From the IMG/VR virus record IMGVR_UViG_3300042691_055965, positions 165,189-229,188 of that record: a DNA stretch of 64,000 bases, one strand, 5' to 3'. This document shows, in pieces, positions 1 through 64,000 of this stretch. The position numbers were made by a program, and so were the translations under genes. Within the stretch, counting starts at the first letter, position 1, and every line of letters begins with the position of its first letter. The notes below the pieces were generated by a model that was not told the origin of the DNA, searched no databases, and saw only the letters and a list, made by a program, of their open reading frames with translations.

Positions 1-708
1 ACAAATTTAATTGACAACAATGGAAAACCAATAACTGAACTATTTCTTACAATAGTAAACAGGGGTTATGCTGGTTGGTTCAATAAACCTGCACCAAACA
101 CAAATAAGGCAATAGATATTGGATGGGGATTTAACTTTCAAAAAAATAGTATAGATACTTGGTGGAATCACAATTCTTTGAATAATAAAGATAATATTAC
201 AACGGCATCTTATATTAATCAGGGGTATACTTTTTATTATAACAAATTTTTAAAGAAAGATGATGTCATAAAAGGTGATTTTTGTGAGTATAATGATTAT
301 GAACAAAAAGAATATGTTCTGTCACCAATATACCACAAATATTCAATAAATACAAATGTATTTTTTGACAATTCAACAAACGATTATCCATCAGGTTATG
401 TGTATCAACCACATAATAGTATTCCTATAAGGGTTTTTAGTGATTATGTAGAATCACAAAACGCAGAAAACGTGGCTAACGTTCCATTTTATTCGTATTT
501 TTCAGAAAAGACAAATCAATTTATTTGGAGAGATCTCTATAGTTATGGATATGTGGATAGTGAAAATTTGGGGTTAAACATACCGTTTACGAATGACGCT
601 CATTACCCTTTCAAAACTATAAACTTTTTGAATTACCCTGTTATTAGAGATGTGAACGCACCTACAACATCAGGGTATGAAGATCCAACAACTGACGATT
701 GTGAATAA
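1..708 (+). CDS. 5'-truncated virion/baseplate-region protein (frame open from base 1)
   Basis: No stop in this frame from 1 to 708; the track start at 178 is internal; lies in the structural block. Confidence 0.7.
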   Translation, partial: TNLIDNNGKPITELFLTIVNRGYAGWFNKPAPNTNKAIDIGWGFNFQKNSIDTWWNHNSLNNKDNITTASYINQGYTFYYNKFLKKDDVIKGDFCEYNDYEQKEYVLSPIYHKYSINTNVFFDNSTNDYPSGYVYQPHNSIPIRVFSDYVESQNAENVANVPFYSYFSEKTNQFIWRDLYSYGYVDSENLGLNIPFTNDAHYPFKTINFLNYPVIRDVNAPTTSGYEDPTTDDCE

Positions 709-1564
709 TAATTATAGAAAAATAGTAACAATAAACGATGAATTTGTTAATATTCCATTAGAATTAACTTTTGATTTTGATGGTAGAAGTGAAGCAATTG
801 CTGAATATGAAAGTGAAGTTTTAAGGGAAATAATAAATCCACCACAGGATTTTGAAATAACAAGATTTGCACACCAAGACTATACCACAAACATTACTAT
901 TGGACAAAACAACCAAATCACAATACAACAACTAAGAACTTCAATTAATTATGAATTCTTTTTTTATGATTTTTTATCAGAAGTAAGTGCATCAACTACC
1001 AATAATTGGGCAATAGATTACCAAAACGCTTCTTTCACTGATAGTGAAATTTATTATTTTGCAAACAATTTTAAAGGAAGTTTTTTCAAATTAGATTTTT
1101 ATGACACTTACGAATCAGAAACACAAAGAATACTTCTTTCAGTAATAATTCCAACACAACAAGGACTAAAAGAACCTGGTTTGGTTGGACCAGTTTCTAA
1201 TCAAATTAGTGTGGAAGTAAAAAAACCTAAATTTGTTTTGGATTCACAAGGGGCAGATAAAGAAGGTTTTTATGTTTATTGGTTGAAAGATAAAAACTAT
1301 TTTCCACCTAATGAATTTTATGTAGGTGCAAAGTTTTTTAATGCTAAAAAGGGACAGTTTATAAGAATGATTAATGTTCCGCAATCAACATTTGTTGGTC
1401 CAAATGTTTTTAATGTTAACAAACAATTGAATTTTTACTACAAGTACATTTTAAATTATGATACGTATGAATATGCTGCGTATACTGAAACTGCAAATGG
1501 TACATTAAATAGAAGGGGGACTGTTTTTAATCCCATAAGATGGTATGAATATGTAAATCCGTAA
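677..1564 (+). CDS. hypothetical structural-region protein (true start possibly GTG 701)
   Basis: 295-aa ORF coupled to its neighbours. Confidence 0.7.
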   Translation: MKIQQLTIVNNNYRKIVTINDEFVNIPLELTFDFDGRSEAIAEYESEVLREIINPPQDFEITRFAHQDYTTNITIGQNNQITIQQLRTSINYEFFFYDFLSEVSASTTNNWAIDYQNASFTDSEIYYFANNFKGSFFKLDFYDTYESETQRILLSVIIPTQQGLKEPGLVGPVSNQISVEVKKPKFVLDSQGADKEGFYVYWLKDKNYFPPNEFYVGAKFFNAKKGQFIRMINVPQSTFVGPNVFNVNKQLNFYYKYILNYDTYEYAAYTETANGTLNRRGTVFNPIRWYEYVNP

Positions 1565-2646
1565 TGACACCTGAAAAAATAAATATTGTAATTTCACCTG
1601 AAGTTCTTTCTTCAGACATCGTTCAAGAAACATATAAAAATAACAATTTTGGTGTTTATGAAGGATTGTCCTACATTTTAAGTGGTGGGACGGGAAATAC
1701 TTCGTTATTGACGGGTTTGACTATTCCCGTATTACTTACCCAAAAAATAAATGACATCGGTTATTATTCACCATTTGAAGGTTTTTTGGATCAGATAGAC
1801 ACAGTGACAAATTTTATATATTCAGGTAATCCGATAAACCCATACAACGTTAAAATATTTAATTCATCATCTTATAATACATCGAGTTTTTTGAATAATT
1901 CGACATATAAAATTAATTGGGGTGACGGAAACGAAACTTCGGTTTTGGATATAACAAACAACTTACAAGAACACACATATAATACTGTTAGTCAAACATA
2001 CACAATAACACTAACACAAACAAATTCTTGGGGAATCACACAAGTTGAAAAAACAGTATCACTACCTTTTACTGGTGTTACAATAGATAATCAATTAGGT
2101 AATGTTACTTTCAATCAGTTAGGTGGAAATTGGTCAGCTACACCAATTAGTTACAATTATATATTCACGGGTGATTCTAATAACAATATAAACCAACAAG
2201 TTTCAAGTTATTATACACCTGTTCCTTTTTTAGTTTCAGGATATACCATTTCAAGTTTAAACCAATTAAGAAGGTACGGACCTCAATCATATACTGTTGG
2301 ATACATACAAACATTAGGTAATGGAAGTATTGGGTATGTGACTGAAATTAATAGTTCTTATACTGCCTATACAATTGATAATATATTATATTATGATTTA
2401 AGTAATGGGAAAACACTTTTTCTATTAAACTCTTCAGGATTTACGTCTAACGATATTGTGGTTTCTGGGTTAACCAAAAATGAATATCTATTGGATTTTG
2501 TTATGGATCCTGAAATACAAACAGACATTCTACTTGAACGTGGTAGATATTCTGCATTAGAATCTTTATTAAGATTGGGTGAAGTAGATAATATTGGAGA
2601 CATGGAAAGATATGGATATGGTTTTTTCCGAATTAATACAACTTAA
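1564..2646 (+). CDS. putative virion protein with PKD-like motif
   Basis: YKINWGDG..HTY..TYTITLT PKD-like signature; Ser/Thr/Asn rich. Confidence 0.6.
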   Translation: MTPEKINIVISPEVLSSDIVQETYKNNNFGVYEGLSYILSGGTGNTSLLTGLTIPVLLTQKINDIGYYSPFEGFLDQIDTVTNFIYSGNPINPYNVKIFNSSSYNTSSFLNNSTYKINWGDGNETSVLDITNNLQEHTYNTVSQTYTITLTQTNSWGITQVEKTVSLPFTGVTIDNQLGNVTFNQLGGNWSATPISYNYIFTGDSNNNINQQVSSYYTPVPFLVSGYTISSLNQLRRYGPQSYTVGYIQTLGNGSIGYVTEINSSYTAYTIDNILYYDLSNGKTLFLLNSSGFTSNDIVVSGLTKNEYLLDFVMDPEIQTDILLERGRYSALESLLRLGEVDNIGDMERYGYGFFRINTT

Positions 2647-2682
2647 AAAAACCACATAAACTATTTATAAAATAAAACAATA

Positions 2683-3591
2683 ATGGCACTTGGAGCTTAT
2701 GGTATAGTTAGACCGGCAGATGTTTCACCACAGGACGTTGAAATAATTTTGCATTACACACCATCAAGGGATGTAACTACAAATTTCGTATTAAAAAAAT
2801 TAAATGCAGCAAATATCTTAACACCATATTTTCACAATTCAAATACAGGAGGTAATGCAAATGTTGAAATCTTAGGTGGTTTATACAACTTAAGATTACC
2901 TGCTAGTGAATTCACAAATGTTGGAATTTATACCTTGTATATTCGTCCCGCAGAAATCAGAACATCGATTACGGATTGTGGTGTGTTATCGGCACTTCCA
3001 AACGTAAAAGGAATTATCATAGATGTTAATGATGTTCCACAACAGTTCAGAAATAAATTTGTCAACCAAGGTTTAGTAGGTTTTAGAATAGAGTACTTAA
3101 ATTCAGATGGAACAAAAATTCCTAATTTTTATAGAATCGTAACGTCTGCATTCTTTTGTGAACCTGTAATTTCGGATCAAACTAACACGTCACAGAAGGC
3201 TATAAGATACCGATATGTTGAAGGAAACAGTGATTTAATATTTTTAACACTTTCGCCTAGTTCATCACCAACAAACAAACCAAATGCGACACCATTTATT
3301 GGACAACCAAATCAAAATATTATAATTACAAATACATTTTTTAATCCAGTGACTATGGAGGTTCAAATTGCTAATTATGATATAGACACATTGGCGATTG
3401 CTTTGTATGGTAACCAAACTAAAAGTATTGATGATGGGATTTATACATTATACGACACTGCTGGAAATATATACAAACAATACAACTTATTTGAAGTTAG
3501 GGATAACTTTAATGAACTACTTTATGAAGTTAGACAAGATAGAGGTGCTAACATTGATTTTAGTAAAAACTTTACAAATATTATTAGTTAA
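2683..3591 (+). CDS. putative baseplate/structural protein
   Basis: 302 aa; upstream TATTTATA motif at 2662; structural context. Confidence 0.55.
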   Translation: MALGAYGIVRPADVSPQDVEIILHYTPSRDVTTNFVLKKLNAANILTPYFHNSNTGGNANVEILGGLYNLRLPASEFTNVGIYTLYIRPAEIRTSITDCGVLSALPNVKGIIIDVNDVPQQFRNKFVNQGLVGFRIEYLNSDGTKIPNFYRIVTSAFFCEPVISDQTNTSQKAIRYRYVEGNSDLIFLTLSPSSSPTNKPNATPFIGQPNQNIIITNTFFNPVTMEVQIANYDIDTLAIALYGNQTKSIDDGIYTLYDTAGNIYKQYNLFEVRDNFNELLYEVRQDRGANIDFSKNFTNIIS

Positions 3592-6572
3592 TGGCTCAAA
3601 ATAAATTCATATGTCCAAAACCCGCACCAGTTGGTTCAGGAACTTTTTCTGATGATTTAGTTGGATTTCAAGTGGTTGCTGGTGGAGGGTTGACGCAAGG
3701 AAACTTTCAGTATACTACGGCAGTTTTTGACAAGGTTAATCGAAGTTTTGGGACTGGAATTTTTTCAGAACCGTTCAACTTAGAAAACCTGAACATAGGG
3801 ACAATAGAAGAAACGAAGTTATTAATAAAAAAAAATTTTAGTGTTTATCCTAACTTTGATTTATCACAAATAACAAGTTTTTCTTTATATGGTTCACTTC
3901 AAAAAAGAATTTCAGCATCGGTAACAAAAATAATTAATTTTTTTCCTGCAGCAATTCAAATCGATCAACAAAACTATAGTTTAAATACTGGTTACACCGC
4001 TTTTAATATAGTTTATGATGGGGTAGCAGATGAAACGTCATTTGAAGTTGACGTACAGTTTTTTAAAAATCCATTCGATATTGATTACAGTATAAACGCT
4101 GCACAAAATATATCCACAAGACCTTTTAAAATTAGTGATTTTAGAAACCTTACAAAAAACTACGAAGGGTATTCATTATACACTACAGATTTAACAACAG
4201 AATATCAAATTTTAGATTTTGTTCCAACACAAACATTAACTGCTGGAACAATTCCTATTATTGTTAAGGGTAAACCATTTTCATCAACAACCACAACCCA
4301 AACGTTAATATTGAAACCAAATAACTTGAACACTGAAAAAATATTTCAAGATGCGTTTGATGAAGTTGAAGATTATTTGTTAAATAGGAATGGGTTTCCT
4401 AAATATAGTGCGAAATTCAAATATCCTGACTACGATAGTAATGGGAACTATATTATGATTAATAATATTGTTACATGGAAGTTAGATGGTGTTTGGAACT
4501 TGGATATTGTCACATCGAATTTTGACAATTATTTAACAACACTTCAAGATATTTCAGAAAGGTTAGATCAGTTTAAAACCAATTTGATAAGTAGGTTTTT
4601 AACTTCAGGTAGTTTGAAAGAATTTGATACTCCCGATCAAAGATTGGAAAAAGTCCTTCAAATTTATGGTAGAAGTTTTGATGAAACAAAAAAGTTTATT
4701 GATTCTTTAAGTAATATTACATCAGTAAATTATATTGTTGGAAACGATATTCCATCACAATTGTTAAGTAATTTAGCGAAAACATTAGGATGGAACACCG
4801 ACATTTCACCAATAACTAATGAAAAGTTATTGGAGTCAATTTTTACAACAACAAATGATGTAATTTATCCTGGACAATCTAAAGAACAAACACCCGCAGA
4901 ATTAAATTATCAGTATTATAGAAACTTAATTTTAAATTCTGCTTTTTTATTCAAATCTAAAGGAACGAGAAAATCAATTGAATACATTCTAAGGATGGTA
5001 GGTGCGCCTGAAGCATTAATTGAATTCAATGAATATATTTACATTGCTGATCAGAAAATTTCAACGGATGAATTTTTCGAAGAATACATTACAATATCGG
5101 GTGGTACTAAATATGTTGAAACACCTGCACTTTTATCAAATAATACTTTTAAAATATGGGGAGTTCAATATACTGCATTTACAACAAATGGGCAAATTTT
5201 CAATGTAAATACAGATTTACCTGACTACCCAATAGATACTGATACTGGTTTCCCTCAAAGAGCTGTTTACACTGATGATTATTTCTTTCAAAAAGGGTCA
5301 GGGTGGTTTGAAGTGACACCTGAACACCGTTCACCTGAAGAAATAAGTTATTCTACATCTGATTTAAATTCACAAATACCTGTCATAAATTCTGTCCTTA
5401 CACCATTTACCTATGGAAAAGAATATTTAGATAGGTATCGGTCTTTTCCATTTATGGATTTAGGATTCAACATTACAAAAGTAATTGATAACAAGAAAAG
5501 TTGGGTAACAAATCAAGTTGGTTTACGAAAAAATCTTCAAGATTTAGCGGCTACAAATTATATAATTGAAGATGATAGACTTGCAATAAATGTTAAAAAC
5601 ATGGAAGTTTATTTGAATATGGGACAAGGTATAACGTATGACATTTGGAATATGTCTTCCACATATGGTTATCCAATACCAAACAGTGGGTTTACTTCAC
5701 CATATCCATCACCAGGAAATATCGATTGGACATACATTGATCCTAAACCGAATCAAAAAACATTTTTTGAATTTGCTCAAAATTTCTTTAATAATTTCAT
5801 TAATGTAAGAAATAGACAATATATATCCGATGGTAAAACAGGCGGATACCCAACACTACAGTCAATATTTTGGAAATACATCAACAGTGATCAGTCGTTG
5901 AATATTCCAAACAACGAATTCACATATCAAAAAATGATTGATTTTACTTTGAGTTTGGGTGACTATTGGGTTAGATTAGTTGAACAATTTGTTCCGGCAA
6001 CCACTTTGTGGAATACTGGACAAAAAATGGATAACTCTATTTTTCACAGACAAAAATATGTTTGGAGACGACAAAGAGGGTGTACCGTCACACCTCTTGT
6101 TGTTCCATGTTTTCCATGTACATATAATGGTGAACCATACACATATGATTGCATCGATCAAACTACTACTTGTGAATTACCATTATTCGATCCAATAGAC
6201 GTGTTGACAGAAAGTACTTTACAAGTTACCAATAATCTAACAAATTGTAATTTCAATAACTTGGAATCCAATTGGTATGTTATAGTATCATTAACGAATT
6301 TGGTTACTAATCAAGAAGATATTTTAATTAATGAATATTTTTATACAGGATATGGTCCGAATGCTATAGATAATATAAACGGTAACCCATTGACATACTT
6401 TGATGTTATAAATGCAATAGACAATAAACTACAGTATTTATATCAATACGGATTGAATTACTATTTTAGTGGTGGTTCACTAATAATTAGTAATTCTTCT
6501 TGTTATGCGGATTTCACGGATAAACTACTAAATCTAAAAATAGGTTTGGACATTAATATTGTTTGTGCATAA
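3591..6572 (+). CDS. putative baseplate wedge-like protein
   Basis: LAKTLGW...LFKSKGTRKSIEYILRMVG resembles the P2 gpI-type baseplate motif; 993 aa. Confidence 0.55.
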   Translation: MAQNKFICPKPAPVGSGTFSDDLVGFQVVAGGGLTQGNFQYTTAVFDKVNRSFGTGIFSEPFNLENLNIGTIEETKLLIKKNFSVYPNFDLSQITSFSLYGSLQKRISASVTKIINFFPAAIQIDQQNYSLNTGYTAFNIVYDGVADETSFEVDVQFFKNPFDIDYSINAAQNISTRPFKISDFRNLTKNYEGYSLYTTDLTTEYQILDFVPTQTLTAGTIPIIVKGKPFSSTTTTQTLILKPNNLNTEKIFQDAFDEVEDYLLNRNGFPKYSAKFKYPDYDSNGNYIMINNIVTWKLDGVWNLDIVTSNFDNYLTTLQDISERLDQFKTNLISRFLTSGSLKEFDTPDQRLEKVLQIYGRSFDETKKFIDSLSNITSVNYIVGNDIPSQLLSNLAKTLGWNTDISPITNEKLLESIFTTTNDVIYPGQSKEQTPAELNYQYYRNLILNSAFLFKSKGTRKSIEYILRMVGAPEALIEFNEYIYIADQKISTDEFFEEYITISGGTKYVETPALLSNNTFKIWGVQYTAFTTNGQIFNVNTDLPDYPIDTDTGFPQRAVYTDDYFFQKGSGWFEVTPEHRSPEEISYSTSDLNSQIPVINSVLTPFTYGKEYLDRYRSFPFMDLGFNITKVIDNKKSWVTNQVGLRKNLQDLAATNYIIEDDRLAINVKNMEVYLNMGQGITYDIWNMSSTYGYPIPNSGFTSPYPSPGNIDWTYIDPKPNQKTFFEFAQNFFNNFINVRNRQYISDGKTGGYPTLQSIFWKYINSDQSLNIPNNEFTYQKMIDFTLSLGDYWVRLVEQFVPATTLWNTGQKMDNSIFHRQKYVWRRQRGCTVTPLVVPCFPCTYNGEPYTYDCIDQTTTCELPLFDPIDVLTESTLQVTNNLTNCNFNNLESNWYVIVSLTNLVTNQEDILINEYFYTGYGPNAIDNINGNPLTYFDVINAIDNKLQYLYQYGLNYYFSGGSLIISNSSCYADFTDKLLNLKIGLDINIVCA

Positions 6573-9268
6573 TGGCTTGTATTTCGGGATTTACACTTGG
6601 TGGTTATTATAGTTATGTAGATTGTTGTGGTTTGGTTCAGGCGGGGGTTTCACCTGGACTTGAAAATGTTTGTGTAAGTGCATCAACTTCAGGAACATCA
6701 ATTGGGGTTTTACTTGATAGCGGTTCAACCTGTACGCAAAACTGTAATCAAGGACCTTTAAGTTATGTGTTTACTGTAACTGGGGTTTGTGGTAACCCAT
6801 CAGGGACTGTAACTATTCAATCTTTTGGTGGTATACCTCCGTATACTATTGATAATATTACTCCTGGAAGTTTATCAGCACAAACAAGTTCATCAGATAT
6901 CACTTTTACTGGTTTAACAGGTGGTACTTATGTCTTTAGATTAAATGACTCATTAGGTATACAAAATAATGAAATTTTATTTAATGTAGAAATTTCTGAT
7001 TGTTTTGTTGCGACAATAAATAATACAGATGGAACAACTTGTGGTAGCCAAAATGGTAGTTTTTCTATAGATGTAACTTCTACTGCCGCACCATATAATA
7101 TAGTTCTTTATAAAAATAATGCAATATTTTCGACATTTTTAACAAACACGGTTCCTTATAATGTTACATCATTAGATGAAGGAATATATTATGCAACTGT
7201 TTTTGATTATGGTATGGTAAGTGCCGTGACGGATAATGTTGTTATAAACCCAAGTAGTGGAACTACATTTGGTATATGGAAAGTTAATACATCTAACTGT
7301 GTACCTAATTCAGGAAAACTTGCGGTTACTGGATTGACAGGTAATGGACCTTATAGTTTTTTATGGTCTAATGGTGAAACAACACAAATTATTACTGGAC
7401 TTACTGTCGGAACTTACACAGTTACTGTCACTGATTTTTATGGTTGCGAAACTGTTGCGTCTGAAACGGTTGGTGTTGCTAATCCTTTAGGTGTAGGTTT
7501 AATTACTTCAGTTAACCCGTCTTGTTTTGATTCAAATGGTTCGATTACTGTTCAACTTACAGGAGGAACCGCTCCTTATACGATATCCGCTAATACAGGA
7601 TATCAAACTTTTACCTTAAGTGATACATTTACCGTACCAAATTTACCTACAGGTCCCTATAACATTTTGGTTAAAGATGCAAATCTTTGTCCTTTATTAG
7701 TAAACGCTTCTTTGACAACCGTAAATGGTTTTGACATTATAAGTACAAACATTACAAATACAACGTGTAATGGTAATGACGGTGAAGTGAATATTGTTTT
7801 AACTGGAATACCTCCATTCTTATTTCAATTAACAGCGCTTACAAACAATTCGATATCAACGCAATTTTCTTCAAATTTAAACACTACATTTAGTAATTTA
7901 AATTCGGGAAATTATTTATTGTCCATTTCAGGGCAATCAAGTGGATGTGAATTTATACAACCAATAACTATTCAAAATCAACAGAATTTCCAAGTTACAG
8001 CAACGACAATTGATAGTTCATGTGGAAGTGCTTCTGGATCGGTTATTATAGAAGTCGGAACAGGGTACACGTCACCTCTTGATTATTACCTTATTGACAA
8101 TCAAAATACTCAATCTATAATCGATTATCCTTTTTCATCTTTTACCTTCACATCTATTCTACCTGGAAATTATACAGTCCAAGTAGTTGATGGTAATAAC
8201 TGTACCGTATCAATTCCTGTCACAGTAGGTGCTGGTTCAAATTTTGTCAGTAACGTGATTACAACAAACTGTGTTTCAGGACAAGATGGTATTGCTCAAG
8301 TCGTCATATATGATGGGGTGCCGCCTTTTACTTATAGTTGGCAAGGAGTATTATCCGCTCAAACAGGTTCTACTGTTACAAATTTAAGTGGTGGTACTTA
8401 CACTGTTTCGGTTACAGATGCTAGTGGATGTACAAACTTTCATAATTTTACAATAGTATGTGGTTTCAATAGTTATAGTGGGTCGACAACATATCTTATA
8501 TGTGAAAGAGATTTTATCACAACAAGTGGAACTAAAAGAGGAATACCGGAAATGGTAAGTGAAGGTTTCTTGGATTTAACGACAGGGTACACTAATTGTA
8601 TTTTAAATTCAGCGTCCGTGACTTGTCAAATTACATTGAACGGAAGTGCGTTTACACAAACAATAGTTTTTTGGAATGACGCATCATGGCAAAGTGCAAT
8701 AGAAACAATATTAGGTAGTATTCCTGAAATAGGACAGTACGAAGTTAATTTATTAAATAATACTTTATATATAGAGTCAAATTGTCAGGGAGGAATTGAT
8801 CCATTAGGTGAAACTGATTTTACATTAGAATTGGTTGTAGATTATGACATTAGTTGTGCTGAAATTGCACCTACACCGACACCTACACCTACGCCAACAC
8901 CTACGCCAACACCTACACCTACGCCAACACCTACACCAACACCTTCGCCAACGCCTACTTATACATCAACAACGTGGTATTCTAATTCTGTTGTGTTTAG
9001 TACTGCAAACGCAACAAATCATTGTTTAACATTCCCTGATGATTGTAATGTGAATTTTTATACAAGTTCAGTGAGTTTAAATGTTGGTGATATTTTATAT
9101 GATGATCCATTACTGACTAATGATTCTGGAAATGTTGCGGTAAATTATGGACCATTTGGTGGTGGTTGGGGATGGATATATCTAACAGATACCTGTCCTA
9201 TATCAAGTACAATTTACCTCGTACAATTAAGAAGTAATGGTGAAATATTAGACATACAAACTTGTTAA
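6572..9268 (+). CDS. SprB-repeat, Cys-rich virion appendage/adhesin with (PT)n linker
   Basis: Repeated GG.PPYT..W / L..GTYTVTVTD..C units typical of SprB repeats; PT tract near the C-terminus. Confidence 0.7.
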   Translation: MACISGFTLGGYYSYVDCCGLVQAGVSPGLENVCVSASTSGTSIGVLLDSGSTCTQNCNQGPLSYVFTVTGVCGNPSGTVTIQSFGGIPPYTIDNITPGSLSAQTSSSDITFTGLTGGTYVFRLNDSLGIQNNEILFNVEISDCFVATINNTDGTTCGSQNGSFSIDVTSTAAPYNIVLYKNNAIFSTFLTNTVPYNVTSLDEGIYYATVFDYGMVSAVTDNVVINPSSGTTFGIWKVNTSNCVPNSGKLAVTGLTGNGPYSFLWSNGETTQIITGLTVGTYTVTVTDFYGCETVASETVGVANPLGVGLITSVNPSCFDSNGSITVQLTGGTAPYTISANTGYQTFTLSDTFTVPNLPTGPYNILVKDANLCPLLVNASLTTVNGFDIISTNITNTTCNGNDGEVNIVLTGIPPFLFQLTALTNNSISTQFSSNLNTTFSNLNSGNYLLSISGQSSGCEFIQPITIQNQQNFQVTATTIDSSCGSASGSVIIEVGTGYTSPLDYYLIDNQNTQSIIDYPFSSFTFTSILPGNYTVQVVDGNNCTVSIPVTVGAGSNFVSNVITTNCVSGQDGIAQVVIYDGVPPFTYSWQGVLSAQTGSTVTNLSGGTYTVSVTDASGCTNFHNFTIVCGFNSYSGSTTYLICERDFITTSGTKRGIPEMVSEGFLDLTTGYTNCILNSASVTCQITLNGSAFTQTIVFWNDASWQSAIETILGSIPEIGQYEVNLLNNTLYIESNCQGGIDPLGETDFTLELVVDYDISCAEIAPTPTPTPTPTPTPTPTPTPTPTPTPSPTPTYTSTTWYSNSVVFSTANATNHCLTFPDDCNVNFYTSSVSLNVGDILYDDPLLTNDSGNVAVNYGPFGGGWGWIYLTDTCPISSTIYLVQLRSNGEILDIQTC
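8870..8959 (+). repeat. Pro-Thr dipeptide coding repeat
   Basis: (ccN acN)n encoding PTPTPT...PSPTPT. Confidence 0.95.
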
Positions 9269-9269
9269 G

Positions 9270-9557
9270 ATGCCATATTCTATAGACATAACTTCTATGA
9301 GTGGTGGGTCAGCACCTGTCAGTTATTTCATTTGTGATGAAAATGGTAATAATTGTTCTTTTCTAGGTAATACTACAGGTGTTTATATATTACCCGCATT
9401 CTATCAACCTGCAACGACATTAATTGTTCAAGCAATAGACGGTAATAGTTGTTTATTATTTCAAGTAATAGTTTGTGCAGGACCTGAAACATTTTTACTT
9501 ACAACTGAAGATGGTTTTGTTCTTACAACAGAAGACGGTGACGGAATTTTATTCTAA
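9270..9557 (+). CDS. small Cys-containing structural/adaptor protein (paralogue 1)
   Basis: P.SYFICD..GN.C / LP..Y / ID.N.C pattern shared with 9579 and 15659. Confidence 0.6.
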   Translation: MPYSIDITSMSGGSAPVSYFICDENGNNCSFLGNTTGVYILPAFYQPATTLIVQAIDGNSCLLFQVIVCAGPETFLLTTEDGFVLTTEDGDGILF

Positions 9558-9578
9558 ATTTTATCATATTTATATTAT

Positions 9579-9863
9579 ATGATAATTCAAATCACAGGAG
9601 TAACAAGTGGAACGTCGCCTTATGATGTCTACATTTGTGATCCAACAAATACAGGGTGTTTTTTGGTATCAGGGAGTACAGCGATACCACCAACTGTAAC
9701 TATTGATAGTGATTTATTTTTTCCTTATGAAAATATTGTCTATGTCAAGTTGATTGATGTTTTTGGTTGCACGTTAACAGAAACGGTTGTTTGTGGTGGA
9801 AAAATTTTCCAAGACGATTTTGGTTTTGCATTTATGGATGATACTTATTTTGTGTTTCAATAA
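9579..9863 (+). CDS. small Cys-containing structural/adaptor protein (paralogue 2)
   Basis: Same pattern; C-terminal KIFQDD..F.FMD.T.F.FQ. Confidence 0.6.
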   Translation: MIIQITGVTSGTSPYDVYICDPTNTGCFLVSGSTAIPPTVTIDSDLFFPYENIVYVKLIDVFGCTLTETVVCGGKIFQDDFGFAFMDDTYFVFQ

Positions 9864-9891
9864 ACTATTTTGATACTATTTATAAAATAAA

Positions 9892-10905
9892 ATGCCAATA
9901 ACTTATCAATATTTAACCGATAGAACTTTTGCACCATCAAGTGCAATTACACCTAATGCGTTAATTCATATTGTAGATCCTAATGACATTTCACAAAACC
10001 CAGACGGTTCGTCATATAAAGTAGAATTAACAAATTTAACATCCATATTTGGTTCAAGTGGTGACACATTCGTAACAGGTGGAACATATTCTGCAGGAAC
10101 TGCAACATTCACAAATAATACTGGAGGAACATTCAATGTAACAGGATTTACGTTGGCATCAACTGGTGGTACAAATATTAATACAATTATAAGTGGTTCT
10201 ACTACTGTTATTAATTTGAATAATACCATAAATTTAACGGGAGTTACCGCAACTACAATAAGTGCAACAACATATCAAAATTTACCTGGTAGTTCATCGG
10301 CAAATTGTATAACTGAACTTTTTGTGGGTAGAATAAAACCATGTACAACAACTTTCACTGTAAGTGGTGTTACAGTACTTACAAATAGTCCGGGTAAAAA
10401 TCCTCTGAAAGTAGTTGCTTCTGGAAATAGTACTAGTGAACCTATTATGAGTGTTTCAGGAAGTAGTGGTGACTTATTTTCAGTAAAAGATAGTTTGACG
10501 GGAAATTTGTTTTCAGTAAACAACATTTCAGGAATCCCTATTATGGAAGTTTATGATAATAATAAAATGAAGTTGGGTTCATTTTCTTCACCAGCATCAT
10601 ATACTACAGTGAAATTTTTACCAACAACAGGTTTAACTGATGTCTTTTCTATTGATATTAGTGGAAATACGGGGGCGTGGTTTGACTATACTGTTGTAAA
10701 TGCAATAACACCAAGTGCCAGGGCGGGACAAATTATGGCAATTTTTAGTGCAAATACAGTAAACTATGTAGAATCAACAACAAGTAGTATTGGAGTTACA
10801 TCGGCAATTACTTTGAGTTTGTCTGCAAATTCAACAAACTGTATATTACAAACATCGGCAACCACTTTGGGGTGGGAAGTCAAAACAATAATAAGAAGTA
10901 TTTAA
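9892..10905 (+). CDS. putative tail fibre/appendage protein
   Basis: Thr/Ser/Gly rich; N-terminal LTD.T..LIHIV..ND..QN..GSSY shared with 15979. Confidence 0.6.
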   Translation: MPITYQYLTDRTFAPSSAITPNALIHIVDPNDISQNPDGSSYKVELTNLTSIFGSSGDTFVTGGTYSAGTATFTNNTGGTFNVTGFTLASTGGTNINTIISGSTTVINLNNTINLTGVTATTISATTYQNLPGSSSANCITELFVGRIKPCTTTFTVSGVTVLTNSPGKNPLKVVASGNSTSEPIMSVSGSSGDLFSVKDSLTGNLFSVNNISGIPIMEVYDNNKMKLGSFSSPASYTTVKFLPTTGLTDVFSIDISGNTGAWFDYTVVNAITPSARAGQIMAIFSANTVNYVESTTSSIGVTSAITLSLSANSTNCILQTSATTLGWEVKTIIRSI

Positions 10906-10914
10906 TTTTGAATT

Positions 10915-11181
10915 ATGGACATTTTTGAAAACAGAAGATATATGATTATAAACTATAGTGAAATCGATAGTGTAGATTTTAGTCAAATATTTCAAACTTA
11001 CAAAGACGAATTAAGACTATCGTTAGATGGTACAAAAACTGTAATTAAATGGGACGGGGACACACCAAGTTCAGTTGAATCATTGATATATAAAGACGGA
11101 CCATATACCCACAAAGATATTGTTACGATTATGGTTAGTGATGAATGGACTGATAACTCCGAAACCCCAAGAATTAGGTAA
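10915..11181 (+). CDS. small hypothetical protein accompanying fibre genes
   Basis: 88 aa, LRLSLDGTKTVIKW..YTH..I...M.S.EW. Confidence 0.6.
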   Translation: MDIFENRRYMIINYSEIDSVDFSQIFQTYKDELRLSLDGTKTVIKWDGDTPSSVESLIYKDGPYTHKDIVTIMVSDEWTDNSETPRIR

Positions 11182-11192
11182 TATTTAAGAAA

Positions 11193-11927
11193 ATGATAAA
11201 AGTAGGAGCAAAAGAAATAGTAAAAGAAGGATTGGTATGTTTTATGGATCCTGCAAACACGAGTTCATATCAACCAAGTGGTACAACATATTATGATTTG
11301 TCTAGTTTTGCTGCAAAAGCCGTTTTTCAAAATTTTGATACAAATAATAACTTCGATCCGAGTGACGGTGGTGGTAGTATAATTTTTGATGGTGTAGATG
11401 ATAGTATTCGTGTTTTTACATATGGTAGTGTAGGTATTACTAATAGTGCTGAAACTGACTCCTATTTATTTACTGATGAAGTAACATTAGAGGCGTTTGT
11501 AAAACCAACATCGTTTACTAGTCAACCTAACATAATAGGTAAAGGTACAAATTTAGGATATAGATGTAGATTTACGTCTGATCAAAGATTTTGGTTATAT
11601 TCTTCTAGTGGTGCTAGTATTAATAACATTCAAACCGCATCCAATTTGATAAACCCAAATGAATGGGTTCATGTTGTTGCGGTTTTTAGTCAGTCGGGTC
11701 TTTTTGCTTATGTAAATGGAGTGCTGCAGGCATCAAATTCACAACCATTTTTACCCGACATATTAAACCCAACGAGTATAGCTTGTGTATTACATTTTGG
11801 TAGATTTTGTAGTTCTGGTGAACTATTTGAAGGTAAAATGGGTATTATAAGGGTTTACCATGCGGCTCTTTCCGCTGATCAAGTACTATCAAACTTCAAT
11901 GCTGATAGGGATAGATACGGAATATAA
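11193..11927 (+). CDS. LamG/concanavalin A-like lectin domain protein
   Basis: FDGVDD, NEWVHVVAVF, YVNG, FEGKMGIIRVYHAALSADQV motifs. Confidence 0.8.
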   Translation: MIKVGAKEIVKEGLVCFMDPANTSSYQPSGTTYYDLSSFAAKAVFQNFDTNNNFDPSDGGGSIIFDGVDDSIRVFTYGSVGITNSAETDSYLFTDEVTLEAFVKPTSFTSQPNIIGKGTNLGYRCRFTSDQRFWLYSSSGASINNIQTASNLINPNEWVHVVAVFSQSGLFAYVNGVLQASNSQPFLPDILNPTSIACVLHFGRFCSSGELFEGKMGIIRVYHAALSADQVLSNFNADRDRYGI

Positions 11928-11990
11928 AATTATATATTTCTTTATACAATCTAACATTTATTAATTTTTCTATTTTCATAACATTCTAAT

Positions 11991-13187
11991 ATGAAAATAT
12001 TTGTACAAATTGCATCTTATCGTGATCCTGAACTTTTACCAACTATTAGGGATTGTATCAATAAGGCAAAATACCCTGAAAATTTAACTTTTGGTATCTG
12101 TTGGCAACGTGACGAAACAGAAACTTTGGAAGAATTTTTAAATGATTATAGATTTAGAATATTAGATTATCATTGGAGTGAAAGTAAAGGGCTGTGTTGG
12201 GCTCGAAGTGAAATACAAAAACTTTGGAAAGGGGAAGAATATACTCTACAATTAGATTCACATCATAGGTTTTTGAAAAATTGGGATGAAGAATTAATCG
12301 AAATGATGAACATGACAGGTTCGAAAAAACCAATAATTTCAACATATGCTGGAATGTATCAACCATCAGACGACAAGTTATTAAATTTTGAACCTTATAA
12401 AATGGTGGCATCTAATTTCACACCAGGTGGTACTATACTTTTTAGACCTCACGCAATCCCAAACTGGGAAACATTGGAAAAACCAATACCTGCAAGATTT
12501 GTCAGTGGACACTTTTTTTTCACAATTGGTAAACACTGTGAAGAATATAAATATGATCCAAACATATATTTTGCTGGTGATGAAATTAGTCTATCGATTC
12601 GTTCATTTACATTAGGTTATGATTTATTTCACCCATATAAGACAATTATTTGGCACGAATACACAAGGGAAGGTAGAACAAAACACTGGTCGGATTTCAA
12701 TGAGGAAAATAAAAATAAAGGTGTTGTTGAAAAACAATGGTGGGAAATGGATAATGAATCCAAAAGAAGATTGAGACATATGTTGCAAGAAGAAGATAAT
12801 AATATTGATCTTGGAATTTATGGGTTAGGAAATGAAAGGACACATAAAGAATACGAAGATTATGCTGGTATAAATTTTAGACTTAAAAAACTTCACCCCG
12901 AAACGTTAAAAGGTACAAATCCACCAATTAATGATACTACAGAATGGTATTTGGAAGAAGAAAAAACATATACCTATACTTTAGAAATACCCAAAACTGA
13001 AAATTTTAAATTCATATATATTGGTATAGAAAATGAAAAAGGTGATGTTTTATACAGACAAGATTTATTAGAATATCAAAATAAATTAGACATAACAATT
13101 AAAAGTTTTTCCAAACCACACAAATGGATTTATTGGGTAAACGATATCGATGGGAATTGGATTAATAGGGTAGATACAAATTTATGA
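11991..13187 (+). CDS. glycosyltransferase, Pfam GlcNAc / GT60 (Gnt1-like) family
   Basis: IFVQIASYRDPEL, GLCWARS..Q.L..GEEY.LQLDSH.RF..WD, FAGDEISLSIR..T.GYD motifs. Confidence 0.8.
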   Translation: MKIFVQIASYRDPELLPTIRDCINKAKYPENLTFGICWQRDETETLEEFLNDYRFRILDYHWSESKGLCWARSEIQKLWKGEEYTLQLDSHHRFLKNWDEELIEMMNMTGSKKPIISTYAGMYQPSDDKLLNFEPYKMVASNFTPGGTILFRPHAIPNWETLEKPIPARFVSGHFFFTIGKHCEEYKYDPNIYFAGDEISLSIRSFTLGYDLFHPYKTIIWHEYTREGRTKHWSDFNEENKNKGVVEKQWWEMDNESKRRLRHMLQEEDNNIDLGIYGLGNERTHKEYEDYAGINFRLKKLHPETLKGTNPPINDTTEWYLEEEKTYTYTLEIPKTENFKFIYIGIENEKGDVLYRQDLLEYQNKLDITIKSFSKPHKWIYWVNDIDGNWINRVDTNL

Positions 13188-13981
13188 AAATAGGAGCATT
13201 TTATCAGTCAGGACACAAGTTAGTTGCGTGTTATAAAGCATTGGAACAATTAAGAAAAGTATATCCTAATATACCTGTTGCTTTATATGAAGACGGTTCT
13301 AAAATATTGGAACAGGTAGCAAAAAAATTTAATTGTGATTATAAATGGATTGAACAACAAGGGACAAACCACCCTACATCTGGAAGGGTTTTTGTTAAAG
13401 AAGGTGGGCAAATTGATTGGCTACGAAGAATCTATGATGCTTGTTTGACAACACTAAAAGATGTTGAATGGGTGGTACACTACGAAGACGACGTTTGGTG
13501 TAGGTTTGAAATAACCAAACCACCAAAATTTGATATTTCAGGAGCCAATGGTCCATTATATACAAATGAATTATATTCATATTTAAAAAATAGATTTGAT
13601 GTTTACGATGAGTCAAGACATCATTGGAGTGAAAATGGTTCTTTACAAAGTTACGGTGCCTGTGGTGGTGCTATTTTTAATAGAGAAAAATTTATCTACA
13701 TATTTGAAAATATCGACAAAGTTCCGTGGGATTATATCTATAAATTGGATACCAGACCGATTGAGTGGTGTGATGCAACGCTTTCGTTTTTATTTCAGTA
13801 TTTTGGATTTACTAGTGGGGTATGGGAAGATTGGGCACAATACGATAGTAAAAATATAGGTAATTGGTGGGATAAAAGTGGTTGGTCGGTTCCTATGGAA
13901 GAACAACCTAATGTTGCTTTTATTCATGCGTATAAACATTATTATTGTTATAAACCTGAAGATATTGAAATAGATTTTTAA
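13184..13981 (+). CDS. putative GT-A fold glycosyltransferase
   Basis: ALEQLRKVYP..P.ALYEDG, WVVHYEDD (DxD-like), GACGGAIFN, D..LS..F; coupled to the upstream GT. Confidence 0.65.
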   Translation: MKIGAFYQSGHKLVACYKALEQLRKVYPNIPVALYEDGSKILEQVAKKFNCDYKWIEQQGTNHPTSGRVFVKEGGQIDWLRRIYDACLTTLKDVEWVVHYEDDVWCRFEITKPPKFDISGANGPLYTNELYSYLKNRFDVYDESRHHWSENGSLQSYGACGGAIFNREKFIYIFENIDKVPWDYIYKLDTRPIEWCDATLSFLFQYFGFTSGVWEDWAQYDSKNIGNWWDKSGWSVPMEEQPNVAFIHAYKHYYCYKPEDIEIDF

Positions 13982-14028
13982 AAAAATTTATGCAAATCAG
14001 ATTTTCAATTATTTATATATAAAAAAGA

Positions 14029-15657
14029 GTGCCAAATTTATTATTTGAAGGTTGTTGTTACGAGGGTTATCAGTATTTCACTGATGAAGCAGCTTGGATT
14101 GCAACTGGTGGAACCGCGACTACAGGACAAACATATCATTTTTCAGGTGACCCAATAGTTCCCGATGGTTGTTATACTATAGTATCGGCATTCACATCAG
14201 GTTTTACATCTGTATCATTTACAAATTTAGATGGTGTTTATACAACACAAACAGGATGTACCGATTCTTTGTGTTTGACAGGTGTTTGTTGTAGTAATGA
14301 TGTTTGCATTAACATTTCGGTTTCAACATATAGTGCGTATAGCGGTAATTATGTTGTTGCTGGAAGTTATAATTCTTACCCTTATTGGACAGGTGCAACA
14401 CAACCTGGGTATATTGGGTTCAATGGTACAAATTGGTGTCTTTCTGATTCACTAACCGGAACTTGTATTTTTTATGGGTCGAACCCAACATTATCAACTT
14501 GCCCTGATTTAGATACTTCAGTTTATAATACAGGAATTTGTCCACCTGTACCAACACCATTCGATCCGTGTGGTGCATTTGATTTTGATGTTTTAGTTGC
14601 TTGTGATATACCAACACCAACTCCAACACCAACACCGACACCAACACCTACACCGACTCCCACACCAAGTCCAACACCTAATTTATGTTCAGGATTTTCT
14701 GTGTCAATATCTTTTAGTGCTACAACACCTACACCAACACCAACACCAACACCTACACCAACGCCTACGGTTTATCCTTATCCAATAACTGGACAAAGTG
14801 TGACTTTTGTTATTGACGAAGGTTATTTTAATTGTGTTTCAATAAAACAATTACAGGATTGTGATAATGGTGAAACATATTTAGTTGCCGATCCTTTAAT
14901 TTTCCAATTATCGGCAATAACCACAGGCACTACGTTCTTGGGCGCTATAAATGGAGAATTCAAGTGTGTAACATATGTGGGTGATGTTTTGGGAAGTCCA
15001 TCCGATTTGTTAACATTTATATCACTTACATACAGTGGGGATTGTAGTTCATGTATCGCGCCAACACCAACTCCAACACCTACACCAAGCCCAACACCAA
15101 CACCGACACCTACACCGACACCTACACCGACACCAACATATAGTGCGAACACATCATTCGTGTTTACATCTTGTACATCAAATTCGATGATAATTCAAAG
15201 TTTGATTCCACCTACTAACATTTCTGTTGGTAACGTTGTAAAAAATAGTTCAGGAAATTGTTTCACTTATATTGGTTATTTTGTGAATTATACTCCACCA
15301 TCTGGGTTTATTTGGTCGACTATAAATTCATTTACGGGTGTTACTGCAACAACTTACACGACTTGTTTAGAGTGTTTGACACCAACACCAACACCTACAC
15401 CATTATTCAATACATATAACGGTAAAGGTGAATTCGGAGTATCGTGTCCTGTTTGTGAATTGACAAATGGTGGTACAAATGTGACTTTCTATAGGTCTTA
15501 TAGTACTTTATCTTTACAGACAGGGGATTATATTTATGAAGATACTGCACTTACCATACCTGTAATATTATCATACATTAAGTACGGTGGTAAAATATAC
15601 AGTGTTGATAGTAATGGTATGATAACAGAATTTTGTATAGTAAACGGTAATTGTTAA
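14029..15657 (+). CDS. Cys-rich virion appendage protein with four (PT)n tracts
   Basis: GTG start after TATTTATA; PT tracts separate small Cys-rich domains. Confidence 0.7.
14611..15402 (+). repeat. four Pro-Thr coding tracts (about 14611-14679, 14722-14769, 15061-15138, 15378-15402)
   Basis: ccaaca/cctaca/ccgaca hexamer runs. Confidence 0.9.
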
Positions 15658-15658
15658 T

Positions 15659-15958
15659 ATGGCGACATTTGTTACAGTAAACACAGCAACAGGACAGTTC
15701 CCAATAAATGTTTGGGTTTGTAATGATTGTACCACGGGGGCTACAAATATTTGTCAATACATAGACACAATTGATAATGTTGGTGAAATTCCGTTCACAT
15801 TTCAACTACCAACAATTTATGAAACAGCACTTTCATATTCCATCAAATTTATTGACAGTTTAGGATGTGAAGTGTGTGATGCTTATTCGACTTATAAACA
15901 ATTCCAAGATGGTGATCCATTTATTTTCATGGACGGCACAACTTATGAATTTCAATAA
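15659..15958 (+). CDS. small Cys-containing structural/adaptor protein (paralogue 3)
   Basis: C-terminal KQFQDGDPFIFMDGTTYEFQ matches 9579. Confidence 0.6.
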   Translation: MATFVTVNTATGQFPINVWVCNDCTTGATNICQYIDTIDNVGEIPFTFQLPTIYETALSYSIKFIDSLGCEVCDAYSTYKQFQDGDPFIFMDGTTYEFQ

Positions 15959-15978
15959 ACATTATATATATTAATTAA

Positions 15979-16506
15979 ATGGCAAGATTAACAGATAAAA
16001 CAACAGCAACTGCAGTAACCCAAAGTAGTTTAATTCACATTGTGAATACTAATGATGTTACACAAAATAGTGCGGGTTCATCGTATAGAGCCGATTTAGG
16101 ACAAGTAGCAAATGCGATTGGCGGGTATCAATATTATAGTGCCGTAACAATTACATCTTCAGATATATTAACTTCTAATTCAGTTCCTTTTGAAATATTA
16201 CCTAATCCTGGTGCTAATAGTTACTATGATGCTAAATTTATTATGGAATATACGTATAATACAACAGGATACGTTTCGGGTGCTGAAAGTGTTATTTCAG
16301 ACGGAGTAAATAGTGTTTATGCTTTGGGTGATTTGGCAAATTTTGTTACAGATACCGTAAATATCGTGCAAAGTATTGAAACCTTACAACCCGCAAAAAT
16401 GCAACCAAACAATCCTTTGTATTTCTTCACAGAAGTCGCGGATCCAACTACAGGTGATGGTGAAATACTACTTAAAATTTGGTATACAATAAGAACATTC
16501 GGATAA
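15979..16506 (+). CDS. putative short fibre protein
   Basis: N-terminal anchor shared with 9892. Confidence 0.55.
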   Translation: MARLTDKTTATAVTQSSLIHIVNTNDVTQNSAGSSYRADLGQVANAIGGYQYYSAVTITSSDILTSNSVPFEILPNPGANSYYDAKFIMEYTYNTTGYVSGAESVISDGVNSVYALGDLANFVTDTVNIVQSIETLQPAKMQPNNPLYFFTEVADPTTGDGEILLKIWYTIRTFG

Positions 16507-16507
16507 T

Positions 16508-18157
16508 ATGGCAGGATATACTGGAAATACTTGTGATATTTTAACCATCTTCCCAATGGGTTTGATTTGTAGTTCAACAAATGCGTATACTCCATTTACA
16601 AATGATGGTGCGATAACATTGTATATTACAGGAGGTACACCACCGTATACAATAAATTGGAGTAATGGTGCTCATTCACAAAATTTAACAAACTTACAAT
16701 CAGGAAATTACACTGCCACGGTAATTGATTACTATGGGGATTTTACAGCAACAACTACTTGTAATGTTGGATTTGATACTTTTTATTTAGAAAAATTCAC
16801 AAATTGTTTGGATTCAAACAATCAAATTTATTTTTTAGCAAATATTAATAATCAATACCAAGTTGATAAAGTTTATTCTTTAAGTTCACAACTTGGATGT
16901 TGGATTAGTGAAGGTTTACTTTTATATAGTGCTGAAACATATAGTAATTTTACAGCAACAACGGTTTCGGGACCTTTTGATACTTGTCCTGAATGTTTAC
17001 CAACAGTACCTGTGATTTTTAATACTTCTGGATTGTGTTTGACACTAACATCTTTTAATGTTGTAACACAAACACAATATTATTCAGGAGGTACAATCAA
17101 TGGATATCCGTCATGGACATCCAACACATCGAATGAAGTTATTTATTTTGATAACACACAATCTAAATGGAAAGTTTCTGGATGGACGGGTGGAGGTATC
17201 CCACAACTTCAATCAATACAAAGTCCACCAATCGGAGCTTGGACTGTAGTAGGGTTACCACAGTTATTGGCAGGTAATACTGCGGTTGCCGTAACACAAG
17301 GGGATTGTCAAGCAGTAATTGTTGCAAATATCAGTAGTACACCACCAAGTTGTGAAGGTGCAACCGATGGTTATATAAATGTAACATCGGTTATTGGCGG
17401 TACACCACCATATACATATTCATTAGTGAATGATCAAAATTTTTATCAAATATCAAATATATTCAATGGTTTGTCAGAAGGTGGTTATACAGTATATGTT
17501 CAAGACGTTTTTGGAAATATCACTATAAGTCAAGTTAATTTGAATTCTTTAGTTAGCCCAACATTATATACGTTGAATTTAGTTGTGCAACAAGTAAATC
17601 TTGGTAACAACTCGACAACAAACCAAACTAGAAATTGGACTTACCAAGTTACAGTATCACCAGCACTTCCAATAGGTAAACAGATCAATTTTGATATAAC
17701 ACACGTATCAACATCAATTTATGGAACAACCAACAATGGTTCACCTGTATTATCTTATACCCAATCAACAGGAACTACAGGTGGTGGACAATACTTAACA
17801 AGTACAACACCAACAACCACTTCTACTTCAGCAACAACTGTTGCATGTACCACATTAAATAATTACACACAACACGTAACAACTACAACCATAAGACAAT
17901 ATAACGCAAGGATAACAGGTACATTTGGAACGGATAGTGTTTTTGGTAACGTCACACAAAGTGTAACTGTTATAAATGGTGGAACACCATGTGCAGTATT
18001 CGGTAATATTAATGATAGTGTTTCAATAACAAATATACAATTGGTAAACCAAGCACCGTGTGAATTGGTGAACACAACCGTTCAACCCGTGTCTTTCGGT
18101 GTTTCTAAAACGGGAACACCTGGAATAGTTGGAAGTAATGTAAATGTGAGTGGATAA
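16508..18157 (+). CDS. SprB-repeat virion protein
   Basis: GGTPPYTINWSNG..NL..GNYT and GGTPPYTYSL..FNGL..G.YTVYVQD. Confidence 0.7.
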   Translation: MAGYTGNTCDILTIFPMGLICSSTNAYTPFTNDGAITLYITGGTPPYTINWSNGAHSQNLTNLQSGNYTATVIDYYGDFTATTTCNVGFDTFYLEKFTNCLDSNNQIYFLANINNQYQVDKVYSLSSQLGCWISEGLLLYSAETYSNFTATTVSGPFDTCPECLPTVPVIFNTSGLCLTLTSFNVVTQTQYYSGGTINGYPSWTSNTSNEVIYFDNTQSKWKVSGWTGGGIPQLQSIQSPPIGAWTVVGLPQLLAGNTAVAVTQGDCQAVIVANISSTPPSCEGATDGYINVTSVIGGTPPYTYSLVNDQNFYQISNIFNGLSEGGYTVYVQDVFGNITISQVNLNSLVSPTLYTLNLVVQQVNLGNNSTTNQTRNWTYQVTVSPALPIGKQINFDITHVSTSIYGTTNNGSPVLSYTQSTGTTGGGQYLTSTTPTTTSTSATTVACTTLNNYTQHVTTTTIRQYNARITGTFGTDSVFGNVTQSVTVINGGTPCAVFGNINDSVSITNIQLVNQAPCELVNTTVQPVSFGVSKTGTPGIVGSNVNVSG

Positions 18158-18183
18158 AATAAGATAAAAAGTATTTATAAAAT

Positions 18184-20385
18184 ATGTCATACATAATCAA
18201 AACAACAAGTGGTTTAATAAATACAATTCTAACAGACGCTGCTAGGAAAAAAATATCGCAAGGAAACTTTAAGATTTCTTATTTTCAAGTAGGTGATAGT
18301 GAAGTGTGTTATGATTGTATTACAGGATTGAAACCAACCAATCTAAATGTTTTGATGCCACAATATAACGCACAAAACACAACACCGGCACCTGAAAGTA
18401 ATCGTTTACAAGTAAAGTATCCACTTTACGTAGACTCTACATCAGGAAGTACTTACGGTATACCTTTTGATTCATCATTTGTTGATAACATCTATAATAC
18501 TGCAGCACCAAGAGGATTTTTTAGTGGTAATGGTTTGACTTACAGTGCGTACACATCATCGGCATATACAATTACACCTAATTTTATTGTTGATAACACA
18601 ACTTTAAATTCAGGGACTACTTTAGTATTGTCTGCTAACACTTTAGATGTTACCGTTTCAGGAACAGTAACTCCTGGTATGATATTAAATTTATTTACAA
18701 ATAATTCTGTCACACCATTAAGTGGAAACGCACCATTATTTACTTATGTTGTTGTTGGAATAACTGGTGATACCTATTCGGCAAACACAGTTACAGTTGA
18801 AGTTGATAGACAATTACCTGACTTTTTGAATATGGGTTACACAGGAAATTCTATTGCCATTTTCTACCCATCTGGAATGACTGCTCTTTATGATTCCGTG
18901 ACACCTGCACCTTATTGGGCTACAAATGTAATTAATTTCGAAACAAATTGTGACGTATCACAAGCTGACGTTAAAATATGGAATATGAACATTCCATGGA
19001 CTGAATCGCCAGCTGGTTTATTTGTCAGTCAAAATTTGGATTACAATTCGTTCAAATCTACAGGATATACGGGTTCTAAAGAATATTTTGGTTACAATAG
19101 TGATACAGGACAAGTGGATACTGGAGGTGTTTATTTTGTGAACTCTCTTGGACAAAAAATAACGTTAAATCCATCAGATTCAAAGGCAGTTGCAATATTA
19201 CACTATACAAACCAAGCTATTGATAATTTTTATGGTGAAAAGTTCGCTCAACAAGAATATGATTCATCAAATCCGGGTGGAACAGGACAAGCAAGAAACT
19301 TTAAAATAAGTATTCCTTGGTTGATGTGGCATAAAAATTCAAATGGCACAATTGGAGAAGAATTTTTTACTGATCCAAGTGGGTTTACTTCAATTGACTT
19401 ATTTCAAGTTTATTATATCAAATCTAAAAAAGATGCGGAATTCAACAACCCTGGTATTAGATATTACTATCTTTGGGATACACATGCTAACATCGATGGA
19501 TACCCAAACAGAGTTGGTAAAGTTTTCCCTGACTTGAAAATGGTAATTTTTGATGATGATGAAATTGTTGCAGCAATGTCATATAAATCAAACAGAAGTT
19601 GGACATTACCAGCACCTAAAATAGGTACAATAATTCCAAATGCTTGTGAAGGTGTTCTTGGATTAGATGAGGGTTTATTAAGTGCTAACACACAAACCGC
19701 ATTCGTTACGTATAGATTTAATAATAGTGCTTTTACAAATTCATTACATTGTAATTATTACACTAATATTTCACCACAGTTAGTTGATCCTATTCAAACA
19801 ACCTACAATATATTTTTAAAATTTGGAAACGAATTTCCGTTTTTAGTTTCGGACGTTAGTACTATACCAACTGGATATACCGCAAATGAAATGAAAGTAT
19901 TGGTACAAAAAGTGGCATCAGGTACAACAAGACCTAATCCTACACAATGGAAAGAAATTGATGTAATGTCACAACTATCGGCAACTACTAGTAACAATTT
20001 TTTAACACTATCAGGTTTGACAGGAGCAACTATACAAATTACCAAAGATATGTATGATACTGCACCAACATACAACTTGAATAACTATATTGATTTACCA
20101 ACAGCGGCATTAAGTGGAATTACTCTTAATTTTGGGGGTGAATACTTTTTCTACGGTTCAATTCAAACGGATATTCAAGCAACAATATATGTGATGAATT
20201 ATCTATGTAATTTGGGACAAACACAGTTTTTAAGTTCAACCAATCCGACTTGGGATGGGACACCACCGTACATCACTGAAGTTGCTCTTTACAATGAAAA
20301 TAAAGAACTTATGGTTATTTCAAAGATACAATCCCCTGAAAAAAGACAGGGAATCCAACAGTATCCAGTTAAACTTGATTTTTAA
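18184..20385 (+). CDS. conserved tail/baseplate structural protein
   Basis: N-terminal ILTD.ARKKI..G.F.ISYF..GDSE and C-terminal YITEVALYN...EL....K...P typical of tail-fibre attachment/baseplate proteins. Confidence 0.6.
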   Translation: MSYIIKTTSGLINTILTDAARKKISQGNFKISYFQVGDSEVCYDCITGLKPTNLNVLMPQYNAQNTTPAPESNRLQVKYPLYVDSTSGSTYGIPFDSSFVDNIYNTAAPRGFFSGNGLTYSAYTSSAYTITPNFIVDNTTLNSGTTLVLSANTLDVTVSGTVTPGMILNLFTNNSVTPLSGNAPLFTYVVVGITGDTYSANTVTVEVDRQLPDFLNMGYTGNSIAIFYPSGMTALYDSVTPAPYWATNVINFETNCDVSQADVKIWNMNIPWTESPAGLFVSQNLDYNSFKSTGYTGSKEYFGYNSDTGQVDTGGVYFVNSLGQKITLNPSDSKAVAILHYTNQAIDNFYGEKFAQQEYDSSNPGGTGQARNFKISIPWLMWHKNSNGTIGEEFFTDPSGFTSIDLFQVYYIKSKKDAEFNNPGIRYYYLWDTHANIDGYPNRVGKVFPDLKMVIFDDDEIVAAMSYKSNRSWTLPAPKIGTIIPNACEGVLGLDEGLLSANTQTAFVTYRFNNSAFTNSLHCNYYTNISPQLVDPIQTTYNIFLKFGNEFPFLVSDVSTIPTGYTANEMKVLVQKVASGTTRPNPTQWKEIDVMSQLSATTSNNFLTLSGLTGATIQITKDMYDTAPTYNLNNYIDLPTAALSGITLNFGGEYFFYGSIQTDIQATIYVMNYLCNLGQTQFLSSTNPTWDGTPPYITEVALYNENKELMVISKIQSPEKRQGIQQYPVKLDF

Positions 20386-20390
20386 TCATT

Positions 20391-20996
20391 ATGGCAGAAA
20401 AAACCGATTTGAAGAATTCACCAAAAGTGTTAGGTCTTGATATTTCGACTAAAACTATAGGATGGTCTTTATTTGAAATTCAAACACAAGATTTATTAGA
20501 ATTAACACACTTTTCACCTGTAATCAAACCTAAACCTGAAGATAAAATTGAAGAACTTATATTGAAAGTTCATGCCTTTGAGGAAAAATTACAAGGTTAT
20601 AAAAATCTTGGTATTACAAAAGTGATTATAGAAGAACCATTATTAAATTCAAACAATATTTGGACAGTCGGAACATTGTTAAGATACAATTCAATGATTA
20701 CCAAATCAATTTATGATATTTTAGGGATTGTACCTAACTACATTTCTACATACAATTCAAGAAAGTTTGCTTGGCCTGATTTGGTACAAGAAAACGATAA
20801 AGGTAAAAGAGTTTTGTTTGGTGGGTTACCAAAAGATATCGACAAAAAAGAAATTGTTTGGAAAAAAGTATCAGACAAGGAGCCACAAATTACTTGGTTA
20901 TATACAAAAAATAACACACTGAAAAAAGAATGTTTCGACATGGCAGATTCTTATACTTGTGTTTTGGGGTATATGAAACAAGAAAAAATTTGGTAA
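20391..20996 (+). CDS. RuvC-like Holliday junction resolvase
   Basis: VLGLDISTKTIGW, IIEEP, DMADS acidic RNase H-fold motifs. Confidence 0.75.
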   Translation: MAEKTDLKNSPKVLGLDISTKTIGWSLFEIQTQDLLELTHFSPVIKPKPEDKIEELILKVHAFEEKLQGYKNLGITKVIIEEPLLNSNNIWTVGTLLRYNSMITKSIYDILGIVPNYISTYNSRKFAWPDLVQENDKGKRVLFGGLPKDIDKKEIVWKKVSDKEPQITWLYTKNNTLKKECFDMADSYTCVLGYMKQEKIW

Positions 20997-21079
20997 TATC
21001 ATCATAATAAACGATAACTAAAAATATCGTATAAATCCCCGATAATTGACATTTCATTCATAATTCTTATTTTTTATGT

Positions 21080-22018
21080 ATGAAAGAAGATTCACTGTTA
21101 ATTGATTTAATTGAAACCATTTTTGGTGAACCAAAAAGTGTGAACGAGTACAGTGGACAAATTTCAGTAGATTGCCCTGTTTGTTCATATGAAATCAAAG
21201 GATTAAGTAAAACTGATGGTAAGGGTAATCTAGAAATTAACTACCAACAACACGTTTATAAATGTTGGGCATGTGCAGAAACACATGGAACACATGGACA
21301 TTTAGGAAAATTAATCGATCAGTTTGGTTCAAAAAAAGATAAAAAAACATACAAGTTAATTCGTCCTGACAAGTTTGAAAAGAAAGAAAAAGTCTACAAG
21401 AAATTAGAACTACCAAAAGAATACAAAAAGTTTGAAGATATTCATCCCGTTCATATTCCAAGAAAAGAGGCTTTTAATTATTTGAAAAAAAGAGGAATCA
21501 CACAAGAAATTATAGATAAGTATAATATTGGACTTTGTGTTGAAGGTGATTATGCTGGAAGAATAATTGTACCATCATATAATAAAAAAGGTGAATTAAA
21601 TTTTTTTGTTTCAAGATCTTGGAACCCAAAATCAAAGTTGAAATATAAAAATCCTGAAGCGGCAAAAGACTTTTTGATTTTCAATGAAAGTCACATAGAT
21701 TGGAAAAAAGACATTTATCTTGTAGAAGGGGTGTTTGATTCATTTTTCTTAGATAACTCAATTGCGTTGTTAGGTAAATACGTAAATGATAATTTATGGG
21801 AAAAACTGTATTCAAAAGCAAAAAAAAATATAATAGTGTGTCTTGATGGTGATGCGTTTGAAGATGCTAAAAATATATATCAAAAATTAAATGGGGGTAC
21901 TTTGTACAATAGAGTAAAACTTGCTAAACTACCGAAAGACAAGGATGTTTGCGATTTGAAAGGTGAAATAAACCAATACATATTGGAAGAAAAAGATGAA
22001 TTTAAAATTAATTGCTGA
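21080..22018 (+). CDS. DNA primase (Zn finger + TOPRIM)
   Basis: CPVC..YKCWAC, YLKKRGI, KYKNP, LVEGVFD, CLDGD, KD..D. Confidence 0.85.
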   Translation: MKEDSLLIDLIETIFGEPKSVNEYSGQISVDCPVCSYEIKGLSKTDGKGNLEINYQQHVYKCWACAETHGTHGHLGKLIDQFGSKKDKKTYKLIRPDKFEKKEKVYKKLELPKEYKKFEDIHPVHIPRKEAFNYLKKRGITQEIIDKYNIGLCVEGDYAGRIIVPSYNKKGELNFFVSRSWNPKSKLKYKNPEAAKDFLIFNESHIDWKKDIYLVEGVFDSFFLDNSIALLGKYVNDNLWEKLYSKAKKNIIVCLDGDAFEDAKNIYQKLNGGTLYNRVKLAKLPKDKDVCDLKGEINQYILEEKDEFKINC

Positions 22019-22853
22019 AGAAATAAGAAATATACTATTTGAAAAACAAAAAGAGTTTCAATTAACTTTCGAAGAAGACAAACATAAATATACTATGGTT
22101 GATTCGAAAGGGAAAATACGTGACGATTTTCCGTCTGTGTCAAAAGTAATGAAACTTTTCTATGATGAATTTCCAACAGAGGAGGCGGCATATAATAAAG
22201 CGAAAGGTGATCCATATGAAGCGGAAAGATTAATGGAAGAATGGGCTCTTGCGGGTAAGAATTCAACAAATATGGGAAGTAGGGTTCACTATGAATTAGA
22301 AATTGAAACCTTAAAAAGGTTCAAATTAAATAAAGAAGTTAGACAACCTTTATATGAATGTGATTTGGAACTTTTGATGAAGGGAGATAAAATGATTAAA
22401 GCGGGTAAAAAATATTTGGATTTGATGGAAGAACGAGGTGCGGTATTACTTGATACTGAAACAGTTTTAGGACACCCTGAATTAGGGTATACAGGACAAC
22501 CCGACAAAAATTGGTTGATGTTTAATAAAAACAGAACCGGATTTGGTATAGTAACAACGGATTGGAAAACAAATAAGAAAAAAAACTTTGAAAAAAACGG
22601 GTTCACAAAACCAATGAAAAATCCTTTTGAATACTTACCAAATAATGCACTTGGACACTATAATACTCAATTACCTTTCTATGGAAAATTATTACTTAAA
22701 ATGTTAGAAGGTACAAAATATGAAGGTATTAGTTACTATGGTTGTGTCATTGTACACTTAGATGAAGAAACCAATTTTACTGAACACAGAGTATCAAGGG
22801 ATGTGATTGATACAATTTTGAAAATGGACATGAGTAAGTACTTGAAATTATAA
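21996..22853 (+). CDS. PD-(D/E)xK exonuclease
   Basis: PSVS, GSRVH, E, GQPD, DWKT, QL..Y motifs. Confidence 0.75.
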   Translation: MNLKLIAEEIRNILFEKQKEFQLTFEEDKHKYTMVDSKGKIRDDFPSVSKVMKLFYDEFPTEEAAYNKAKGDPYEAERLMEEWALAGKNSTNMGSRVHYELEIETLKRFKLNKEVRQPLYECDLELLMKGDKMIKAGKKYLDLMEERGAVLLDTETVLGHPELGYTGQPDKNWLMFNKNRTGFGIVTTDWKTNKKKNFEKNGFTKPMKNPFEYLPNNALGHYNTQLPFYGKLLLKMLEGTKYEGISYYGCVIVHLDEETNFTEHRVSRDVIDTILKMDMSKYLKL

Positions 22854-22961
22854 ATAAAATAAATTATATTGAATTATGGAATCGGAAATTGAATTTGCAT
22901 GGTGGTATAATACCACATGGGATAAACAAATTGGAAAAATAAAAGTTAATTATATATTAAA

Positions 22962-23210
22962 ATGAAAATTTACATGACAAAAACTTATGAGGTTTATGAA
23001 TCATATGGACCTTTAGAAGTTAATTTAGAAGACTATCCTGAATTAGAAGGAAAAACAGAAGAAGATGTATTGGAATACTTAAACAGTATTATGTATGAAG
23101 AAAACATTAAGAATGGGAGTGAAGACACATTGGTTGATGAGTTTCAGTTTAATACTGAAATGATAAAACAAAAATATACTAACGAAGAAGAAGAAATCGT
23201 TAAATTTTAA
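22962..23210 (+). CDS. small acidic hypothetical protein
   Basis: 82 aa, Glu-rich. Confidence 0.6.
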   Translation: MKIYMTKTYEVYESYGPLEVNLEDYPELEGKTEEDVLEYLNSIMYEENIKNGSEDTLVDEFQFNTEMIKQKYTNEEEEIVKF

Positions 23211-23212
23211 TT

Positions 23213-23428
23213 ATGGATGAAATTATAAAACCTAAAATAGATTTAAGACAACAACCAACTGTTGAATGTGAAGGTTGTAAGTCTATCTTTTTCAAAGAAG
23301 TTGTAATTTTGAAAAAAGTATCAAAAATCCTAACAGGTGGTGGCGAAGATACAATTGTACCATTCCCAACATATTCATGTTCAGAATGTGGACATATCAA
23401 TGAAGATTTTAAAATATTTAACAAGTAA
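23213..23428 (+). CDS. Zn-ribbon protein
   Basis: CEGC...CSEC. Confidence 0.7.
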   Translation: MDEIIKPKIDLRQQPTVECEGCKSIFFKEVVILKKVSKILTGGGEDTIVPFPTYSCSECGHINEDFKIFNK

Positions 23429-23574
23429 TGAATTTTGGAAAACTAACCATATCAGAAATTTATCCACATTTAAAACTGATTGCGGATATGTACGGATTCA
23501 GGTTAAACAGGGTTAAGGAATTTGATATGGTAAGGAAAATATTCATTAACCAATTTTATTGGAACACATTATGA
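23428..23574 (+). CDS. small hypothetical protein (48 aa, not in ORF track)
   Basis: Fills the gap with TAATG and ATGA coupling to both neighbours. Confidence 0.5.
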   Translation: MNFGKLTISEIYPHLKLIADMYGFRLNRVKEFDMVRKIFINQFYWNTL

Positions 23575-23810
23575 CACACAAAGAATTTTATATTTGGTTA
23601 GAAGGATATCTTTATGGTAAACTTGAAAATAAACATATAGACATTTCACCTATTGTTGAAAAAATGGGACAAGTTAAAGACGAAACAAAATTTGGTATTG
23701 CTGAACCATACAGAGTACCTATACCTGTAAATCCATTCCCAATACAGGACAACCCATACAAACCACCTTATGAAATATATTGTGGAAACAAAAATAAATT
23801 AGATGATTAA
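23571..23810 (+). CDS. hypothetical protein
   Basis: MTHKEFYIWLEGY start; coupled to neighbours. Confidence 0.6.
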   Translation: MTHKEFYIWLEGYLYGKLENKHIDISPIVEKMGQVKDETKFGIAEPYRVPIPVNPFPIQDNPYKPPYEIYCGNKNKLDD

Positions 23811-24582
23811 AAAACTTATACACTTTTCTGACTTACACATTCGTCTTTATAAAGATCACGACTTGTACAAGTCAATCTTAGAGACTGCAATCAACCAATG
23901 GAAAGAAATAAACCCTGATAGGATTGTATTTACGGGAGATTTGGTTCATTCTAAAAACCAAATGACTCCTGAACTAATTGAAATGGTTAGATGGTTACTT
24001 TTGGAATGTTCTTTTATTGCAAAAACAATCATTATACCGGGTAACCACGATTTTCTTGTAAATAATGTTGAAAGGTTAGACGCACTTACACCTGTCATAA
24101 GTTCGTTAAATAATGAAAACATAGTTTATTACAAAGACAGAGGGGTATATGAAGATGATAATATCAGTTGGTGTGTTTATTCACAATACCAAGGTAATGT
24201 ACCACCTGACTTAAACGATGCAAAAGGTATAAAAGTTGGGTTGTTTCATGGACCGATTCAGGGAATGAAAACGGATTTGGGGTTCGATTTTGGTGAAGAA
24301 GCGTATGATGTTGAAAAGTTCAACGGACTTGATATCGTATTATGTGGTGATATTCACAAAAGACAAGAGTTTAAATTCAAAACAGGAAAAGGTTATATGA
24401 TTGGTAGTCCAATTCAACAGAATATTGGGGAAAGTATCAGAAATCATGGTTTTGGAACTTACGATTTTGAAACCAAACAATATACATATACTGATTTGGA
24501 AAATCCAAAACCTTTTTTAAAGTTCACAATAAATAGTTTTGAAGACATAGAAAATGGAGCTGAACTTCTCAAAAATCTTTGA
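23803..24582 (+). CDS. SbcD/Mre11/gp47-like metallophosphoesterase nuclease
   Basis: SDLH, GD, PGNHD, FHG, GDIH motifs. Confidence 0.85.
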   Translation: MIKKLIHFSDLHIRLYKDHDLYKSILETAINQWKEINPDRIVFTGDLVHSKNQMTPELIEMVRWLLLECSFIAKTIIIPGNHDFLVNNVERLDALTPVISSLNNENIVYYKDRGVYEDDNISWCVYSQYQGNVPPDLNDAKGIKVGLFHGPIQGMKTDLGFDFGEEAYDVEKFNGLDIVLCGDIHKRQEFKFKTGKGYMIGSPIQQNIGESIRNHGFGTYDFETKQYTYTDLENPKPFLKFTINSFEDIENGAELLKNL

Positions 24583-25246
24583 TAAAAAAATAATGCAGGC
24601 GGTGTCTGCATTTTGTAAATTAAATAAAATCGAAGATTATGAAATGTTTGTAAAAAAATGTTTTACAGATGGGTTCAATATTGAAAAGTACGGGCTTTTG
24701 GGAAAACCACTTAATGAAGGTGAAAAAGACTTAAAAATAGACGGGATTCGAGAAAAATGGGTGGAAAAGGAGGTAATTATTGAAAAACGAGTGGAAATTC
24801 CTGTTGAAGTAATAAAAGAAGTTGAAAAAATAATTGAAGTACCAGTTGAAGTTGTGAAAGAAATAGTAATAGAAAAAGAGGTAATAAAAGAAGTTCCTGT
24901 TGAAAAAATTGTCACAAAAATAGAGTATGTAAGTGACAAAAGTACCGAAGAAGAACTAATCAATAAGTTGAATAGTTTACAAGATGAAATGTCTAAAAAA
25001 GATGAAAAGTTAGACGAATTTAGACGTACTTTAGACATTTCTAGACAAACTTTAGCTGAACAATCAAATAATGAAAAGACAAACCTCCTTCAACAAACTA
25101 TACAAAATTTGAATAATGAAATAAGGGAATTAAAAAAAATAAATAAAGAATTAGAAAAAAAATTGTTAGAAACCCCAAGTCAACCTGGCGACATTTCCGC
25201 CAAGTTCTATGGTAGTTCTAACCTAAACGATGATATATACAAATAA
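24554..25246 (+). CDS. coiled-coil protein with (EK..V/I.VP) repeats
   Basis: EKRVEIPVEVIKEVEKIIEVPVEVVKE repeats followed by a heptad region. Confidence 0.65.
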   Translation: MELNFSKIFDKKIMQAVSAFCKLNKIEDYEMFVKKCFTDGFNIEKYGLLGKPLNEGEKDLKIDGIREKWVEKEVIIEKRVEIPVEVIKEVEKIIEVPVEVVKEIVIEKEVIKEVPVEKIVTKIEYVSDKSTEEELINKLNSLQDEMSKKDEKLDEFRRTLDISRQTLAEQSNNEKTNLLQQTIQNLNNEIRELKKINKELEKKLLETPSQPGDISAKFYGSSNLNDDIYK

Positions 25247-25247
25247 T

Positions 25248-25643
25248 ATGAATTTAGTAATTTGGGCAATGGTTGCCTACGGAATGACAAACATTTTAGT
25301 TTATGGATCTATTTTTAGTGGTTTAAGAAACGGAATACATAAATGGGGTAATGATGAATATTTACGATTTAATTTTTTAGGTAAATTTTTATCGGGATTG
25401 ATTGGGTGTGTATTATGTACAAGCACTTGGGTTGGGTTTTTTCTATCCATGGCTTATTTTTCACCAAATGTTGAAATAATTGGACTTAATAAAATATTAT
25501 CTGTATTCTTTGATGGTATGTTATCTGCTGGATTTGTGTGGGCAATAAATTCGGTTATTGAGTGGTTTGAAGAAAATCGACCATCAAATCAACCAATAAT
25601 TTTACCACCATCAAAAGATATACAAGGAAAAGAAAACGACTAA
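25248..25643 (+). CDS. DUF1360-like membrane protein
   Basis: Hydrophobic helices with L..C..C...W.G motif. Confidence 0.55.
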   Translation: MNLVIWAMVAYGMTNILVYGSIFSGLRNGIHKWGNDEYLRFNFLGKFLSGLIGCVLCTSTWVGFFLSMAYFSPNVEIIGLNKILSVFFDGMLSAGFVWAINSVIEWFEENRPSNQPIILPPSKDIQGKEND

Positions 25644-25654
25644 TAATTTATAAA

Positions 25655-25909
25655 ATGGGAAAAAAGGCAAAAGAACACAGAAAAAGAGTGGCAAAAAGAA
25701 ATGCTAACATTAAACAACAAGAAAAGTATATTCAAAAGGTTTGGCAAGAAGCGTTTGAAAAACAAATGGAAGTGTTAAAAGAAAAGTTCGAAACCATGTC
25801 TGGTGACACTATGGAAGAACTTGTAGGATTATTAGAAGATGAGGAACATTTACAACAAGAAAACCAACAAGAAGAATCCGAGTCAGTTGAACCTGTTCAA
25901 GGAGAGTAA
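25655..25909 (+). CDS. hypothetical protein, basic N-terminus and acidic C-terminus
   Basis: 84-aa ORF. Confidence 0.6.
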   Translation: MGKKAKEHRKRVAKRNANIKQQEKYIQKVWQEAFEKQMEVLKEKFETMSGDTMEELVGLLEDEEHLQQENQQEESESVEPVQGE

Positions 25910-25928
25910 ACCATTTAATTTTAATAAA

Positions 25929-28262
25929 ATGAATAAAGATTTAGATTATTCTAAATTTGTCAACCCAGTCATTCAGGTGACTTGGGAAGACTATGCTGAA
26001 AACTTTACACAAGATAAAATAAAAAGTGTTAAACATTATTTTCAAAAAAAGTATAACACACCTAATGTGAATATCTTAACAAAAGTTAAGAACGTTAAAG
26101 AAGATGGTGAACAAACCGTAGATGTTTCTGTAAATATTATGGACGGAAACTATCAAGTTGATTTACTAAAACAATACTTAAAAAGTAAGGGATTAGAAGA
26201 ATATACTGAAAAAGTATTAAATCACAATAGAATTGTTGAAAATAAAATGCAAGAAAATGAAACAGATTCGTCTGTGTTCAAAAAGTGGTATATTAAAAAC
26301 ATTGAGTTTTCAAACTTTCTTTCGTATGGACAAAATCAAAAGTTGGATTTTGAAAAGTGTAACGGAATCACGGTTATTGAATCCAATCCACCTAACTTTG
26401 GTGGTAAAACTGTATTGAGTGTCGACTTATTATTGTTTTTGTTCTTCAATGAAACCACAAAAACAACAAAGGCGGAAGAAATATTTAACAGGTTTACAGA
26501 TGCAGATACAGTTTCAGTAAAAGGTGAAATCATTATTGATGGTGAAGAATACGTTATTATTAGAAACATTGAAAGAAAGATGTCCAAAAAAGGTGAATGG
26601 AATGTCAAAACTGAATTGGACTTCTTTAAGAAATTATCAGATGGTAGTCTTCAAAACTTCACAGGTGAACAAAGAAGGGAAACTGAAAAGTTTATCAAAG
26701 ATTCTATAGGTACAAAAGATGATTTCTTGATGACAATTTTGACTACCGCAACAAACCTTGAAGAACTAATAGATTCAAAACCAACCGCAAGAGGACAGGT
26801 TTTATCAAGATTTATGGGACTTGAATTTTTGAAAAGAAAAGAAGATATTGCAAAATCAATCTACTCTGATTTTTCAAAGTCAATGTTATCTAATCTTTAC
26901 AACACCGAAGAACTTAAATCCAAAAACGTTGATAATGAAAACCAAATTCAAGAACAAAAAACATTAGTTGAAGAAAAGACAAAAGAACTTGAAACAATTG
27001 AAGACAACATAACAAAGGGAAAACAATATCGTGATGATATGTTAAAGAAAAAACATACCAATATTGATAATGAATTAAGTAGATTGAACCCAAGTCAAGT
27101 AAAACAAGAAATTGAAGGACACGAATATCAAATTGAACAGACAAAAGTAAAACTTGGAGAACTTAACGTTGTTGAACCAACTGAGTTTTATAAAGAAACT
27201 GAACACGACAAGACTAAAGAAGAATATTCAAAACTTAATAAAGAGTTAATTCAGATTGAAACAAAAATAGAAGAGGTTGAAAAACTAAAGAGTTCTGTTG
27301 AGGGTGGAATCAAATGTGAACATTGTGGGATTGATTTGATGAATGCTAGTATTACACAACAAAAGATATCCGAACTTGATGGTTATATCAGTCAAAAAGA
27401 TAATGTTTGGACTACGATGCAGGTTTTATCAGGCATAGAACAAACTTTTGTTAGGTTGAAAAAAGAGTTTGATGAATATGAAAAAAACAAACTTATCAAA
27501 GAAAAGTATGATGCAACTATTGAAAATTATCAGTTAAAAATTGACGGACTTCAATCAAAGTTGACAGAGTATGATAAGATGTTGGATAAAATTAAAGAAA
27601 ATGAACATATTGATAGTATGTTGATTAAAGCGGATATAAGGTTATCCGATTTAGAAACAAGTAAAACCAATACTGTTCAAACAATTAATAATAGTAATTA
27701 CACCATCAAAACGTTAGAGGAAAACATCAAAAATAATTTGAACACCATTATCAAAATTGCAGAAGAGCAAGAAAAAGAAAAAATCCATAAGATTTTCTTG
27801 GATGCATATGGTAAGAACGGAATATCCAAAATCATAATGAAAACAATGATGCCACTTATCAATTCAGAACTTCAAAGATTGATGGAAGATAGTTGTTATT
27901 TCAAATTGGAAGTTAGAATCAGTGACAAAAATGAAGTAGAATTCATTATGATAGATAATGGTACTGGTGTTGAAAAATTAATGGCGTCAGGTTCAGGTTA
28001 TGAAAGAACGATAGCATCATTGGCATTGAGATCGGTTTTAAGTAAAATTTGTTCTTTACCTAAACCAAATGTTATAGTTTTCGATGAGGTATTTGGAAAA
28101 ATATCAAATGACAATTTGGAATTAGTGTCTGAATTTTTTGTCAAAATAAAAGATTACTTCGAAAAGATATTTTTGATTACACATAATCCGATGGTAAATC
28201 AATGGGCTGATAGTATAGTTAAAATTAAAAAAGAAGATAATATTTCAAAAGTTTATCAATAG
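25929..28262 (+). CDS. SbcC/Rad50/gp46-like ATPase
   Basis: NFLSYG, Walker A-like NFGGKT, coiled coil with CEHC hook, SGYE signature, Walker B IVFDE, ITH. Confidence 0.9.
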   Translation: MNKDLDYSKFVNPVIQVTWEDYAENFTQDKIKSVKHYFQKKYNTPNVNILTKVKNVKEDGEQTVDVSVNIMDGNYQVDLLKQYLKSKGLEEYTEKVLNHNRIVENKMQENETDSSVFKKWYIKNIEFSNFLSYGQNQKLDFEKCNGITVIESNPPNFGGKTVLSVDLLLFLFFNETTKTTKAEEIFNRFTDADTVSVKGEIIIDGEEYVIIRNIERKMSKKGEWNVKTELDFFKKLSDGSLQNFTGEQRRETEKFIKDSIGTKDDFLMTILTTATNLEELIDSKPTARGQVLSRFMGLEFLKRKEDIAKSIYSDFSKSMLSNLYNTEELKSKNVDNENQIQEQKTLVEEKTKELETIEDNITKGKQYRDDMLKKKHTNIDNELSRLNPSQVKQEIEGHEYQIEQTKVKLGELNVVEPTEFYKETEHDKTKEEYSKLNKELIQIETKIEEVEKLKSSVEGGIKCEHCGIDLMNASITQQKISELDGYISQKDNVWTTMQVLSGIEQTFVRLKKEFDEYEKNKLIKEKYDATIENYQLKIDGLQSKLTEYDKMLDKIKENEHIDSMLIKADIRLSDLETSKTNTVQTINNSNYTIKTLEENIKNNLNTIIKIAEEQEKEKIHKIFLDAYGKNGISKIIMKTMMPLINSELQRLMEDSCYFKLEVRISDKNEVEFIMIDNGTGVEKLMASGSGYERTIASLALRSVLSKICSLPKPNVIVFDEVFGKISNDNLELVSEFFVKIKDYFEKIFLITHNPMVNQWADSIVKIKKEDNISKVYQ

Positions 28263-28298
28263 TATTGTTTTTTATTGTATATTTGAAAAAAAAGTAAA

Positions 28299-28994
28299 AT
28301 GACAGATAAAAAAATTTTGGTTAAGGATTTAGTTGTTCATTTAAAAAGAATGGATTTTGTAAAACACATGGTTGATTATATCAACAACGAAATTCCTTTA
28401 ACTATCTTTCCTATTGCAAAAAGAGAAGGGTTAACGATAAATGAATGGGTTAAGGATGTTGAGGATGATACAAAACAACATACTGTATTGACGACTACTA
28501 GAATATCATACGATGGTGTTAAATCATTTTTAGTGTATAGATTTAATAAAATCTTATCATCATATAAAGATGCGAATATTAAAGTACTCAAAATTGCTGA
28601 AGTTGAAAGTACCGATAATGAAGAAATTAAACATAAATCTTTTGACGCTATATTTGATTTTAATGGTGATATTATCATAATTGAGATAAAAGTAACACAA
28701 AGTGATTCAGGATTTACAGGTGCAACACACACAACATCAAAGGCTAATACTTATCTTTTAATTTCTTTAAAAGTTAACAGAAATAAAAAAGTAATAATAG
28801 ATGAAAAATATATTGATGGGGCATTTGCAATGTTGATTAATTTAGAAAAAACAGAATGGAAGGGGGAACCTAAAAAATCGAGTAGTTTTAGCTCATTTAA
28901 GTTATTATCAAAGGATAATCATGATGAAAATATTATTTGTGGTAAACTCAAAAAAAATAAAGTTAATAAAAAGATAATTTTTGAAAAAATATGA
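28299..28994 (+). CDS. putative PD-(D/E)xK restriction-type endonuclease
   Basis: SFDAIF......IEIKVT motif; overlaps the downstream MTase. Confidence 0.5.
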   Translation: MTDKKILVKDLVVHLKRMDFVKHMVDYINNEIPLTIFPIAKREGLTINEWVKDVEDDTKQHTVLTTTRISYDGVKSFLVYRFNKILSSYKDANIKVLKIAEVESTDNEEIKHKSFDAIFDFNGDIIIIEIKVTQSDSGFTGATHTTSKANTYLLISLKVNRNKKVIIDEKYIDGAFAMLINLEKTEWKGEPKKSSSFSSFKLLSKDNHDENIICGKLKKNKVNKKIIFEKI

Positions 28995-29887
28995 ATGAAG
29001 TTATATTAGGTAACGCTATTGAAGTATTACAAAGATATGAAGATAACACGTTTGATTTGACGGTAACGTCACCACCTTACGATAACTTAAGAACGTATAA
29101 CGGGAAAATTAAGGATGAAGTCGTTTTTGAAGATGGATTTAGTTTTCCCTTTGTTGAAATGGCTCGTGAACTATATAGAGTTACCAAAAAAGGAGGTGTT
29201 GTGGTTTGGGTTGTAAACGATCAAGTAAAAAACGGAGGTGAAACTGGTAGTTCATTCAAACAGGCTCTTAAATTTATGGAAATTGGATTTACATTGTATG
29301 ATACGATGATTTATCATAAAAATGGTGCACCATTTCCTGAAACGGGTAGATATTCACAAGTTTTTGAATATATGTTCATATTAACAAAGGGTAAACCAAA
29401 AACCGTTAATCTTTTAAAAGATAAACCAAACAGATGGGCAGGGCATTCAAACTTTGGTGATCCGTCAAAAAGGGAAAAAGATGGAAACTTGAAAAAAGTT
29501 GATAAGTTTACTGTTGCTGAATTTGGAACAAGGTATAATGTTTGGTATATAAATAATGGAAAAGGGTTTTCATCCAAAGACGATATCGCATTTCAACATC
29601 CTGCAATATTTCCTGAATCACTTGCCGAAGATCACATTTTATCTTGGAGTAATGAAGGTGATTTGGTATTGGATCCGATGTGTGGCAGTGGAACAACATT
29701 GAAAATGGCAAAATTAAATAACAGAAATTATGTTGGAATCGACATCAATGTTGAGTATGTTGAGTTGTCAGAAAAAAGAGTAGAATCGGTAGTACCATAC
29801 ACTGAAGAAAATATAAATCCAAAGGTTAAATTTATATTATCTAAACAGGATGCATTGTTGAAAAGAAAAAGTAAAAAAGAAATTTAA
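28991..29887 (+). CDS. beta-class N4-C/N6-A DNA methyltransferase
   Basis: TSPPY, HPAIFP, LDPMCGSGTT. Confidence 0.9.
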   Translation: MNEVILGNAIEVLQRYEDNTFDLTVTSPPYDNLRTYNGKIKDEVVFEDGFSFPFVEMARELYRVTKKGGVVVWVVNDQVKNGGETGSSFKQALKFMEIGFTLYDTMIYHKNGAPFPETGRYSQVFEYMFILTKGKPKTVNLLKDKPNRWAGHSNFGDPSKREKDGNLKKVDKFTVAEFGTRYNVWYINNGKGFSSKDDIAFQHPAIFPESLAEDHILSWSNEGDLVLDPMCGSGTTLKMAKLNNRNYVGIDINVEYVELSEKRVESVVPYTEENINPKVKFILSKQDALLKRKSKKEI

Positions 29888-29961
29888 ATATTTATATATA
29901 GAATATGTTTGTGGTTAATAGAATTATACGTAAATTTGTTTTGTGGTTAACAACAAAGAAA

Positions 29962-30552
29962 ATGAGTAGAAAAAAAACTAATACAAAACAAAAAAAAGAC
30001 CCCCAATATATGTTATTTGTTTTTGGGGATTTAGCCGAATCAAGTGAGGTTACACAATACATTTCTAGTCAATTACTTACAATTGTTAGTTCACAGTTTT
30101 TGAAATATACTTATGGTGAATATGGAATTGTTTTCAACTTTAGAAGTGATGAAACATTCGATGACTTGAAAGAATATGTTGATATGGCTCTTTCAGATTT
30201 AACCGACCAGTACTTCTTATTAGAAACAACAAAAAACTTTGAAATAAAAATGCCAAGAAAGATGAAAAAAGATTTCTTGAACATAGACAACCAATTAAGT
30301 AACGATATACCAATTGCGGGTTCTATTTCGAAAGAAGAAAAACCTAAATTTAATTGGGATGAGAAAAAAATTATTACTTTTGATTTTTTATTACCGGTAA
30401 TCAATCAAAATTTTGAAAACATAACAGAAGAAATAGTAGAAGAAGAACCGTCAATAGACGACATTTTAGATAAAATATCAGAGAGAGGAATAGATTCATT
30501 AACAAAAAGAGAAACAGAAATTTTAGAGAATTATGGAAAGAGAAAGAATTGA
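29962..30552 (+). CDS. hypothetical protein with C-terminal DUF6576-like motif
   Basis: IDDILDKISERGIDSLTKRETEIL; start placed after the TAAATTTG promoter at 29931. Confidence 0.55.
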   Translation: MSRKKTNTKQKKDPQYMLFVFGDLAESSEVTQYISSQLLTIVSSQFLKYTYGEYGIVFNFRSDETFDDLKEYVDMALSDLTDQYFLLETTKNFEIKMPRKMKKDFLNIDNQLSNDIPIAGSISKEEKPKFNWDEKKIITFDFLLPVINQNFENITEEIVEEEPSIDDILDKISERGIDSLTKRETEILENYGKRKN

Positions 30553-31348
30553 AGAAGTAAAAAACAGTAATCCTTTAAATCAGGATGAAATCCAAATTTA
30601 TTTGAAAGACATTCGAAAGTTAAAAGTAATGACACCTGAAAGGGAAAAGATTCTTTCAGAAAGAATCACGTCAAATAATTGTACAGCAAGAGAAAGGGAA
30701 CTTATCTATAAAGAACTGTTAGAGGGTAATTTGAGATTCGTGATTACTGTTGCTAAACAATATCAAAATCAAGGAATTGATTTATCTGATTTAATTGCTG
30801 AAGGTAATTTTGGTTTAATGAAGGCTATCAAAAACTTTGATTGGAGTAAAAAGAATCGTTTTATTTCATACGCAGTTTGGTGGATTAAACAATCTATCTT
30901 ACAATCACTTAATGAAAATTCAAGAACAATCAGACTACCAGTGAACGTTGTTCAAGATATGCAAAAAGAAAAAAGACAAATCGAAAATACAAATAAAGAA
31001 TTGTCTAGTAAGTTTGCAAATCTACCTAAAATTATAGATTTGGATATGCACATCAATGAAGATGGTGATACATTGATTGATGTTATAAAAAATGAAAATG
31101 TTGAATCCCCTGATGAAATTTTTTCTACACAAGATACTTTAAAAGAAAAAATGATGTCAATTATGTCTGTTTTGGATGAAAGAGAAAGAACAATAGTTGA
31201 AGATTACTATGGTTTGTCAGGAACACCAAGAACATTAGAAGACATTGGTATGGACTTTGGTTTAACAAAAGAAAGGGTAAGGCAAATTAAAGAAAAGGCA
31301 CTTCGCAAGTTAAGAAACGAATGTTCTGAATTATTTGATTATTTATAA
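30533..31348 (+). CDS. RNA polymerase sigma-70 factor (RpoD/RpoS-like)
   Basis: YLKDI (1.2), NLRFVI..AK.Y, DLI.EGN.GL, FISYAVWWI (region 2), TLEDIG..FGLTKERVRQI (region 4). Confidence 0.95.
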   Translation: MERERIEEVKNSNPLNQDEIQIYLKDIRKLKVMTPEREKILSERITSNNCTARERELIYKELLEGNLRFVITVAKQYQNQGIDLSDLIAEGNFGLMKAIKNFDWSKKNRFISYAVWWIKQSILQSLNENSRTIRLPVNVVQDMQKEKRQIENTNKELSSKFANLPKIIDLDMHINEDGDTLIDVIKNENVESPDEIFSTQDTLKEKMMSIMSVLDERERTIVEDYYGLSGTPRTLEDIGMDFGLTKERVRQIKEKALRKLRNECSELFDYL

Positions 31349-31350
31349 AA

Positions 31351-31395
31351 AAATTTGGCAGAATCAAACCTTTATCATATCTTTGTATCACAAAC
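31351..31395 (+). promoter_or_regulatory. Bacteroidota-type promoter, repeat copy 1
   Basis: TTTG at about -33 and TATCTTTG (-7) at 31378; 40/45 identical to 31787-31831. Confidence 0.75.
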
Positions 31396-31409
31396 AAAAA
31401 AGGTAAGAT

Positions 31410-31802
31410 ATGACGATGACTGAAAAAATTACAAAACTTCAAGAGTTGAACAAAGAAATTGGTTCAATCAAAAACAACTTCAAAACTGATATGTTCAATT
31501 TTATTATTGGGGAGTTCGAAAAAAGAGGTTTTGTAACTGATCCACGAGGTAAAGGGTTTGAAAGAGGATTATATAATCCTGAATTGAAAGTGTCAATTCA
31601 TGTTGGTAATATTTCAAATATGTCCGTAGGAATTTCTGTTATTGATATGGTAAATAATGGAATGAATTGGGGAACCGCATACAACTCGTTAACTAACGGA
31701 ACTGAAATCAGGTTTAATTATCTTAAAAATGATTTTGAAAAGTTTTACAACACAACTTTCAAAAATCGTGTAAAAAAATTGGAAGAAATTTTGGCAGATT
31801 AA
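31410..31802 (+). CDS. hypothetical protein between repeated promoters
   Basis: 130-aa ORF. Confidence 0.65.
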   Translation: MTMTEKITKLQELNKEIGSIKNNFKTDMFNFIIGEFEKRGFVTDPRGKGFERGLYNPELKVSIHVGNISNMSVGISVIDMVNNGMNWGTAYNSLTNGTEIRFNYLKNDFEKFYNTTFKNRVKKLEEILAD

Positions 31803-31831
31803 AATCTCTATCATATCTTTGTATCACAAAC
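31787..31831 (+). promoter_or_regulatory. Bacteroidota-type promoter, repeat copy 2
   Basis: TATCTTTG at 31814; direct repeat of 31351-31395. Confidence 0.75.
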
Positions 31832-31976
31832 GATGAGAGATTAGTCAATCATAATTTGTAACGGGAAGCTTACTCCTGGAGTCGTAAGTCGTCGTGACAC
31901 CGCGGTTAGTGTGTCGGGTTTAAATTCCTCGAATCGGACCGAAAAAAATTAAAAGGGTGGGTTTTCCCACCCTTTT
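31827..31976 (+). ncRNA. candidate small RNA
   Basis: ORF-free, GC-enriched segment between a promoter and a terminator; local hairpins. Confidence 0.4.
31951..31976 (+). terminator. intrinsic terminator
   Basis: aaaagggtggg-tttt-cccaccctttt. Confidence 0.8.
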
Positions 31977-32124
31977 ATATTTATATAATAATATTTTGGT
32001 GTCAGAATACATCAAAACAACCATAGTCAGAATACTATGGTTGTTTTTTGTTAAGATGATGTTTTATTTTAAAAAATCCCTATTTGTTTTATTTTTTGAT
32101 ATTTATTGATTATATTTTACTATT

Positions 32125-33279
32125 ATGAATGAAAAATTCTTACCGTGGTTTCTTTTATTTTGTGCTCTTGGACTTTCGGGGACTGCCGCTTACTATAGTG
32201 TTGTAGGTTTAAGTATTGTATTTGTTGGTGTGGCAATACCAGTAATAATAATGGGAAGTTTTTTGGAAATTTCTAAAATTGCAATTGCCACATATCTACA
32301 CGAAAATTGGAAAAATACTTATGGTGCCTTGAAAATTTATATGACAATTGCGCTTGTAACACTTTCTATTATTACTTCATTAGGGATTTATGGGCTTTTA
32401 AGTACAGGATTTCAAGGAAACATTGCAAAACTTGAAATAAATGAAAAACAAGTAAAAAATGTCGAAGTAAAGAAAAAAAGATTTGATGAAATTAAAATCG
32501 AATTAACAAAAGAAAAAACAATCTTGGATGGTGACATAACTAAGTTGAGGGATGGTTTATCGAATAACACAACAACACAGACTGTAGATAGAAAAACTGG
32601 ACAGGTTATCACTAAGGCAAATAATGCAAATAGAAAATCATTTGAAGGACAATTAAAAGAAGCACAAGTAAGACGTGACACAATTGCAAAAAGAATTGAT
32701 GCAATGAATGATAGTATCACAAATCTTGAAGTCCAAATACTAAACATGGAGTCAGAAGAAATTTCAGGTAGTGAACTTGGTGCTATTAAGTATGTTAGTG
32801 AAATATTGGATTGGGACATCAAAAGAACTGCAAACTTATTTATATTGATTCTTATATTTGTATTCGATCCACTTGCCATTACTTTAGTTATTGCTACAAA
32901 TCAAGCATTTAAATCAAGAAGAAAAGTAAAAGAAGAACCAGAACCAACATCAACCCAAGAGGAAGAGATTTATCCCGTAAATACACCTGATTACCCCGTA
33001 AGTACCCCACTAGTTACCCCACAAGTTGAGGTGGACATTGATGTCCCCCACGAAAAAGAAACCAAACAAGCACCGACTAACTACCAAACAAGTACCGAGC
33101 AAGTAATTGAAGATACAATTGTTAAAAGTGTTGAAGTTACAGAAATACAAGAAGACGAAATAAAAACTGAAGACACAAAACAGGTAATAATAGAAGAATC
33201 AATCGATAATCAACCTAAAAAATTATCATACCTTAACAGAGATGGTTATGGAAAATCTTTACGAATTGACAGATTTTAA
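32125..33279 (+). CDS. multi-pass membrane protein with large coiled-coil
   Basis: Three N-terminal TM segments, coiled coil, TM with IFVFDPLAI, acidic tail. Confidence 0.7.
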   Translation: MNEKFLPWFLLFCALGLSGTAAYYSVVGLSIVFVGVAIPVIIMGSFLEISKIAIATYLHENWKNTYGALKIYMTIALVTLSIITSLGIYGLLSTGFQGNIAKLEINEKQVKNVEVKKKRFDEIKIELTKEKTILDGDITKLRDGLSNNTTTQTVDRKTGQVITKANNANRKSFEGQLKEAQVRRDTIAKRIDAMNDSITNLEVQILNMESEEISGSELGAIKYVSEILDWDIKRTANLFILILIFVFDPLAITLVIATNQAFKSRRKVKEEPEPTSTQEEEIYPVNTPDYPVSTPLVTPQVEVDIDVPHEKETKQAPTNYQTSTEQVIEDTIVKSVEVTEIQEDEIKTEDTKQVIIEESIDNQPKKLSYLNRDGYGKSLRIDRF

Positions 33280-33853
33280 ATCAATCGGTTTAAACGATAA
33301 GAAAACACAAATTATTCTTGGGGACACAAGAAGAGATTACAAAAATTATATCAATTCATTAAAGTATAGGTATAACAAGAAAAATCCTTATTTACCAAAC
33401 TACGTCATTACCAAAAATGGTAAAATTTTTCAAGTAATTCCACCAAATGCTTATTCCAATTACATGGAAAAAGAATCTATTGACAAAAAGTCTATAATTA
33501 TTGTTTTGGAAAATATGGGTTGGCTCAAAAAAAATCCATTGGACAATACGTATACAAATTGGTTAGGTGATATTTATAAAAAGGAAGTTTTCGAAAAAAG
33601 ATGGAGAGATGAAATTTTTTGGGAACCTTATAATAAAAAACAAATAAAAACACTATCTGAACTTATTTTAACATTGTGTGAAAAGTTCAGTTTACCAAAG
33701 AATATGGTAGAAACAAATGTGATTTGTGATGGTGTTGAAAACATAAAAGGAATTACAAGTAAAAGTAATTTTGATATAACATATAAAGATGTTAACCCAT
33801 CTTTTGATTTTAAACTTTTAAAAAAATTAATACAAAATGATGAATCAATATGA
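33248..33853 (+). CDS. Amidase_2-like protein, apparently lacking Zn ligands
   Basis: PNYVITKNGKIFQ, SIIIVLEN.G, QIKTL..LI..LC.KF.LP, KDVNP.FDF; expected His/Glu replaced. Confidence 0.55.
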   Translation: MENLYELTDFKSIGLNDKKTQIILGDTRRDYKNYINSLKYRYNKKNPYLPNYVITKNGKIFQVIPPNAYSNYMEKESIDKKSIIIVLENMGWLKKNPLDNTYTNWLGDIYKKEVFEKRWRDEIFWEPYNKKQIKTLSELILTLCEKFSLPKNMVETNVICDGVENIKGITSKSNFDITYKDVNPSFDFKLLKKLIQNDESI

Positions 33854-34382
33854 CGAAATAAAATCTTTACTTAAAAGGTCTAGAATGTTAATGGAGCAAA
33901 CAGGTCCAATTAACATGGCTAAAAGTATTGAAGATGAAATCGAATCAGACACACAAGACACAAAAGAAGTCGATCCAGAAGAAGTAAAAAAAGAAAAAAG
34001 TAAAACGTATAGAATATCAGGTGGGTTACTAAGTCTTTATAGTAAAGACAAAAAAGATTTGGAACTTACATCAGAAGAAAAAAGTGCGTTTCAGGAAACT
34101 ATGGATGATTTTGTTGAAGATGTATCCAATCTAACGGAATTTGGAAAACTTAATGTTTATGAAAATTCAGTTGAATGGAGTGGTAAAATAATGGACGCTG
34201 ACATCGAATTTTTCTATACTATTGGTGAAGAAACAGGTGTTTATATCAATGGAGATATGATAAAACTTGATGATAAATTAGTAGAATTAATAAACAAACT
34301 AACCACTTTTTATGAAAAGTTCAAAACAAAGTGGGCTAAAGTTATAGGATTAAGAAAGAAAACAAAAGAACAAGAAAAATGA
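33837..34382 (+). CDS. hypothetical, possibly head-associated protein
   Basis: YDEIKSLLKRSRMLMEQ leader-like N-terminus. Confidence 0.6.
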   Translation: MMNQYDEIKSLLKRSRMLMEQTGPINMAKSIEDEIESDTQDTKEVDPEEVKKEKSKTYRISGGLLSLYSKDKKDLELTSEEKSAFQETMDDFVEDVSNLTEFGKLNVYENSVEWSGKIMDADIEFFYTIGEETGVYINGDMIKLDDKLVELINKLTTFYEKFKTKWAKVIGLRKKTKEQEK

Positions 34383-34732
34383 AAAAATTTTTAACAGAAA
34401 ACTTCAGATACGTAATTTACGGGTTGATAGCCATTTTGGGTTTTTATCTTATTTCAGTGTGGATGAATCCAAAAGTTGATATGAGTGAACTTGACAAATA
34501 CAAATTAGATCAGTTGAATCAAAACATAAAAGATATTACAGATAATCAAAAGAAACTTGACAGTACTATTCAAAATTATAACAACGAATTAACAAAAATT
34601 GATTCAACCATATCACAAGTTAGAAATCAAAAAACAATAATTAAGGAATATTACAAAGGAAAAGGTGAAGAAATTGATACAATGACATCTTCACAGTTAG
34701 ATAGTCTGTTCCATAAAAGATATAGTTATTAA
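34379..34732 (+). CDS. N-terminal TM + coiled-coil protein (spanin-like candidate)
   Basis: Single TM followed by heptads. Confidence 0.45.
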   Translation: MKKFLTENFRYVIYGLIAILGFYLISVWMNPKVDMSELDKYKLDQLNQNIKDITDNQKKLDSTIQNYNNELTKIDSTISQVRNQKTIIKEYYKGKGEEIDTMTSSQLDSLFHKRYSY

Positions 34733-34733
34733 T

Positions 34734-35141
34734 ATGAAAAAATTAATTTACATTCTAATAATGATTTTACCTTTTCCACTTTTGAGTCAGGTAAAAAAAG
34801 ACACATCTATGGTTTGTTTACCATATAGTGTGGCAAAACAAGTTGCTTTGGATTTGAATAAGTTGGATTCCATTATTGAAATCAACAATTTGACAAATGA
34901 AGAATTAAAGCAGACAGAAAGAAAAGTAATATATAAGGATAGTATTATTACGGTAATGAAAGAAAAAGAAGTCAATTATGAAACAATTATCACAAAAGAA
35001 AGAGAAAAGTTCAAAATTGTTGACGATCAAAACACTAACTTAAGAGATGAGTTAACAAAGGTAAGAAGAAGAAGAACCTTTTTGGAAATATTTGGAGGAG
35101 CGGTAATTGGTACATTAGGAGGAATATTAATATTAAAATAA
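34734..35141 (+). CDS. signal peptide + coiled-coil + C-terminal TM protein (spanin-like candidate)
   Basis: MKKLIYILIMILPFPLLS-Q signal; C-terminal Gly-rich TM. Confidence 0.45.
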   Translation: MKKLIYILIMILPFPLLSQVKKDTSMVCLPYSVAKQVALDLNKLDSIIEINNLTNEELKQTERKVIYKDSIITVMKEKEVNYETIITKEREKFKIVDDQNTNLRDELTKVRRRRTFLEIFGGAVIGTLGGILILK

Positions 35142-35390
35142 ATGGCACTTTCAAGTTCAGACAAAAAAGAAATAGAGTCGATTATTAGAAAAGAAATCAA
35201 AAGTTTCCTTAATGCTCCTACTGTAAAAAAATTTGAAGATAGTATTATAGAAAAAATTAAAAAAGATATGGAAAAAGGTAATTTAAGAGGAGACATTAAC
35301 GAGTATATCAGAAAGGCGTTTGTTGAATTTTATTATTTCCTTTGGAGTAAACGTTCCACTTGGGAAAATTCAATTAAAAATATAAAATGA
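35142..35390 (+). CDS. hypothetical protein
   Basis: 82-aa coupled ORF. Confidence 0.6.
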   Translation: MALSSSDKKEIESIIRKEIKSFLNAPTVKKFEDSIIEKIKKDMEKGNLRGDINEYIRKAFVEFYYFLWSKRSTWENSIKNIK

Positions 35391-35860
35391 TGTACACCAA
35401 AAAGTTTATACAAAATTTAATTTCAGAAGCATTCAAAGAAACAATTGAAGCAACATCAACAGGTTCTTCAGGTTCATTTGAACCATTATTTGGTGATGTT
35501 GAAGAAGAAAATAATGAAGAAGAGTTCACCGAAGCCACATCATCAAGTAGTTCAGGTTCTTATGAAACTGCATCGTTTTTAGCAAAAGATTTAAAGAATT
35601 GGGGACCTTCAAAAAGAACACAAATACCTGGTGGACAGTTTGTTTCAGTAAAAGAAAAATGTAAAACTTTCCCTTATTGTAACCAAGGAATAGGTGCCCT
35701 TGAATTTTCTAATAGTAAAACTAAAGCAATAAAAAATTTAACGAAAAGAAAACCCAAAAAAAAGAGACCTTTAGATGAAGCAATTCACAATGTTTCTTTG
35801 AAAACGGGATTATCTGAACAGGAAATAAAAAACATAATATTATCGGTGATAAACCGGTAA
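35387..35860 (+). CDS. hypothetical head-associated protein
   Basis: Two EATS..SSGS[FY]E repeats; CKTFPYC. Confidence 0.6.
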   Translation: MMYTKKFIQNLISEAFKETIEATSTGSSGSFEPLFGDVEEENNEEEFTEATSSSSSGSYETASFLAKDLKNWGPSKRTQIPGGQFVSVKEKCKTFPYCNQGIGALEFSNSKTKAIKNLTKRKPKKKRPLDEAIHNVSLKTGLSEQEIKNIILSVINR

Positions 35861-35888
35861 TTTATAAAATTGTTGATATTTATAGGTT

Positions 35889-36986
35889 ATGGACAGAGAA
35901 ATATTAAATATAGTAAATAAAGTTTTGTCAGAAGAATTGTCTGGTAAAATTTCTAATGTAAAAAGAAAAATTTACGAAGGTAAAAAAATGTGTGAACAAT
36001 GTGGTTCAGCAATGAATGAAGGTGCGTGTAATGAATGTGGTTATATGGAAGGTGAAATGCAAGAAAAATTACATGGCAAACAAAAGAAAATTGATTTAAA
36101 CAAAAATAATAAAATAGATGCTGAAGATTTCAAACTATTGAGAAGAAAAAAGAAAAGACACACTAATGAAGGTGACGTTGAAGAAGGAAACGCATTTACA
36201 GGTGCACTAGAAAGGGCAAGAGAAGAAAATAAAAAAACATTTACAGTTGGGGGTAAAAAATTTCCAGTAAAAGAATCGGTATATAGAATAGACATTGACG
36301 GGGAAAAATACTTTTTCAATGAAAACGAAATGGTTGATGTTATTGAAAATATTGTTTTAGAAGAAAAGAAGAAGAAGAAGAAAACAACAACAAAAAAGAA
36401 AACGGTAGATCCAATCAAATTAACAAAAGATAATATTTCTAAGTCTGGTAAAGAAAATGAAGATTACATTGATAGTGTCATCAAAAAAATGAAAGATTAT
36501 CTTAAAGATGGTTCTAAAGGAAAATATGAAATGAATCCAAAAGATTTCCCAAGAGGTAATGGTGAAATTGAAAAGATGGAAAAAATGGCTTACATACCAT
36601 CAAATGCGGTACAAGATTACGTTGATAATTTTACAGCGGCTAGTTTGGAAAATTTAGATTACGATGGTATTTCACCAAACGAAGATTGGGTAGATGATTT
36701 AATGGTAGGTGCATCAAGAACAGGAAATAATCCTGAATGGGCAAATGCTGTTGAAACCCCAGCAAACAAAAAACGTAATAAAATCAGACAAGATAACTTA
36801 CTTGCAAAGATTAAAAGAAAGGCGTACAACAAGTCAGCACAACCAGTGGTTGGTGACAAGAGTGGTAGTGAAACAGATGCTGGATCTAAAATTTTGATGA
36901 AATTAGAATCTAAAGAAGAAACAAAAGTAATTAGCGACATCGAAAAAATGAAAAATTTGATGGAGTATCACAAAAAAACACAATAA
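35889..36986 (+). CDS. putative prohead core/internal protein
   Basis: Multiple xxE-G sites, CxxC pairs, EF-hand-like DLNKNNKIDAEDF, GNAFTGAL; TATTTATA upstream. Confidence 0.5.
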   Translation: MDREILNIVNKVLSEELSGKISNVKRKIYEGKKMCEQCGSAMNEGACNECGYMEGEMQEKLHGKQKKIDLNKNNKIDAEDFKLLRRKKKRHTNEGDVEEGNAFTGALERAREENKKTFTVGGKKFPVKESVYRIDIDGEKYFFNENEMVDVIENIVLEEKKKKKKTTTKKKTVDPIKLTKDNISKSGKENEDYIDSVIKKMKDYLKDGSKGKYEMNPKDFPRGNGEIEKMEKMAYIPSNAVQDYVDNFTAASLENLDYDGISPNEDWVDDLMVGASRTGNNPEWANAVETPANKKRNKIRQDNLLAKIKRKAYNKSAQPVVGDKSGSETDAGSKILMKLESKEETKVISDIEKMKNLMEYHKKTQ

Positions 36987-37025
36987 AATAGTTTAGATTT
37001 ATTACGACCCGTATTATTATTTAGT

Positions 37026-37517
37026 ATGACATTAGATAGTAATATGGGTCGTTTTTTCGATTGGTTAGTCAAACCAATGAATGATGACGATGTTATAGCT
37101 TGGAATTTAGCAAATAACATTACACCCGAATTAACCGAACTTTTCAGAGATTTTTGTTTTTCGTTTATCACGTTACTTAAAGACACATACTTAGGTGATG
37201 ACTTTGATACTAACACACAAACAAAAGTTGGAATGACTTTGGAACAAAAAAAAGGACATTTTTTGTGGTGTTGGAATAAAAACATAGAAAACTTCAAAAA
37301 AGAAAGTATCAACTTTAATTTTACAAATGGTGATGTGGAATTTTTTGAAGGGTTTTTCTTTGAAGTTTTTTATAATCAAACCGATAACAAAATAAAAGAA
37401 ACGATGGATGAATTTTTCAGACAAATATTTGAACGTCATGGTAAAAAGACAAAATCAGACATTGAAATATTCACAGACATTTATAAACTTTTGGAAAGAT
37501 CTTTGAAAACAGTATAA
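37026..37517 (+). CDS. hypothetical protein
   Basis: 163-aa ORF. Confidence 0.6.
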   Translation: MTLDSNMGRFFDWLVKPMNDDDVIAWNLANNITPELTELFRDFCFSFITLLKDTYLGDDFDTNTQTKVGMTLEQKKGHFLWCWNKNIENFKKESINFNFTNGDVEFFEGFFFEVFYNQTDNKIKETMDEFFRQIFERHGKKTKSDIEIFTDIYKLLERSLKTV

Positions 37518-37584
37518 AAGTTTATTTACTATTAAACTTTAATAATTTATGTTTAAAACAAAATAAAAAATAATATTAATAAAA

Positions 37585-37767
37585 ATGGAAACACTTGAAC
37601 AAATCAAATCTTTAGTTGAAACTTTAGTAGTTGATGCAACTAAATTTTATAATGGAAATAAGTCTGCTGGTGTTAGAGCAAGAAAACTTTCACAAGAATT
37701 GAAATCGGCAGCACAAAAATTAAGAACTGAAATTTTAAACGAAAGTAAAAAAGAAAAGGATGCATAA
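37585..37767 (+). CDS. Hc1 / histone H1-like DNA-binding protein
   Basis: DATKF..GNKSAGVRARK.SQEL..A..LR matches the Hc1 family signature. Confidence 0.75.
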   Translation: METLEQIKSLVETLVVDATKFYNGNKSAGVRARKLSQELKSAAQKLRTEILNESKKEKDA

Positions 37768-37951
37768 TTTCTTCCCCGCATTTACTTGTTTCCTTTTCGT
37801 TTTTTCAATAATAGCCCTTTTAAGATTAGTTTTTAATTTTATTAGGGCTCTTTTTTCGGCACCTCCAAAACCTTTGGAATTGTCATTGTTAGAAACAACG
37901 ATATACGGGGTATTTGTATCATACATAATAACGTATTTAATTTTTATATAA
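37760..37951 (+). CDS. small two-TM membrane protein
   Basis: Two hydrophobic segments. Confidence 0.55.
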   Translation: MHNFFPAFTCFLFVFSIIALLRLVFNFIRALFSAPPKPLELSLLETTIYGVFVSYIITYLIFI

Positions 37952-37955
37952 AAAC

Positions 37956-38378
37956 ATGGTTTACAGTAATTTTATAAATAAAACAACTAAATATTTGAAG
38001 TCAGTAAGAGTATTGAAAAACTATGTAAGTTTTGATATGATTTTCCCTAAGACTTGGGTATTTCCAAAAAATTATCCACAAGGAATCGAAGTTTTAGTTA
38101 ATGAAAATGATGAAGCAACTATTCATTCATTTGTTTCAGAAAACACCAATGATTTGATTGACTCAATTGAAAAATTGATAGACACTCTTGTCAAAACTAA
38201 TATAGAAAGGGAAGAAAAAGAAAAACTTTTCAAAAGTAAAGTTCAAGAACTTAAAAGTATTTTTGATAAAGAAAAACTTGAAAACCTTAAAGGTTTAAAA
38301 TTTGATATCGAAGAATTTACAAAACTTTTAGAAAATGGAACAGAAAAACTTGACGCCGAAGTTGAAGAAAGAGCTTGA
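37956..38378 (+). CDS. hypothetical protein
   Basis: 140-aa ORF. Confidence 0.6.
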   Translation: MVYSNFINKTTKYLKSVRVLKNYVSFDMIFPKTWVFPKNYPQGIEVLVNENDEATIHSFVSENTNDLIDSIEKLIDTLVKTNIEREEKEKLFKSKVQELKSIFDKEKLENLKGLKFDIEEFTKLLENGTEKLDAEVEERA

Positions 38379-38547
38379 AAGTCTGATGGAAGAAAGAATG
38401 ATGTCAGAAAAAATTAACGAAAAAAATAAAATGATTTTTTCAGAACAACTGAAAAAGATGAACCCTAAAGAAATTAAAAATACAATTAAAGAAGAAAAGA
38501 AGATTAGTTTATGGGGGAGAATCAAGAGAGTTTTAGGAATGAACTGA
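38335..38547 (+). CDS. hypothetical protein
   Basis: 70-aa overlapping ORF. Confidence 0.5.
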   Translation: MEQKNLTPKLKKELESLMEERMMSEKINEKNKMIFSEQLKKMNPKEIKNTIKEEKKISLWGRIKRVLGMN

Positions 38548-38729
38548 TAAAACTTGCAGAGTCCGTCGAAATATTAGAAAATAGTTTTATCGGTAAACAC
38601 AATATTGAAATAAGTGTATCATTAGACGAAAGTGATTTTTCTAACGTTAAAGATTATGTTAATGAAAAATCAAGTGATAGAATAATAATTTCTATTGGAA
38701 AAGTTAATTTTACCTTTTCGAAAAAGTAG
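38511..38729 (+). CDS. hypothetical protein
   Basis: 72-aa ORF. Confidence 0.5.
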   Translation: MGENQESFRNELIKLAESVEILENSFIGKHNIEISVSLDESDFSNVKDYVNEKSSDRIIISIGKVNFTFSKK

Positions 38730-39354
38730 TCTTAAGTCTGTATAGTCTTTTTTTGTCAAATCCTTTTTCTTCTAAAACGCTATATATCCATTTTCTTTGT
38801 GTTATAGAAATATCACGTACAAACAACCCATCCATTCTATTATTTTCCATAAAATGACTTTGAAGTATATCTAAAAACCTTTCAGATTCATCAGAATCTT
38901 TTAATGAAAAAAGGGATACTGATGTTTCTATCTGTACACACAGTTTGTTATTAAGGGTGTAGACACTTTTAAATTCTTTATCATTCAGATACTTTTTTAA
39001 AAATTCATCGAACGAAATCTTTTTTTGTTCTTGCCAATCGAACAGAAGTTCTTCTACTTTATATTTTTTTATATCCAAAAAGACAAATTCGGGATTATCT
39101 AAGTTCACTGGTAAGTTCCTACCTAAGTCATCTGTTAAAAATAAAGAAGTCTGTATTTTAGTTTTATTTGTTAAAATTGCTAATTCGTAGTCTACAGGGG
39201 TTGCATTTTCAATTTTCTTATCAAAACAAATTTTATCATTTTCTTTAATTAATTGATTGAATTTTTCCCTGGCACTTTTTTCTGTTGCATAACGTTTGAT
39301 AATTTTTCTTTTTTTCTTATTCTTAAATAAAACTATTAAATAATTGTTTGCCAT
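38710..39354 (-). CDS. hypothetical basic protein (minus strand)
   Basis: 214-aa ORF with no competing plus-strand ORF. Confidence 0.7.
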
Positions 39355-40333
39355 GAAAAATTATTATGAAATATTAGGTGTTAATGAAAGTGCTTCGCAA
39401 GACGATATAAAAAAAGCCTATAGAAAATTAAGTAAAAAATATCATCCAGATGTAAACCCCAACGGGGAAGAAAAGTTCAAAGATATTACTGAAGCTTATG
39501 AAGTATTGGGTGATGAAAATAATAGAAGAAAGTATGACAACCGTGGATCTGGTGGTTTTGACATCAACAGTATGTTTGAACAAATGATGGGTGGAGGTAT
39601 GAGACAAAAACCAAAGGCACCAGATAAAGTTATGGAAATAGTCATTTCGCCACTTGATTCTTATTTCGGGGTTAAAAAAGACATCGATGTAACGTCACTT
39701 GATTGTTGTGGTGGGTGTAATGGTAATGGTGGACAAAGAAACACTTGTAATCACTGTAAAGGTTCGGGTTACATCACACAAAGATTTGGTATGGGACATT
39801 TTATGCAACAAATCCAAACAGGATGTCCTATGTGTAAAGGACAGGGGTCAGTAATATCCGTTGCCTGTAACACTTGTGGAGGTAGAGGTGTGACACCAAA
39901 AAAAGAAAAATTGAATGTAACAATACCTTCTAATGTCGATAATGGTGATTTTATGCGAGTAAAAGGAAGGGGTGATTATAATTTGAATGTAAGGGATAAA
40001 GGTGATATCATATTAAAGGTGATTATGGCAAATGATAACGACTTTGAAAAAATTGGAAGAGATTTGGTTTTCAAAATGAAGGTGACGCCTATTGATATTC
40101 TTATGGATACACCAATAGAAATTCCACATCCTGATGGAAAATTAAAAATACATTTACCTGATGTGTTTGATAGTGAAAAACCGTTGAGGGTTTCTAATAA
40201 AGGATACAAGTATTCTGATAGAAATGGTGACTTATATATAAAAGTTACTGTCACTAATAATAAAATTAGCAACAGTAAAATTGTGGAAGGATTAAAAGGA
40301 TTGTTAGAACAAACTGAAAATGTTCCTGATTAA
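39353..40333 (+). CDS. dnaJ: DnaJ chaperone
   Basis: J domain with HPD, G/F linker, four CxxCxGxG repeats, C-terminal domain. Confidence 0.92.
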
Positions 40334-40474
40334 TTCAATAGTGCCATAAGCAGATGATATTAACATATATACGGCAATTACTATCATCCATTTTTGTGAA
40401 GTACTAACCCCTTTTTTACAAGTTTTGCAACCTTCTTTTTTTGTTTCTTGTTGTAATGTTTCTATATTTTCCAT
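40304..40474 (-). CDS. small CxxC + TM protein (56 aa, not in ORF track)
   Basis: [22 protein letters not shown]...[16 protein letters not shown]. Confidence 0.55.
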
Positions 40475-40567
40475 AATAAATAATTATATCTTAAATTATT
40501 ATATAAGTGAATAAATTTTAAGTTTGATTTGAACATAAAAATAAACTATATTTAGATAAAAAAACAA

Positions 40568-41407
40568 ATGTTAAGTTATATAGGTGGTAAAAGTAAAATA
40601 GGTAAATGGATAGTCCCTTATTATCCAAAAGATATGGAAACGTATTTAGAAACATTTGGGGGGATGTATTGGTGTTTCTTTAATATGGACTTGAAAGAAT
40701 ACCCAAATCTTAAGAAAGTGGTTTACAACGACTTTAACCCGTTGAACTATAACCTTTTTAAATGTGTTCAAAATCCGACAGAATTATTAAAAGTAATTAA
40801 TTCAATAGAATGTCAACAGTTCGGGGTTGAAGTTACACCACCACAGATGAAAGAACAATTTTTAAGCTTTCAGACTGAAATTTTTAATGAAGGTTTCAGC
40901 GTAACCCCTGGTGATTATGAAGTAGCTGCTAAGTATGTTTATATTTTAACTCAAGTGTTTAGTGGTTCAAAACCAGAAACAAGTTCATTTATTGACTTGA
41001 AGGGTAAATACAAATCAAAATACCTTACGTTTAGGGATAAATTATCTAAACCTGATTGGATTGAACATTTCTTAAAAATCACAGACGTTGAAAACATGGA
41101 TTTTGCTGACGTAATCAACAAATACGATTCAGAATCCACATACATTTATTTAGATCCACCATATTGGAAAACGGAAGATTATTACTCGAATCATGATTTT
41201 GATAGACAAGATCACGAAAGATTGGCAAAAGTATTACACAACGTAAAAGGAAAATTTAGTCTTTCATATTATGACTTTGAACTTTTACATGAATGGTTTC
41301 CTGAAGACAAATACAAATGGGAAAAGAAACAATTTGCTAAAGCAGCTGCAGCAAAAAAGGGTACAAAACAAAATATGGGTGAAGAATTGTTGATTATGAA
41401 TTACTGA
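40568..41407 (+). CDS. Dam-like (D12 class) N6-adenine DNA methyltransferase
   Basis: YIGGK, ETFGG, YNDFN, YLDPPY. Confidence 0.88.
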   Translation: MLSYIGGKSKIGKWIVPYYPKDMETYLETFGGMYWCFFNMDLKEYPNLKKVVYNDFNPLNYNLFKCVQNPTELLKVINSIECQQFGVEVTPPQMKEQFLSFQTEIFNEGFSVTPGDYEVAAKYVYILTQVFSGSKPETSSFIDLKGKYKSKYLTFRDKLSKPDWIEHFLKITDVENMDFADVINKYDSESTYIYLDPPYWKTEDYYSNHDFDRQDHERLAKVLHNVKGKFSLSYYDFELLHEWFPEDKYKWEKKQFAKAAAAKKGTKQNMGEELLIMNY

Positions 41408-41457
41408 ATCAATAATTTTTATTACCAATCTAATATTTATTAATAAAACTAAAAGTA

Positions 41458-42828
41458 ATGGCATTAAGATTTACAACCCTTTTGAGGGATTTGATTATCG
41501 AAAATTCAAGATTCGATGTTTTATATGACAAATTTGTAAAACCAAAAAAAGATAGAAAACCGTCAATGACGTTTCAAATTCTTTTTGATATTATATCAGC
41601 GGATCCAACATCAAGAATACCTGAAGGTATGACTTCAGATAATGCAAATCCGCAGGACATGGAAAAGGTAAAAATTGGAAAATATACCCAATGGTTACTT
41701 AAAAACTATGCAACACCAAATATGCAAGTAATCGGAATTGAAGATCCCAATGATCCTGCAGTTAAAAGTGCGATTAAACGATATCAAGATATGTTTATGG
41801 AAGACTTGTACAAAGTTACAGGTGACTTAATGAAATATGAAAAGTTTAAAAATAGATTACCCCAAGAATATAGGGACATTAATAAATTAACACCATCTGA
41901 ACTTTATGATCAAGTAAAAGACTTTAGTTTAGAAAAAACAAAGGCGACTGCTGAAGAGAAAAAAGAAGCGTCTACCACTTATAAACATCCAGGTGCTGAA
42001 ATTGTGTACCGAGGTGGTAATTGGACTGTTGCAAAAATTTCAGATACCGGACAGTTAGGTAAAGATGCTGCTTGTTTTTATGGTGGTTATTATTTGGAAC
42101 CATCAAGAGGGGAAACTAGATGGTGTACGTCTTCACCGGGACTAACATGGTTTGATAGATATATTAAAGACGGACCACTTTACGTTGTTATTCCAAATTC
42201 GCCACAAAAATATACAGGTTCTATGGATACTGGTGAAAAATCAGGGTTACCCGCTTACAGATACCAATTCCATTTTCCATCAAACCAATATATGGATCCT
42301 GCAGATAGACAAATTAATCTTATTGAATTTTTGAACAGTCAAGAAGAAGGATTGAAACAATTCTTTAAACCTGAATTCATGAAAGGTTTAACAACTGCGG
42401 ATGGTAAGAAAATAGCAGTAAACTATCCTGATGACTCCGCATCCAAGTTCATTGCACTTTATGGATTCGAAGAATTTTTCGATAGTTTACCATCAGACAT
42501 TATTAGATTAGAATTTACTAAAAAAGGAAAAGATAGTTTTGAATTACCAATACCTGAAAGTTTAGGAAGATTTCAGCAACTTACATCACTTCATTTAGTT
42601 GGGTGCGTTTCCAAAATACCTGAAAGCATTTGTAACCTTAAAAAGTTACAGTTCCTTTCATTACCTGACAACCCAAATATGGAAATGTTACCATCTTGTT
42701 TGGCGGATTTACCTAATTTGAATTTGGTGAATTTGAGTAGATCGAATCCAGAAAAAACATTACCTGATTCGTTGAAACAAAGACAAGAAACGGATGAAGA
42801 TTTTCACGTATTTCCTCCTACGGCTTAA
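41458..42828 (+). CDS. phage protein with C-terminal leucine-rich repeats
   Basis: IPESLGRFQQLTSLHL / IPESICNLKKLQFLSL / LPSCLADLPNLNLVNL; central TRWCTS..YQFHF domain. Confidence 0.7.
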   Translation: MALRFTTLLRDLIIENSRFDVLYDKFVKPKKDRKPSMTFQILFDIISADPTSRIPEGMTSDNANPQDMEKVKIGKYTQWLLKNYATPNMQVIGIEDPNDPAVKSAIKRYQDMFMEDLYKVTGDLMKYEKFKNRLPQEYRDINKLTPSELYDQVKDFSLEKTKATAEEKKEASTTYKHPGAEIVYRGGNWTVAKISDTGQLGKDAACFYGGYYLEPSRGETRWCTSSPGLTWFDRYIKDGPLYVVIPNSPQKYTGSMDTGEKSGLPAYRYQFHFPSNQYMDPADRQINLIEFLNSQEEGLKQFFKPEFMKGLTTADGKKIAVNYPDDSASKFIALYGFEEFFDSLPSDIIRLEFTKKGKDSFELPIPESLGRFQQLTSLHLVGCVSKIPESICNLKKLQFLSLPDNPNMEMLPSCLADLPNLNLVNLSRSNPEKTLPDSLKQRQETDEDFHVFPPTA

Positions 42829-42886
42829 ATAATTTTTGTATAATTCAAAATATTATTTTATCTTTGTTTAAATTAAAAGTTGTAAA

Positions 42887-43156
42887 ATGAAAAATTTAGA
42901 CATAGACATATACATGAGCAACTTCAAAGGGTTTTTTGAAAGAAACCCCGATCAGTTAAAAAAATTGATAGGAAACGCTAAACCTGAAAAGTTTTTCGAA
43001 GGTATTAGAAATATTGTTGAATCAAATTCCAAAGACGAAGAAAAACCACTTGAACCAACAAAGCAACAAATCATAGAGTTGGTGTTAAAGTTGAATGTCC
43101 CAAAAAAAATCCCAACTTATTTTAATCACCACATGGGTGATATTTGTTTGAACTAA
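42887..43156 (+). CDS. hypothetical protein
   Basis: 89 aa; TATCTTTG promoter at 42859. Confidence 0.6.
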   Translation: MKNLDIDIYMSNFKGFFERNPDQLKKLIGNAKPEKFFEGIRNIVESNSKDEEKPLEPTKQQIIELVLKLNVPKKIPTYFNHHMGDICLN

Positions 43157-43175
43157 TTTCATTTCATTTATAATC

Positions 43176-44816
43176 ATGGAAACAATATACAGACAGGAAA
43201 AAGTTTTATACTACACCGAGTTATTCAAAAATTACAATAAATTCCCTATTGAAACTAAACCAAAACCAGATAATGATTTTGACATTGAATACTATATAAA
43301 TTTCAAAAAAGGTTTTACTTATGAAAAGGGCAATGATACAGAAGAATGTTTTGTAAAAAACTACTCAAACCCATTTGCTTCTATTAGTATGTTAAGAAAA
43401 ACATTTGTAGTAGAAAAAAATGAAGACAAAATTTCTATGAAATTGTTTTCATACAAAAGATCGAGAGGATTAGAAAAAAAGTATTTCACAGTAAGAAGGG
43501 AAGTTAATTTTCTAACATTTTCATTTAAGACAAAAATGTTTTATAGTGGCTTCACAAATTTTAAGAAAAAAATAAAGTTAGGTGGAAGATTTAGAGTCAA
43601 TAGGACTAATTTGGTTAGTTTGGAAGTTTTTAATAATTTGACAAAAACATTTATAGATGATGATGTAAAAAAAGATGTGTTTAACAATTTCCTTGATGAA
43701 ATAATTAAAAGATTGAATTTGAAATTACAAGTTGATACTGACAATATTCCATCGAAATACTACCAAATTATTTTATTGAACAATAAAATTAAATTTCCTG
43801 ATTCTTACTTCAAATTTGCAGGTTTTTATTTGACAAAAAAAATCTTAAAAAACTTTGATTTCAATTTAGTAACATGGTTTATGAAAACAAATGAAATGAA
43901 AGGTACTAAAATCAGAAGATTACTTAATCGATATGATTTTTTAGATTTGAGCAATATTAAATTTTATTATGATTTATTAGGTGTGGATTTGTTCAATAAA
44001 ATCAAAGATGATGTTTTTTTGACTTCGACTTTAAGTGATGTGTACAATGGATCGAATTTTAGTACTCCTATTATAATATCAAAAAAAGAAAAAGAAAATA
44101 TTGTTAGTATTTTGAATACAACAACCACTAGTGAATTTACATTTTCGTTATTGGATCATTTTCAGTTCAAAAAAGATTTAGAAAAATATGGTGAATTTGT
44201 GAAAATAAATGCAAAAACACATGATGAATTTGTGGTTGAACATTCTGAATGGTCGTCATTGTTACAATCATACAGAACGGGTGTGGTAGATAGGTTTTAT
44301 GGTGATGATGCATATTTGGTAGAAAAACCAATCAAATACAATGATGAAACTTTTTATCCTGTATTACTAAAGAATACTGAACAATATGAAAATGAATCCA
44401 TGGTTCAGAAAAATTGTGTTAGAACTTACAGTGAAAAACCACATTGTTTTATAGTTTCACTAAGAAAGGGTGATAAAAATTCAAACATACGGGCAACGAT
44501 AGAGTTTCAATTTAGAAAAAAAGAACTTTTAAGAATACAGACATTAGGTAGATTCAATAAATTATTGTCAGAAGAATGGAATAGTCCGGTTGAAGAATTA
44601 ACAAATTTTGCAAATTATTTGTATCAAAAAGAATTTATCAAATTACCACGAATGACTAAAAAATACATGAATGGAAAAGTGAACGTATTACAATCTTCAT
44701 TTTTTGAAGTAGAAACAGAAAAGGGGGTAGTTCATAGAATGACACCAAGTTGGAGTGGACAAAACACTTTACAAGAAATAATAGTGGATTATCATTTTTT
44801 TGACGAACTGTATTAA
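43176..44816 (+). CDS. PcfJ-like domain protein
   Basis: E.ES..QKNCV.TY..FIVSLR..RATIE..Q..GRFN. Confidence 0.7.
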   Translation: METIYRQEKVLYYTELFKNYNKFPIETKPKPDNDFDIEYYINFKKGFTYEKGNDTEECFVKNYSNPFASISMLRKTFVVEKNEDKISMKLFSYKRSRGLEKKYFTVRREVNFLTFSFKTKMFYSGFTNFKKKIKLGGRFRVNRTNLVSLEVFNNLTKTFIDDDVKKDVFNNFLDEIIKRLNLKLQVDTDNIPSKYYQIILLNNKIKFPDSYFKFAGFYLTKKILKNFDFNLVTWFMKTNEMKGTKIRRLLNRYDFLDLSNIKFYYDLLGVDLFNKIKDDVFLTSTLSDVYNGSNFSTPIIISKKEKENIVSILNTTTTSEFTFSLLDHFQFKKDLEKYGEFVKINAKTHDEFVVEHSEWSSLLQSYRTGVVDRFYGDDAYLVEKPIKYNDETFYPVLLKNTEQYENESMVQKNCVRTYSEKPHCFIVSLRKGDKNSNIRATIEFQFRKKELLRIQTLGRFNKLLSEEWNSPVEELTNFANYLYQKEFIKLPRMTKKYMNGKVNVLQSSFFEVETEKGVVHRMTPSWSGQNTLQEIIVDYHFFDELY

Positions 44817-44818
44817 TA

Positions 44819-45154
44819 ATGGAAGAAAAAGAAGAAATACCTAGCCACATTTTCGATAGATACCGTTCTATAAACAAATTTGAGTTTCATCCAAACATAG
44901 TAAGAACTAAAAACATAATAAGGGATGGTGTTGACGTATTAATCAAAAAAAACAAGTTACTTTGGACTAACTCAAATTATGATAAAGGGTATATACACAA
45001 TGAAGGTTTAATAGTTTGGGGAGTTGAATTTTTGTATTTCAAAAAATTAGATAATGACACTACTTATAAATTATACATTTTAACACAAGATATTACTAAA
45101 GTTGAAATGTTAATTTTCGGATTGAATAAATATTTCACAATAGATAAAATATGA
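44819..45154 (+). CDS. hypothetical protein
   Basis: 111-aa ORF. Confidence 0.6.
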   Translation: MEEKEEIPSHIFDRYRSINKFEFHPNIVRTKNIIRDGVDVLIKKNKLLWTNSNYDKGYIHNEGLIVWGVEFLYFKKLDNDTTYKLYILTQDITKVEMLIFGLNKYFTIDKI

Positions 45155-45438
45155 AAGTTGTTATTTTGTTCACAATGCAGGGTTGCCCCTTTTGTGGTAT
45201 GATTAAAGATGAATTTGAAAAAAATGATATCGACTATATTGAAAGAGATATCCAAGAACACAGAGAAGAATATAATGCGTTTAGTGAGGCAACAGAAAAC
45301 GATTTTCTTCCAGCATTTATGTTAATGACTTTTACAGATAAAGATGAGGTGCACAACGTCAAATTATGTGCACCTGATAGAGATTTTGAAGATATATTTG
45401 GTGGTGTTGAATTGGTAAAAGAATATCTATCAATATAA
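45151..45438 (+). CDS. glutaredoxin-like protein
   Basis: FTMQGCPFC, LPAF cis-Pro motif. Confidence 0.85.
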   Translation: MKVVILFTMQGCPFCGMIKDEFEKNDIDYIERDIQEHREEYNAFSEATENDFLPAFMLMTFTDKDEVHNVKLCAPDRDFEDIFGGVELVKEYLSI

Positions 45439-46311
45439 TATAAGTTCAGAAACCAAGTCCAAATTTTGCCAGCAAGCTTGTTCATTTGTTGGGGTTAGTA
45501 CTTTTAGTAAATTACATTCGGAAAGATTCAAGTTATCATAAATTTCATTCATACGAAATGGAAACACATCTAGTATCAAAGATTCTAACCATTCTTGGTT
45601 TACTATAATTTTACTACCATTCAAGTTTAACGATACGTTTAAGTTATCTATTTCATCATAAAAAGAATTAGATTTTATTCCAATAACCAATTTTGACGAA
45701 ATCCCTTTTTGAAATAAATGGTTTTTAATGTAAAGAAGAAGGATGTGATAAAGTTTTTCATAGTTCATTGATAATCCATAAAATCTATCAGAAACGTAAA
45801 TTTCATTAGATAAATCTACTTTCAGTGTAGAGTAGTTTGGAAACTTTTCTTTAATTAAATAGTTAACTTTTTCAACATCCTTTGCGTCGCAATCAAACAA
45901 AATGGTTGAATTTTGTTCATCCAGTTGGCAATTAAAAAATAAGTCATTAGTCGAATGATACTTTACAAATTCATCAAAAGAATCATGTAAAGTATTTTTT
46001 TCAAAAACCTCTGACAAATTTAAAAAATTGAAAGAAAATGGTGAATTATATAGTAAAGTGTCAATTACCCTTAAATTTTCTACAGATTTTTTTGTTGATG
46101 TTTTTAGGTAGTTAGAAAATATATCAGTAATATTTAATACCGTGGTTGACGTAGTCCGCCCTTTTACTACAAAAAAATTCCCGACATTTACCACTGAAAT
46201 TTCAGTTTTAACGTCGGGAGATTCTTTTTGTAATTCGTCAACAATAAGATTTGCAAAAATATTACATAGGTTCTTACCGTCAAGGTAATTATAAAAACAT
46301 TTTAGATTCAT
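45430..46311 (-). CDS. degenerate S-adenosylmethionine synthetase (MetK)-like protein
   Basis: N- and C-terminal segments align by eye with MetK, but GHPDK, GAGDQG and GGGAFSGKD are absent. Confidence 0.5.
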   Translation of the reverse strand: MNLKCFYNYLDGKNLCNIFANLIVDELQKESPDVKTEISVVNVGNFFVVKGRTTSTTVLNITDIFSNYLKTSTKKSVENLRVIDTLLYNSPFSFNFLNLSEVFEKNTLHDSFDEFVKYHSTNDLFFNCQLDEQNSTILFDCDAKDVEKVNYLIKEKFPNYSTLKVDLSNEIYVSDRFYGLSMNYEKLYHILLLYIKNHLFQKGISSKLVIGIKSNSFYDEIDNLNVSLNLNGSKIIVNQEWLESLILDVFPFRMNEIYDNLNLSECNLLKVLTPTNEQACWQNLDLVSELILY

Positions 46312-46391
46312 ATGTAAGTGTTTAATTTTTATTTTTTACAATCTTAAGTAAAAAAAAAATTACCCTAAACACTTAATTTTATGAACTTAAA

Positions 46392-46529
46392 TTATTTTTT
46401 ACTATAATATTTTTCTACAATCTTTGTTACAACATTCTTTACAGATTCATTTGTTTGTTGTTGAGTCTGTACTGGTTGTGGTTGAACCGTTTGGTTACCG
46501 TTGTTTTTATTTTTGCATCCGCAGCCCAT
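46392..46529 (-). CDS. small MGCGCK peptide (45 aa, not in ORF track)
   Basis: MGCGCKNKNNGNQ...NESVKNVVTKIVEKYYSKK; minus-strand TATTTATA at 46560-46567. Confidence 0.6.
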   Translation of the reverse strand: MGCGCKNKNNGNQTVQPQPVQTQQQTNESVKNVVTKIVEKYYSKK

Positions 46530-46615
46530 GATATTATTTTTTATTAGTTTATGTTTTTATATAAATATTTAATAATATAAAATAGTCATTTGTCAATAAC
46601 TTATATTTATATAAT

Positions 46616-47788
46616 ATGTCAATTAAAAACATCATAAAAAAAGTTTTATTAGAAGAAACTGAACAAAATCAGTGGGTTGAAGTCGATCCTCAAGATTATT
46701 TAGAATTACTAAAATACGTGGACGGAAACGGTGCTATGATTAGTAAATTACCACAATATAAAAACAAAAAAATTGCAATCAACGGGGATTTGAAAATAAA
46801 TTCAAATGATGTAAAAAACATTGATAGTATTGACTATGTTCAGGGTAATTTGGATATTAGTTATTCTGGTATTGAACATTTTGATAAAAGTAAAGTAAAA
46901 GGTAGTTTTTATAACTATAATTCAAAAATGTTTCATGAAGAAGAAAAAAAGAAATTACAAAAAAAATACGACTATTTAGAAAGTTTAAGACAAGAAGATA
47001 GTTGGGATGTTAAAAATGAAGAAGATGTTTCAGAAAGAACAGAAGCGTTATACCAACATTTAAAATCAGAAGGTCACCTTGGTGAAGATGAAGATAAATA
47101 TTTTATTTATCCTCTAAATTATGGAAGGACTAAAATGTATGAATGGTTGGGTGAAAACATCTTTCAAAGTGAATGGGAAGTTTATAGAGACGATGAGTTA
47201 GACGATGCTGCTTATGATTATGTTACGAATCTAATTGATGATGTTGGTTTAGATGCGTTCAGGGATTGGATTTATGAACAGAATTTAGATAAAGATGCTG
47301 TAAGACAATTTTATCGTGAATATTATGAAGATGTAGTTTATGATAATCCTGAAGAATATGGTGTTAAAAAACAATTATCATCAGAACAGATTAAATTCAA
47401 AGAAGTTTTTCAAAAAAAATTGAATAATTTGTATAATAAATTACAACAGGCAACAACTGAAGAAGAAAAAGAATCCTTAGAAGACAATATAAATAATACA
47501 AAAGAATTAATTCAAGATATTGATGATAATCCTGAAGGAGGTTATGATGAAGACGATATTGATGATGCGTTAACTAATTTGGCTGAAGATAGGTTGGATA
47601 ATTTTTTTGAAGATATCAAAAACTTTGGTTTCGAAAAAGACTTCATTTTAGATTATATAGATTTAAAAGGAGTAACAGAAGACGTTGTAAGACATGACGG
47701 ATATGGTGCACTATTAAATGGTTATGATGGTTCTGATGAAGAATATGAAATTAATGGAACCACTTATCATGTGATGAGACAAAATTAA
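46616..47788 (+). CDS. acidic protein with leader (candidate internal head protein)
   Basis: MSIKNIIKKVLLEE leader; TATTTATA at 46604. Confidence 0.6.
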   Translation: MSIKNIIKKVLLEETEQNQWVEVDPQDYLELLKYVDGNGAMISKLPQYKNKKIAINGDLKINSNDVKNIDSIDYVQGNLDISYSGIEHFDKSKVKGSFYNYNSKMFHEEEKKKLQKKYDYLESLRQEDSWDVKNEEDVSERTEALYQHLKSEGHLGEDEDKYFIYPLNYGRTKMYEWLGENIFQSEWEVYRDDELDDAAYDYVTNLIDDVGLDAFRDWIYEQNLDKDAVRQFYREYYEDVVYDNPEEYGVKKQLSSEQIKFKEVFQKKLNNLYNKLQQATTEEEKESLEDNINNTKELIQDIDDNPEGGYDEDDIDDALTNLAEDRLDNFFEDIKNFGFEKDFILDYIDLKGVTEDVVRHDGYGALLNGYDGSDEEYEINGTTYHVMRQN

Positions 47789-47836
47789 TTACTTTACTGT
47801 GTTATTTATATTTCTTAATTTTTATCATCATTTAAA

Positions 47837-48586
47837 ATGGAAACAAATTGGATTTTACAAGAACCTATAGATTTAGAACATAAACAGTATGTCCTTTTAG
47901 ATTATTTACAAAAACTTGATAAAAATCTTAATAGCTTCAAACTTTATCCACAGTTTCAAGAAATTTCTTTACATTTAGCAAATATTAATCTTTTAGTTGA
48001 AAAAGGACAAATATTATCACTCAATAGGGTTTTGAAAGATCCTGATGATGAAATACTATTGTCTGATTTGGCTCCTAAAATTTTACCAGAGTTTAATGCG
48101 GACGAAATATTAGAAATATATAAGATTTGTCAGTATACATCACCAAAGTTAACGGACTACTTTAATCATGCAAAGGCGATTTGGGAAATAGTTAATGACA
48201 CAGTTTCGATTAATCCAATTCAAAACAGAAAAAAAATTGAACCAAAACAAGGTTTGTTTTATTTAGAGTATAACGACAAAACACTTTTGTATGAATTTAT
48301 ATTAAAACCAATCAAACGAGGTGTATCTGAAACAAAGTGTCATATTAAAAAAATATCAGAATGTGAAAAAAAGAATTTTGAAAATGTAATAAAACAAGTT
48401 AAGCGTCCTTTGATTAAAAACTTACAAGAAGAATTAGTACATAAAAATTTGATACTATTCAAAGTAAGTCATAATAACGCATTCCCACTTAAAGAAACAC
48501 TTTTACCGATAGTCAAAAGAAAAATTATGAATTATATGATTCAATCTAAAATTATTGAAAATAAAAGTTTGACTAATGGACTTTAA
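47837..48586 (+). CDS. hypothetical protein
   Basis: 249-aa ORF. Confidence 0.65.
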   Translation: METNWILQEPIDLEHKQYVLLDYLQKLDKNLNSFKLYPQFQEISLHLANINLLVEKGQILSLNRVLKDPDDEILLSDLAPKILPEFNADEILEIYKICQYTSPKLTDYFNHAKAIWEIVNDTVSINPIQNRKKIEPKQGLFYLEYNDKTLLYEFILKPIKRGVSETKCHIKKISECEKKNFENVIKQVKRPLIKNLQEELVHKNLILFKVSHNNAFPLKETLLPIVKRKIMNYMIQSKIIENKSLTNGL

Positions 48587-48603
48587 TTTCTTATTTTTCC
48601 CAT

Positions 48604-48795
48604 ATGGGTTTTAATAAAAGATTTTTGAATAAAAAAAGTATAATCAATAATGTTCATGATATTTTAAGTTACCTTAATGTAGATGCTTTTTACATTAACG
48701 ATGACTTTTCCTATGATGTTTATCGATTGTACATTGAAGGTAAATCAGAAGAAGAAATACTAAAATACATTAATGAAAATAAAGATGAAGATTAA
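48604..48795 (+). CDS. hypothetical protein
   Basis: 63 aa after TTGACT-17-TATTTT. Confidence 0.55.
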   Translation: MGFNKRFLNKKSIINNVHDILSYLNVDAFYINDDFSYDVYRLYIEGKSEEEILKYINENKDED

Positions 48796-50002
48796 ACTTG
48801 AATACGTGTGGCTTGACGGGTACACACCAGAACCAAACCTTAGAAGTAAAGTTAAAATAGTTAATCATGGCGATGTTAAAGACGCTATGATTACAGGTAA
48901 ATTTCCTATGTGGAATTTTGACGGGTCGTCCACCAATCAGGCGCAAACAGATAGTTCAGACTGTTTATTAAAACCAGTTCGACATTATATGATTGATACT
49001 TTGTCGACGGTATATGTTTTTTGTGAAGTTTTAAATGCAGATGGTACGCCACATCAATCAAATACACGTTCCAAATTAATTGGTGAAGAAAAAAATATTT
49101 GGTTTGGTTTTGAACAAGAATATTTTATTTTCGATAGAAAGAACAAATGTATTTTGGGGCATGACGAAAATAACTTGGAACCGCAAGGTAAATATTACTG
49201 TGGTGTTGGTGAATATGTTGCTGGTAGAAGTTTTGTAAATGAACACCTACATATGTGTTTGAATTATGGAATCGACATCACAGGAATAAATGCAGAAGTT
49301 GCACTTGGACAATGGGAATATCAAGTGTTTTCAAAAGGAAAATTAAAGGCGGGTGATGACTTATGGATGACTAGATATTTCTTACATAAAATTGCAGAAA
49401 AATACGATTACAAAATTGAGTTACATCCAAAACCTTTACAAAAAGGTGAATGGAATGGTTCAGGACTTCACACCAATTTTTCGACAGAAAAAATGAGGGA
49501 AAAAGGTGGTGAAGAATATTTCAAATCATTATTTTCAAGTTTAGAAACACGACATTGGAAACATATAGAAGATTATGGTTCTTCGAATGATTTAAGACTT
49601 ACTGGAAAATTTGAAACACAATCAATAAACAAATTCAGTTGGGGTATTTCAGATAGGGGTGCATCAATTAGGGTTCCACAAACAACAGCAAATGAATGGA
49701 AGGGATATTTGGAAGACAGACGACCTGCATCAAACGCCGACCCATATAAAATCATATATCAATTATGTGAATCAATCAAAAATGCTGAAGCAATTAATGA
49801 TATAAAACACAAAATGAATTTCAAAGGAAACTTTGATGAAATTATCAATAGATACAACGGTGTGCTTCAAACCGAAGAGTTATTGGAAGAATATCAAAAT
49901 GATGATAATTTTGAAGTGGAAAAAGAAACTATGGTAGAAAATAGAAATAATATATCAACAACAGAAATAGAATTTAATTTAAATGGAAATGACACTAAAT
50001 GA
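48773..50002 (+). CDS. glnII: glutamine synthetase, type II-like (auxiliary metabolic gene)
   Basis: LEYVWLDG, WNFDGSST, GFEQEY, GINAEV..GQWEYQ, HPKP..WNGSGLHTNFS, RLTG..ET, RGASIRVP, YLEDRRP.SN.DPY. Confidence 0.92.
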   Translation: MKIKMKIKLEYVWLDGYTPEPNLRSKVKIVNHGDVKDAMITGKFPMWNFDGSSTNQAQTDSSDCLLKPVRHYMIDTLSTVYVFCEVLNADGTPHQSNTRSKLIGEEKNIWFGFEQEYFIFDRKNKCILGHDENNLEPQGKYYCGVGEYVAGRSFVNEHLHMCLNYGIDITGINAEVALGQWEYQVFSKGKLKAGDDLWMTRYFLHKIAEKYDYKIELHPKPLQKGEWNGSGLHTNFSTEKMREKGGEEYFKSLFSSLETRHWKHIEDYGSSNDLRLTGKFETQSINKFSWGISDRGASIRVPQTTANEWKGYLEDRRPASNADPYKIIYQLCESIKNAEAINDIKHKMNFKGNFDEIINRYNGVLQTEELLEEYQNDDNFEVEKETMVENRNNISTTEIEFNLNGNDTK

Positions 50003-50168
50003 GTTAAGACAAGAAAAGGAGTATGGTTATAAAAATCCATCAATTAGAAGTAACCAATCAGTAGATGATAAACACATCATTAATTTGGTAAAAAAATATC
50101 CTAATGATGCCGATCTAGGTAGGGAAGTAAGAAAATATTTAATCAACTTAGGGTTATATGGAAAATGA
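49983..50168 (+). CDS. hypothetical protein
   Basis: KKYPNDADLGREVRK. Confidence 0.55.
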   Translation: MEMTLNELRQEKEYGYKNPSIRSNQSVDDKHIINLVKKYPNDADLGREVRKYLINLGLYGK

Positions 50169-50382
50169 ACAAGTAAACCACCCAAATCATTATGGTGGTG
50201 AAACAAACATTTACGAAGCAATCAAAGTAATTGATGCTTGGGACTTAGGGTTTTCACTTGGTAACACGGTTAAATATATTTCAAGAGCAGGCAAAAAGAA
50301 TAAAGATAAAGAATTGGAAGATTTAAAAAAGGCACTTTGGTATTTAAATCACCACATTGAAACATTAGAAAAAAATGATTGA
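50158..50382 (+). CDS. DUF3310 (T7 gp1.7 nucleotide kinase-like) protein
   Basis: VNHPNHY, GN.VKY..RAGKK, EDLKKA.WYL. Confidence 0.85.
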   Translation: MENEQVNHPNHYGGETNIYEAIKVIDAWDLGFSLGNTVKYISRAGKKNKDKELEDLKKALWYLNHHIETLEKND

Positions 50383-51223
50383 AACAGGAAAAATTATAAA
50401 TGGTGATTGTATTGAAGTAATGAAAACATTACCTGAATGTTCTGTCGATTTGATTGTTACATCACCACCCTATGGTGTTGGAATTGATTACGACGTTCAT
50501 GAAGATGATGTACCATTTGATGAATATTTGGTGTTTGCCAAAAATTGGTTAACTGAAGCGTATAATCTATTAAAAGATGACGGTAGAATTGCTTTGAACA
50601 TTCCATACGAAATCAATAGACAGAAGAAAGGGGGAAGAATTTTCTTTGTTTCAGAAATGTGGCAAATAATGAAAGAAATTGGGTTTGGGTTCTTTGGTAT
50701 CGTGGATTTAGAGGAACAATCACCTCATCGAAGTAAGACAACTGCTTGGGGATCTTGGATGAGTCCTAGTTCACCATATATTTATAATCCAAAGGAATGT
50801 GTCATTTTGGCATACAAAAAACACCACATTAAAAAGGTGAAAGGCGAACCGCAGTGGAAAGGGACACCAACTGAAATTCAACAGGAGGATGGAACCATAA
50901 AAACTAAAGTTGTGTATGAAGAAACAGATAAGAAGGAGTTTATGGAGCTTGTTTTTGGTCAGTGGAATTACTTTGCAGATACTAAATCACTCACCAAGGC
51001 AACGTTTTCGATGGACATCCCAACGAAAGCAATCAAAATACTATCCTACAAAAACGATGTGATTTTAGATCCATTTGCCGGTAGTGGTACAACATTAGTG
51101 GCGGCTGAAGTGTTAGGTAGACGATGGTTAGGTATTGAATTATCACCAAATTATAGTGAAATTGCAAAAACAAGGGTTGAATATTTCAAAACATTACAAA
51201 CAATACAAGAACTCCCACTTTAA
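50375..51223 (+). CDS. beta-class N4-C/N6-A DNA methyltransferase
   Basis: TSPPY, LDPFAGSGTT. Confidence 0.9.
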   Translation: MIETGKIINGDCIEVMKTLPECSVDLIVTSPPYGVGIDYDVHEDDVPFDEYLVFAKNWLTEAYNLLKDDGRIALNIPYEINRQKKGGRIFFVSEMWQIMKEIGFGFFGIVDLEEQSPHRSKTTAWGSWMSPSSPYIYNPKECVILAYKKHHIKKVKGEPQWKGTPTEIQQEDGTIKTKVVYEETDKKEFMELVFGQWNYFADTKSLTKATFSMDIPTKAIKILSYKNDVILDPFAGSGTTLVAAEVLGRRWLGIELSPNYSEIAKTRVEYFKTLQTIQELPL

Positions 51224-51237
51224 AAGTGGGTTTTTTT
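51214..51237 (+). terminator. intrinsic terminator
   Basis: cccactt-taa-aagtggg + T run. Confidence 0.7.
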
Positions 51238-51260
51238 ATTTTTGTAACTATTTATAAGTT

Positions 51261-53507
51261 ATGAAAATTATAATCACAGAATCGCAATACAGACAAATAA
51301 TTAAAGAATCAGGTATCAGGGATATTAAAAAAATCGCAGAAAGATACCCTAAAGCAAAAATTTACTTCCATCAAGACTTAGATGGTGTAACTACCGCAAT
51401 TGCAATGAAAAACTATCTTGAACAAAACGGCATCAAAGTAGTTGATGCTGAAGTGATTCAATATGGTGATAAAGAGTTTTCAGTTAAAAAACTTGACGCA
51501 GAAGGTGATGTGATGCCAGTGTTAGTTGACTTTGCACACGGCAAACCAATGTTTGTCATTCATACCGATCACCACGATACACAAGCTGGTGTTGAATCAG
51601 GAACTGCAACAAGTTTCAAGGCATCTAGATCGAATGTTGAAACAATATCCCAAACGATATCACCAAAAGATATTTTTCCATCTGATGACTTACTTCTTAT
51701 ATCTACTGTCGATTCTGCCAATTTCCTTGCACATGATATAACTTTTGACATGGTAATGAATTATATTTTCAAAATGGATAAGGATCAATCACTTCAAAGA
51801 AATAAAATGATGATGGGATTGGTGACAAACAAATTGTTACTTGCATTTAAAAACAAACCAAAATTTTTAGAAACATTGGTTATGAAAAGTAACCCATCTT
51901 TGTTAAGTATTTTAAATAATATTAGAGATATAATGAAGGTGGAAGGTTATGCTGAACCTGAAGAACTAGAACAAAACAAACAGAATTATATTGAAAAAAT
52001 GAAAGAATTCCCTAAAGTACAGGGTAAAGTTATTGTACAGTATGGTGGGGGTTCTATGACAAAACCAGGTTCATATGATAGATATACGCCGTTTAAGAAT
52101 AATCCTGATGCTGACTTCTTGGTAATTGCTTGGCCGACAGGAATTGTTCAAGCTTCTTGTAATGCATATAAAGGTGAACGTTCACTTAAAGGTGTTAATC
52201 TTGGTGAAATGAAAGATGAGGTTCTTAAAAAGTTTGAACCGGAATTAAGTAAATTAAAAATAAGTTTTGGTACATTAAAAAGAGTTTCTGAATCAAAGGC
52301 TGGTGAGGGTTCCGTTGGTTTTACTCTCAAAGATTTTTTAGCGATATATGGAAATGCACCATCATTGAAGATTGAAGGAAATAAAGAAGATACATTAAGT
52401 GAAATAAATAAACTTTCAGATAAGTTATATTCCACTTTAACTTTCGAAGAAAAAATGAATTTGGAAAAAGCCAGTGTTAATGGTATGGATGTCGTGAAAG
52501 CAAATTCAGGTGGACATAAATGTATTACAAACATTTCTGGTTTAAGTTATCTTTACACAAACATTAGAAGGTATAAAGATGACGAATTAAAGATGATACA
52601 AAAATATGGTGGATCAAACAATTTTGTTTTGGACATCCAAAGAAAGTTGAAGTCGATGAAAAAAAATCAAGAACTTACTGAAAAGCAAAAAACTGCAGCA
52701 GTAAACCAAATCAAAAAAGAAATAGAATCAGGAAGGTATAACCCAGACATAGACAATAAGGTAACATCATATGTAGATATGATTAAGAAAATTCAACAAG
52801 AGTTTGTAAAAGTACTTGAAAGTTATATAGAAAAAGAATCCATCAACGAAAATGTCGTTGAAAAAAAAAAGTACTATATAGACGATAGTGACATTAAAGG
52901 TGCGGGAAAAGGGGTATTTGCAAAAACAAATATCAAAAAAGGTGAACGTATCGGATTGCTTCACACAATAAAAAAAATGGGTGTCAATTATGATTTTACT
53001 GAATTGGGTAAAATGCATAATCATAGTGGTAAACCCACTTGTCATAATGAAAAAGTTGGAAATAAAAGATACTTAGTCGCATCCAAAGATTTAAAAAAAG
53101 GTGAAGAACTGACAACCAATTACAGATTACAACCAGATTTGGAACAACCAAAAGAAGGTTGGGGTAATTTGAAAGAAGAAAAAGAATTTAAACCACACAT
53201 AGATGGTTACCGTACATATTCACCATTCAAAGATTTGCCATACATAATAGTCAAAGGGAATGGTATTGACTGTGATAATATTGTTCATGACTTGGTTTTA
53301 GTAGGTGACAATAAAAAGGTTAAATACTGTAAAAAAAACACTGGAGTTTATAAAATTACAGGAGCAAGTAAAATTGTAGAATTACCTGTTGATAAAACTG
53401 AAGATGTTGAAGAAATATTTAAAAGTCCTGAAAATGTGGAACTGTGGGTTAAAGAAAAAATTAAATCAGTGGATAAAAAAGGGGAAATTAGAAGAATGAT
53501 GAATTAA
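51261..53507 (+). CDS. leader + DHH-family phosphoesterase + SET domain + unknown C-terminal domain
   Basis: HQDLDG, VD, DHH, GGH; then S.IKGAGKGVFA..IKKGE, NHS, A.KDLKKGEELT.NY. Confidence 0.8.
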   Translation: MKIIITESQYRQIIKESGIRDIKKIAERYPKAKIYFHQDLDGVTTAIAMKNYLEQNGIKVVDAEVIQYGDKEFSVKKLDAEGDVMPVLVDFAHGKPMFVIHTDHHDTQAGVESGTATSFKASRSNVETISQTISPKDIFPSDDLLLISTVDSANFLAHDITFDMVMNYIFKMDKDQSLQRNKMMMGLVTNKLLLAFKNKPKFLETLVMKSNPSLLSILNNIRDIMKVEGYAEPEELEQNKQNYIEKMKEFPKVQGKVIVQYGGGSMTKPGSYDRYTPFKNNPDADFLVIAWPTGIVQASCNAYKGERSLKGVNLGEMKDEVLKKFEPELSKLKISFGTLKRVSESKAGEGSVGFTLKDFLAIYGNAPSLKIEGNKEDTLSEINKLSDKLYSTLTFEEKMNLEKASVNGMDVVKANSGGHKCITNISGLSYLYTNIRRYKDDELKMIQKYGGSNNFVLDIQRKLKSMKKNQELTEKQKTAAVNQIKKEIESGRYNPDIDNKVTSYVDMIKKIQQEFVKVLESYIEKESINENVVEKKKYYIDDSDIKGAGKGVFAKTNIKKGERIGLLHTIKKMGVNYDFTELGKMHNHSGKPTCHNEKVGNKRYLVASKDLKKGEELTTNYRLQPDLEQPKEGWGNLKEEKEFKPHIDGYRTYSPFKDLPYIIVKGNGIDCDNIVHDLVLVGDNKKVKYCKKNTGVYKITGASKIVELPVDKTEDVEEIFKSPENVELWVKEKIKSVDKKGEIRRMMN

Positions 53508-53511
53508 TCGT

Positions 53512-53540
53512 TTGACTAATTATCATTTTTGATTTATAAT
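53512..53540 (+). promoter_or_regulatory. canonical sigma-70 promoter
   Basis: TTGACT-17-TATAAT. Confidence 0.65.
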
Positions 53541-53575
53541 TACAAAAGAATTTAATCACATTAAAAAGTATTTAT

Positions 53576-53722
53576 ATGACAGAAACAACAAAAGAAGTTG
53601 AAAACGTTATTTACTCTTATGTAAATGACAGAAACGAAAAAGTATACACACCTAACTTGGAATTTGCCCACATTATGGCAAAAAAGTATGGTACTGATGA
53701 TGTCTTCGTCGAAAAAAATTAA
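53576..53722 (+). CDS. small hypothetical protein (48 aa, not in ORF track)
   Basis: MTETTKEVENVIYSYVNDRNEKVYTPNLEFAHIMAKKYGTDDVFVEKN. Confidence 0.5.
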   Translation: MTETTKEVENVIYSYVNDRNEKVYTPNLEFAHIMAKKYGTDDVFVEKN

Positions 53723-53734
53723 AAAAATTTTACA

Positions 53735-53877
53735 AGGTACTTGTCAAATCAAAATAAAAGACTTAACTTTGTAAAAGATTTGAAACTAAAGGTGATGAAA
53801 GATACTCGTTGTCGAATCGAAAAAAAAAGTTCACAAAGTACTTGACAAATAGAAATAAAAGTCGTAACTTTGTAAAA
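53735..53877 (+). promoter_or_regulatory. tandem promoters P1/P2, 101 bp apart
   Basis: TTGTCA-17-TAACTTTG (53741/53764) and TTGACA-17-TAACTTTG (53842/53865); near-identical 42-bp repeats. Confidence 0.8.
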
Positions 53878-53881
53878 CAAA

Positions 53882-53912
53882 TTCGGAAACGTCCGAAATC
53901 GTTCTTTGAAAA
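53882..53912 (+). promoter_or_regulatory. boxB-like hairpin + boxA-like antitermination element
   Basis: ttcgga-aacg-tccgaa followed by GTTCTTTGAAAA, resembling rrn leader boxA. Confidence 0.6.
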
Positions 53913-53914
53913 TT

Positions 53915-54770
53915 GAATTATCCGTTCAGGAGTAAGTAATGAAACTGATAAAGATATTCGGCGGTGTATAGTCGTTAAATAAACCACGAAAGTGGGATAA
54001 AGTGAATCAGAAGTGTAACTGATTTGCGGTTTGGGTAACCGAACTTGAGTACACAAGCGGGATACCGTATAACCTTTAGTACCGAGGGCAACGCTGTAGG
54101 GAAAGTGGTTAGACGATTGGGCGATGTGGGTCGTTCGATTGAGGTGGGAACATCAATAGGAAGAACCCGTAGGAATATTGCAAAAAATAAGATTATCCAA
54201 TTTTATTATTGCGTTTTCCAATATGATAGGATACTTAAAACCGAAAGGTATGATAACAAACAGGTGGTGCTGACATTATCCTTGATAAACTCCTACCAAG
54301 GGGTTAATCACGAAGTAGTCTTGAAATATGGAAATGGGGACATTTCACGGAGTAGTTGAGTATCGATTCGTTCAAAAGATGGGTTGGCTCGGGTGGCGGA
54401 CCACTACTTCGAAAATCCACGACACAATACTTATGATTTAAAAAGTTGAATCAAATTAACTAAGAAAGCTATAAGGAAAAGTGTCCGTCAGGTTTGGATG
54501 AAAGGTGACTACATAGTAATGAGCTGTTCATTGCACACAGAGATCCCAAGTCAATGTGTAATTATCCGAAAAACCTTTAGTCCCGCAAGGACGAACTGGG
54601 GAGGCATCCTCGGAAAGAGTCAAGTAAGATGAGAGTAATTCAAACCTCAAGGAGTGGTTTACCTAAATAACCGTCATTGAGTTTTACTTTCCAAAAGAAA
54701 GTGGATACGAAGGGAAACAATAATACTTCTAAAGAAACTCACAAAAAACTGTAATCTCAGGTTTTTATTT
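53915..54770 (+). ncRNA. large structured ncRNA (about 850 nt; GOLLD/ROOL-class candidate)
   Basis: No credible ORF, GC above background, GNRA-capped and GU-rich stems, own promoters and terminator; ends approximate. Confidence 0.7.
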
Positions 54771-54800
54771 TAGGTTAAAAATCTTATAAGGAATTTATTG

Positions 54801-54834
54801 GGGAAACAACAAATAGTTGCTTCCCTTTTTTTTT
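54801..54834 (+). terminator. intrinsic terminator of the ncRNA unit
   Basis: gggaaacaac-aaata-gttgcttccc + T9. Confidence 0.75.
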
Positions 54835-54867
54835 ACCATAGAGGTATAAATTTTGAAAAAAATTATT

Positions 54868-55161
54868 ATGGAAATGTTATATTTTTCATTCGGGTTTCTT
54901 ACCGTAATTGCTTTGATATTCATCTGTGTTTTCATCGTGGGAATTATCAAAATCTTTAGACTTAAAAAGGAAGTTGATAATCAAAAAGAAACTTTAAGAC
55001 ATGAATTTGAATGGTTTAGTCGTTCATTACACGAAAAAGAACGTGATTGGAGGGAATCGTTGGATAGTGTTCACCGAAATATAGATAGGATAACACAAGA
55101 AACAATCAATTATATTGATAAAAAAATCGAAAAAACAAATAAACAAAAAAAAGAAAAATGA
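54868..55161 (+). CDS. N-terminal TM + coiled-coil protein
   Basis: Hydrophobic N-terminus. Confidence 0.6.
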   Translation: MEMLYFSFGFLTVIALIFICVFIVGIIKIFRLKKEVDNQKETLRHEFEWFSRSLHEKERDWRESLDSVHRNIDRITQETINYIDKKIEKTNKQKKEK

Positions 55162-55165
55162 TATT

Positions 55166-55192
55166 AATCCCATCATCTGATGGGATTTTTTT
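55166..55192 (+). terminator. intrinsic terminator
   Basis: aatcccatca / tgatgggatt + T run. Confidence 0.7.
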
Positions 55193-55253
55193 GTAGATTG
55201 ATATATTTATAATTAAATAACAAATAAATAAACAAAAAAATTGAAAAAAAGTT

Positions 55254-55733
55254 ATGAAAAGAATTGTTAGATTAACAGAATCAGATCTTGCAAGAATAGT
55301 CAAAAGAGTTATTAATGAAGGTAGCGAAAAAGCGGTATTGGATGCGGGTTGGAACAGGGACGCAACAAAAATGGCAGTTGCATTCGGTACTCCCACGGCA
55401 TCTGATGGGGGTGTATCATCTGGAATCCAAGGTGTAAAAGTAGTGTTTGATGGGCTTATTTATAATGCATCCAATAAAGTAACATATGAAGGAAAAATGG
55501 CGTTCTATGGTCGTTGTGACAAAAATGGTAACCCTGGTGCTATGTCAGGTGTTGATTTGAATGATGTACTGAGTGGAGGTTCATATTATCTTTTCGGTTA
55601 TGGTGGAAAAGTTGACACCGTTGCTAGAAATTGGTGTAAAACAAAGACAGGTGTTAAACCAACAGGTTATGTAGATTCCGATTTTGTTAGTATGGCAAAA
55701 GAAGATATGGCTAAAGGACTTAAAAGATCTTAA
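55254..55733 (+). CDS. leader-bearing protein (candidate capsid cargo)
   Basis: MKRIVRLTESDLARIVKRVINE. Confidence 0.7.
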   Translation: MKRIVRLTESDLARIVKRVINEGSEKAVLDAGWNRDATKMAVAFGTPTASDGGVSSGIQGVKVVFDGLIYNASNKVTYEGKMAFYGRCDKNGNPGAMSGVDLNDVLSGGSYYLFGYGGKVDTVARNWCKTKTGVKPTGYVDSDFVSMAKEDMAKGLKRS

Positions 55734-55749
55734 AAACAAAACAAAATGA

Positions 55750-55777
55750 AAAAAATCCCCTACTTGGGGATTTTTTT
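55750..55777. terminator. bidirectional terminator
   Basis: aaaaaatcccc-tactt-ggggatttttt between convergent genes. Confidence 0.75.
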
Positions 55778-55780
55778 ATT

Positions 55781-56206
55781 TTAAAAGAATGCTACTTTAG
55801 TAGTATTACCACTTTTATATTTAAAAACCAAATCACTCTTGAATTTAGTGTTAAGACTGATTAAACAAGTGACGTTTCCAAAATCCTCAGTATTGATGTC
55901 AAATTTAACATAATCATCTGTTGTAACTAAATTATTTATTACTGAAACTTTTTTAATTCCTTCATTTTCACCGACATATCTGTGAACGAAAGTTTTATTA
56001 TCCAAATCAATTTCGTAATGATTAAATCCTTCAGTCCAAACGGTATTTTGGGAATTTGGACCATTCTGTAATAAAGTTGATAAACTAGTTTTGGAATTGG
56101 AATAGTCCATTTTGTAAAAACCAAACCCAACAAAATTGAATTGTGTTTGACAAAAAGAAATAAAAGACACGAACAAAAAAGAAAGATTCAAAAAAATAGT
56201 TTTCAT
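55781..56206 (-). CDS. secreted protein with Bacteroidota-type signal peptide
   Basis: MKTIFLNLSFLFVSFISFC-Q; minus-strand TATCTTTG at 56244-56251. Confidence 0.65.
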   Translation of the reverse strand: MKTIFLNLSFLFVSFISFCQTQFNFVGFGFYKMDYSNSKTSLSTLLQNGPNSQNTVWTEGFNHYEIDLDNKTFVHRYVGENEGIKKVSVINNLVTTDDYVKFDINTEDFGNVTCLISLNTKFKSDLVFKYKSGNTTKVAFF

Positions 56207-56332
56207 GTTTTCAGTTTTAAATGATTAATAAAATATTACAATACAAAGATATATTAATTTTTCACATAAACAAAAAAAAATTAATTTTTTATTTCATTTT
56301 GCCAAATCAAATATTTTTTCTAAATTTGTTTT

Positions 56333-56722
56333 ATGGAACACGTAAAGAAATTTGGTAAATCAATTGCAGATAAACAGGTAAAGTTTGCTAAAAAATATTT
56401 CAAAAAAACTACCTTACTTTTTGATAAAAAAATCCCATATTACAATGAATTGAATAATAGTGTTTTGAAAATCAAAAACATTAGAAAGTATAGGCACAGT
56501 TGGGGTGCTGAATATGGTTATGTTTATGAAATTGACTTGATTGTTGATTTAAGTAACAATGAATATAGCTATTCATTTACTAATGAAAAGGCGAACAGAA
56601 GAAAAAGAAGATACAATTCTTGGTATAGAGATAAGTTTCAAGACAGACTTATGGAAGAATTGAAATATTTCGAAATAACAAATATAGTAGTATCAAAAAT
56701 AGAGTACAAAAAAATTGATTAA
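56333..56722 (+). CDS. hypothetical basic protein
   Basis: TAAATTTG promoter at 56321. Confidence 0.6.
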   Translation: MEHVKKFGKSIADKQVKFAKKYFKKTTLLFDKKIPYYNELNNSVLKIKNIRKYRHSWGAEYGYVYEIDLIVDLSNNEYSYSFTNEKANRRKRRYNSWYRDKFQDRLMEELKYFEITNIVVSKIEYKKID

Positions 56723-56749
56723 TTGAAAAAAGTTTTATAATTTTACAAC

Positions 56750-57016
56750 ATGGCACAAGTAAAACAAGTAACAGTAATACATCCTAAGTTTGGGGAAATA
56801 TTGAATGAATCTTTTTTGGATGAAGTTCAGTTCAAAATCTTTCTTACAATGTTACATAGTTCATTGGAAATGAATCAGAAGTTGACATCATTCAATGGTA
56901 AAGACTTTTTGATTCATATACCAAACGACATATTAAAAGAATGTTTAATTATCGGAAACACAAAGGAGGTCTCTATGGCTGAAGTAGTATCGGCAAAATC
57001 TAAAATAGAGTCCTAA
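56750..57016 (+). CDS. hypothetical protein
   Basis: 88-aa ORF. Confidence 0.6.
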   Translation: MAQVKQVTVIHPKFGEILNESFLDEVQFKIFLTMLHSSLEMNQKLTSFNGKDFLIHIPNDILKECLIIGNTKEVSMAEVVSAKSKIES

Positions 57017-57080
57017 CAGTTTCTTTGTTTATCTTCAAAACAAAGTGGTGGAAGTTAGATTCACATTCCGTGAACGACCC

Positions 57081-57113
57081 AAAAAAGGTGAGTGTAGTTG
57101 CTCACCTTTTTTT
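57081..57113 (+). terminator. intrinsic terminator
   Basis: aaaaaaggtgag-tgtagttg-ctcacctttttt. Confidence 0.8.
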
Positions 57114-57134
57114 GTTTTAAAGGTATTTATGTAT

Positions 57135-57689
57135 ATGAAAACATTAATATCCGAAAATATGAATTACCATTTGGATAATGGTATTCCACTAACTGAAAAC
57201 GTATTCAGACCTTTTTCGCCTGAATTTTTTAACTTGATTAATGAGGCAAGAACATTATATAATAAAGGTTTAATTGATGTTGACAATGAAGAAAAGTGGA
57301 TTGTGGAATCTGACTTTGGAAAAAAAATAAGATTGTCAAATGGTAAAGTTGTAAGACTTGAAGTACCCATTTTGGAAAATAGTATTAACGAAGCAGAATA
57401 CAAAGGAAGAAAAGTTCAACTTGGTAGACCGATGCGAAACACTGGTGGAGGAAAAAAATATGTGGTTTATGTTATGAACCCATCAACAAGAAAAGTTAAG
57501 AAAATAAGTTTTGGTGATGTTCACGGTGGATTAACTGCGAAAGTTTCTAACCCCAAAGCAAGAAAGGCATTTGCTTCAAGACACAACTGTAAAGCAAAAA
57601 AAGATAGAATGACTGCTGGTTATTGGGCGTGTAGAATAAATAGGTATGGACATCTTTGGGGTGGTAAAACATACGGTGGATATTGGTGA
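57135..57689 (+). CDS. two-domain protein with basic C-terminal domain (KKISFGD..ARKAFASRHNC..AGYWAC)
   Basis: Start re-assigned downstream of the terminator and TATTTATG; internal SINE-A junction. Confidence 0.65.
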   Translation: MKTLISENMNYHLDNGIPLTENVFRPFSPEFFNLINEARTLYNKGLIDVDNEEKWIVESDFGKKIRLSNGKVVRLEVPILENSINEAEYKGRKVQLGRPMRNTGGGKKYVVYVMNPSTRKVKKISFGDVHGGLTAKVSNPKARKAFASRHNCKAKKDRMTAGYWACRINRYGHLWGGKTYGGYW

Positions 57690-58249
57690 TGAAAATTATA
57701 CTTACAGAAAAACAATTGAAAGAAATGAAAGAAGATCTTCATTCTGAAAAAAAAATAAAACTTGTCAATAAGTTTTATCAGCAAGGGTTTTCATATCAAG
57801 AAATTTCAAATTATACATCTTTACCGTTGGGGGAAGTTGTGACTCTTTTAAAGGATTACGATATGGAAATCGATTGTAAAATGGCGTATGATTTAATCAC
57901 CACCCTTTATGATAAAACAGATTTATTTCGCAAAGTAGTTCGTACAGAAAATTACACACTTGAGTTTTTTTTCAGTAAAATGGAAGGAGCAATTGAATAT
58001 AGTTACGAAACTGAAAAATATGGATTATACGGTTATGGAACACCGTATTGGAATCAAGAATGTTACCTCCCTATCGAAAATGTTGAAATTACTGATAATG
58101 TCAACGGTGAGACTGAAGACTATGAACCATATTCTAAAATAGATTTACCAAATAGATTTGATACCTTATCTGAATTACTTGATTGGTTTAATAACGATTA
58201 TTTTAAAATAATGAAAAAAACCCTTGAACAGTTTTCAAAAGATTATTAA
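57689..58249 (+). CDS. leader-bearing protein
   Basis: MKIILTEKQLKEMKE. Confidence 0.65.
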   Translation: MKIILTEKQLKEMKEDLHSEKKIKLVNKFYQQGFSYQEISNYTSLPLGEVVTLLKDYDMEIDCKMAYDLITTLYDKTDLFRKVVRTENYTLEFFFSKMEGAIEYSYETEKYGLYGYGTPYWNQECYLPIENVEITDNVNGETEDYEPYSKIDLPNRFDTLSELLDWFNNDYFKIMKKTLEQFSKDY

Positions 58250-58251
58250 CA

Positions 58252-58527
58252 ATGAAAAAACATTTACCCTTCAAACAAAAAAATATTGACGAAAAAAAAA
58301 TTAGAACGTTCGATGAAAATATCGATCCGATTGAATTGAAATGGCACAGGGATAAAGAAGATAGAAAAGTTAAAATAATTGAGTCAACAAATTGGAAATT
58401 CCAAATGGATAATGAATTACCAAAATTATTGAAAAAAGGTGATACATTAGTCATTCCAAAAGAAACATTCCATCGTGTAATCAAAGGTGATGGTAATTTG
58501 GTAATTGAGGTTGAATTTATTGATTGA
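58252..58527 (+). CDS. cupin-like protein
   Basis: WHRD..E, GD.LVIPK..FHRVIKG. Confidence 0.6.
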   Translation: MKKHLPFKQKNIDEKKIRTFDENIDPIELKWHRDKEDRKVKIIESTNWKFQMDNELPKLLKKGDTLVIPKETFHRVIKGDGNLVIEVEFID

Positions 58528-58545
58528 ATTGATATTTATAATATT

Positions 58546-59013
58546 ATGCATAGAAGTTTTATAATTAGTGAAGAAGAAAAGAAAAGAATTTTGATTCAAC
58601 ATCAAAACGCAACTAGTTCGTTATATTTGAATTTGAAAGAAGGAACAGAAACGATTTCTTTAGATGATATGCAAAAGTTCCTTAATGATACAAAAGAAGA
58701 AATACTTCAAACATTTGATTCATTGGATTCAAATAATTTGCAAACAGAAAAACTTAATTTGAAAAAAAAGATAGAATCAATTTTGAATCAAATAAAATTT
58801 GTTAATGGTGCAAAAATCGATCAACAAAAATTAAACAATATTGTAAAAGATACTGAAAGGTTAAAATTGCTTTTAGATAAATTGGATTTAAAAAACATAA
58901 AACAAATCAAAACGGAATTTCAAACCTCATTTTCATCATTATATGCATTAATTGCTGATGAAATTAAAAAGGCAAACCTCAAAGGAAAAATGATAACACA
59001 ACAAACATCATAA
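58546..59013 (+). CDS. leader-bearing helical protein
   Basis: FIISEEEKKRILIQH..YLNLKE. Confidence 0.65.
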   Translation: MHRSFIISEEEKKRILIQHQNATSSLYLNLKEGTETISLDDMQKFLNDTKEEILQTFDSLDSNNLQTEKLNLKKKIESILNQIKFVNGAKIDQQKLNNIVKDTERLKLLLDKLDLKNIKQIKTEFQTSFSSLYALIADEIKKANLKGKMITQQTS

Positions 59014-59015
59014 AA

Positions 59016-59315
59016 ATGGGAAAAATTATTATAACAGAAAAACAATTAGAAAATGTCATAAGAACAATCAAGGAAGAACATAAAGAAGGTTCATACATGG
59101 CAAAGCAACAACTTTTCACAATAGCAACACTTGCTTACAAAATGTGGGAAATGTTGGAAGATGAAGAAACTTTGGAAGATTGGATGGAAACAAAAATTGC
59201 ACAATCAGAACAATCCATTTCATCAGTTGTTAAGTCCTTTATGTATGATGAAGCAGAAGAAAGGATGAAAGGAAACAACCAAATAGATTTAGACGATTTG
59301 GTAATTGGAAAATAA
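59016..59315 (+). CDS. leader-bearing protein
   Basis: MGKIIITEKQLENVIRTIKEE; MAKQQL..LEDWMETKI. Confidence 0.65.
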   Translation: MGKIIITEKQLENVIRTIKEEHKEGSYMAKQQLFTIATLAYKMWEMLEDEETLEDWMETKIAQSEQSISSVVKSFMYDEAEERMKGNNQIDLDDLVIGK

Positions 59316-59319
59316 TTTG

Positions 59320-59346
59320 AACCCTCTTGATTGACAAGGGGGTTTT
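59320..59346 (+). terminator. intrinsic terminator overlapping a TTGACA promoter
   Basis: aaccctcttg-attga-caagggggtt + T run. Confidence 0.6.
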
Positions 59347-59364
59347 TATTTTTATATTTATTTT

Positions 59365-59544
59365 ATGTACGTAATAATCAAACACCTCAGATCGGCATCA
59401 GGAAATAAAAAAGTTCCTGTTATTTTATTAAACACAGAAAGTGAAATTTGGGAATTCAATTCTTTTGAAGAAGCAGAAAAAATGAAAGACATATTCCAAA
59501 CCAATTCAGATTCTGGATATACTTACGAAGTAAAAAAAATATAA
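59365..59544 (+). CDS. small hypothetical protein (59 aa, not in ORF track)
   Basis: MYVIIKH...EIWEFNSFEEAEKMKDIFQ. Confidence 0.55.
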   Translation: MYVIIKHLRSASGNKKVPVILLNTESEIWEFNSFEEAEKMKDIFQTNSDSGYTYEVKKI

Positions 59545-59665
59545 TTATGGAAGATTTATTTGAAATGATGCATAATGAATTCATTAATTCAGAATTATTT
59601 GAACAATTTATGTTCGAACAATCACAACATCAGTGTTAATCGAAAAGTGATATATTTATAAGGAT

Positions 59666-60604
59666 ATGTCATTATCAGATAATAAAATTATATCTTTAGG
59701 TAAAGTATTATTAAATATTGCTAAAGAAGAGTACGGACAAGATTTAATTACTCTACGTAAATTCTATACGTTATGTCAATCTGTTGAAATGGCACAAACC
59801 ATCTTGTCTTCAACTAATTTGATGTCAGACAAAGTAAAAACAATATATTCAGCATTTTTCATACAATCTAATAAAACAAAAGAGGAAATTACAAAATTAA
59901 TTAATGATTTATATTTTGTAACAATTGATTTTTACGATGACACAGGTTATATAGAAAATGAATGTTCAAGTTGCTATGGTGATGGATACCAAGACTGTTC
60001 TAATTGCGAAGGTACAGGAAAAGAATATTGTAGAACTTGTGATGGGGATGGTGGAATAGATTGTGATAGTTGCGGTGGTGGTGGTACAGAAGATTGTAGA
60101 CATTGTGACGGTAAAGGTACAGAAACAGAAGAAGACGAAGAAGGTGATGAAATAGAAGTTGAATGTGTTATTTGTGATGGTTCAGGTGTAGAAAAGTGCA
60201 GAGATTGTTCGGGGAGTGGAAATTTTGAGTGCCCAAATTGTGAAGGGAGTGGAAATGAAGAATGTGGTAGTTGTGATGGGGGTGGAAATGAAATGTGTGA
60301 CGAATGTGACGGTACAGGTGAAACAAAAAGTGAAGAAGAATTTTATAATATTACAAAACGACAATATGTTACAGTTGGAAACCTGATTGAAAAATATGAT
60401 GGTGAAATTATGTTATATGAAATATTTGAAGAAAAAGATTCAAATTTTGAAATGTTGGTAGATGAATTAAATTTATTTTCTTCGATTTATTACGACGATA
60501 TACCTGCAGATGAAAGAAATAATTCAGCTGATGTTGAAGATTATTTTGTTGAAATAGTTGATGTATTAAAATTGGAAAGAGTTAACAAGAGATTAGCTTT
60601 TTAA
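59666..60604 (+). CDS. protein with ten DnaJ-type CxxCxGxG zinc-finger repeats
   Basis: 5+5 repeats around an acidic loop; no J domain. Confidence 0.8.
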   Translation: MSLSDNKIISLGKVLLNIAKEEYGQDLITLRKFYTLCQSVEMAQTILSSTNLMSDKVKTIYSAFFIQSNKTKEEITKLINDLYFVTIDFYDDTGYIENECSSCYGDGYQDCSNCEGTGKEYCRTCDGDGGIDCDSCGGGGTEDCRHCDGKGTETEEDEEGDEIEVECVICDGSGVEKCRDCSGSGNFECPNCEGSGNEECGSCDGGGNEMCDECDGTGETKSEEEFYNITKRQYVTVGNLIEKYDGEIMLYEIFEEKDSNFEMLVDELNLFSSIYYDDIPADERNNSADVEDYFVEIVDVLKLERVNKRLAF

Positions 60605-60634
60605 TAAACCCACAATATTTATAAATAAAAATAT

Positions 60635-61243
60635 ATGAAATCGAGATTAACTGAATCAGACATAAGAAGAATAGTCAATAAAACTTTGTTTGAGATGAAC
60701 CACGATGACGATGACTTTGAAATGAATCATTCGATGGGAAGAGATGAAGAGTGGGGTGAAACCGACAAAGGAGAACAAAAACTTCAAGATTTGTTAGATG
60801 AAGCAAGAGATATATTGGAAAATGAATGTGGATTTACATTTGAAGAATTAAATCAAATGGATGAAATGGATGTTGCAACTGCATTGGAAGAAAATGCTGA
60901 AAAGTGTGAAGAAACGGAAACACAATACATTTATATGTTAGTTGATCAGATTATTGATTTGTTATATGAAGAAGGTTTCGAAGGTGACTTGGAAGAAGGT
61001 TTTGATGACGAAAGAACAAAAAGACACTACGACGATTATTCACCAAAGACATATAGAAGAATGCCAAAAAACATATTTCAACCAGGTGCTGAAGACCCTG
61101 AAGGAACAATGTTAATGAAAAGAGACGACGATGAAGAATATAACGCACATTTTGAAGACGATTTCAATTTTGATGATTTTCTTGACAAAGATGATGAAGA
61201 CAAAGAAGATTGGGATTACGATGATGAAGAATTTGAATATTAA
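60635..61243 (+). CDS. leader-bearing, very acidic protein
   Basis: MKSRLTESDIRRIVNKTLFE; D/E-rich. Confidence 0.7.
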   Translation: MKSRLTESDIRRIVNKTLFEMNHDDDDFEMNHSMGRDEEWGETDKGEQKLQDLLDEARDILENECGFTFEELNQMDEMDVATALEENAEKCEETETQYIYMLVDQIIDLLYEEGFEGDLEEGFDDERTKRHYDDYSPKTYRRMPKNIFQPGAEDPEGTMLMKRDDDEEYNAHFEDDFNFDDFLDKDDEDKEDWDYDDEEFEY

Positions 61244-61245
61244 TA

Positions 61246-61271
61246 AAAAAAGTCGGTTATACCGACTTTTT
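61246..61271. terminator. bidirectional terminator
   Basis: aaaaagtcggt-tat-accgacttttt between convergent genes. Confidence 0.75.
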
Positions 61272-61853
61272 CATTAATAAGTTGTTTAGTTTATAATATC
61301 CAATAAATACCAAACCACCAATAATACCGTAAAAGTGTCCTACTGCGGTAAAGTTTAATTCAGGAGAAGGTTTTAATGAGATTAATGTGTCAAAAATAAA
61401 GACAACAGAAAGGAATTTTAATTTATTATCATTAGAAAAGAAAAGAAAAACTGTCACTATTGTTGCAACAAAACCTGAACTACCCACCAAAGAATCATCA
61501 CCTTGTAAAACAAATAGAACGTTTATTAATATGACGTTAACGACAATACTTATTACCAACATTATCAGGTAGTTAGTTTTACTAATCATATTTTCAAGTT
61601 GAGATGAAAATATTATAAAGAAAGAAAGATTCCACAACAAATGGGTTGGTTCTTGAGCATGAAATAATGGGTAAGTTAAAACTTGATGAAGTTGAAATTT
61701 TGGAGAATCAAATGAATGTAAAGCAAGTGAATTCATCAACACCTGACTTATTGGTATTATAACAAAAATGGACAACAAGTAACAATAAACTAAAATTTTT
61801 GAAATTTTTGTAGTAATGTTATCTGACTTTCTGATAAAAATTATGTTTTTCAT
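61257..61853 (-). CDS. rhomboid-family intramembrane serine protease
   Basis: TY..FH....HL..N, GSSG catalytic Ser, H..G...G catalytic His; about six TMs. Confidence 0.8.
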   Translation of the reverse strand: MKNIIFIRKSDNITTKISKILVYCYLLSIFVIIPISQVLMNSLALHSFDSPKFQLHQVLTYPLFHAQEPTHLLWNLSFFIIFSSQLENMISKTNYLIMLVISIVVNVILINVLFVLQGDDSLVGSSGFVATIVTVFLFFSNDNKLKFLSVVFIFDTLISLKPSPELNFTAVGHFYGIIGGLVFIGYYKLNNLLMKKSV

Positions 61854-61945
61854 TTTTCTAATTTTTTTGGTTTGAAATACAAATATAGTGTTTTTTTTTA
61901 ATCAAGATATATTTATATAAAAAATAAAAAAAGAAAAAAAATATT

Positions 61946-62392
61946 ATGAAAAGAAAAAAAATAATTAGATTGTCGGAGTCACAATTGACAAAATTTATTA
62001 GACGTGTTGTGAATGAAGCTGCAGTATCAACTCAAGATGCTGCGGAAATTAAAAAAGGAACCGCAGCTGGAAATGCTTGGGTAGATTGTTCGATTGCTGC
62101 AAAAATATATAATTCACAAGGATATATTTATGATGATTTATTTATGTTACGCGACGCTCTTGCAGAGATTAAAGATAAAGCTCAATATTACCGAGTGGAA
62201 GAATGTTTGGAAAGTATAAGTGATGGTGACTATGATGATATCATCGATTACATTAATAACTTTGCTGCGGGATTGGAATTAGGTAGGGCTAATATACCTT
62301 ATCATATTCAACGATTACTAGGTAATTCAGAAATGGAAAGATTGAATACCGAAAAAACTTTTGGTGATTATTTCTATAAAGCGGGTGCGTAA
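61946..62392 (+). CDS. leader-bearing protein
   Basis: MKRKKIIRLSESQLTKFIRRVVNEA. Confidence 0.7.
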   Translation: MKRKKIIRLSESQLTKFIRRVVNEAAVSTQDAAEIKKGTAAGNAWVDCSIAAKIYNSQGYIYDDLFMLRDALAEIKDKAQYYRVEECLESISDGDYDDIIDYINNFAAGLELGRANIPYHIQRLLGNSEMERLNTEKTFGDYFYKAGA

Positions 62393-62431
62393 TAGTCCTC
62401 ACTAAATAGAAATTAATTATAATTTATTATT

Positions 62432-62460
62432 AAGACTCCCTTTTTGGAGTCTTTTTTTTT
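62432..62460 (+). terminator. intrinsic terminator
   Basis: aagactcc-cttttt-ggagtctt + T run. Confidence 0.75.
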
Positions 62461-62491
62461 GATGTCAAATTATTTTTTGTATCTTTGTGAT

Positions 62492-62989
62492 ATGAAAAAC
62501 AGACTACCATACGAAATGACATCAAAGGCAATCAAGGGATATTCTAATTCTGCAATTGCCAAAGGAGAAACAAAAGATTGTGTTGTCAGGGCATTTGCTT
62601 CTTCATTCGAAATTCCTTATGATGTTGCTCACGAATATGTTGCGACACACTTCAATCGTAAACCACGATGTGGGACTTTTGGAACATCTCTTAAGTTGGT
62701 TAAAATGGCAAATGAGGAAGTTGTTGTAAACCAAAAAAAAGTTTATTTAGTTGGATACCGATTTACCCCATCAATGTTTGGAACATTGTCATATGATGTT
62801 AAAGTCAAAGGTGAGGTTAAAAAACGAAATATGACGGTTGGAACATTTATTAAGAAAAATCCAATTGGGACATTTTTTGTTATAGTTTCAGGACACGCAT
62901 TCACAATCAAAGATGGTGTTGTTATCGGAAACTATGAAGATTCAGTTAAAATAAAAAGAGTAATGAAATGTGCATTTGAAATTAAATGA
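62492..62989 (+). CDS. hypothetical protein with DCVVRA..GH motif (possible Cys-His peptidase fold)
   Basis: Start placed after TATCTTTG at 62480. Confidence 0.55.
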   Translation: MKNRLPYEMTSKAIKGYSNSAIAKGETKDCVVRAFASSFEIPYDVAHEYVATHFNRKPRCGTFGTSLKLVKMANEEVVVNQKKVYLVGYRFTPSMFGTLSYDVKVKGEVKKRNMTVGTFIKKNPIGTFFVIVSGHAFTIKDGVVIGNYEDSVKIKRVMKCAFEIK

Positions 62990-63162
62990 TATTTCAAAAT
63001 ATGTATTGTAAAACAATCATATGAAAAATATACTACCTTGGTTCTTGTTATTGATATTATTTTTTAATACATTTTTCAGTATATACATCGATAATATTGT
63101 TGCAACACTTGGATGGACGGTTGCAAGCTTATTACAAATTAAAAATTGCATAATAAAAGAAA

Positions 63163-63447
63163 ATGAAAACATTTGACGATATAGAATTCAAAGAACATTC
63201 AGCCGGTGATGGGTATCATGGAAAAATATTCTTTGATAATGGATATGGTGTGTCAGTTGTTAGATTCAAAATCAATGGACGATACGGATCTTACACTAAT
63301 ACTGACAATCAATGGGAACTTGCGGTTCTTTTTGGTAATGAAAATGAGTGGGAAATAACTTATAATACACCCATCACAAATGATGTTATCGGTTATTTAT
63401 CTTCTGATGAGGTAACTGAAATTATGAAAAAAGTTCAAGAACTTTGA
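63163..63447 (+). CDS. hypothetical protein
   Basis: FDNGYGVSVV..WELAVL..TPITNDVIGYL. Confidence 0.65.
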   Translation: MKTFDDIEFKEHSAGDGYHGKIFFDNGYGVSVVRFKINGRYGSYTNTDNQWELAVLFGNENEWEITYNTPITNDVIGYLSSDEVTEIMKKVQEL

Positions 63448-63477
63448 AAAAACACTTCACGGGGTGTTTTTTTTTTT
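63447..63477 (+). terminator. intrinsic terminator
   Basis: aaaaaacacttc / gggtgttttttt. Confidence 0.65.
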
Positions 63478-63532
63478 GTTCAAAGGTATATTTACTTATA
63501 TAAGTAGCATAATCTGATTTAATTAAAAAAAA

Positions 63533-64000
63533 ATGAATTTAAACGAACACATCAAAAGAATGAAAACCCTGTTCAATGCTGAACATGGAATAGTAAAACC
63601 ATTAGTTTCTGAACAGGTAGCAAAATACGAACGATTACCAACATTCAAAACTTTTTCTGAATACTGTACATCTACAATTACACCAAGGGAAACTGCGGAA
63701 TATGTCGAAGAATTGAAAAATATGGGATTTAAATGTGTTGGTAGTGTCCAAATGTTAGAACCAAATTATCCTTCATCGGATCCAGAAAAACAAGCAAGAA
63801 CAATTACTTTAATGAAACCAATGCCATTAGATGGTGGTACTTTATATATAGATTTACACGAAGTAAAATTTATACATCCTGTGAGTACTTTTGGATATTA
63901 TGTAGAATATGCCAGTGGACGTGGAGAAGAAGGAAACGTAGAAGGAACAGAAGGTGTTAAGGATTTAGAAGAAAGATTGGACGCTGAATTCAGAAAATAA
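63533..64000 (+). CDS. leader-bearing protein
   Basis: MNLNEHIKRMKTLF..PLVSE. Confidence 0.6.
   Translation: MNLNEHIKRMKTLFNAEHGIVKPLVSEQVAKYERLPTFKTFSEYCTSTITPRETAEYVEELKNMGFKCVGSVQMLEPNYPSSDPEKQARTITLMKPMPLDGGTLYIDLHEVKFIHPVSTFGYYVEYASGRGEEGNVEGTEGVKDLEERLDAEFRK

Follow-up and report, generated by a model that had tools for sequence, protein, structure and literature searches.

Leader genes and an upstream element in the window

The window, a 64,000-nucleotide stretch of DNA from a huge freshwater Bacteroidetes phage, holds roughly 25 genes between 51 and 64 kb. About eight of these genes carry an N-terminal leader, with a GOLLD RNA, a rhomboid protease gene, and others lying among them, so that "effector island," as the initial annotation called the region, was an overstatement. 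The seven N-terminal strings on which that annotation rested, at 51261, 55254, 57689, 58546, 59016, 60635, and 61946, are all present in plus-strand open reading frames. The bodies behind them are unrelated, as it said. Apart from the gene at 51261, no leader body in the window matched a Pfam family. The proposal of one shared leader held for 55254, 61946, and 60635, which we refer to as class 1, but the list mixes at least three classes.

The canonical class 1 leader begins the gene at 55254 to 55733 (plus strand; leader MKRIVRLTESDLARIVKRVINE, 55254 to 55319), which scored 55.7 bits (E = 2e-15) against the leader profile; all profiles used on window genes were built without window sequences. 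Its cargo is a beta-rich body of 137 residues whose predicted structure had no fold match in the PDB, and within its family identity is ~35% between bodies, whereas the leader hardly varies. Variants of the same leader begin the plus-strand genes at 61946 to 62392 (MKRKKIIRLSESQLTKFIRRVVNE, 61946 to 62017; E = 2.3e-10 when 2,679 N-termini were searched iteratively) and 60635 to 61243 (MKSRLTESDIRRIVNKTLFE, 60635 to 60694; E = 5.1e-7), the second of which encodes a very acidic cargo. The canonical leader is found on the homologue of 61946 in the related locus L071, on homologues of the 60635 cargo in L094 and L086, and on protein P0087. Window-free profiles assigned a class 2 leader (MHRSFIISEEEKKRILIQHQNATSSLYLNLKE; E = 1e-11) to the helical protein encoded at 58546 to 59013 and a class 3 leader (MNLNEHIKRMKTLFNAEHGIVKPLVSE; E = 1.8e-4) to the gene at 63533 to 64000, both on the plus strand. 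The latter gene is complete, at 155 residues, in the related locus L210.

Three further plus-strand genes, which had been listed as full carriers, share only the first half of the class 1 motif, h-I-[IL]-T-E-x-Q, and their profile scores fall short of significance. The N-terminus at 59016 to 59315 (MGKIIITEKQLENVIRTIKE) scored 3.8 bits; h-I-[IL]-[ST]-E-x-Q-L is retained by its orthologues in L094, L009, and L082, which end in L-K-E. That at 57689 to 58249 (MKIILTEKQLKEMKE) matches a strict leader pattern and has homologues beginning MNYLITESQ and MKYLISESQ, and no further relatives of it were found among 5.8 billion proteins. The third, at 51261 to 53507, opens a 748-residue protein (MKIIITESQYRQIIKE|SGIRDIKKIAE) whose orthologues have the short start MKKLIKE|SGIRD and which has no PDB relative by sequence. 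It has a SET domain (Pfam; E = 7.9e-9) and a weak DHH match (E = 3e-4) that lies under the Pfam cut-off. The LRR match at 41458 is weak too. Among the looser versions suggested initially, the class 3 gene at 63533 stood, but the N-termini at 41458 and 57135 had no support as leaders. The plus-strand genes at 35889 to 36986 (MDREILNIVNKVLSE, resembling the second half of class 1) and 46616 to 47788 (MSIKNIIKKVLLE) are candidates for a short leader, h-x-x-I-[VI]-x-K-V-L-x-E, with no significant match to the leader profiles; orthologues of 46616 in L085 and L099 begin MSLKKFFKNYILE.

In a six-frame translation of the window, the strict pattern matched six genes (51261, 55254, 57689, 59016, 60635, and 61946), each time 2 to 8 residues from the start Met and never internally or in another frame. 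The chance expectation of <0.3 over six frames is a rough estimate for a pattern that was written after the data had been seen.

The promoter-like element TATTTATA was found 30 times against an expectation of 12.2 ± 3.9, a count reached in none of 100 shuffles. Copies at 51249, 55204 to 55211 (plus strand), 58533, 60616, and 61910 place it 4 to 42 nt upstream of the genes at 51261, 55254, 58546, 60635, and 61946, and it lies 4 nt upstream of both 35889 and 46616. It also precedes structural-type genes (2683, 9579, 9892, 14029, and 18184), a use noted in the initial annotation, but in related loci roughly 25% of all genes have the motif, so it is no specific marker of late or structural genes. 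In those loci ATATTTAT(A) peaks 14 to 22 nt before the ATG of leader genes, often after a terminator-like hairpin.

Sequence and spread of the leader classes

A leader-profile scan of the window and 1.09 Mb from related loci gave 235 matches, far more than had been noted at first; 204 of them begin at Met, and 232 have a hydrophobic-x-E terminus. The class 1 leader begins 246 of 2,679 genes in the related loci, and as many as eight leader genes lie within one locus of ≤14 kb. The 22-residue class 1 consensus is MK(K/R)(I/V)(I/V)RLTESDLxRIVKRVIxE. Among 176 unique class 1 leaders, amino acid entropy is ≤1.3 bits at positions 1 to 20 and 22 and climbs to 3 to 4 bits from position 23; the free positions are 13 and 21. 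Of the 176, 174 have I, L, or V at position 20, and every one has Glu22, which lay outside the pattern used to retrieve the leaders. Conservation thus halts exactly at an invariant Glu that is preceded by I/L/V and one free position.

These tags are modular, N-terminal, and under selection at the protein level. Leu7 and Arg18 are each encoded by five codons and Ser10 by both TCN and AGT, and this free variation of synonymous codons shows that selection acts on the class 1 peptide. The leader has a net charge of +3 and a hydrophobic moment of 0.67, a value equalled by 1.6% of shuffles. AlphaFold2 modeled residues 9 to 23 of the 55254 protein as a helix, with pLDDT below 50 at residues 20 to 24 and near 90 in the body; the leader is accordingly predicted to be a helix of its own, joined to the body by a low-confidence segment at the candidate cut site. 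Some proteins (e.g., P0123) are laid out as leader-cargo A-leader-cargo B, which would suit endoproteolytic release.

Blind clustering recovered 432 leader genes across 237 body families and revealed four leader classes beyond class 1. Classes 2 to 5 are found at N-termini only, each on unrelated bodies, and in the blind alignments their conservation halts at h-x-E(-Q); across 598,000 residues, the class 2 motif had 16 N-terminal occurrences and no internal one. All five classes share a hydrophobic-x-Glu boundary, and the next residue is usually Gln. The core of the initial view was upheld in the tests we ran: the leader is a portable, protein-level module on unrelated cargo, and the only feature common to all leaders is the terminal hydrophobic-x-Glu, which is the cleavage logo of T4 gp21. 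Three other identities were rejected for the leaders: a double-glycine export leader (they end in I-x-E, with no Gly-Gly), a Sec or lipoprotein signal peptide with a basic N-terminus and then a hydrophobic core of ≥10 residues (they are charged and amphipathic), and a phiKZ/SPN3US-type propeptide with A/S/G two before the cleaved Glu (that position is I/L/V, as given above).

In this phage and its many relatives, hundreds of small, mutually unrelated proteins begin with one of a few near-invariant tags. A library of 1.84 billion protein representatives contained 7,667 clusters matching the class 1 leader at E ≤ 1e-3, and a single occurrence of the leader turned up among 185,579 genomes of bacteria and archaea. 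We found it in no cultured phage and found no description of it in the papers searched. The bodies are diverse (229 fell into 140 BLAST clusters), and 119 of 120 cargos had no Pfam domain. Domains seen in cargo include SET, MORN, and a peptidoglycan-binding domain, the last present without a signal peptide in 5 of 20 larger cargo proteins. Ordinary signal peptides do occur on other proteins of the same phages, and in these loci they cluster apart from the leaders. The median pI of the cargo is 5.8, and its charge is no different from that of other phage genes.

Head genes of the related phages

Loci with leader genes contain homologues of T4-like TerL, portal, gp21, and gp23 (single-pass phmmer; E = 5e-19 to 5e-17 for gp21). 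The prohead protease of the relatives belongs to Pfam Peptidase_S77 (E = 7e-23) and is 34% identical to T4 gp21 over 146 residues. Leader genes and this protease co-occur on related contigs, as on 3300021600_000017 and 3300031963_008590. The phage's own S77 protease was not seen in the window, which spans ~201 to 265 kb of a 265,855-bp contig, and a further 9 kb downstream held no head genes. All 34 distinct full-length N-termini of the relatives' capsid protein have ...AS[FYH]LINE|A and then a variable segment, and LINE|A stands at the T4 gp23 cleavage site, FLTE|AE. The scaffold-like protein is highly acidic (pI 4.3; 28% Asp plus Glu).

Leader genes lie within the head module in L034, L062, and L042, and in the first two protease and scaffold flank a small acidic leader protein. 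We collected 80 head-module loci (830 kb) by the protease alone, separately from 120 loci collected by the leader. The 80 contained six leader matches, none between the protease and capsid genes, so the canonical tag is not used by obligatory core or scaffold proteins.

Comparison with known systems and possible functions

In T4, capsid targeting sequences on IPI to IPIII and Alt are removed by gp21 (Mullaney and Black 1996; PMC9026906, PMC3012670), which cuts after L/I-X-E, and this signal tolerates many substitutions (PMC9026906). As in T4, the leaders are short N-terminal tags common to unrelated, fast-evolving proteins, they end in an L/I-x-E-type site, and related leader-bearing contigs encode an S77 protease with a T4-like portal, capsid protein, and terminase. 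The N-terminus of Alt, MELITELFDE, begins with MELITE, which resembles MKIIITE; it is like the first half of the leader motif (h-I-T-E), with no further likeness. The only gp21 bond given in the T4 review (PMC9026906) is glutamyl-alanyl, whereas Gln usually follows the candidate cut here. The leaders differ from T4 tags in length (20 to 30 residues versus ~10) and have no demonstrable sequence homology to them in a comparison with Alt only. They are also near-invariant across thousands of cargo families, span five or more classes within one phage lineage, reach the per-locus density described above, and recur internally in fused proteins. Their cargo is not preferentially basic, unlike the T4 internal proteins.

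The giant phages phiKZ, 201phi2-1, and SPN3US have propeptides on ejection or inner-body proteins, and many of their head proteins are cut after the Glu of a three-residue motif (PMC5694885). Extra sites inside those propeptides resemble the L-T-E and I-x-E pair seen here, but the motif is A/S/G-x-E, the protease is a different, diverged gp21 relative, and the propeptides are long and protein specific where ours are a shared, portable tag. An N-terminal segment of ~30 residues from P1 DarB suffices to send a foreign protein into the capsid (PMC9024508). That signal is known from a single protein, with no report of a wider family or of a protease site at its end. Cargo-loading peptides of encapsulins, whose shells have the capsid-protein fold, and encapsulation peptides of bacterial microcompartments likewise use a short amphipathic helix and a flexible linker to bring diverse cargo to the shell interior. 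Those tags are kept on the cargo, are far less conserved than the leaders, and in encapsulins are usually C-terminal.

By analogy, the leaders most likely work like the T4 capsid-targeting propeptides, and we think it probable that they are portable propeptides of a T4-like head-assembly system, used for loading into the prohead and then removed. The basic amphipathic helix would dock each protein on the prohead interior, probably on the very acidic scaffold or core, and the gp21-type Peptidase_S77 protease would cut behind the invariant Glu that closes the hydrophobic-x-Glu motif; class 1 may be cut a second time, after the internal L-T-E. Conservation is much stricter than in the T4 signal, which suggests a more specific receptor. 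Besides this difference, the observations that weigh against the reading are that no protease was seen in the window, that leader matches were few in the protease-selected head modules, that the charge of the cargo is unremarkable, that the promoter-like motif is so widespread, and that Gln usually follows the candidate cut. Mature cargo would remain in the head with the DNA and be delivered to the next cell, or serve inside the head. With at least five interchangeable tag classes and fast turnover of cargo genes, each phage would carry its own set of delivered proteins.

Cleavage by the prohead protease might also release something other than injected effectors, namely auxiliary core or filler proteins that are then degraded, or proteins kept inactive until prohead cleavage. 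The T4 core proteins gp22 and gp67 largely exit the head after cleavage at L/I-x-E, many cargos are small acidic proteins that belong to no known family, and the acidic leader protein beside the scaffold in L034 and L062 would fit such a role. We nevertheless regard it as unlikely, since the turnover and diversity of the cargo fit an arms race better than a structural role and the folded SET, peptidoglycan-binding, and MORN domains suggest activities in the host. About as unlikely is that the leader stays on the mature protein as a docking or oligomerization helix for a single partner other than the prohead, such as a host hub, a membrane, or a phage assembly like the GOLLD RNA. Near-invariance does imply one specific partner, internal copies exist, and GOLLD lies within leader regions in 12 of the 120 leader-selected loci and in none of the 80 protease-selected loci, directly upstream of a leader gene in L116, L023, and L001. 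However, a retained helix leaves unexplained both the exact stop of conservation after Glu and the convergence of five unrelated classes on hydrophobic-x-Glu with a free middle position, and the GOLLD association is mild; it may only mean that GOLLD and leader genes share the variable tRNA region.

Export from the cytoplasm, for example to the periplasm, in the manner of a double-glycine leader and its peptidase-transporter, seems to us highly improbable. Peptidoglycan-binding domains recur in the cargo, and the L-S-x-x-E-L of double-glycine leaders bears a superficial likeness to L-T-E-S-D-L. Yet the leaders have neither Gly-Gly nor a hydrophobic core, cytoplasmic-type enzymes (SET, DHH) are also cargo, exported proteins of the same loci use ordinary signal peptides, and no dedicated transporter was seen beside leader genes. 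The chance is slimmer still that the tags address the GOLLD RNA and not the capsid, with basic amphipathic leaders loading or decorating an RNA particle; structural work on GOLLD reportedly suggests large multimeric RNA particles, and the leaders would then be its first functional partner. Conservation as a translation-start or recombination element is hardly credible, for although leader genes are self-contained cassettes (terminator, promoter-like box, A-rich spacer) and the phages encode their own bS21 (PMC9723584), amino acids are fixed and synonymous sites free.

If the tags are indeed capsid-loading propeptides, ~7,700 unannotated protein clusters would be candidates for delivery in the virions of huge Bacteroidetes phages, and anti-defense and host-takeover functions could be sought in this large pool. 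The terminal hydrophobic-x-Glu-Gln predicts that metaproteomes should contain new N-termini directly after Glu, and it provides a simple sequence rule for spotting such cargo in metagenomes. As a tool, the tags could also bring proteins of choice into phages that infect environmental Bacteroidetes. The small internal-protein system of T4 would then have expanded in the wild into multiclass cassette loading, with dozens of cargo genes per genome.

A shared N-terminal leader on unrelated proteins

The initial annotation had proposed that unrelated proteins of the window share an N-terminal leader comparable to the capsid-targeting sequences of T4. Every N-terminus that it had quoted was found in the window where it had been placed, and a strict form of the pattern matched six window genes, all at their N-termini, with no internal or other-frame match in a six-frame translation. 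To determine how far the leader extends, we searched a library of 5.8 billion proteins with residues 1 to 40 of the protein encoded at 55254, which carries the canonical 22-residue leader (class 1). Among the best 120 of the 874 matches, 116 had the motif at an identical distance from the N-terminus, reading MK(K/R)(I/V)(I/V)RLTESDLxRIV(K/R)RVIxE and becoming unrelated directly after the Glu; only 1 of the 120 had a Pfam domain on record. The N-terminus of the protein at 57689 found only itself in the same 5.8 billion proteins. When a profile built from 42 leaders was run against 1.84 billion cluster representatives, 7,667 of them scored at E ≤ 1e-3, and for 793 the E value was 1e-10 or lower.

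At the DNA level, the back-translated pattern occurred at no fewer than 120 places in IMG/VR, on contigs of up to 321 kb, and at a single place among 185,579 bacterial and archaeal genomes, on a 3.3-kb contig of a Bacteroidetes metagenome-assembled genome. The sole match to the leader in a tblastn search of cultured phages, at 54% in a Pseudomonas phage, was attributable to chance. The leader strings were not found in the literature searched, and the leader and most of the proteins that follow it (cargos) are not represented in Pfam and PHROGs.

We then took a census of class 1 across 121 fetched related phage loci plus the window. This yielded 235 profile matches. In 204 of them the start Met aligned with position 1 of the model, and eight fell within a single locus no longer than 14 kb. 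The 229 bodies behind the leaders (median length, 111 residues) fell into 140 BLAST clusters. Across 176 unique genes, conservation was strong at positions 1 to 20 and 22, free at 13 and 21, and essentially random from 23 onward. Glu22 was present in all 176 leaders, even though the retrieval pattern ended at position 19, and position 20 was I, L, or V in 174. In one cargo family the bodies were only about 35% identical, whereas the leader was almost unchanged. AlphaFold2 predicted a lone helix at residues 9 to 23, a low-confidence junction at residues 20 to 24, and a confident body; the helix is amphipathic, with a net charge of +3.

Further leader classes and their cargos

Blind clustering of 2,679 genes, in which the 32 N-terminal residues were compared with the bodies and no motif was used, recovered a class 1/2 group of 432 genes in 237 body families, along with three further classes and, as a control, ordinary signal peptides. 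The consensus sequences were MK.FII(S/T)EEEK.RILGMHQSATSRQYLxE for class 2, M.NIE.YK.RFY.LMEST.GDVKPLIxE for class 3, MNRSYSKIRHIQESNLKLEKRLLNE for class 4, and MK.NINEELN.MKYLLGYKKGVVISE for class 5. The motifs of classes 2 to 5 occurred at N-termini only. Each class preceded unrelated bodies (class 2 did so in the large protein database as well), and in the blind alignments conservation ended precisely at hydrophobic-x-Glu, after which Gln was the usual residue. Since every class ends in hydrophobic-x-Glu, this ending is the sole feature common to all of them, and it is the one that the initial annotation had picked out. Profiles built without the window placed the gene at 58546 in class 2 (E = 1e-11) and that at 63533 in class 3 (E = 1.8e-4).

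Most cargos belong to no known family, and their charge is no different from that of other genes. The cargo at 51261 has a SET domain and a weak DHH match, and a sequence search of the PDB with this protein gave no match; a fold search with the 55254 cargo gave no significant match. Among the 20 larger cargo proteins, five, which follow class 1 or class 3 leaders, contain a peptidoglycan-binding domain, one of them together with MORN repeats. The PHROG “endolysin” matches of cargos span the peptidoglycan-binding domain only. A class 2 leader is followed by a related segment that appears peptidoglycan-binding-like by eye from its motif. A signal peptide was absent from all of these cargos.

Several library proteins (P0121-P0136, P0185, and P0194) carry two or three leaders, some arranged leader-cargo-leader-cargo. 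In P0123, two cargos that elsewhere form separate leader proteins are fused in this arrangement. DNA sequence confirmed one fusion of this kind; for two multileader proteins, the DNA context consisted of 1-kb contigs only. The leader variant in P0194 reads RLTESDLHxIVKES. Separately, in related locus L054 (9865-11316, minus strand), a repeat domain that looks endonuclease-like by eye lies in frame upstream of a leader lacking its first residues, a fusion that may have arisen by insertion of a mobile endonuclease at a leader gene.

Genomic setting and a promoter-like element

The window has a G+C content of approximately 30%, and its plus strand carries nearly all genes. It maps to approximately 201.3 to 265.3 kb of a JGI metagenome contig of 265,855 bp (sample 3300042691). 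Tail-fiber-like and virion genes occupy 1 to 20 kb, including one for a 901-residue protein with SprB repeats (6563-9268, plus strand; E = 1e-17). Such repeats are typical of Bacteroidetes gliding-motility adhesins and thus provide a clue to the host. The window also encodes replication genes, a DNA methylase, and a 409-residue glutamine synthetase (48773-50002, plus strand; Gln-synt_N and Gln-synt_C on record) that is kept at 66 to 76% identity in related loci. Within the leader region lie a rhomboid-family intramembrane protease (61257-61853, minus strand; PF01694, E = 2e-12), a homologue of which adjoins a leader gene in L071, and a CxxC-rich, DnaJ zinc-finger-like protein of 312 residues (59666-60604, plus strand; weak match, E = 8.5e-4), whose gene has the promoter motif and no leader. 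Cultured phages gave no near-identity DNA match to 51 to 64 kb of the window, its SbcC-like gene product was matched best by proteins of uncultured huge phages, and many of its genes are shared with L004 and L071, loci with a T4-like terminase.

A full-length GOLLD RNA (Rfam RF02032; 313.7 bits versus a cutoff of 150) sits between leader genes in an ORF-poor stretch at 54348-54763 (plus strand). Of 120 leader-selected loci, 12 contain this RNA (L009, L067, L094, L020, L023, and L116 among them), as do none of 80 protease-selected loci. It often adjoins tRNA arrays and a tmRNA; L067, L023, and L116 have a tmRNA, and L013 and L094 have approximately 22 and 14 tRNA genes, respectively, in very large arrays interleaved with leader genes. 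L210, which covers the region immediately downstream of the window in this phage, carries genes for five tRNAs (Met, Glu, Arg, Trp, and Ile) at 9890-10984; a holin gene and two class 4 leader genes (12159 and 15620) follow.

The initial annotation had also linked leader genes to structural genes through a common upstream element, TATTTATA. Five of the seven leader genes named, as well as structural-type genes, do have it immediately upstream, and it occurs 30 times in the window versus 12.2 expected. In related loci ATATTTAT(A) stands 14 to 22 nt before the ATG, often after a terminator-like hairpin, and the element precedes 59% of leader genes versus 25% of other genes. It was found before six of six protease genes and, within 45 nt, before none of six capsid genes. 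Given the capsid-gene figure and its presence at 25% of all genes in related loci, we rejected the idea that it marks late or structural genes. It resembles a general phage promoter, with enrichment at leader genes and no specificity for late ones. A sigma-70-family factor with regions 2 and 4 (30533-31348, plus strand; E ≈ 1e-16) could be the reader of this phage-specific motif. We also observed that TATTTATA often ends only 4 to 13 nt from the start codon (window positions 2662 to 61917; for example, 9567, 18172, 35877, 46604, and 51249), so that the 5′ leader of many transcripts would be nearly absent, a notable feature in view of the lineage’s own ribosomal protein bS21.

The head-module protease and a proposed role of the leaders

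Internal proteins of T4 have capsid targeting sequences of 10 to 19 residues, which the prohead protease gp21 removes, cutting after L/I-X-E (PMC9026906). Several leader-bearing loci additionally encode homologues of T4 TerL, sheath, tube, portal, gp21 protease, and gp23 capsid proteins. The protease of a related locus matched Pfam Peptidase_S77 (E = 7e-23), shared 34% identity with T4 gp21 across the catalytic core, and has an L-I-E approximately 43 residues upstream of an NRN.R.YP motif; L-I-E lies at a matching distance in T4 gp21. All capsid proteins of the lineage have ...AS[FYH]LINE/A followed by a variable stretch, and LINE/A stands where T4 gp23 has FLTE/AE. The head genes run in the order portal, 240-residue gene, reverse-strand gene (weak ribosomal S21 match, E = 1.2e-4, below cutoff), 155-residue gene, protease, 71-residue gene, acidic scaffold-like gene, and capsid gene. 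This order fits that of the freshwater Bacteroidetes “bS21 phages,” which reach 331 kb (PMC9723584).

In L034, and in L062, whose S77 protease gene lies at 2639-3364, the protease and scaffold genes have a leader gene between them. The gene immediately after that for the protease in L042 encodes a leader protein of 381 residues, and two contigs carry a leader locus and a protease locus together. Most leader genes are outside the head module, in a variable region that also contains tRNAs, tmRNA, and GOLLD RNA. Among 80 head-module loci chosen by protease alone (the best matches, with the window’s contig not among them), there were six leader matches and none between the protease and capsid genes, so the fixed core proteins are without this tag, and a leader on fixed head-module proteins was ruled out. 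No S77 protease was found in the window or in the 9 kb further downstream on a sister contig; the extra 9 kb is without head genes and contains tRNAs, a holin gene, and additional leader genes.

Two main alternatives are that the leader is cut off but the proteins are not injected and that the tag stays on the mature protein, where it binds a different partner. An export signal is disfavored because the leader has neither Gly-Gly nor a hydrophobic core. Conservation at the nucleic acid level is excluded by the free variation of synonymous codons, which places the constraint on the peptide. On balance, we favor, with some reserve, the reading to which these sequence comparisons point, namely, that the leaders would represent a greatly expanded, multiclass version of the T4 capsid-targeting propeptide system.

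Follow-up and report, generated by a model that had tools for sequence, protein, structure and literature searches.

Phages are known to take over their hosts with protein-modifying enzymes such as ADP-ribosyltransferases, kinases and acetyltransferases. To our knowledge, the methylation of protein lysines has hardly been explored in the conflict between phages and bacteria. The closest described viral enzyme is vSET (A612L), which PBCV-1 packages and which methylates H3K27 of the host (PMC7019647). Among prokaryotes, the cpnSET/NUE-Hc1 and archaeal Go1-SET-MC1-alpha systems are examples of SET domains that act on small chromatin proteins: cpnSET has been reported to methylate the chlamydial Hc1, as the original prediction for the locus studied here had stated, the archaeal SET methylates MC1-alpha, and NUE left Hc1 unmethylated (PMC3980110). 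DHH phosphodiesterases have been described in a few jumbo phages, with a possible role in counter-defence (PMC7824862). Shuffled domains that act early on the host are the theme of the polyvalent proteins (Iyer et al. 2017, PMC5512222), a survey whose domains include neither SET nor DHH, and of the cargo of PhicrAss001, in which the genes behind the muzzle gene encode virion cargo ejected into the host (PMC10172136). Finally, a histone H1-like gene of the PF07432 family has already been reported in the 'moraphages', aquatic phages of 200-307 kb (PMC12619734, Arch Virol 2025), an article that makes no mention of SET, DHH or GOLLD.

We analysed a 64,000-nucleotide stretch (hereafter the window) of the IMG/VR record IMGVR_UViG_3300042691_055965. 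One of its genes (51261..53507, plus strand, 748 aa) encodes what appears to be a divergent DHH/DHHA1 phosphoesterase module, followed by a helical linker, a SET domain and a small C-terminal beta domain. In the literature searched, we found no mention of a SET cassette fused to a DHH enzyme. We propose, with a probability of roughly 0.6, that this is an accessory protein with two enzymes, in which the DHH module carries a mobile SET cassette that would methylate one or more proteins in the host cell and would not be a writer dedicated to the Hc1-like protein of the same phage.

The source phage

The genome encodes homologues of T4 gp23 and of gp21, the prohead protease (PF03420, 84 bits), together with SbcC-like, DUF3310, GlnII-type glutamine synthetase and glycosyltransferase genes. 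The SET domain and the GlnII-type glutamine synthetase had raised a eukaryotic giant virus as a possible origin; this was ruled out because of the T4 gp23/gp21 homologues and the SbcC-like and DUF3310 genes. The source is probably a large aquatic T4-like jumbo phage of the 'moraphage' kind, with a predicted Bacteroidota host. It shares with the moraphages the size class, an aquatic origin, a T4-like prohead protease and gp23, PF07432, glutamine synthetase and glycosyltransferases, a likeness drawn on traits. The record is labelled 'provirus' in IMG/VR; across its 229 kb, however, GC content stays uniform at 27-35% and gives no sign of a host flank. As for the host, the cellular relatives of the phage Hc1-like protein are at most about 55% identical to it and belong to Fibrobacterota, Flavobacteriales, Rickettsiales and others. 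Because the matches are spread over several phyla, these low-identity relatives were set aside as not decisive. The Bacteroidota-type -7 promoter motif TAnnTTTG displayed no clear enrichment in intergenic regions genome-wide.

A GOLLD RNA lies just downstream of the DHH-SET gene. Besides the window, 6 of the 10 clade relatives tested have GOLLD next to the DHH gene; the adjacency is absent from the other four as well as from both distant huge phages that bear the N-terminal module. Given this patchy distribution, we dropped the idea of a functional link and regard the adjacency as clade synteny only.

The SET domain is intact and under purifying selection

The reading frame listed at 51261-53507 is uninterrupted over its 748 residues. 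Its minimal SET domain spans aa 528-640 (52842..53180, plus strand), which encloses the interval 52863-53140 first assigned to it. In a Pfam profile search of the ORF, PF00856 matched aa 535-626 with 36.3 bits (E 7.9e-9; curated cut-off, 22.4 bits), and a six-frame search of the genome gave 41.9 bits summed; the call is far above chance level. Canonical SET domains bind SAM and catalyse methyl transfer through the motifs GxG, NH(S)xxPN and ELxF/YDY, the last with its tyrosine. All three motifs that had been named beforehand are indeed intact within the reading frame: GAGKGVFA at aa 547-554 (nt 52899-52922), whose core is GAGKG (547-551); NHS at aa 587-589 (nt 53019-53027), followed here by KPT; and GEELTTNY at aa 614-621 (nt 53100-53123), where EELTTNY (615-621) ends in the catalytic-type Tyr621. 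The sequence YRLQPDLEQP, which comes after EELTTNY, is the signature of the subtype. The G, N, H, P, E and Y residues of the SET signatures are invariant in an alignment of 44 divergent relatives. The rarity of SET domains was also confirmed for cultured phages, since only 4 distinct phages matched among 50,697 records, all of them annotated as hypothetical.

A profile made from the 44 relatives retrieved from the PDB the SET domain of MLL1 (9e-10) and vSET of PBCV-1 (3.8e-9), the latter being the most complete match (profile 3-86 against vSET 5-107). The AlphaFold2 model has a pLDDT of about 80-90 over residues 535-620. With this predicted model, Foldseek gave a probability of 1.0 for 3kma, 4rz0, SET8 and MLL, the best fold match being vSET (3kma; TM 0.65 over 105 columns, rmsd 3.9). 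Both domains are virus-encoded, minimal (about 100 aa) and devoid of the pre- and post-SET zinc modules. However, the phage domain shares only about 24% identity with vSET, has its own signature, sits as a cassette behind a DHH/DHHA1 enzyme and is followed by an extra beta domain; moreover, vSET acts in a eukaryotic host that possesses true histones, and the phage studied here infects a bacterium.

When compared with its relatives, the domain accumulates 0.11-0.16 non-synonymous and 0.65-0.77 synonymous differences per site. Because the former are far below the latter, the SET domain is under purifying selection. Minimal SET domains that lack the pre- and post-SET regions sometimes require partners. 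One could imagine, then, that the domain is dead or has been repurposed for binding or structure, or that methylation is limited to its own polypeptide or to phage proteins acting as its partners, and the KPT found after NHS, where most relatives have PN, would agree with this. Nevertheless, the conservation of GxG, NH, E and Y in so many divergent relatives, the strength of the purifying selection and the fold match to the active vSET all argue against such a loss, which we consider quite improbable. The SET domain is probably an active SAM-dependent protein-lysine methyltransferase.

A divergent DHH/DHHA1 module precedes the SET domain

The original prediction saw in the region ahead of the SET domain a leader for possible delivery from the capsid. 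A simple leader was not borne out: the region is a module of about 520 aa that resembles the DHH/DHHA1 enzymes. These enzymes are recognised by motifs I-IV (DxD, D, DHH, D) and by the GGGH motif of DHHA1. The putative DHH domain (about aa 29-170; 51345..51770, plus strand) contains motifs I (H37, D39, D41), II (D90), III (H101, D103, H104, H105, D106) and IV (D151), and the DHHA1-like half (about aa 255-430; 52023..52550, plus strand), placed by the Foldseek alignments, contains G417, G418 and H419. The motif I-IV residues and G417 G418 H419 are invariant in 18 aligned sequences. The part conserved family-wide ends with a helical linker (about aa 440-525; 52578..52835, plus strand), where the model predicts helices at 440-525.

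At the level of profiles the module is elusive. In ORF 51261-53507, PF01368 (DHH; cut-off, 28.1 bits) reached only 21.5 bits, and DHHA1 had no Pfam match; the module gave no NCBIfam match and, by sequence, nothing in the PDB at E values up to 0.1. Foldseek matched its predicted structure to PggH, archaeal RecJ/Cdc45, RecJ and DhhP (7d62, 7bjq, 5x4h, 1ir6 and 9r7o) at probabilities of 0.98-1.0, with TM scores by target of only 0.25-0.42 and a model whose pLDDT is below 50 over residues 91-132, motif III included; the alignments to two-domain DHH/DHHA1 enzymes span 320-470 columns. The four DHH motifs and GGH are shared with NrnA, PggH, GdpP, DhhP, RecJ and archaeal RecJ/Cdc45. Unlike these enzymes, the phage module falls below the Pfam threshold, has helical insertions of about 100 aa and is followed by a slot for cassettes. 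Motifs and fold taken together point to a DHH/DHHA1 phosphoesterase that is conserved in the clade, has diverged strongly and retains all its metal-binding motifs. Homologues of the module were found in more than 3,696 metagenomic proteins, with 60-68% identity across relatives.

The SET domain is a mobile cassette in a hypervariable slot

BLAST alignments to relatives that lack the SET domain end at residue 523-547 of the query. Behind the conserved module, family members have no tail, a SET domain, a GNAT domain (PF00583, 1.4e-13), a Cys-motif or unassigned domains. These alignments show the C-terminus of the DHH protein to be a hypervariable slot that has received different cassettes by recombination. 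The present protein ends in a small beta domain with helices (aa 645-748; 53193..53504, plus strand), a distant version of which terminates many of the relatives without SET; it is confidently modelled (pLDDT 87.7), with no significant match in the PDB (best E 0.08) and an Atlas search that was unhelpful.

SET occupies the slot in a few percent of DHH-family members. On the tree of the N-terminal modules, the 18 SET rows among 62 imply that SET was gained or lost no fewer than 9 times, and their grouping in one clade was rejected (p 1.7e-58). Moreover, the modules of P0015, with SET, and P0081, without it, are 96.5% identical. The same subtype is present in 596 cluster representatives, as a stand-alone protein or at the N- or C-terminus of proteins of 900-2,400 aa, and in 2 representatives it is fused to homologues of other genes from this genome. 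The SET domain is a horizontally mobile cassette that moves among phages.

SET is not specifically paired with the Hc1-like protein

The gene at 37585..37767 (plus strand) had been put forward as encoding an Hc1-signature protein and, hence, the substrate of the SET domain. Its membership of the Pfam Hc1 family stands (PF07432: 68.7 bits, E 3.8e-19; cut-off, 23.5 bits). One correction applies, in that the 60-residue product corresponds to the N-terminal domain of HctA only: it aligns to positions 5-58 of 121, ends at residue 60 and lacks the Lys/Ala-rich C-terminal half. Likewise, the equivalog model for HctA (NF051889; cut-off, 100 bits) gave it 18.6 bits.

The earlier proposal was that SET and Hc1 form a dedicated writer/substrate pair that governs how phage or host DNA is compacted or expressed. 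The chlamydial and archaeal precedents cited above speak for it, as do the presence of both genes, intact, 13.5 kb apart on one strand of the same genome, and the five invariant lysines of the phage protein (K8, K20, K34, K40 and K55). Nevertheless, the distribution of the two genes across phages, with SET sporadic and unlinked to Hc1, is the pattern that had been named beforehand as speaking against it. Hc1 was found in 19 of 45 related records, including every record long enough to cover the site, that is, all those of at least 46.8 kb that reach the syntenic position. Within this clade of phages of about 290 kb, Hc1 belongs to the core genes, whether or not SET is present. Two genomes that are 97-99% complete (G013, G014) possess Hc1 and have SET nowhere; conversely, three crAss-like genomes that are 99-100% complete (G048, G049, G053) possess a SET domain of the same subtype and no Hc1. 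A further candidate for SET without Hc1, the 47-kb contig G011, was discarded, as synteny places the Hc1 site about 1.2 kb beyond its end. The sporadic occurrence of SET on the tree of N-terminal modules also argues against a pair, as does the missing Lys-rich half; in addition, no SET-specific difference was seen between the Hc1 sequences of SET-bearing phages and those of the others. For a complex of SET, SAM and Hc1, prediction yielded a score of 0.00, a value that the tool treats as evidence in neither direction. In contrast to the cpnSET-Hc1 system, SET and Hc1 do not co-vary here. SET is not specifically paired with the phage Hc1-like protein, and we give the dedicated pair very little chance. 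Because Hc1 is universal in the clade, the distribution data leave it as one possible substrate, and it may be one in the phages that carry SET.

SET in crAss-like phages and a putative N-terminal leader

Two contexts bear on where and when the SET domain would act. The first is found in crAss-like phages, where the subtype lies at the ends of proteins of 900-2,400 aa adjoining the ring and muzzle genes, in the order Ring2, Ring1, muzzle (PF25731, 3.5e-34), a 288-aa gene and the SET giant. Gene order and protein size suggest that these giants belong to the virion cargo block and would be cargo. Homology with known cargo proteins was sought and dropped: a tblastn search of 50,697 phage records found no match to the parts outside SET, for which Pfam and PHROG matches were also almost absent.

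The second context is the N-terminus of the DHH-SET protein. The cleavage consensus of T4 leaders is (L/I)xE. The first 16 residues (51261..51308, plus strand) run into an [LI]xE-SG motif at residues 14-18 (E16, S17, G18) that is invariant in 18 aligned sequences and is a candidate prohead-protease site or part of a capsid-targeting leader. The pattern [LI]xE[SG]G occurs 8 times in the 172 ORFs, 4 times within the first 30 aa against 0.6 expected, and the major capsid protein is among these proteins. Residues 1-16 might, as a post hoc hint, be a leader processed by the protease.

These observations invite a more specific version of the explanation that we favour, namely a shut-off resembling that of vSET, in which SET would methylate host nucleoid proteins (for instance HU or the small Hc1-like 'histone H1' proteins that the host itself encodes), arriving as cargo in crAss-like phages and perhaps after leader processing here. 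The precedent of vSET, which is packaged by its virus and acts on the chromatin of the host, is in its favour, along with the cargo-block context and the motif shared with the capsid protein in a genome encoding a gp21 protease. Bacteroidota are the predicted or known hosts of both phage groups (PMC12619734; PMC10136315), and the genome of B. thetaiotaomicron, among the control genomes, matches the Hc1 model, in line with the earlier statement that Bacteroidota encode Hc1-like proteins. Against this version, the leader motif is a post hoc observation, and structural constraints may explain why its residues are invariant; furthermore, the DHH-SET gene sits among DNA-metabolism genes and not among virion genes. 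We regard a shut-off of this particular kind as unlikely.

Discussion

The accessory protein that we propose would combine two activities. The DHH module would act on short or cyclic oligonucleotides or on single-stranded nucleic acid ends, these being candidate substrates, and the SET domain would methylate one or several lysines of a protein in the host cell during infection. From the contexts described above, we infer that the mobile effector probably has a host protein as its target, most likely an abundant one, with a role in host takeover or counter-defence; its timing is deduced in the same way. The subtype travels on its own, on other phage proteins and on the cargo-block giants of environmental crAss-like phages. 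This recalls the polyvalent and cargo proteins, but only two enzymatic domains are found in the protein studied here.

We further speculate, rather tentatively and at odds well below even, that phages of Bacteroidota-type hosts trade the SET domain as an injected or early effector directed at nucleoid, translation or defence proteins of the host, carried as cargo in crAss-like phages and by a possibly capsid-targeted DHH protein in the present clade. If true, this would be a bacterial counterpart of the 'epigenetic' host shut-off of the vSET type, an effector class absent from the literature searched.

Whatever the target, a pairing of SET with Hc1 should not be assumed. The subtype is conserved, mobile and under purifying selection in hundreds of metagenomic phage protein clusters. 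crAss-like phages, whose putative cargo block contains it, are an abundant group that is hard to study. The analysis delimits a domain of about 100 aa, in which the catalytic residues are plain targets for mutation, and names candidate substrates. Finally, the widespread and divergent DHH enzyme, with its hypervariable slot, is probably a hotspot of adaptation between phages and their hosts.

The SET domain and the module ahead of it

The open reading frame at 51261-53507 on the plus strand, called as a 748-aa DHH-SET gene, contains the three SET motifs that the original prediction had named, all within 52863-53140. Pfam SET matches the protein at 36.3 bits (E 7.9e-9, cut-off 22.4), and a profile built from 44 relatives matches the SET domain of MLL1 at 9e-10 and vSET, the minimal SET histone methyltransferase of virus PBCV-1, at 3.8e-9. 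All 44 relatives share the GxG glycine, the NH pair, the EEL glutamate and the tyrosine without exception. The AlphaFold2 model (mean pLDDT 74, about 80-90 in the SET part) superposes on vSET with a TM score of 0.65. When compared with relatives at 75-82% protein identity, it shows 0.11-0.16 non-synonymous changes per site against 0.65-0.77 synonymous ones. The SET domain is genuine, and selection maintains it.

The part ahead of SET had been taken for a leader. In fact, residues 1 to ~525 form a large module (the N-module) that recurs, 60-68% identical, in over 3,696 metagenomic proteins. The four DHH motifs (H37-D39-D41, D90, D103-H104-H105 and D151) are invariant columns in its alignment, as is the GGH motif G417-G418-H419. 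Foldseek groups the N-module model with the pGpG phosphodiesterase PggH, archaeal RecJ/Cdc45, bacterial RecJ and DhhP (probability 0.98-1.0), with low TM scores and a model that is poor across residues 91-132. The Pfam DHH match reaches 21.5 bits, under the cut-off of 28.1, and no PDB entry matched the N-module at the sequence level. Because motifs and fold support it, despite the weak TM scores, the sub-threshold Pfam match and the lack of a PDB match, we provisionally assign the N-module as a highly divergent DHH/DHHA1 enzyme. A jumbo-phage survey notes DHH phosphodiesterases in a small number of these phages and suggests a possible role in counter-defence (PMC7824862).

The segment formed by the first 16 residues varies in length among relatives and always ends in [LIV][LI]xE-SG, with little or no variation at E16, S17 and G18. 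The T4 prohead protease cleaves after the Glu of (L/I)xE. Among the 172 plus-strand ORFs of G000, the IMG/VR record that includes the window, [LI]xE[SG]G occurs eight times, four of them among residues 1-30, where 0.6 would be expected, a pattern recognized post hoc and in which two occurrences belong to paralogues. The four proteins are the gp23 homologue, or major capsid protein (G000:C1:63614-65425), with an N-terminus that three relatives share; two tandem paralogues of ~236 aa (G000:C1:41466-42176 and 42189-42902, outside the window); and the DHH-SET protein, with the motif ending at G18. The motif may be a prohead-protease site shared by the capsid protein, the paralogues and the DHH-SET protein, which might then be processed and packaged; we consider this a lead and not a finding.

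A variable C-terminus and a mobile SET subtype

Past residue ~525 the family diverges completely. This C-terminal slot holds nothing in relatives stopping at 517-529 aa, and elsewhere a small beta domain, SET together with a version of that beta domain, a GNAT acetyltransferase (PF00583, 1.4e-13), a Cys-containing motif with or without extra domains (one weakly like an Ntn-hydrolase acyltransferase), or sequence without domain assignment. In the 748-aa protein, the C-terminal beta domain is modelled confidently (pLDDT 87.7) and had no significant structural match. The Cys motif, W-S-x-K-Y-K-K-S-I-D-C-x-N-P-K-G-F-S-Q-[KR]-A-H-C, is conserved past residue 520 in the tails of many SET-less relatives (including the metagenomic proteins P0082, P0089, P0094, P0098 and P0103), either by itself or ahead of other unassigned domains, and matched no Pfam family.

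SET-bearing forms are a small minority, at 58 of 3,696 clusters and ~22 of at least 588 IMG/VR loci. A maximum-likelihood tree was built from 62 N-modules, 18 of them SET-bearing. At least nine gains or losses are needed to explain the distribution of SET on this tree, and constraining the SET-bearing rows to a single clade was rejected (AU p 1.7e-58). Moreover, the N-modules of two metagenomic proteins, P0015 with SET and P0081 without it, are 96.5% identical; in their tails the likeness falls to ~35% over 49 residues. The repeated changes on the tree and this mismatch of tails show that recombination among close relatives swaps the entire C-terminal region.

When 1.84 billion cluster representatives were searched exhaustively by phmmer with the 113-aa SET piece, 596 of them matched at E <=1e-3 and 262 at <=1e-10, mostly 45-65% identical and with a common signature ending in YRLQPDLEQP. 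This SET subtype occurs as a stand-alone protein of 100-130 aa, as residues 2-94 of 900-2,400-aa proteins and at the C-terminus of 1,100-2,400-aa proteins. In the metagenomic proteins P0125 and P0160, it is fused to the C-terminus of homologues of two other G000 genes, and therefore several different proteins in this group of phages have received the cassette; the G000 homologues of the fusion partners are located at C1:52104-52838 and at 58267-58506 of the window. Three of the four SET-bearing giants looked up sit in crAss-like structural modules, where the gene order is Ring_2, a small gene, Ring_1, muzzle (PF25731, 3.5e-34), a ~290-aa gene and the SET giant, and CrAss_Ring_1 lies within a few kilobases of the SET subtype in five IMG/VR records. 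In PhicrAss001, the products of the genes following the muzzle, which are cargo proteins and RNA-polymerase-associated giants, travel inside the virion and are ejected into the host (PMC10172136). Judged by position and size, the crAss-like SET giants would likewise be virion cargo; their non-SET parts found no match among 50,697 phage records.

Among cultured phages, weak SET matches came only from Pelagibacter phage Kolga, cyanophage P-RSM6, Prochlorococcus phage P-SSM7 and one single-cell marine virus, and these genes are labelled hypothetical wherever the record is annotated. The rarity of SET in phages, assumed at the outset, thus holds for isolates but not for metagenomes. Neither polyvalent-protein surveys nor jumbo-phage surveys list SET.

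Distribution of SET and Hc1

The 60-aa ORF at 37585-37767 matches Pfam Hc1 at 68.7 bits, so that the co-existence of a SET domain and an Hc1-like gene in one phage genome is confirmed. Of chlamydial HctA, only the N-terminal half (positions 5-58 of 121) has a counterpart in the phage protein, which scores 18.6 bits against the HctA equivalog (cut-off 100). The original prediction went further and saw in the two proteins a writer and its substrate. We sought both genes in 45 IMG/VR records encoding the DHH family. Hc1 was found in 19 of them, including all those of at least 46.8 kb except one (G011), and it always precedes the DHH gene by 14-19 kb; SET was found in 13, always within the DHH reading frame. 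The near-complete genomes G013 (292 kb, 99%) and G014 (291 kb, 97%), as well as the 220-kb G015, encode Hc1 and lack SET altogether. G011 had appeared to be a case of SET without Hc1; its contig stops ~1.2 kb short of the place where synteny puts Hc1, and it is therefore uninformative.

In the reverse direction, only three of 21 IMG/VR records with the SET subtype encode Hc1, all three from the jumbo clade (~290-kb T4-like relatives of G000). Hc1 is absent from the SET-bearing crAss-like genomes G048 (111 kb, terminal repeats, 100%), G049 (118 kb, 99%) and G053 (117 kb, 99%), and was not found in eight more such records estimated at 38-76% completeness (G050-G052, G054-G058). Phage Hc1 sequences are alike, with the same invariant lysines, whether or not the phage carries SET. 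According to the forward and reverse searches, the SET and Hc1 genes are therefore distributed independently, an outcome that the original prediction itself had named as refuting the pair. The comparative support for a dedicated pair is thereby removed, and the writer/substrate reading is not supported; Hc1 may still be methylated in some phages that have both genes.

Genomic setting

G000 is a single contig of 229,188 bp (31% G+C, 76% complete by CheckV estimate), of which the window is the final 64 kb. It is a T4-like tailed phage, encoding a homologue of the gp23 major capsid protein (PF07068, 213 bits) and the prohead protease gp21 (PF03420, 84 bits) together with an SbcC-like nuclease, a DUF3310 gene and a glycosyltransferase. 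IMG/VR types the record as a 'provirus', yet no host flank is evident and the core is T4-like; G+C is uniform (27-35%) across all 229 kb. A GlnII-type (type II) glutamine synthetase homologue at 48773-50002 on the plus strand (334 bits against NF041605, under the equivalog cut-off of 500) sits upstream of a tight run of DUF3310, N6-N4 DNA methyltransferase and DHH-SET genes, an order kept in G011.

A GOLLD RNA (Rfam RF02032, 313.7 bits, E 5.9e-89, full model) was matched at 54348-54763 on the plus strand, with its 5' part probably in ~53900-54347; the match is ~840 nt downstream of the DHH-SET stop (53507), within an ORF-poor stretch. This adjacency recurs in six of ten clade relatives tested (loci L005, L006, L022, L025, L034 and L083) and was not seen in L047, L058, L067 and L069, nor in two distant huge phages having the N-module. 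Just upstream of the GOLLD region, at 53720-53880 (+), two similar segments of ~55 nt lie ~100 nt apart, each with TTG(T/A)CAAAT, 17 nt and then TAACTTTG, resembling the Bacteroidota -33/-7 promoter form; the -7 motif showed no clear genome-wide enrichment in G000. Published descriptions of GOLLD mention tRNA islands and not a DHH gene. Relatives have tRNA arrays downstream of GOLLD, and no tRNA gene was found in the whole 229-kb contig. ARAGORN called a tmRNA-like gene, possibly spurious, at G000:C1:45280-45697 (minus strand, outside the window), with tag peptide EKKQTVSFRVLP.

Significance

By gene content, the window fits the description of the 'moraphages' reported in late 2025, which are aquatic, have 200-307 kb genomes, a T4-like core and predicted Flavobacteriia hosts (PMC12619734), in that it has a GlnII-type synthetase and a glycosyltransferase. 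A histone H1-like PF07432 gene is present in four of four complete moraphage genomes, and glutamine synthetase in nine genomes (PMC12619734); thus, the Hc1 half of the finding is already published for phages of this kind. SET, DHH and GOLLD do not come up in that paper, and the SET cassette and its DHH fusion are not mentioned in the literature searched. The nearest functional precedent is vSET, which is packaged (PMC7019647). In the best-supported reading, SET is a mobile, probably active lysine-methyltransferase cassette carried in the hypervariable C-terminal slot of a conserved but divergent DHH enzyme, and it would most likely act on a host protein.

What the first reader, a model, noticed from the sequence alone, without database searches (positions are those of the whole stretch)
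53735..54834. About 850-nt structured ncRNA expressed like an rRNA operon (tandem promoters, boxB/boxA, terminator)
Seen: the only kilobase-scale gap in an otherwise packed genome, and GC-richer than the background. It is preceded by two near-identical promoters 101 bp apart that each satisfy both TTGACA-17-TAnnnT and the Bacteroidota TAnnTTTG, then a hairpin and GTTCTTTGAAAA. It ends at a strong terminator. Inside are GNRA-capped stems (ccac-GAAA-gtgg 53984, ggtttgg-GTAA-ccgaact 54028, acc-GAAA-ggt 54240, a GCAA loop near 54585) and GU-rich helices, which imply pairing at the RNA level. Known: rrn leaders use P1/P2 plus boxA for Nus antitermination; phages carry giant ornate RNAs of unknown function such as GOLLD and ROOL. 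Inference: a highly expressed giant RNA, either GOLLD-like or a new class, that borrows host rRNA antitermination.
Basis: partly seen in the sequence, partly recalled or inferred. Interest (0 to 1): 0.9.

Follow-up and report, generated by a model that had tools for sequence, protein, structure and literature searches.

The report
Phage GOLLD RNA with rRNA-style leader
The gap holds a GOLLD RNA, a known giant phage RNA that builds RNA-only cages, and in this group of Bacteroidota phages it is preceded by the same promoter, hairpin and boxA signal that the hosts use for ribosomal RNA.

Summary
Window 53735-54834 is a non-coding, GC-richer gene with tandem promoters, a leader hairpin, GTTCTTTGAAAA and an intrinsic terminator.

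The RNA is not a new class. Rfam GOLLD (RF02032) matches 54348-54763 end to end at 313.7 bits (gathering score 150). The 430 nt upstream form a GOLLD 5' domain. It is shared with more than 100 viral contigs and backed by heavy covariation: 140 of 186 predicted pairs show compensatory changes.

The part I found in no paper is the leader. GTTCTTT[G/A]A sits in front of the RNA in 63 of 65 distinct homologous leaders. It is also there in 49 of 49 loci collected through a 3'-domain motif alone. It stays invariant and unpaired. It usually follows a Bacteroidota-type promoter (TTG...TAnnTTTG, often in tandem) and a covarying hairpin.

A sample of 100 Bacteroidota 16S leaders shows the same layout and the same boxA (GTTCTTTGAAA is the commonest form). 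In related phages the motif also precedes tRNA and tmRNA genes.

Best reading: these phages transcribe GOLLD as an rRNA-like stable RNA, using host Nus-factor antitermination. No experiment supports this yet, and the function of GOLLD remains unknown.

The parts
53741..53771 (+). Promoter P1, Bacteroidota type (TTGTCA ... TAACTTTG).
   Evidence: Matches TTG-N20-TAnnTTTG. It is one copy of a 56-nt direct repeat that is 86% identical to the P2 copy.
53777..53819 (+). P1 leader hairpin (GAUUUGA ... UCGAAUC) with a conserved loop, followed by an A-run that leads into P2.
   Evidence: Folds at -6.2 kcal/mol. The same element, with a covarying stem, sits directly before the boxA in L074, L092, L238, L244 and L253.
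53842..53872 (+). Promoter P2 (TTGACA-17-TAACTT, with the -7 box TAACTTTG). The predicted transcription start is near 53878.
   Evidence: In relatives the -7 box ends 24-29 nt before the boxA in most leaders.
53882..53897 (+). Leader hairpin (UUCGGA-AACG-UCCGAA) in the position that boxB holds in rrn leaders.
   Evidence: About 25 of 47 distinct leaders have a hairpin here, and the stems covary: UCGGA/UCCGA, UCAGA/UCUGA, GUCAC/GUGAC, GUUACUC/GAGUAAC.
53901..53912 (+). boxA-like element GTTCTTTGAAAA.
   Evidence: - It is the only exact copy in the window.
- It is conserved in 63 of 65 distinct leaders and in 49 of 49 loci of an independent sample.
- It is unpaired in the consensus fold.
- It equals the commonest boxA form in Bacteroidota 16S leaders.
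- It matches 10 of 11 positions of GYTCTTTAANA (PMC5725501).
53915..54347 (+). GOLLD 5' domain. It opens with the stem GAAUUAUC/GAUAUUC (53915-53922 with 53953-53959) and includes the hairpins CCAC-GAAA-GUGG, GGGUAAC and ACC-GAAA-GGU.
   Evidence: It aligns with LR745206, LR756502 and more than 100 IMG/VR contigs. RNAalifold finds compensatory changes throughout.
54348..54763 (+). GOLLD conserved 3' domain, including the variable A-rich linker at about 54420-54480.
   Evidence: Rfam RF02032 matches model positions 1-416 at 313.7 bits, E = 6e-89.
54800..54834 (+). Intrinsic terminator: stem 54800-54810 with 54816-54825, then nine U.
   Evidence: RNAfold gives -13.4 kcal/mol. Relatives carry either a comparable terminator or a tRNA at this position.

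Best explanation
This is a GOLLD RNA gene of a large phage that infects a member of the Bacteroidota.

Shown here:
- The roughly 850-nt structured core (53915-54763) belongs to the GOLLD family.
- Upstream lie two tandem Bacteroidota-type promoters, then a short leader of hairpin plus GTTCTTTGAAAA.
- An intrinsic terminator follows the RNA.
- This leader design is conserved across the clade and copies the design of host 16S rRNA leaders.

Inferred:
- The leader motif is a working boxA. On the nascent RNA it would bind host NusB and S10 (NusE). Together with NusA, NusG and SuhB these would turn RNA polymerase into the rRNA-type antitermination complex.
- That would shield a long untranslated transcript from Rho-dependent termination. 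It might also help the RNA fold while it is being made.
- The product would then assemble like the solved GOLLD RNAs, which form RNA-only cages of 10 to 14 copies.

What the cage does for the phage is not known.
For: Identity as GOLLD:
- The Rfam match is end to end and far above threshold.
- The same model hits the homologous loci.
- 140 of 186 predicted pairs carry compensatory changes in 37 sequences that are mostly about 57-60% identical.
- No reading frame is conserved.

The leader:
- GTTCTT[T/A]NA is present in 63 of 65 distinct leaders.
- G[CT]TCTTT[AG]A lies 740-865 nt upstream of a 3'-domain motif in 49 of 49 independently collected loci, with none on the opposite strand.
- The motif density is 7.06 per kb in leaders against 0.074 per kb elsewhere.
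- The motif stays when GOLLD follows a tRNA instead of a promoter (L001, L030, L231).
- It also precedes tRNA or tmRNA genes: 23 of 91 other distinct contexts, in 1.6% of the sequence.

Match to the host:
- 47 of 100 Bacteroidota 16S leaders carry GTTCTTT[GA]A or GCTCTTT[GA]A, and most of the rest carry GTTCATTGA or GATCTTTGA.
- 58 of the 62 16S leaders with a TAnnTTTG box close upstream have a hairpin between that promoter box and the boxA.
- A Bacteroidota host is indicated by the TAnnTTTG promoters and by SprB repeats in two window proteins.

Published background:
- boxA consensus and Nus function: PMC5725501.
- GOLLD cages: PMC12286853 and PMC12990946.
Against: - There are no transcript, 5'-end, binding or termination data.
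- The motif is short and AT-rich. With two mismatches it is not enriched in the window.
- The homologues are related, so conservation counts are not independent events.
- boxA is not a general GOLLD feature. The Acinetobacter phage GOLLD sits directly after a tRNA, and no such motif occurs in 5 kb around it. LR756502 (L002) and L098 also lack it.
- The phage encodes its own sigma-70-family protein, so host sigma use at P1 and P2 is assumed.
- The L. brevis prophage GOLLD is reported as dispensable for phage production (PMC7567579).
Confidence: 0.62

Rival explanations
1. The conserved GTTCTTTGAA is part of the mature GOLLD RNA. It would act as a structural or ligand-binding element of the cage. 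It could pair with the conserved AAAGA just before the core or with the CAAAAGA loops. It could also be a site that the assembled cage displays to bind S10, NusB or ribosomes. On this reading it is not a transcription signal.
For: - It always lies within about 10-80 nt of the first GOLLD stem.
- It is kept even where a tRNA, not a promoter, lies upstream.
- Ribosome binding by GOLLD in pull-downs is mentioned in the preprint version of the Kretsch et al. cryo-EM paper (10.1101/2024.12.08.627333).
- In L051 and L231 the motif could form a small hairpin with the following AAAGA.
Against: - RNAalifold leaves it unpaired.
- The candidate partner varies (AAAGA, AAACG, AAATG, AGTGG) with no matching change in the motif.
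- The same motif precedes tRNA genes, tmRNA genes and another small RNA in related phages.
- It is the boxA of host rrn leaders.
Confidence: 0.15
2. The motif is a DNA-level or processing signal unrelated to Nus factors. It could be an operator for a phage or host regulator, part of an extended promoter or discriminator region, or an RNase cleavage site that frees GOLLD from precursor transcripts.
For: - The distance from the -7 box is tightly fixed: the box ends 24-29 nt before the motif in most leaders.
- Stable-RNA precursors need processing, and GOLLD often lies within tRNA arrays.
Against: - The motif also occurs without a nearby promoter (L001, L030, L231).
- It occurs at very different distances from promoters in 16S leaders (10-120 nt).
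- It matches the experimentally defined boxA consensus at 10 of 11 positions.
- It is strand-specific.
Confidence: 0.13
3. The resemblance to an rRNA leader is only shared ancestry and base composition. The leader would have been inherited with the gene and have no function of its own.
For: - The sequences are AT-rich.
- All loci are homologous, so the counts overstate independence.
- The motif is only 9-12 nt long.
Against: - The flanks on both sides of the motif, the hairpin sequences and the promoters diverge freely while the motif does not.
- The overall identity of the RNAs is only about 57-60%.
- The motif is roughly 96 times denser here than elsewhere in the same loci.
- It recurs at unrelated tRNA genes.
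Confidence: 0.1

Closest known systems
GOLLD RNA (Rfam RF02032; Weinberg et al. 2009; cryo-EM structures in PMC12286853 and reviewed in PMC12990946)
   Same: - The conserved 3' domain matches in full.
- There is a 5' domain of about 430 nt and an A-rich linker.
- The total size is about 850 nt.
- It is phage-encoded.
- Relatives lie next to tRNA and tmRNA genes.
   Different: - This copy has no tRNA anywhere in 64 kb. It is a free-standing unit with its own tandem promoters and terminator.
- The host phylum is Bacteroidota, not Lactobacillales or Actinomycetota.
- I found no paper that mentions the boxA-type leader for GOLLD.
Bacterial rrn leader antitermination module (P1/P2 promoters, boxB-boxA-boxC, NusB/NusE/NusA/NusG/SuhB complex)
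   Same: - Tandem promoters.
- A hairpin followed by boxA, in the rrn order.
- The boxA sequence is identical to the commonest Bacteroidota 16S leader form.
- It stands in front of a long untranslated structured RNA.
   Different: - It drives a phage RNA, not rRNA.
- No boxC equivalent was defined.
- Nus binding has not been shown.
- The phage also carries a sigma-factor gene of its own.
Lambda nut sites (boxA-boxB with N protein)
   Same: A phage uses boxA and host Nus factors to make RNA polymerase resistant to termination.
   Different: - In nut the order is boxA then boxB, and boxB binds the phage N protein.
- Here the order is hairpin then boxA, as in rrn.
- No N-like protein was found.
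- The target is a non-coding RNA rather than downstream genes.
ROOL RNA and the roughly 800-nt ICP1 non-coding transcript
   Same: These are large phage non-coding RNAs of unknown function. ROOL also forms cages. The ICP1 RNA is, like this one, not next to tRNAs and is very abundant (PMC7567579).
   Different: They are unrelated in sequence and structure. Rfam reports no ROOL match here.

Membership tests
GOLLD RNA (RF02032) | The covariance model of the conserved 3' domain scores above the gathering threshold. | tested here: met
   313.7 bits against 150, model positions 1-416 of 416, E = 6e-89.
GOLLD RNA (RF02032) | A large, less conserved 5' domain precedes the 3' domain, giving a total length of about 800 nt or more. 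| tested here: met
   53915-54347 aligns with homologues and shows compensatory pairs. The core is about 850 nt.
GOLLD RNA (RF02032) | The secondary structure is supported by covariation and no reading frame is conserved. | tested here: met
   140 of 186 pairs have double changes. The ORF frames are broken in homologues.
GOLLD RNA (RF02032) | It lies in a phage or prophage, often beside tRNA genes. | tested here: met
   The window carries phage-type genes, and 67 of 109 related loci carry tRNA or tmRNA genes. This copy itself has no tRNA within 64 kb.
GOLLD RNA (RF02032) | It assembles into an RNA-only multimeric cage. | not testable with these tools
   Known only from cryo-EM of other members.
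rrn-type boxA / Nus antitermination leader | The boxA sequence matches the consensus. | tested here: met
   GTTCTTTGAAA against GYTCTTTAANA is 10 of 11. It is identical to the commonest form in 100 Bacteroidota 16S leaders.
rrn-type boxA / Nus antitermination leader | It lies in the transcribed leader, downstream of the promoter and upstream of the structured RNA. | tested here: met
   By prediction only. The -7 box ends 28 nt before the motif, and the first GOLLD stem starts 3 nt after it.
rrn-type boxA / Nus antitermination leader | A hairpin precedes boxA (boxB position). | tested here: met
   53882-53897 forms the hairpin, and the stems covary in relatives. Bacteroidota rrn leaders have the same layout.
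rrn-type boxA / Nus antitermination leader | A boxC element follows boxA. | tested here: inconclusive
   Both GOLLD and rrn leaders tend to continue with ..ATTGA.. after the motif, but conservation there is weak.
rrn-type boxA / Nus antitermination leader | NusB-NusE bind the RNA and termination is suppressed. | not testable with these tools
   This needs biochemistry or genetics.

The most novel reading that the evidence does not exclude
In a whole clade of Bacteroidota phages, GOLLD and the phages' other stable RNAs (tRNAs, tmRNA, a roughly 200-nt unnamed RNA) would be made as 'honorary rRNA'. A conserved boxA would recruit the host NusB-S10 antitermination and folding complex. That would be the first specific host machinery tied to a giant ornate RNA. 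If the leader stays on the mature RNA, each cage would also display 10-14 boxA tails that could draw NusB and S10 away from host rrn operons.
Probability: 0.5. Interest if true: 0.6.

Novelty: new member of a known kind. Interest (0 to 1): 0.45.

Why it matters
GOLLD is one of the largest bacterial and phage RNAs with no known function. Recent structures showed that it builds protein-free cages, but nothing links it to a cellular pathway.

This leader gives a concrete, testable handle. It is conserved, it matches the host rRNA leader, and it also marks the phages' tRNA genes. That predicts how the RNA is transcribed and protected from Rho. It also points to an experimental system: a Flavobacterium or Bacteroides host, with NusB, S10 and SuhB.

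More broadly, boxA searches have so far left out non-coding RNAs (PMC5725501). The result suggests that phages outside the lambdoid group also use Nus factors.

The RNA itself is an ordinary member of a catalogued family, so the gain is incremental.

Tried and rejected
- A megablast of 24 kb of the window against GenBank phages found nothing. blastn found only two huge uncultured phages and a short piece in Acinetobacter phages.
- ARAGORN found no tRNA or tmRNA in the window.
- Two sub-threshold Rfam hits, SpF39 and rli40, cover only the terminator and are taken as chance.
- A protein-coding reading was rejected because the ORFs are not conserved.
- Pairing of the boxA with the AAAGA before the core was rejected for lack of covariation.
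- boxA as a universal GOLLD feature was rejected. The Acinetobacter phage locus has none.
- The two-mismatch search for the motif in the window was uninformative: 40 found against 32 expected.
- Pfam and PHROGs scans of about 50 ORFs found no NusG, N or Q-like antiterminator and no RNA-processing enzyme next to the RNA.
- The original GOLLD paper (PMC4140389) is not held, so I could not check its consensus drawing for a leader motif.
- The roughly 200-nt RNA upstream of GOLLD in L013, L015 and L043 has no Rfam match.

Full report
**What is there.** The window carries genes typical of a large phage. These include an SbcC-like nuclease, a primase, an amidase, three DNA methylases, DnaJ, a glutamine-synthetase-like protein, a sigma-70-family protein and proteins with SprB repeats. 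Genes are packed almost entirely on the + strand.

Between the 48-aa ORF ending at 53722 and the ORF starting at 54853 lies about 1.1 kb with no conserved reading frame. Other apparent gaps are tiled by small ORFs. GC rises to 0.39-0.42 there, against about 0.30 nearby.

- The 56-nt promoter duplication, with copies 101 nt apart.
- Two matches to TTG-N20-TAnnTTTG.
- The hairpin at 53882-53897.
- The only exact GTTCTTTGAAAA in the window.
- The GNRA-capped stems.
- A terminator with nine U.

**Identity.** Rfam's GOLLD model (RF02032), which covers the conserved 3' domain, matches 54348-54763 end to end at 313.7 bits. The gathering score is 150 and E = 6e-89. No other family reaches threshold.

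The 430 nt before it align with two uncultured phages of about 640 kb, LR745206 and LR756502, whose loci also score as GOLLD. A 29-nt motif from this 5' part recovered 107 IMG/VR loci.

I aligned 37 representatives, each under 93% identical to the others and mostly about 57-60% identical. RNAalifold predicts 186 pairs in this alignment, and 140 of them carry at least one compensatory double change. The window's ORFs are broken in the homologues.

So this is a structured RNA and a regular GOLLD member, not a new class.

Published work describes these properties of GOLLD:
- It is more than 800 nt long and encoded by phages or prophages.
- It often lies near tRNAs.
- It is induced during lytic growth.
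- It is dispensable in one L. brevis prophage.
- It assembles into RNA-only cages of 10-14 copies.
- Its function is unknown.

These points come from PMC12286853, PMC12990946 and PMC7567579.

- Among 65 distinct 200-nt leaders from the first collection, 63 contain GTTCTT[T/A]NA. It lies 37-117 nt before the 5'-domain motif.
- Its density is 7.06 per kb in leaders against 0.074 per kb in the other 2.0 Mb of the same loci.
- In the alignment the motif is nearly invariant while both flanks vary, and the consensus fold leaves it unpaired.
- The only plausible partner, AAAGA before the core, changes to AAACG, AAATG and others without a matching change in the motif.
- A second collection, chosen only by a 3'-domain motif, shared no exact 5' motif with the first. 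It gave 49 distinct loci, and all 49 have G[CT]TCTTT[AG]A 740-865 nt upstream, with none on the opposite strand.
- Most leaders have a TAnnTTTG box ending 24-29 nt before the motif.
- About 25 of 47 distinct leaders have a small hairpin in between, and its stem covaries.
- 38 of 64 distinct upstream regions hold two or three complete promoters spaced about 90-100 nt apart. The tandem arrangement in the window is therefore a family habit.
- The window's P1 leader hairpin is itself a conserved element. In some relatives it directly precedes the boxA.

**Comparison with the host signal.** I fetched 120 Bacteroidota loci through the start of their 16S gene, and 100 of them had enough upstream sequence.

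- 47 of the 100 carry GTTCTTT[GA]A or GCTCTTT[GA]A 60-320 nt before the 16S gene. GTTCTTTGAAA is the commonest form.
- Most of the others carry GTTCATTGA or GATCTTTGA at the same place.
- Of 62 leaders with a TAnnTTTG box within 120 nt, 58 have a hairpin between that box and the boxA.
- Position profiles of the two sets agree over the core and on the A-rich stretch before it. They agree only weakly on an ..ATTG.. after it.
- The experimentally derived consensus for gamma-proteobacteria is GYTCTTTAANA (PMC5725501). The window matches 10 of 11 positions, and some relatives (GTTCTTTAACA) match all 11.

A Bacteroidota host is supported independently by the promoter type and by SprB repeats in two proteins.

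**Beyond GOLLD.** In related phages the same motif stands before tRNA genes, before a tmRNA region and before an unnamed roughly 200-nt RNA. Of 91 distinct non-GOLLD contexts, 23 lie within 150 nt upstream of a tRNA or tmRNA on the same strand. Only 1.6% of the sequence qualifies.

The motif is kept when GOLLD follows a tRNA rather than a promoter (L001, L030, L231). This argues for a signal attached to stable-RNA transcription rather than a piece of the GOLLD fold.

It is not universal, however. The Acinetobacter phage GOLLD starts right after tRNA-Asn, with no such motif in the 5-kb locus. L002 and L098 also lack it.

**Mechanism.** Shown:
- family membership;
- structure supported by covariation;
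- conserved promoter, hairpin and boxA-like leader;
- identity of that leader with host rrn leaders;
- the terminator.

Inferred from established knowledge of rrn antitermination:
- NusB-S10 bind the motif on the nascent RNA and nucleate the NusA/NusG/SuhB complex.
- That complex lets polymerase cross about 900 nt of untranslated RNA without Rho termination, and it may assist folding.

I put this at about 0.6. The rivals are a role in the mature RNA, an unrelated regulatory or processing site, and mere inheritance. They are listed with their tests in the rival explanations.

**Other context.**
- L091 is identical to window 49468-64000.
- L092, L074 and L066 are syntenic at 66-80% identity, with GOLLD as the best-conserved segment.
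- L109 and L034 share only the GOLLD gene with the window, at 88% and 83%.

**Novelty.** The RNA is a new member of a known family. In the searchable library no paper holds both 'GOLLD RNA' and boxA. The four that mention GOLLD and antitermination do not connect them (two are versions of one study; I read two of the four and judged the rest by title). None links GOLLD with Bacteroidetes phages.

The original 2009 description could not be read. The leader may therefore have been noticed before without my seeing it.

I score interest at 0.45. The identification itself is routine, and the conserved rRNA-type leader is a modest but directly testable lead.

Noticed in passing
window 30533-31348, 31355-31385 and 31791-31821: The phage encodes a sigma-70-family protein with regions 1.2, 2 and 4. 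It is followed at once by two near-identical Bacteroidota-type promoters (TTGGCAGA...TATCATATCTTTG). Whether this sigma or the host's reads the GOLLD promoters is open.
   Followed up: partly
window 6563-9268 and 16508-18157: Two large proteins carry SprB repeats, a motif of the gliding-motility adhesins of Flavobacteriia and Cytophagia. One also hits a PHROG virion structural protein. They are probably receptor-binding or fibre proteins, and they give a clue to the host.
   Followed up: partly
L013 about 3040-3250 (- strand); the equivalent regions in L015 and L043: An unannotated RNA-like segment of about 200 nt lies just upstream of GOLLD. It has its own TAnnTTTG promoter, hairpin and GTTCTTTGAAG, and it is conserved among three loci. 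It has no Rfam match at gathering threshold.
   Followed up: partly
L006, L045 and L077, 60-110 nt upstream of their boxA: A conserved leader element (..ACGGAATT.AAATCTCAC.ATCCGTAGTT.ATAGAGTAAG..) lies between the promoter and the boxA. It looks like a small structured motif of unknown kind.
   Followed up: no
window 53777-53819; L074, L092, L238, L244, L253: The P1 leader hairpin has a conserved loop (AGGTGATGAAAGATACTCG) and a covarying stem. In the relatives it replaces the small hairpin directly before the boxA. In the window both kinds occur in tandem.
   Followed up: partly
window 53552-54833 compared with L109 and L034: Two contigs share only the GOLLD gene with the window (88% and 83% identity) and no flanking similarity. 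In the syntenic relatives GOLLD is more conserved than the neighbouring genes. This suggests either exchange of the RNA gene between phages or very strong constraint on it.
   Followed up: partly
window 51261-53507: The 748-aa protein just upstream combines a weak DHH phosphoesterase N-terminal match with a SET-domain match near residues 584-621. This is an unusual pairing for a phage protein.
   Followed up: no
window 28991-29887, 40568-41407, 50375-51223, 48773-50002, 39344-40333 and 61257-61853 (-): The window encodes three DNA methyltransferases, a glutamine-synthetase-like protein, a full DnaJ and a rhomboid-family protease. This gene content fits a jumbo or huge phage.
   Followed up: no
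window 53512-53540 and 53576-53722: A near-consensus E. coli-type promoter match (TTGACT-17-TATAAT, 11 of 12) precedes a 48-aa ORF with internal direct repeats, just before the GOLLD promoters.
   Followed up: no
L269, L283, L316 and L318, about 56 nt upstream of their GTTCTTTGAAA: Some GOLLD leaders carry a second boxA-like motif of the GCTCTTTAAAA type in tandem with the first.
   Followed up: no
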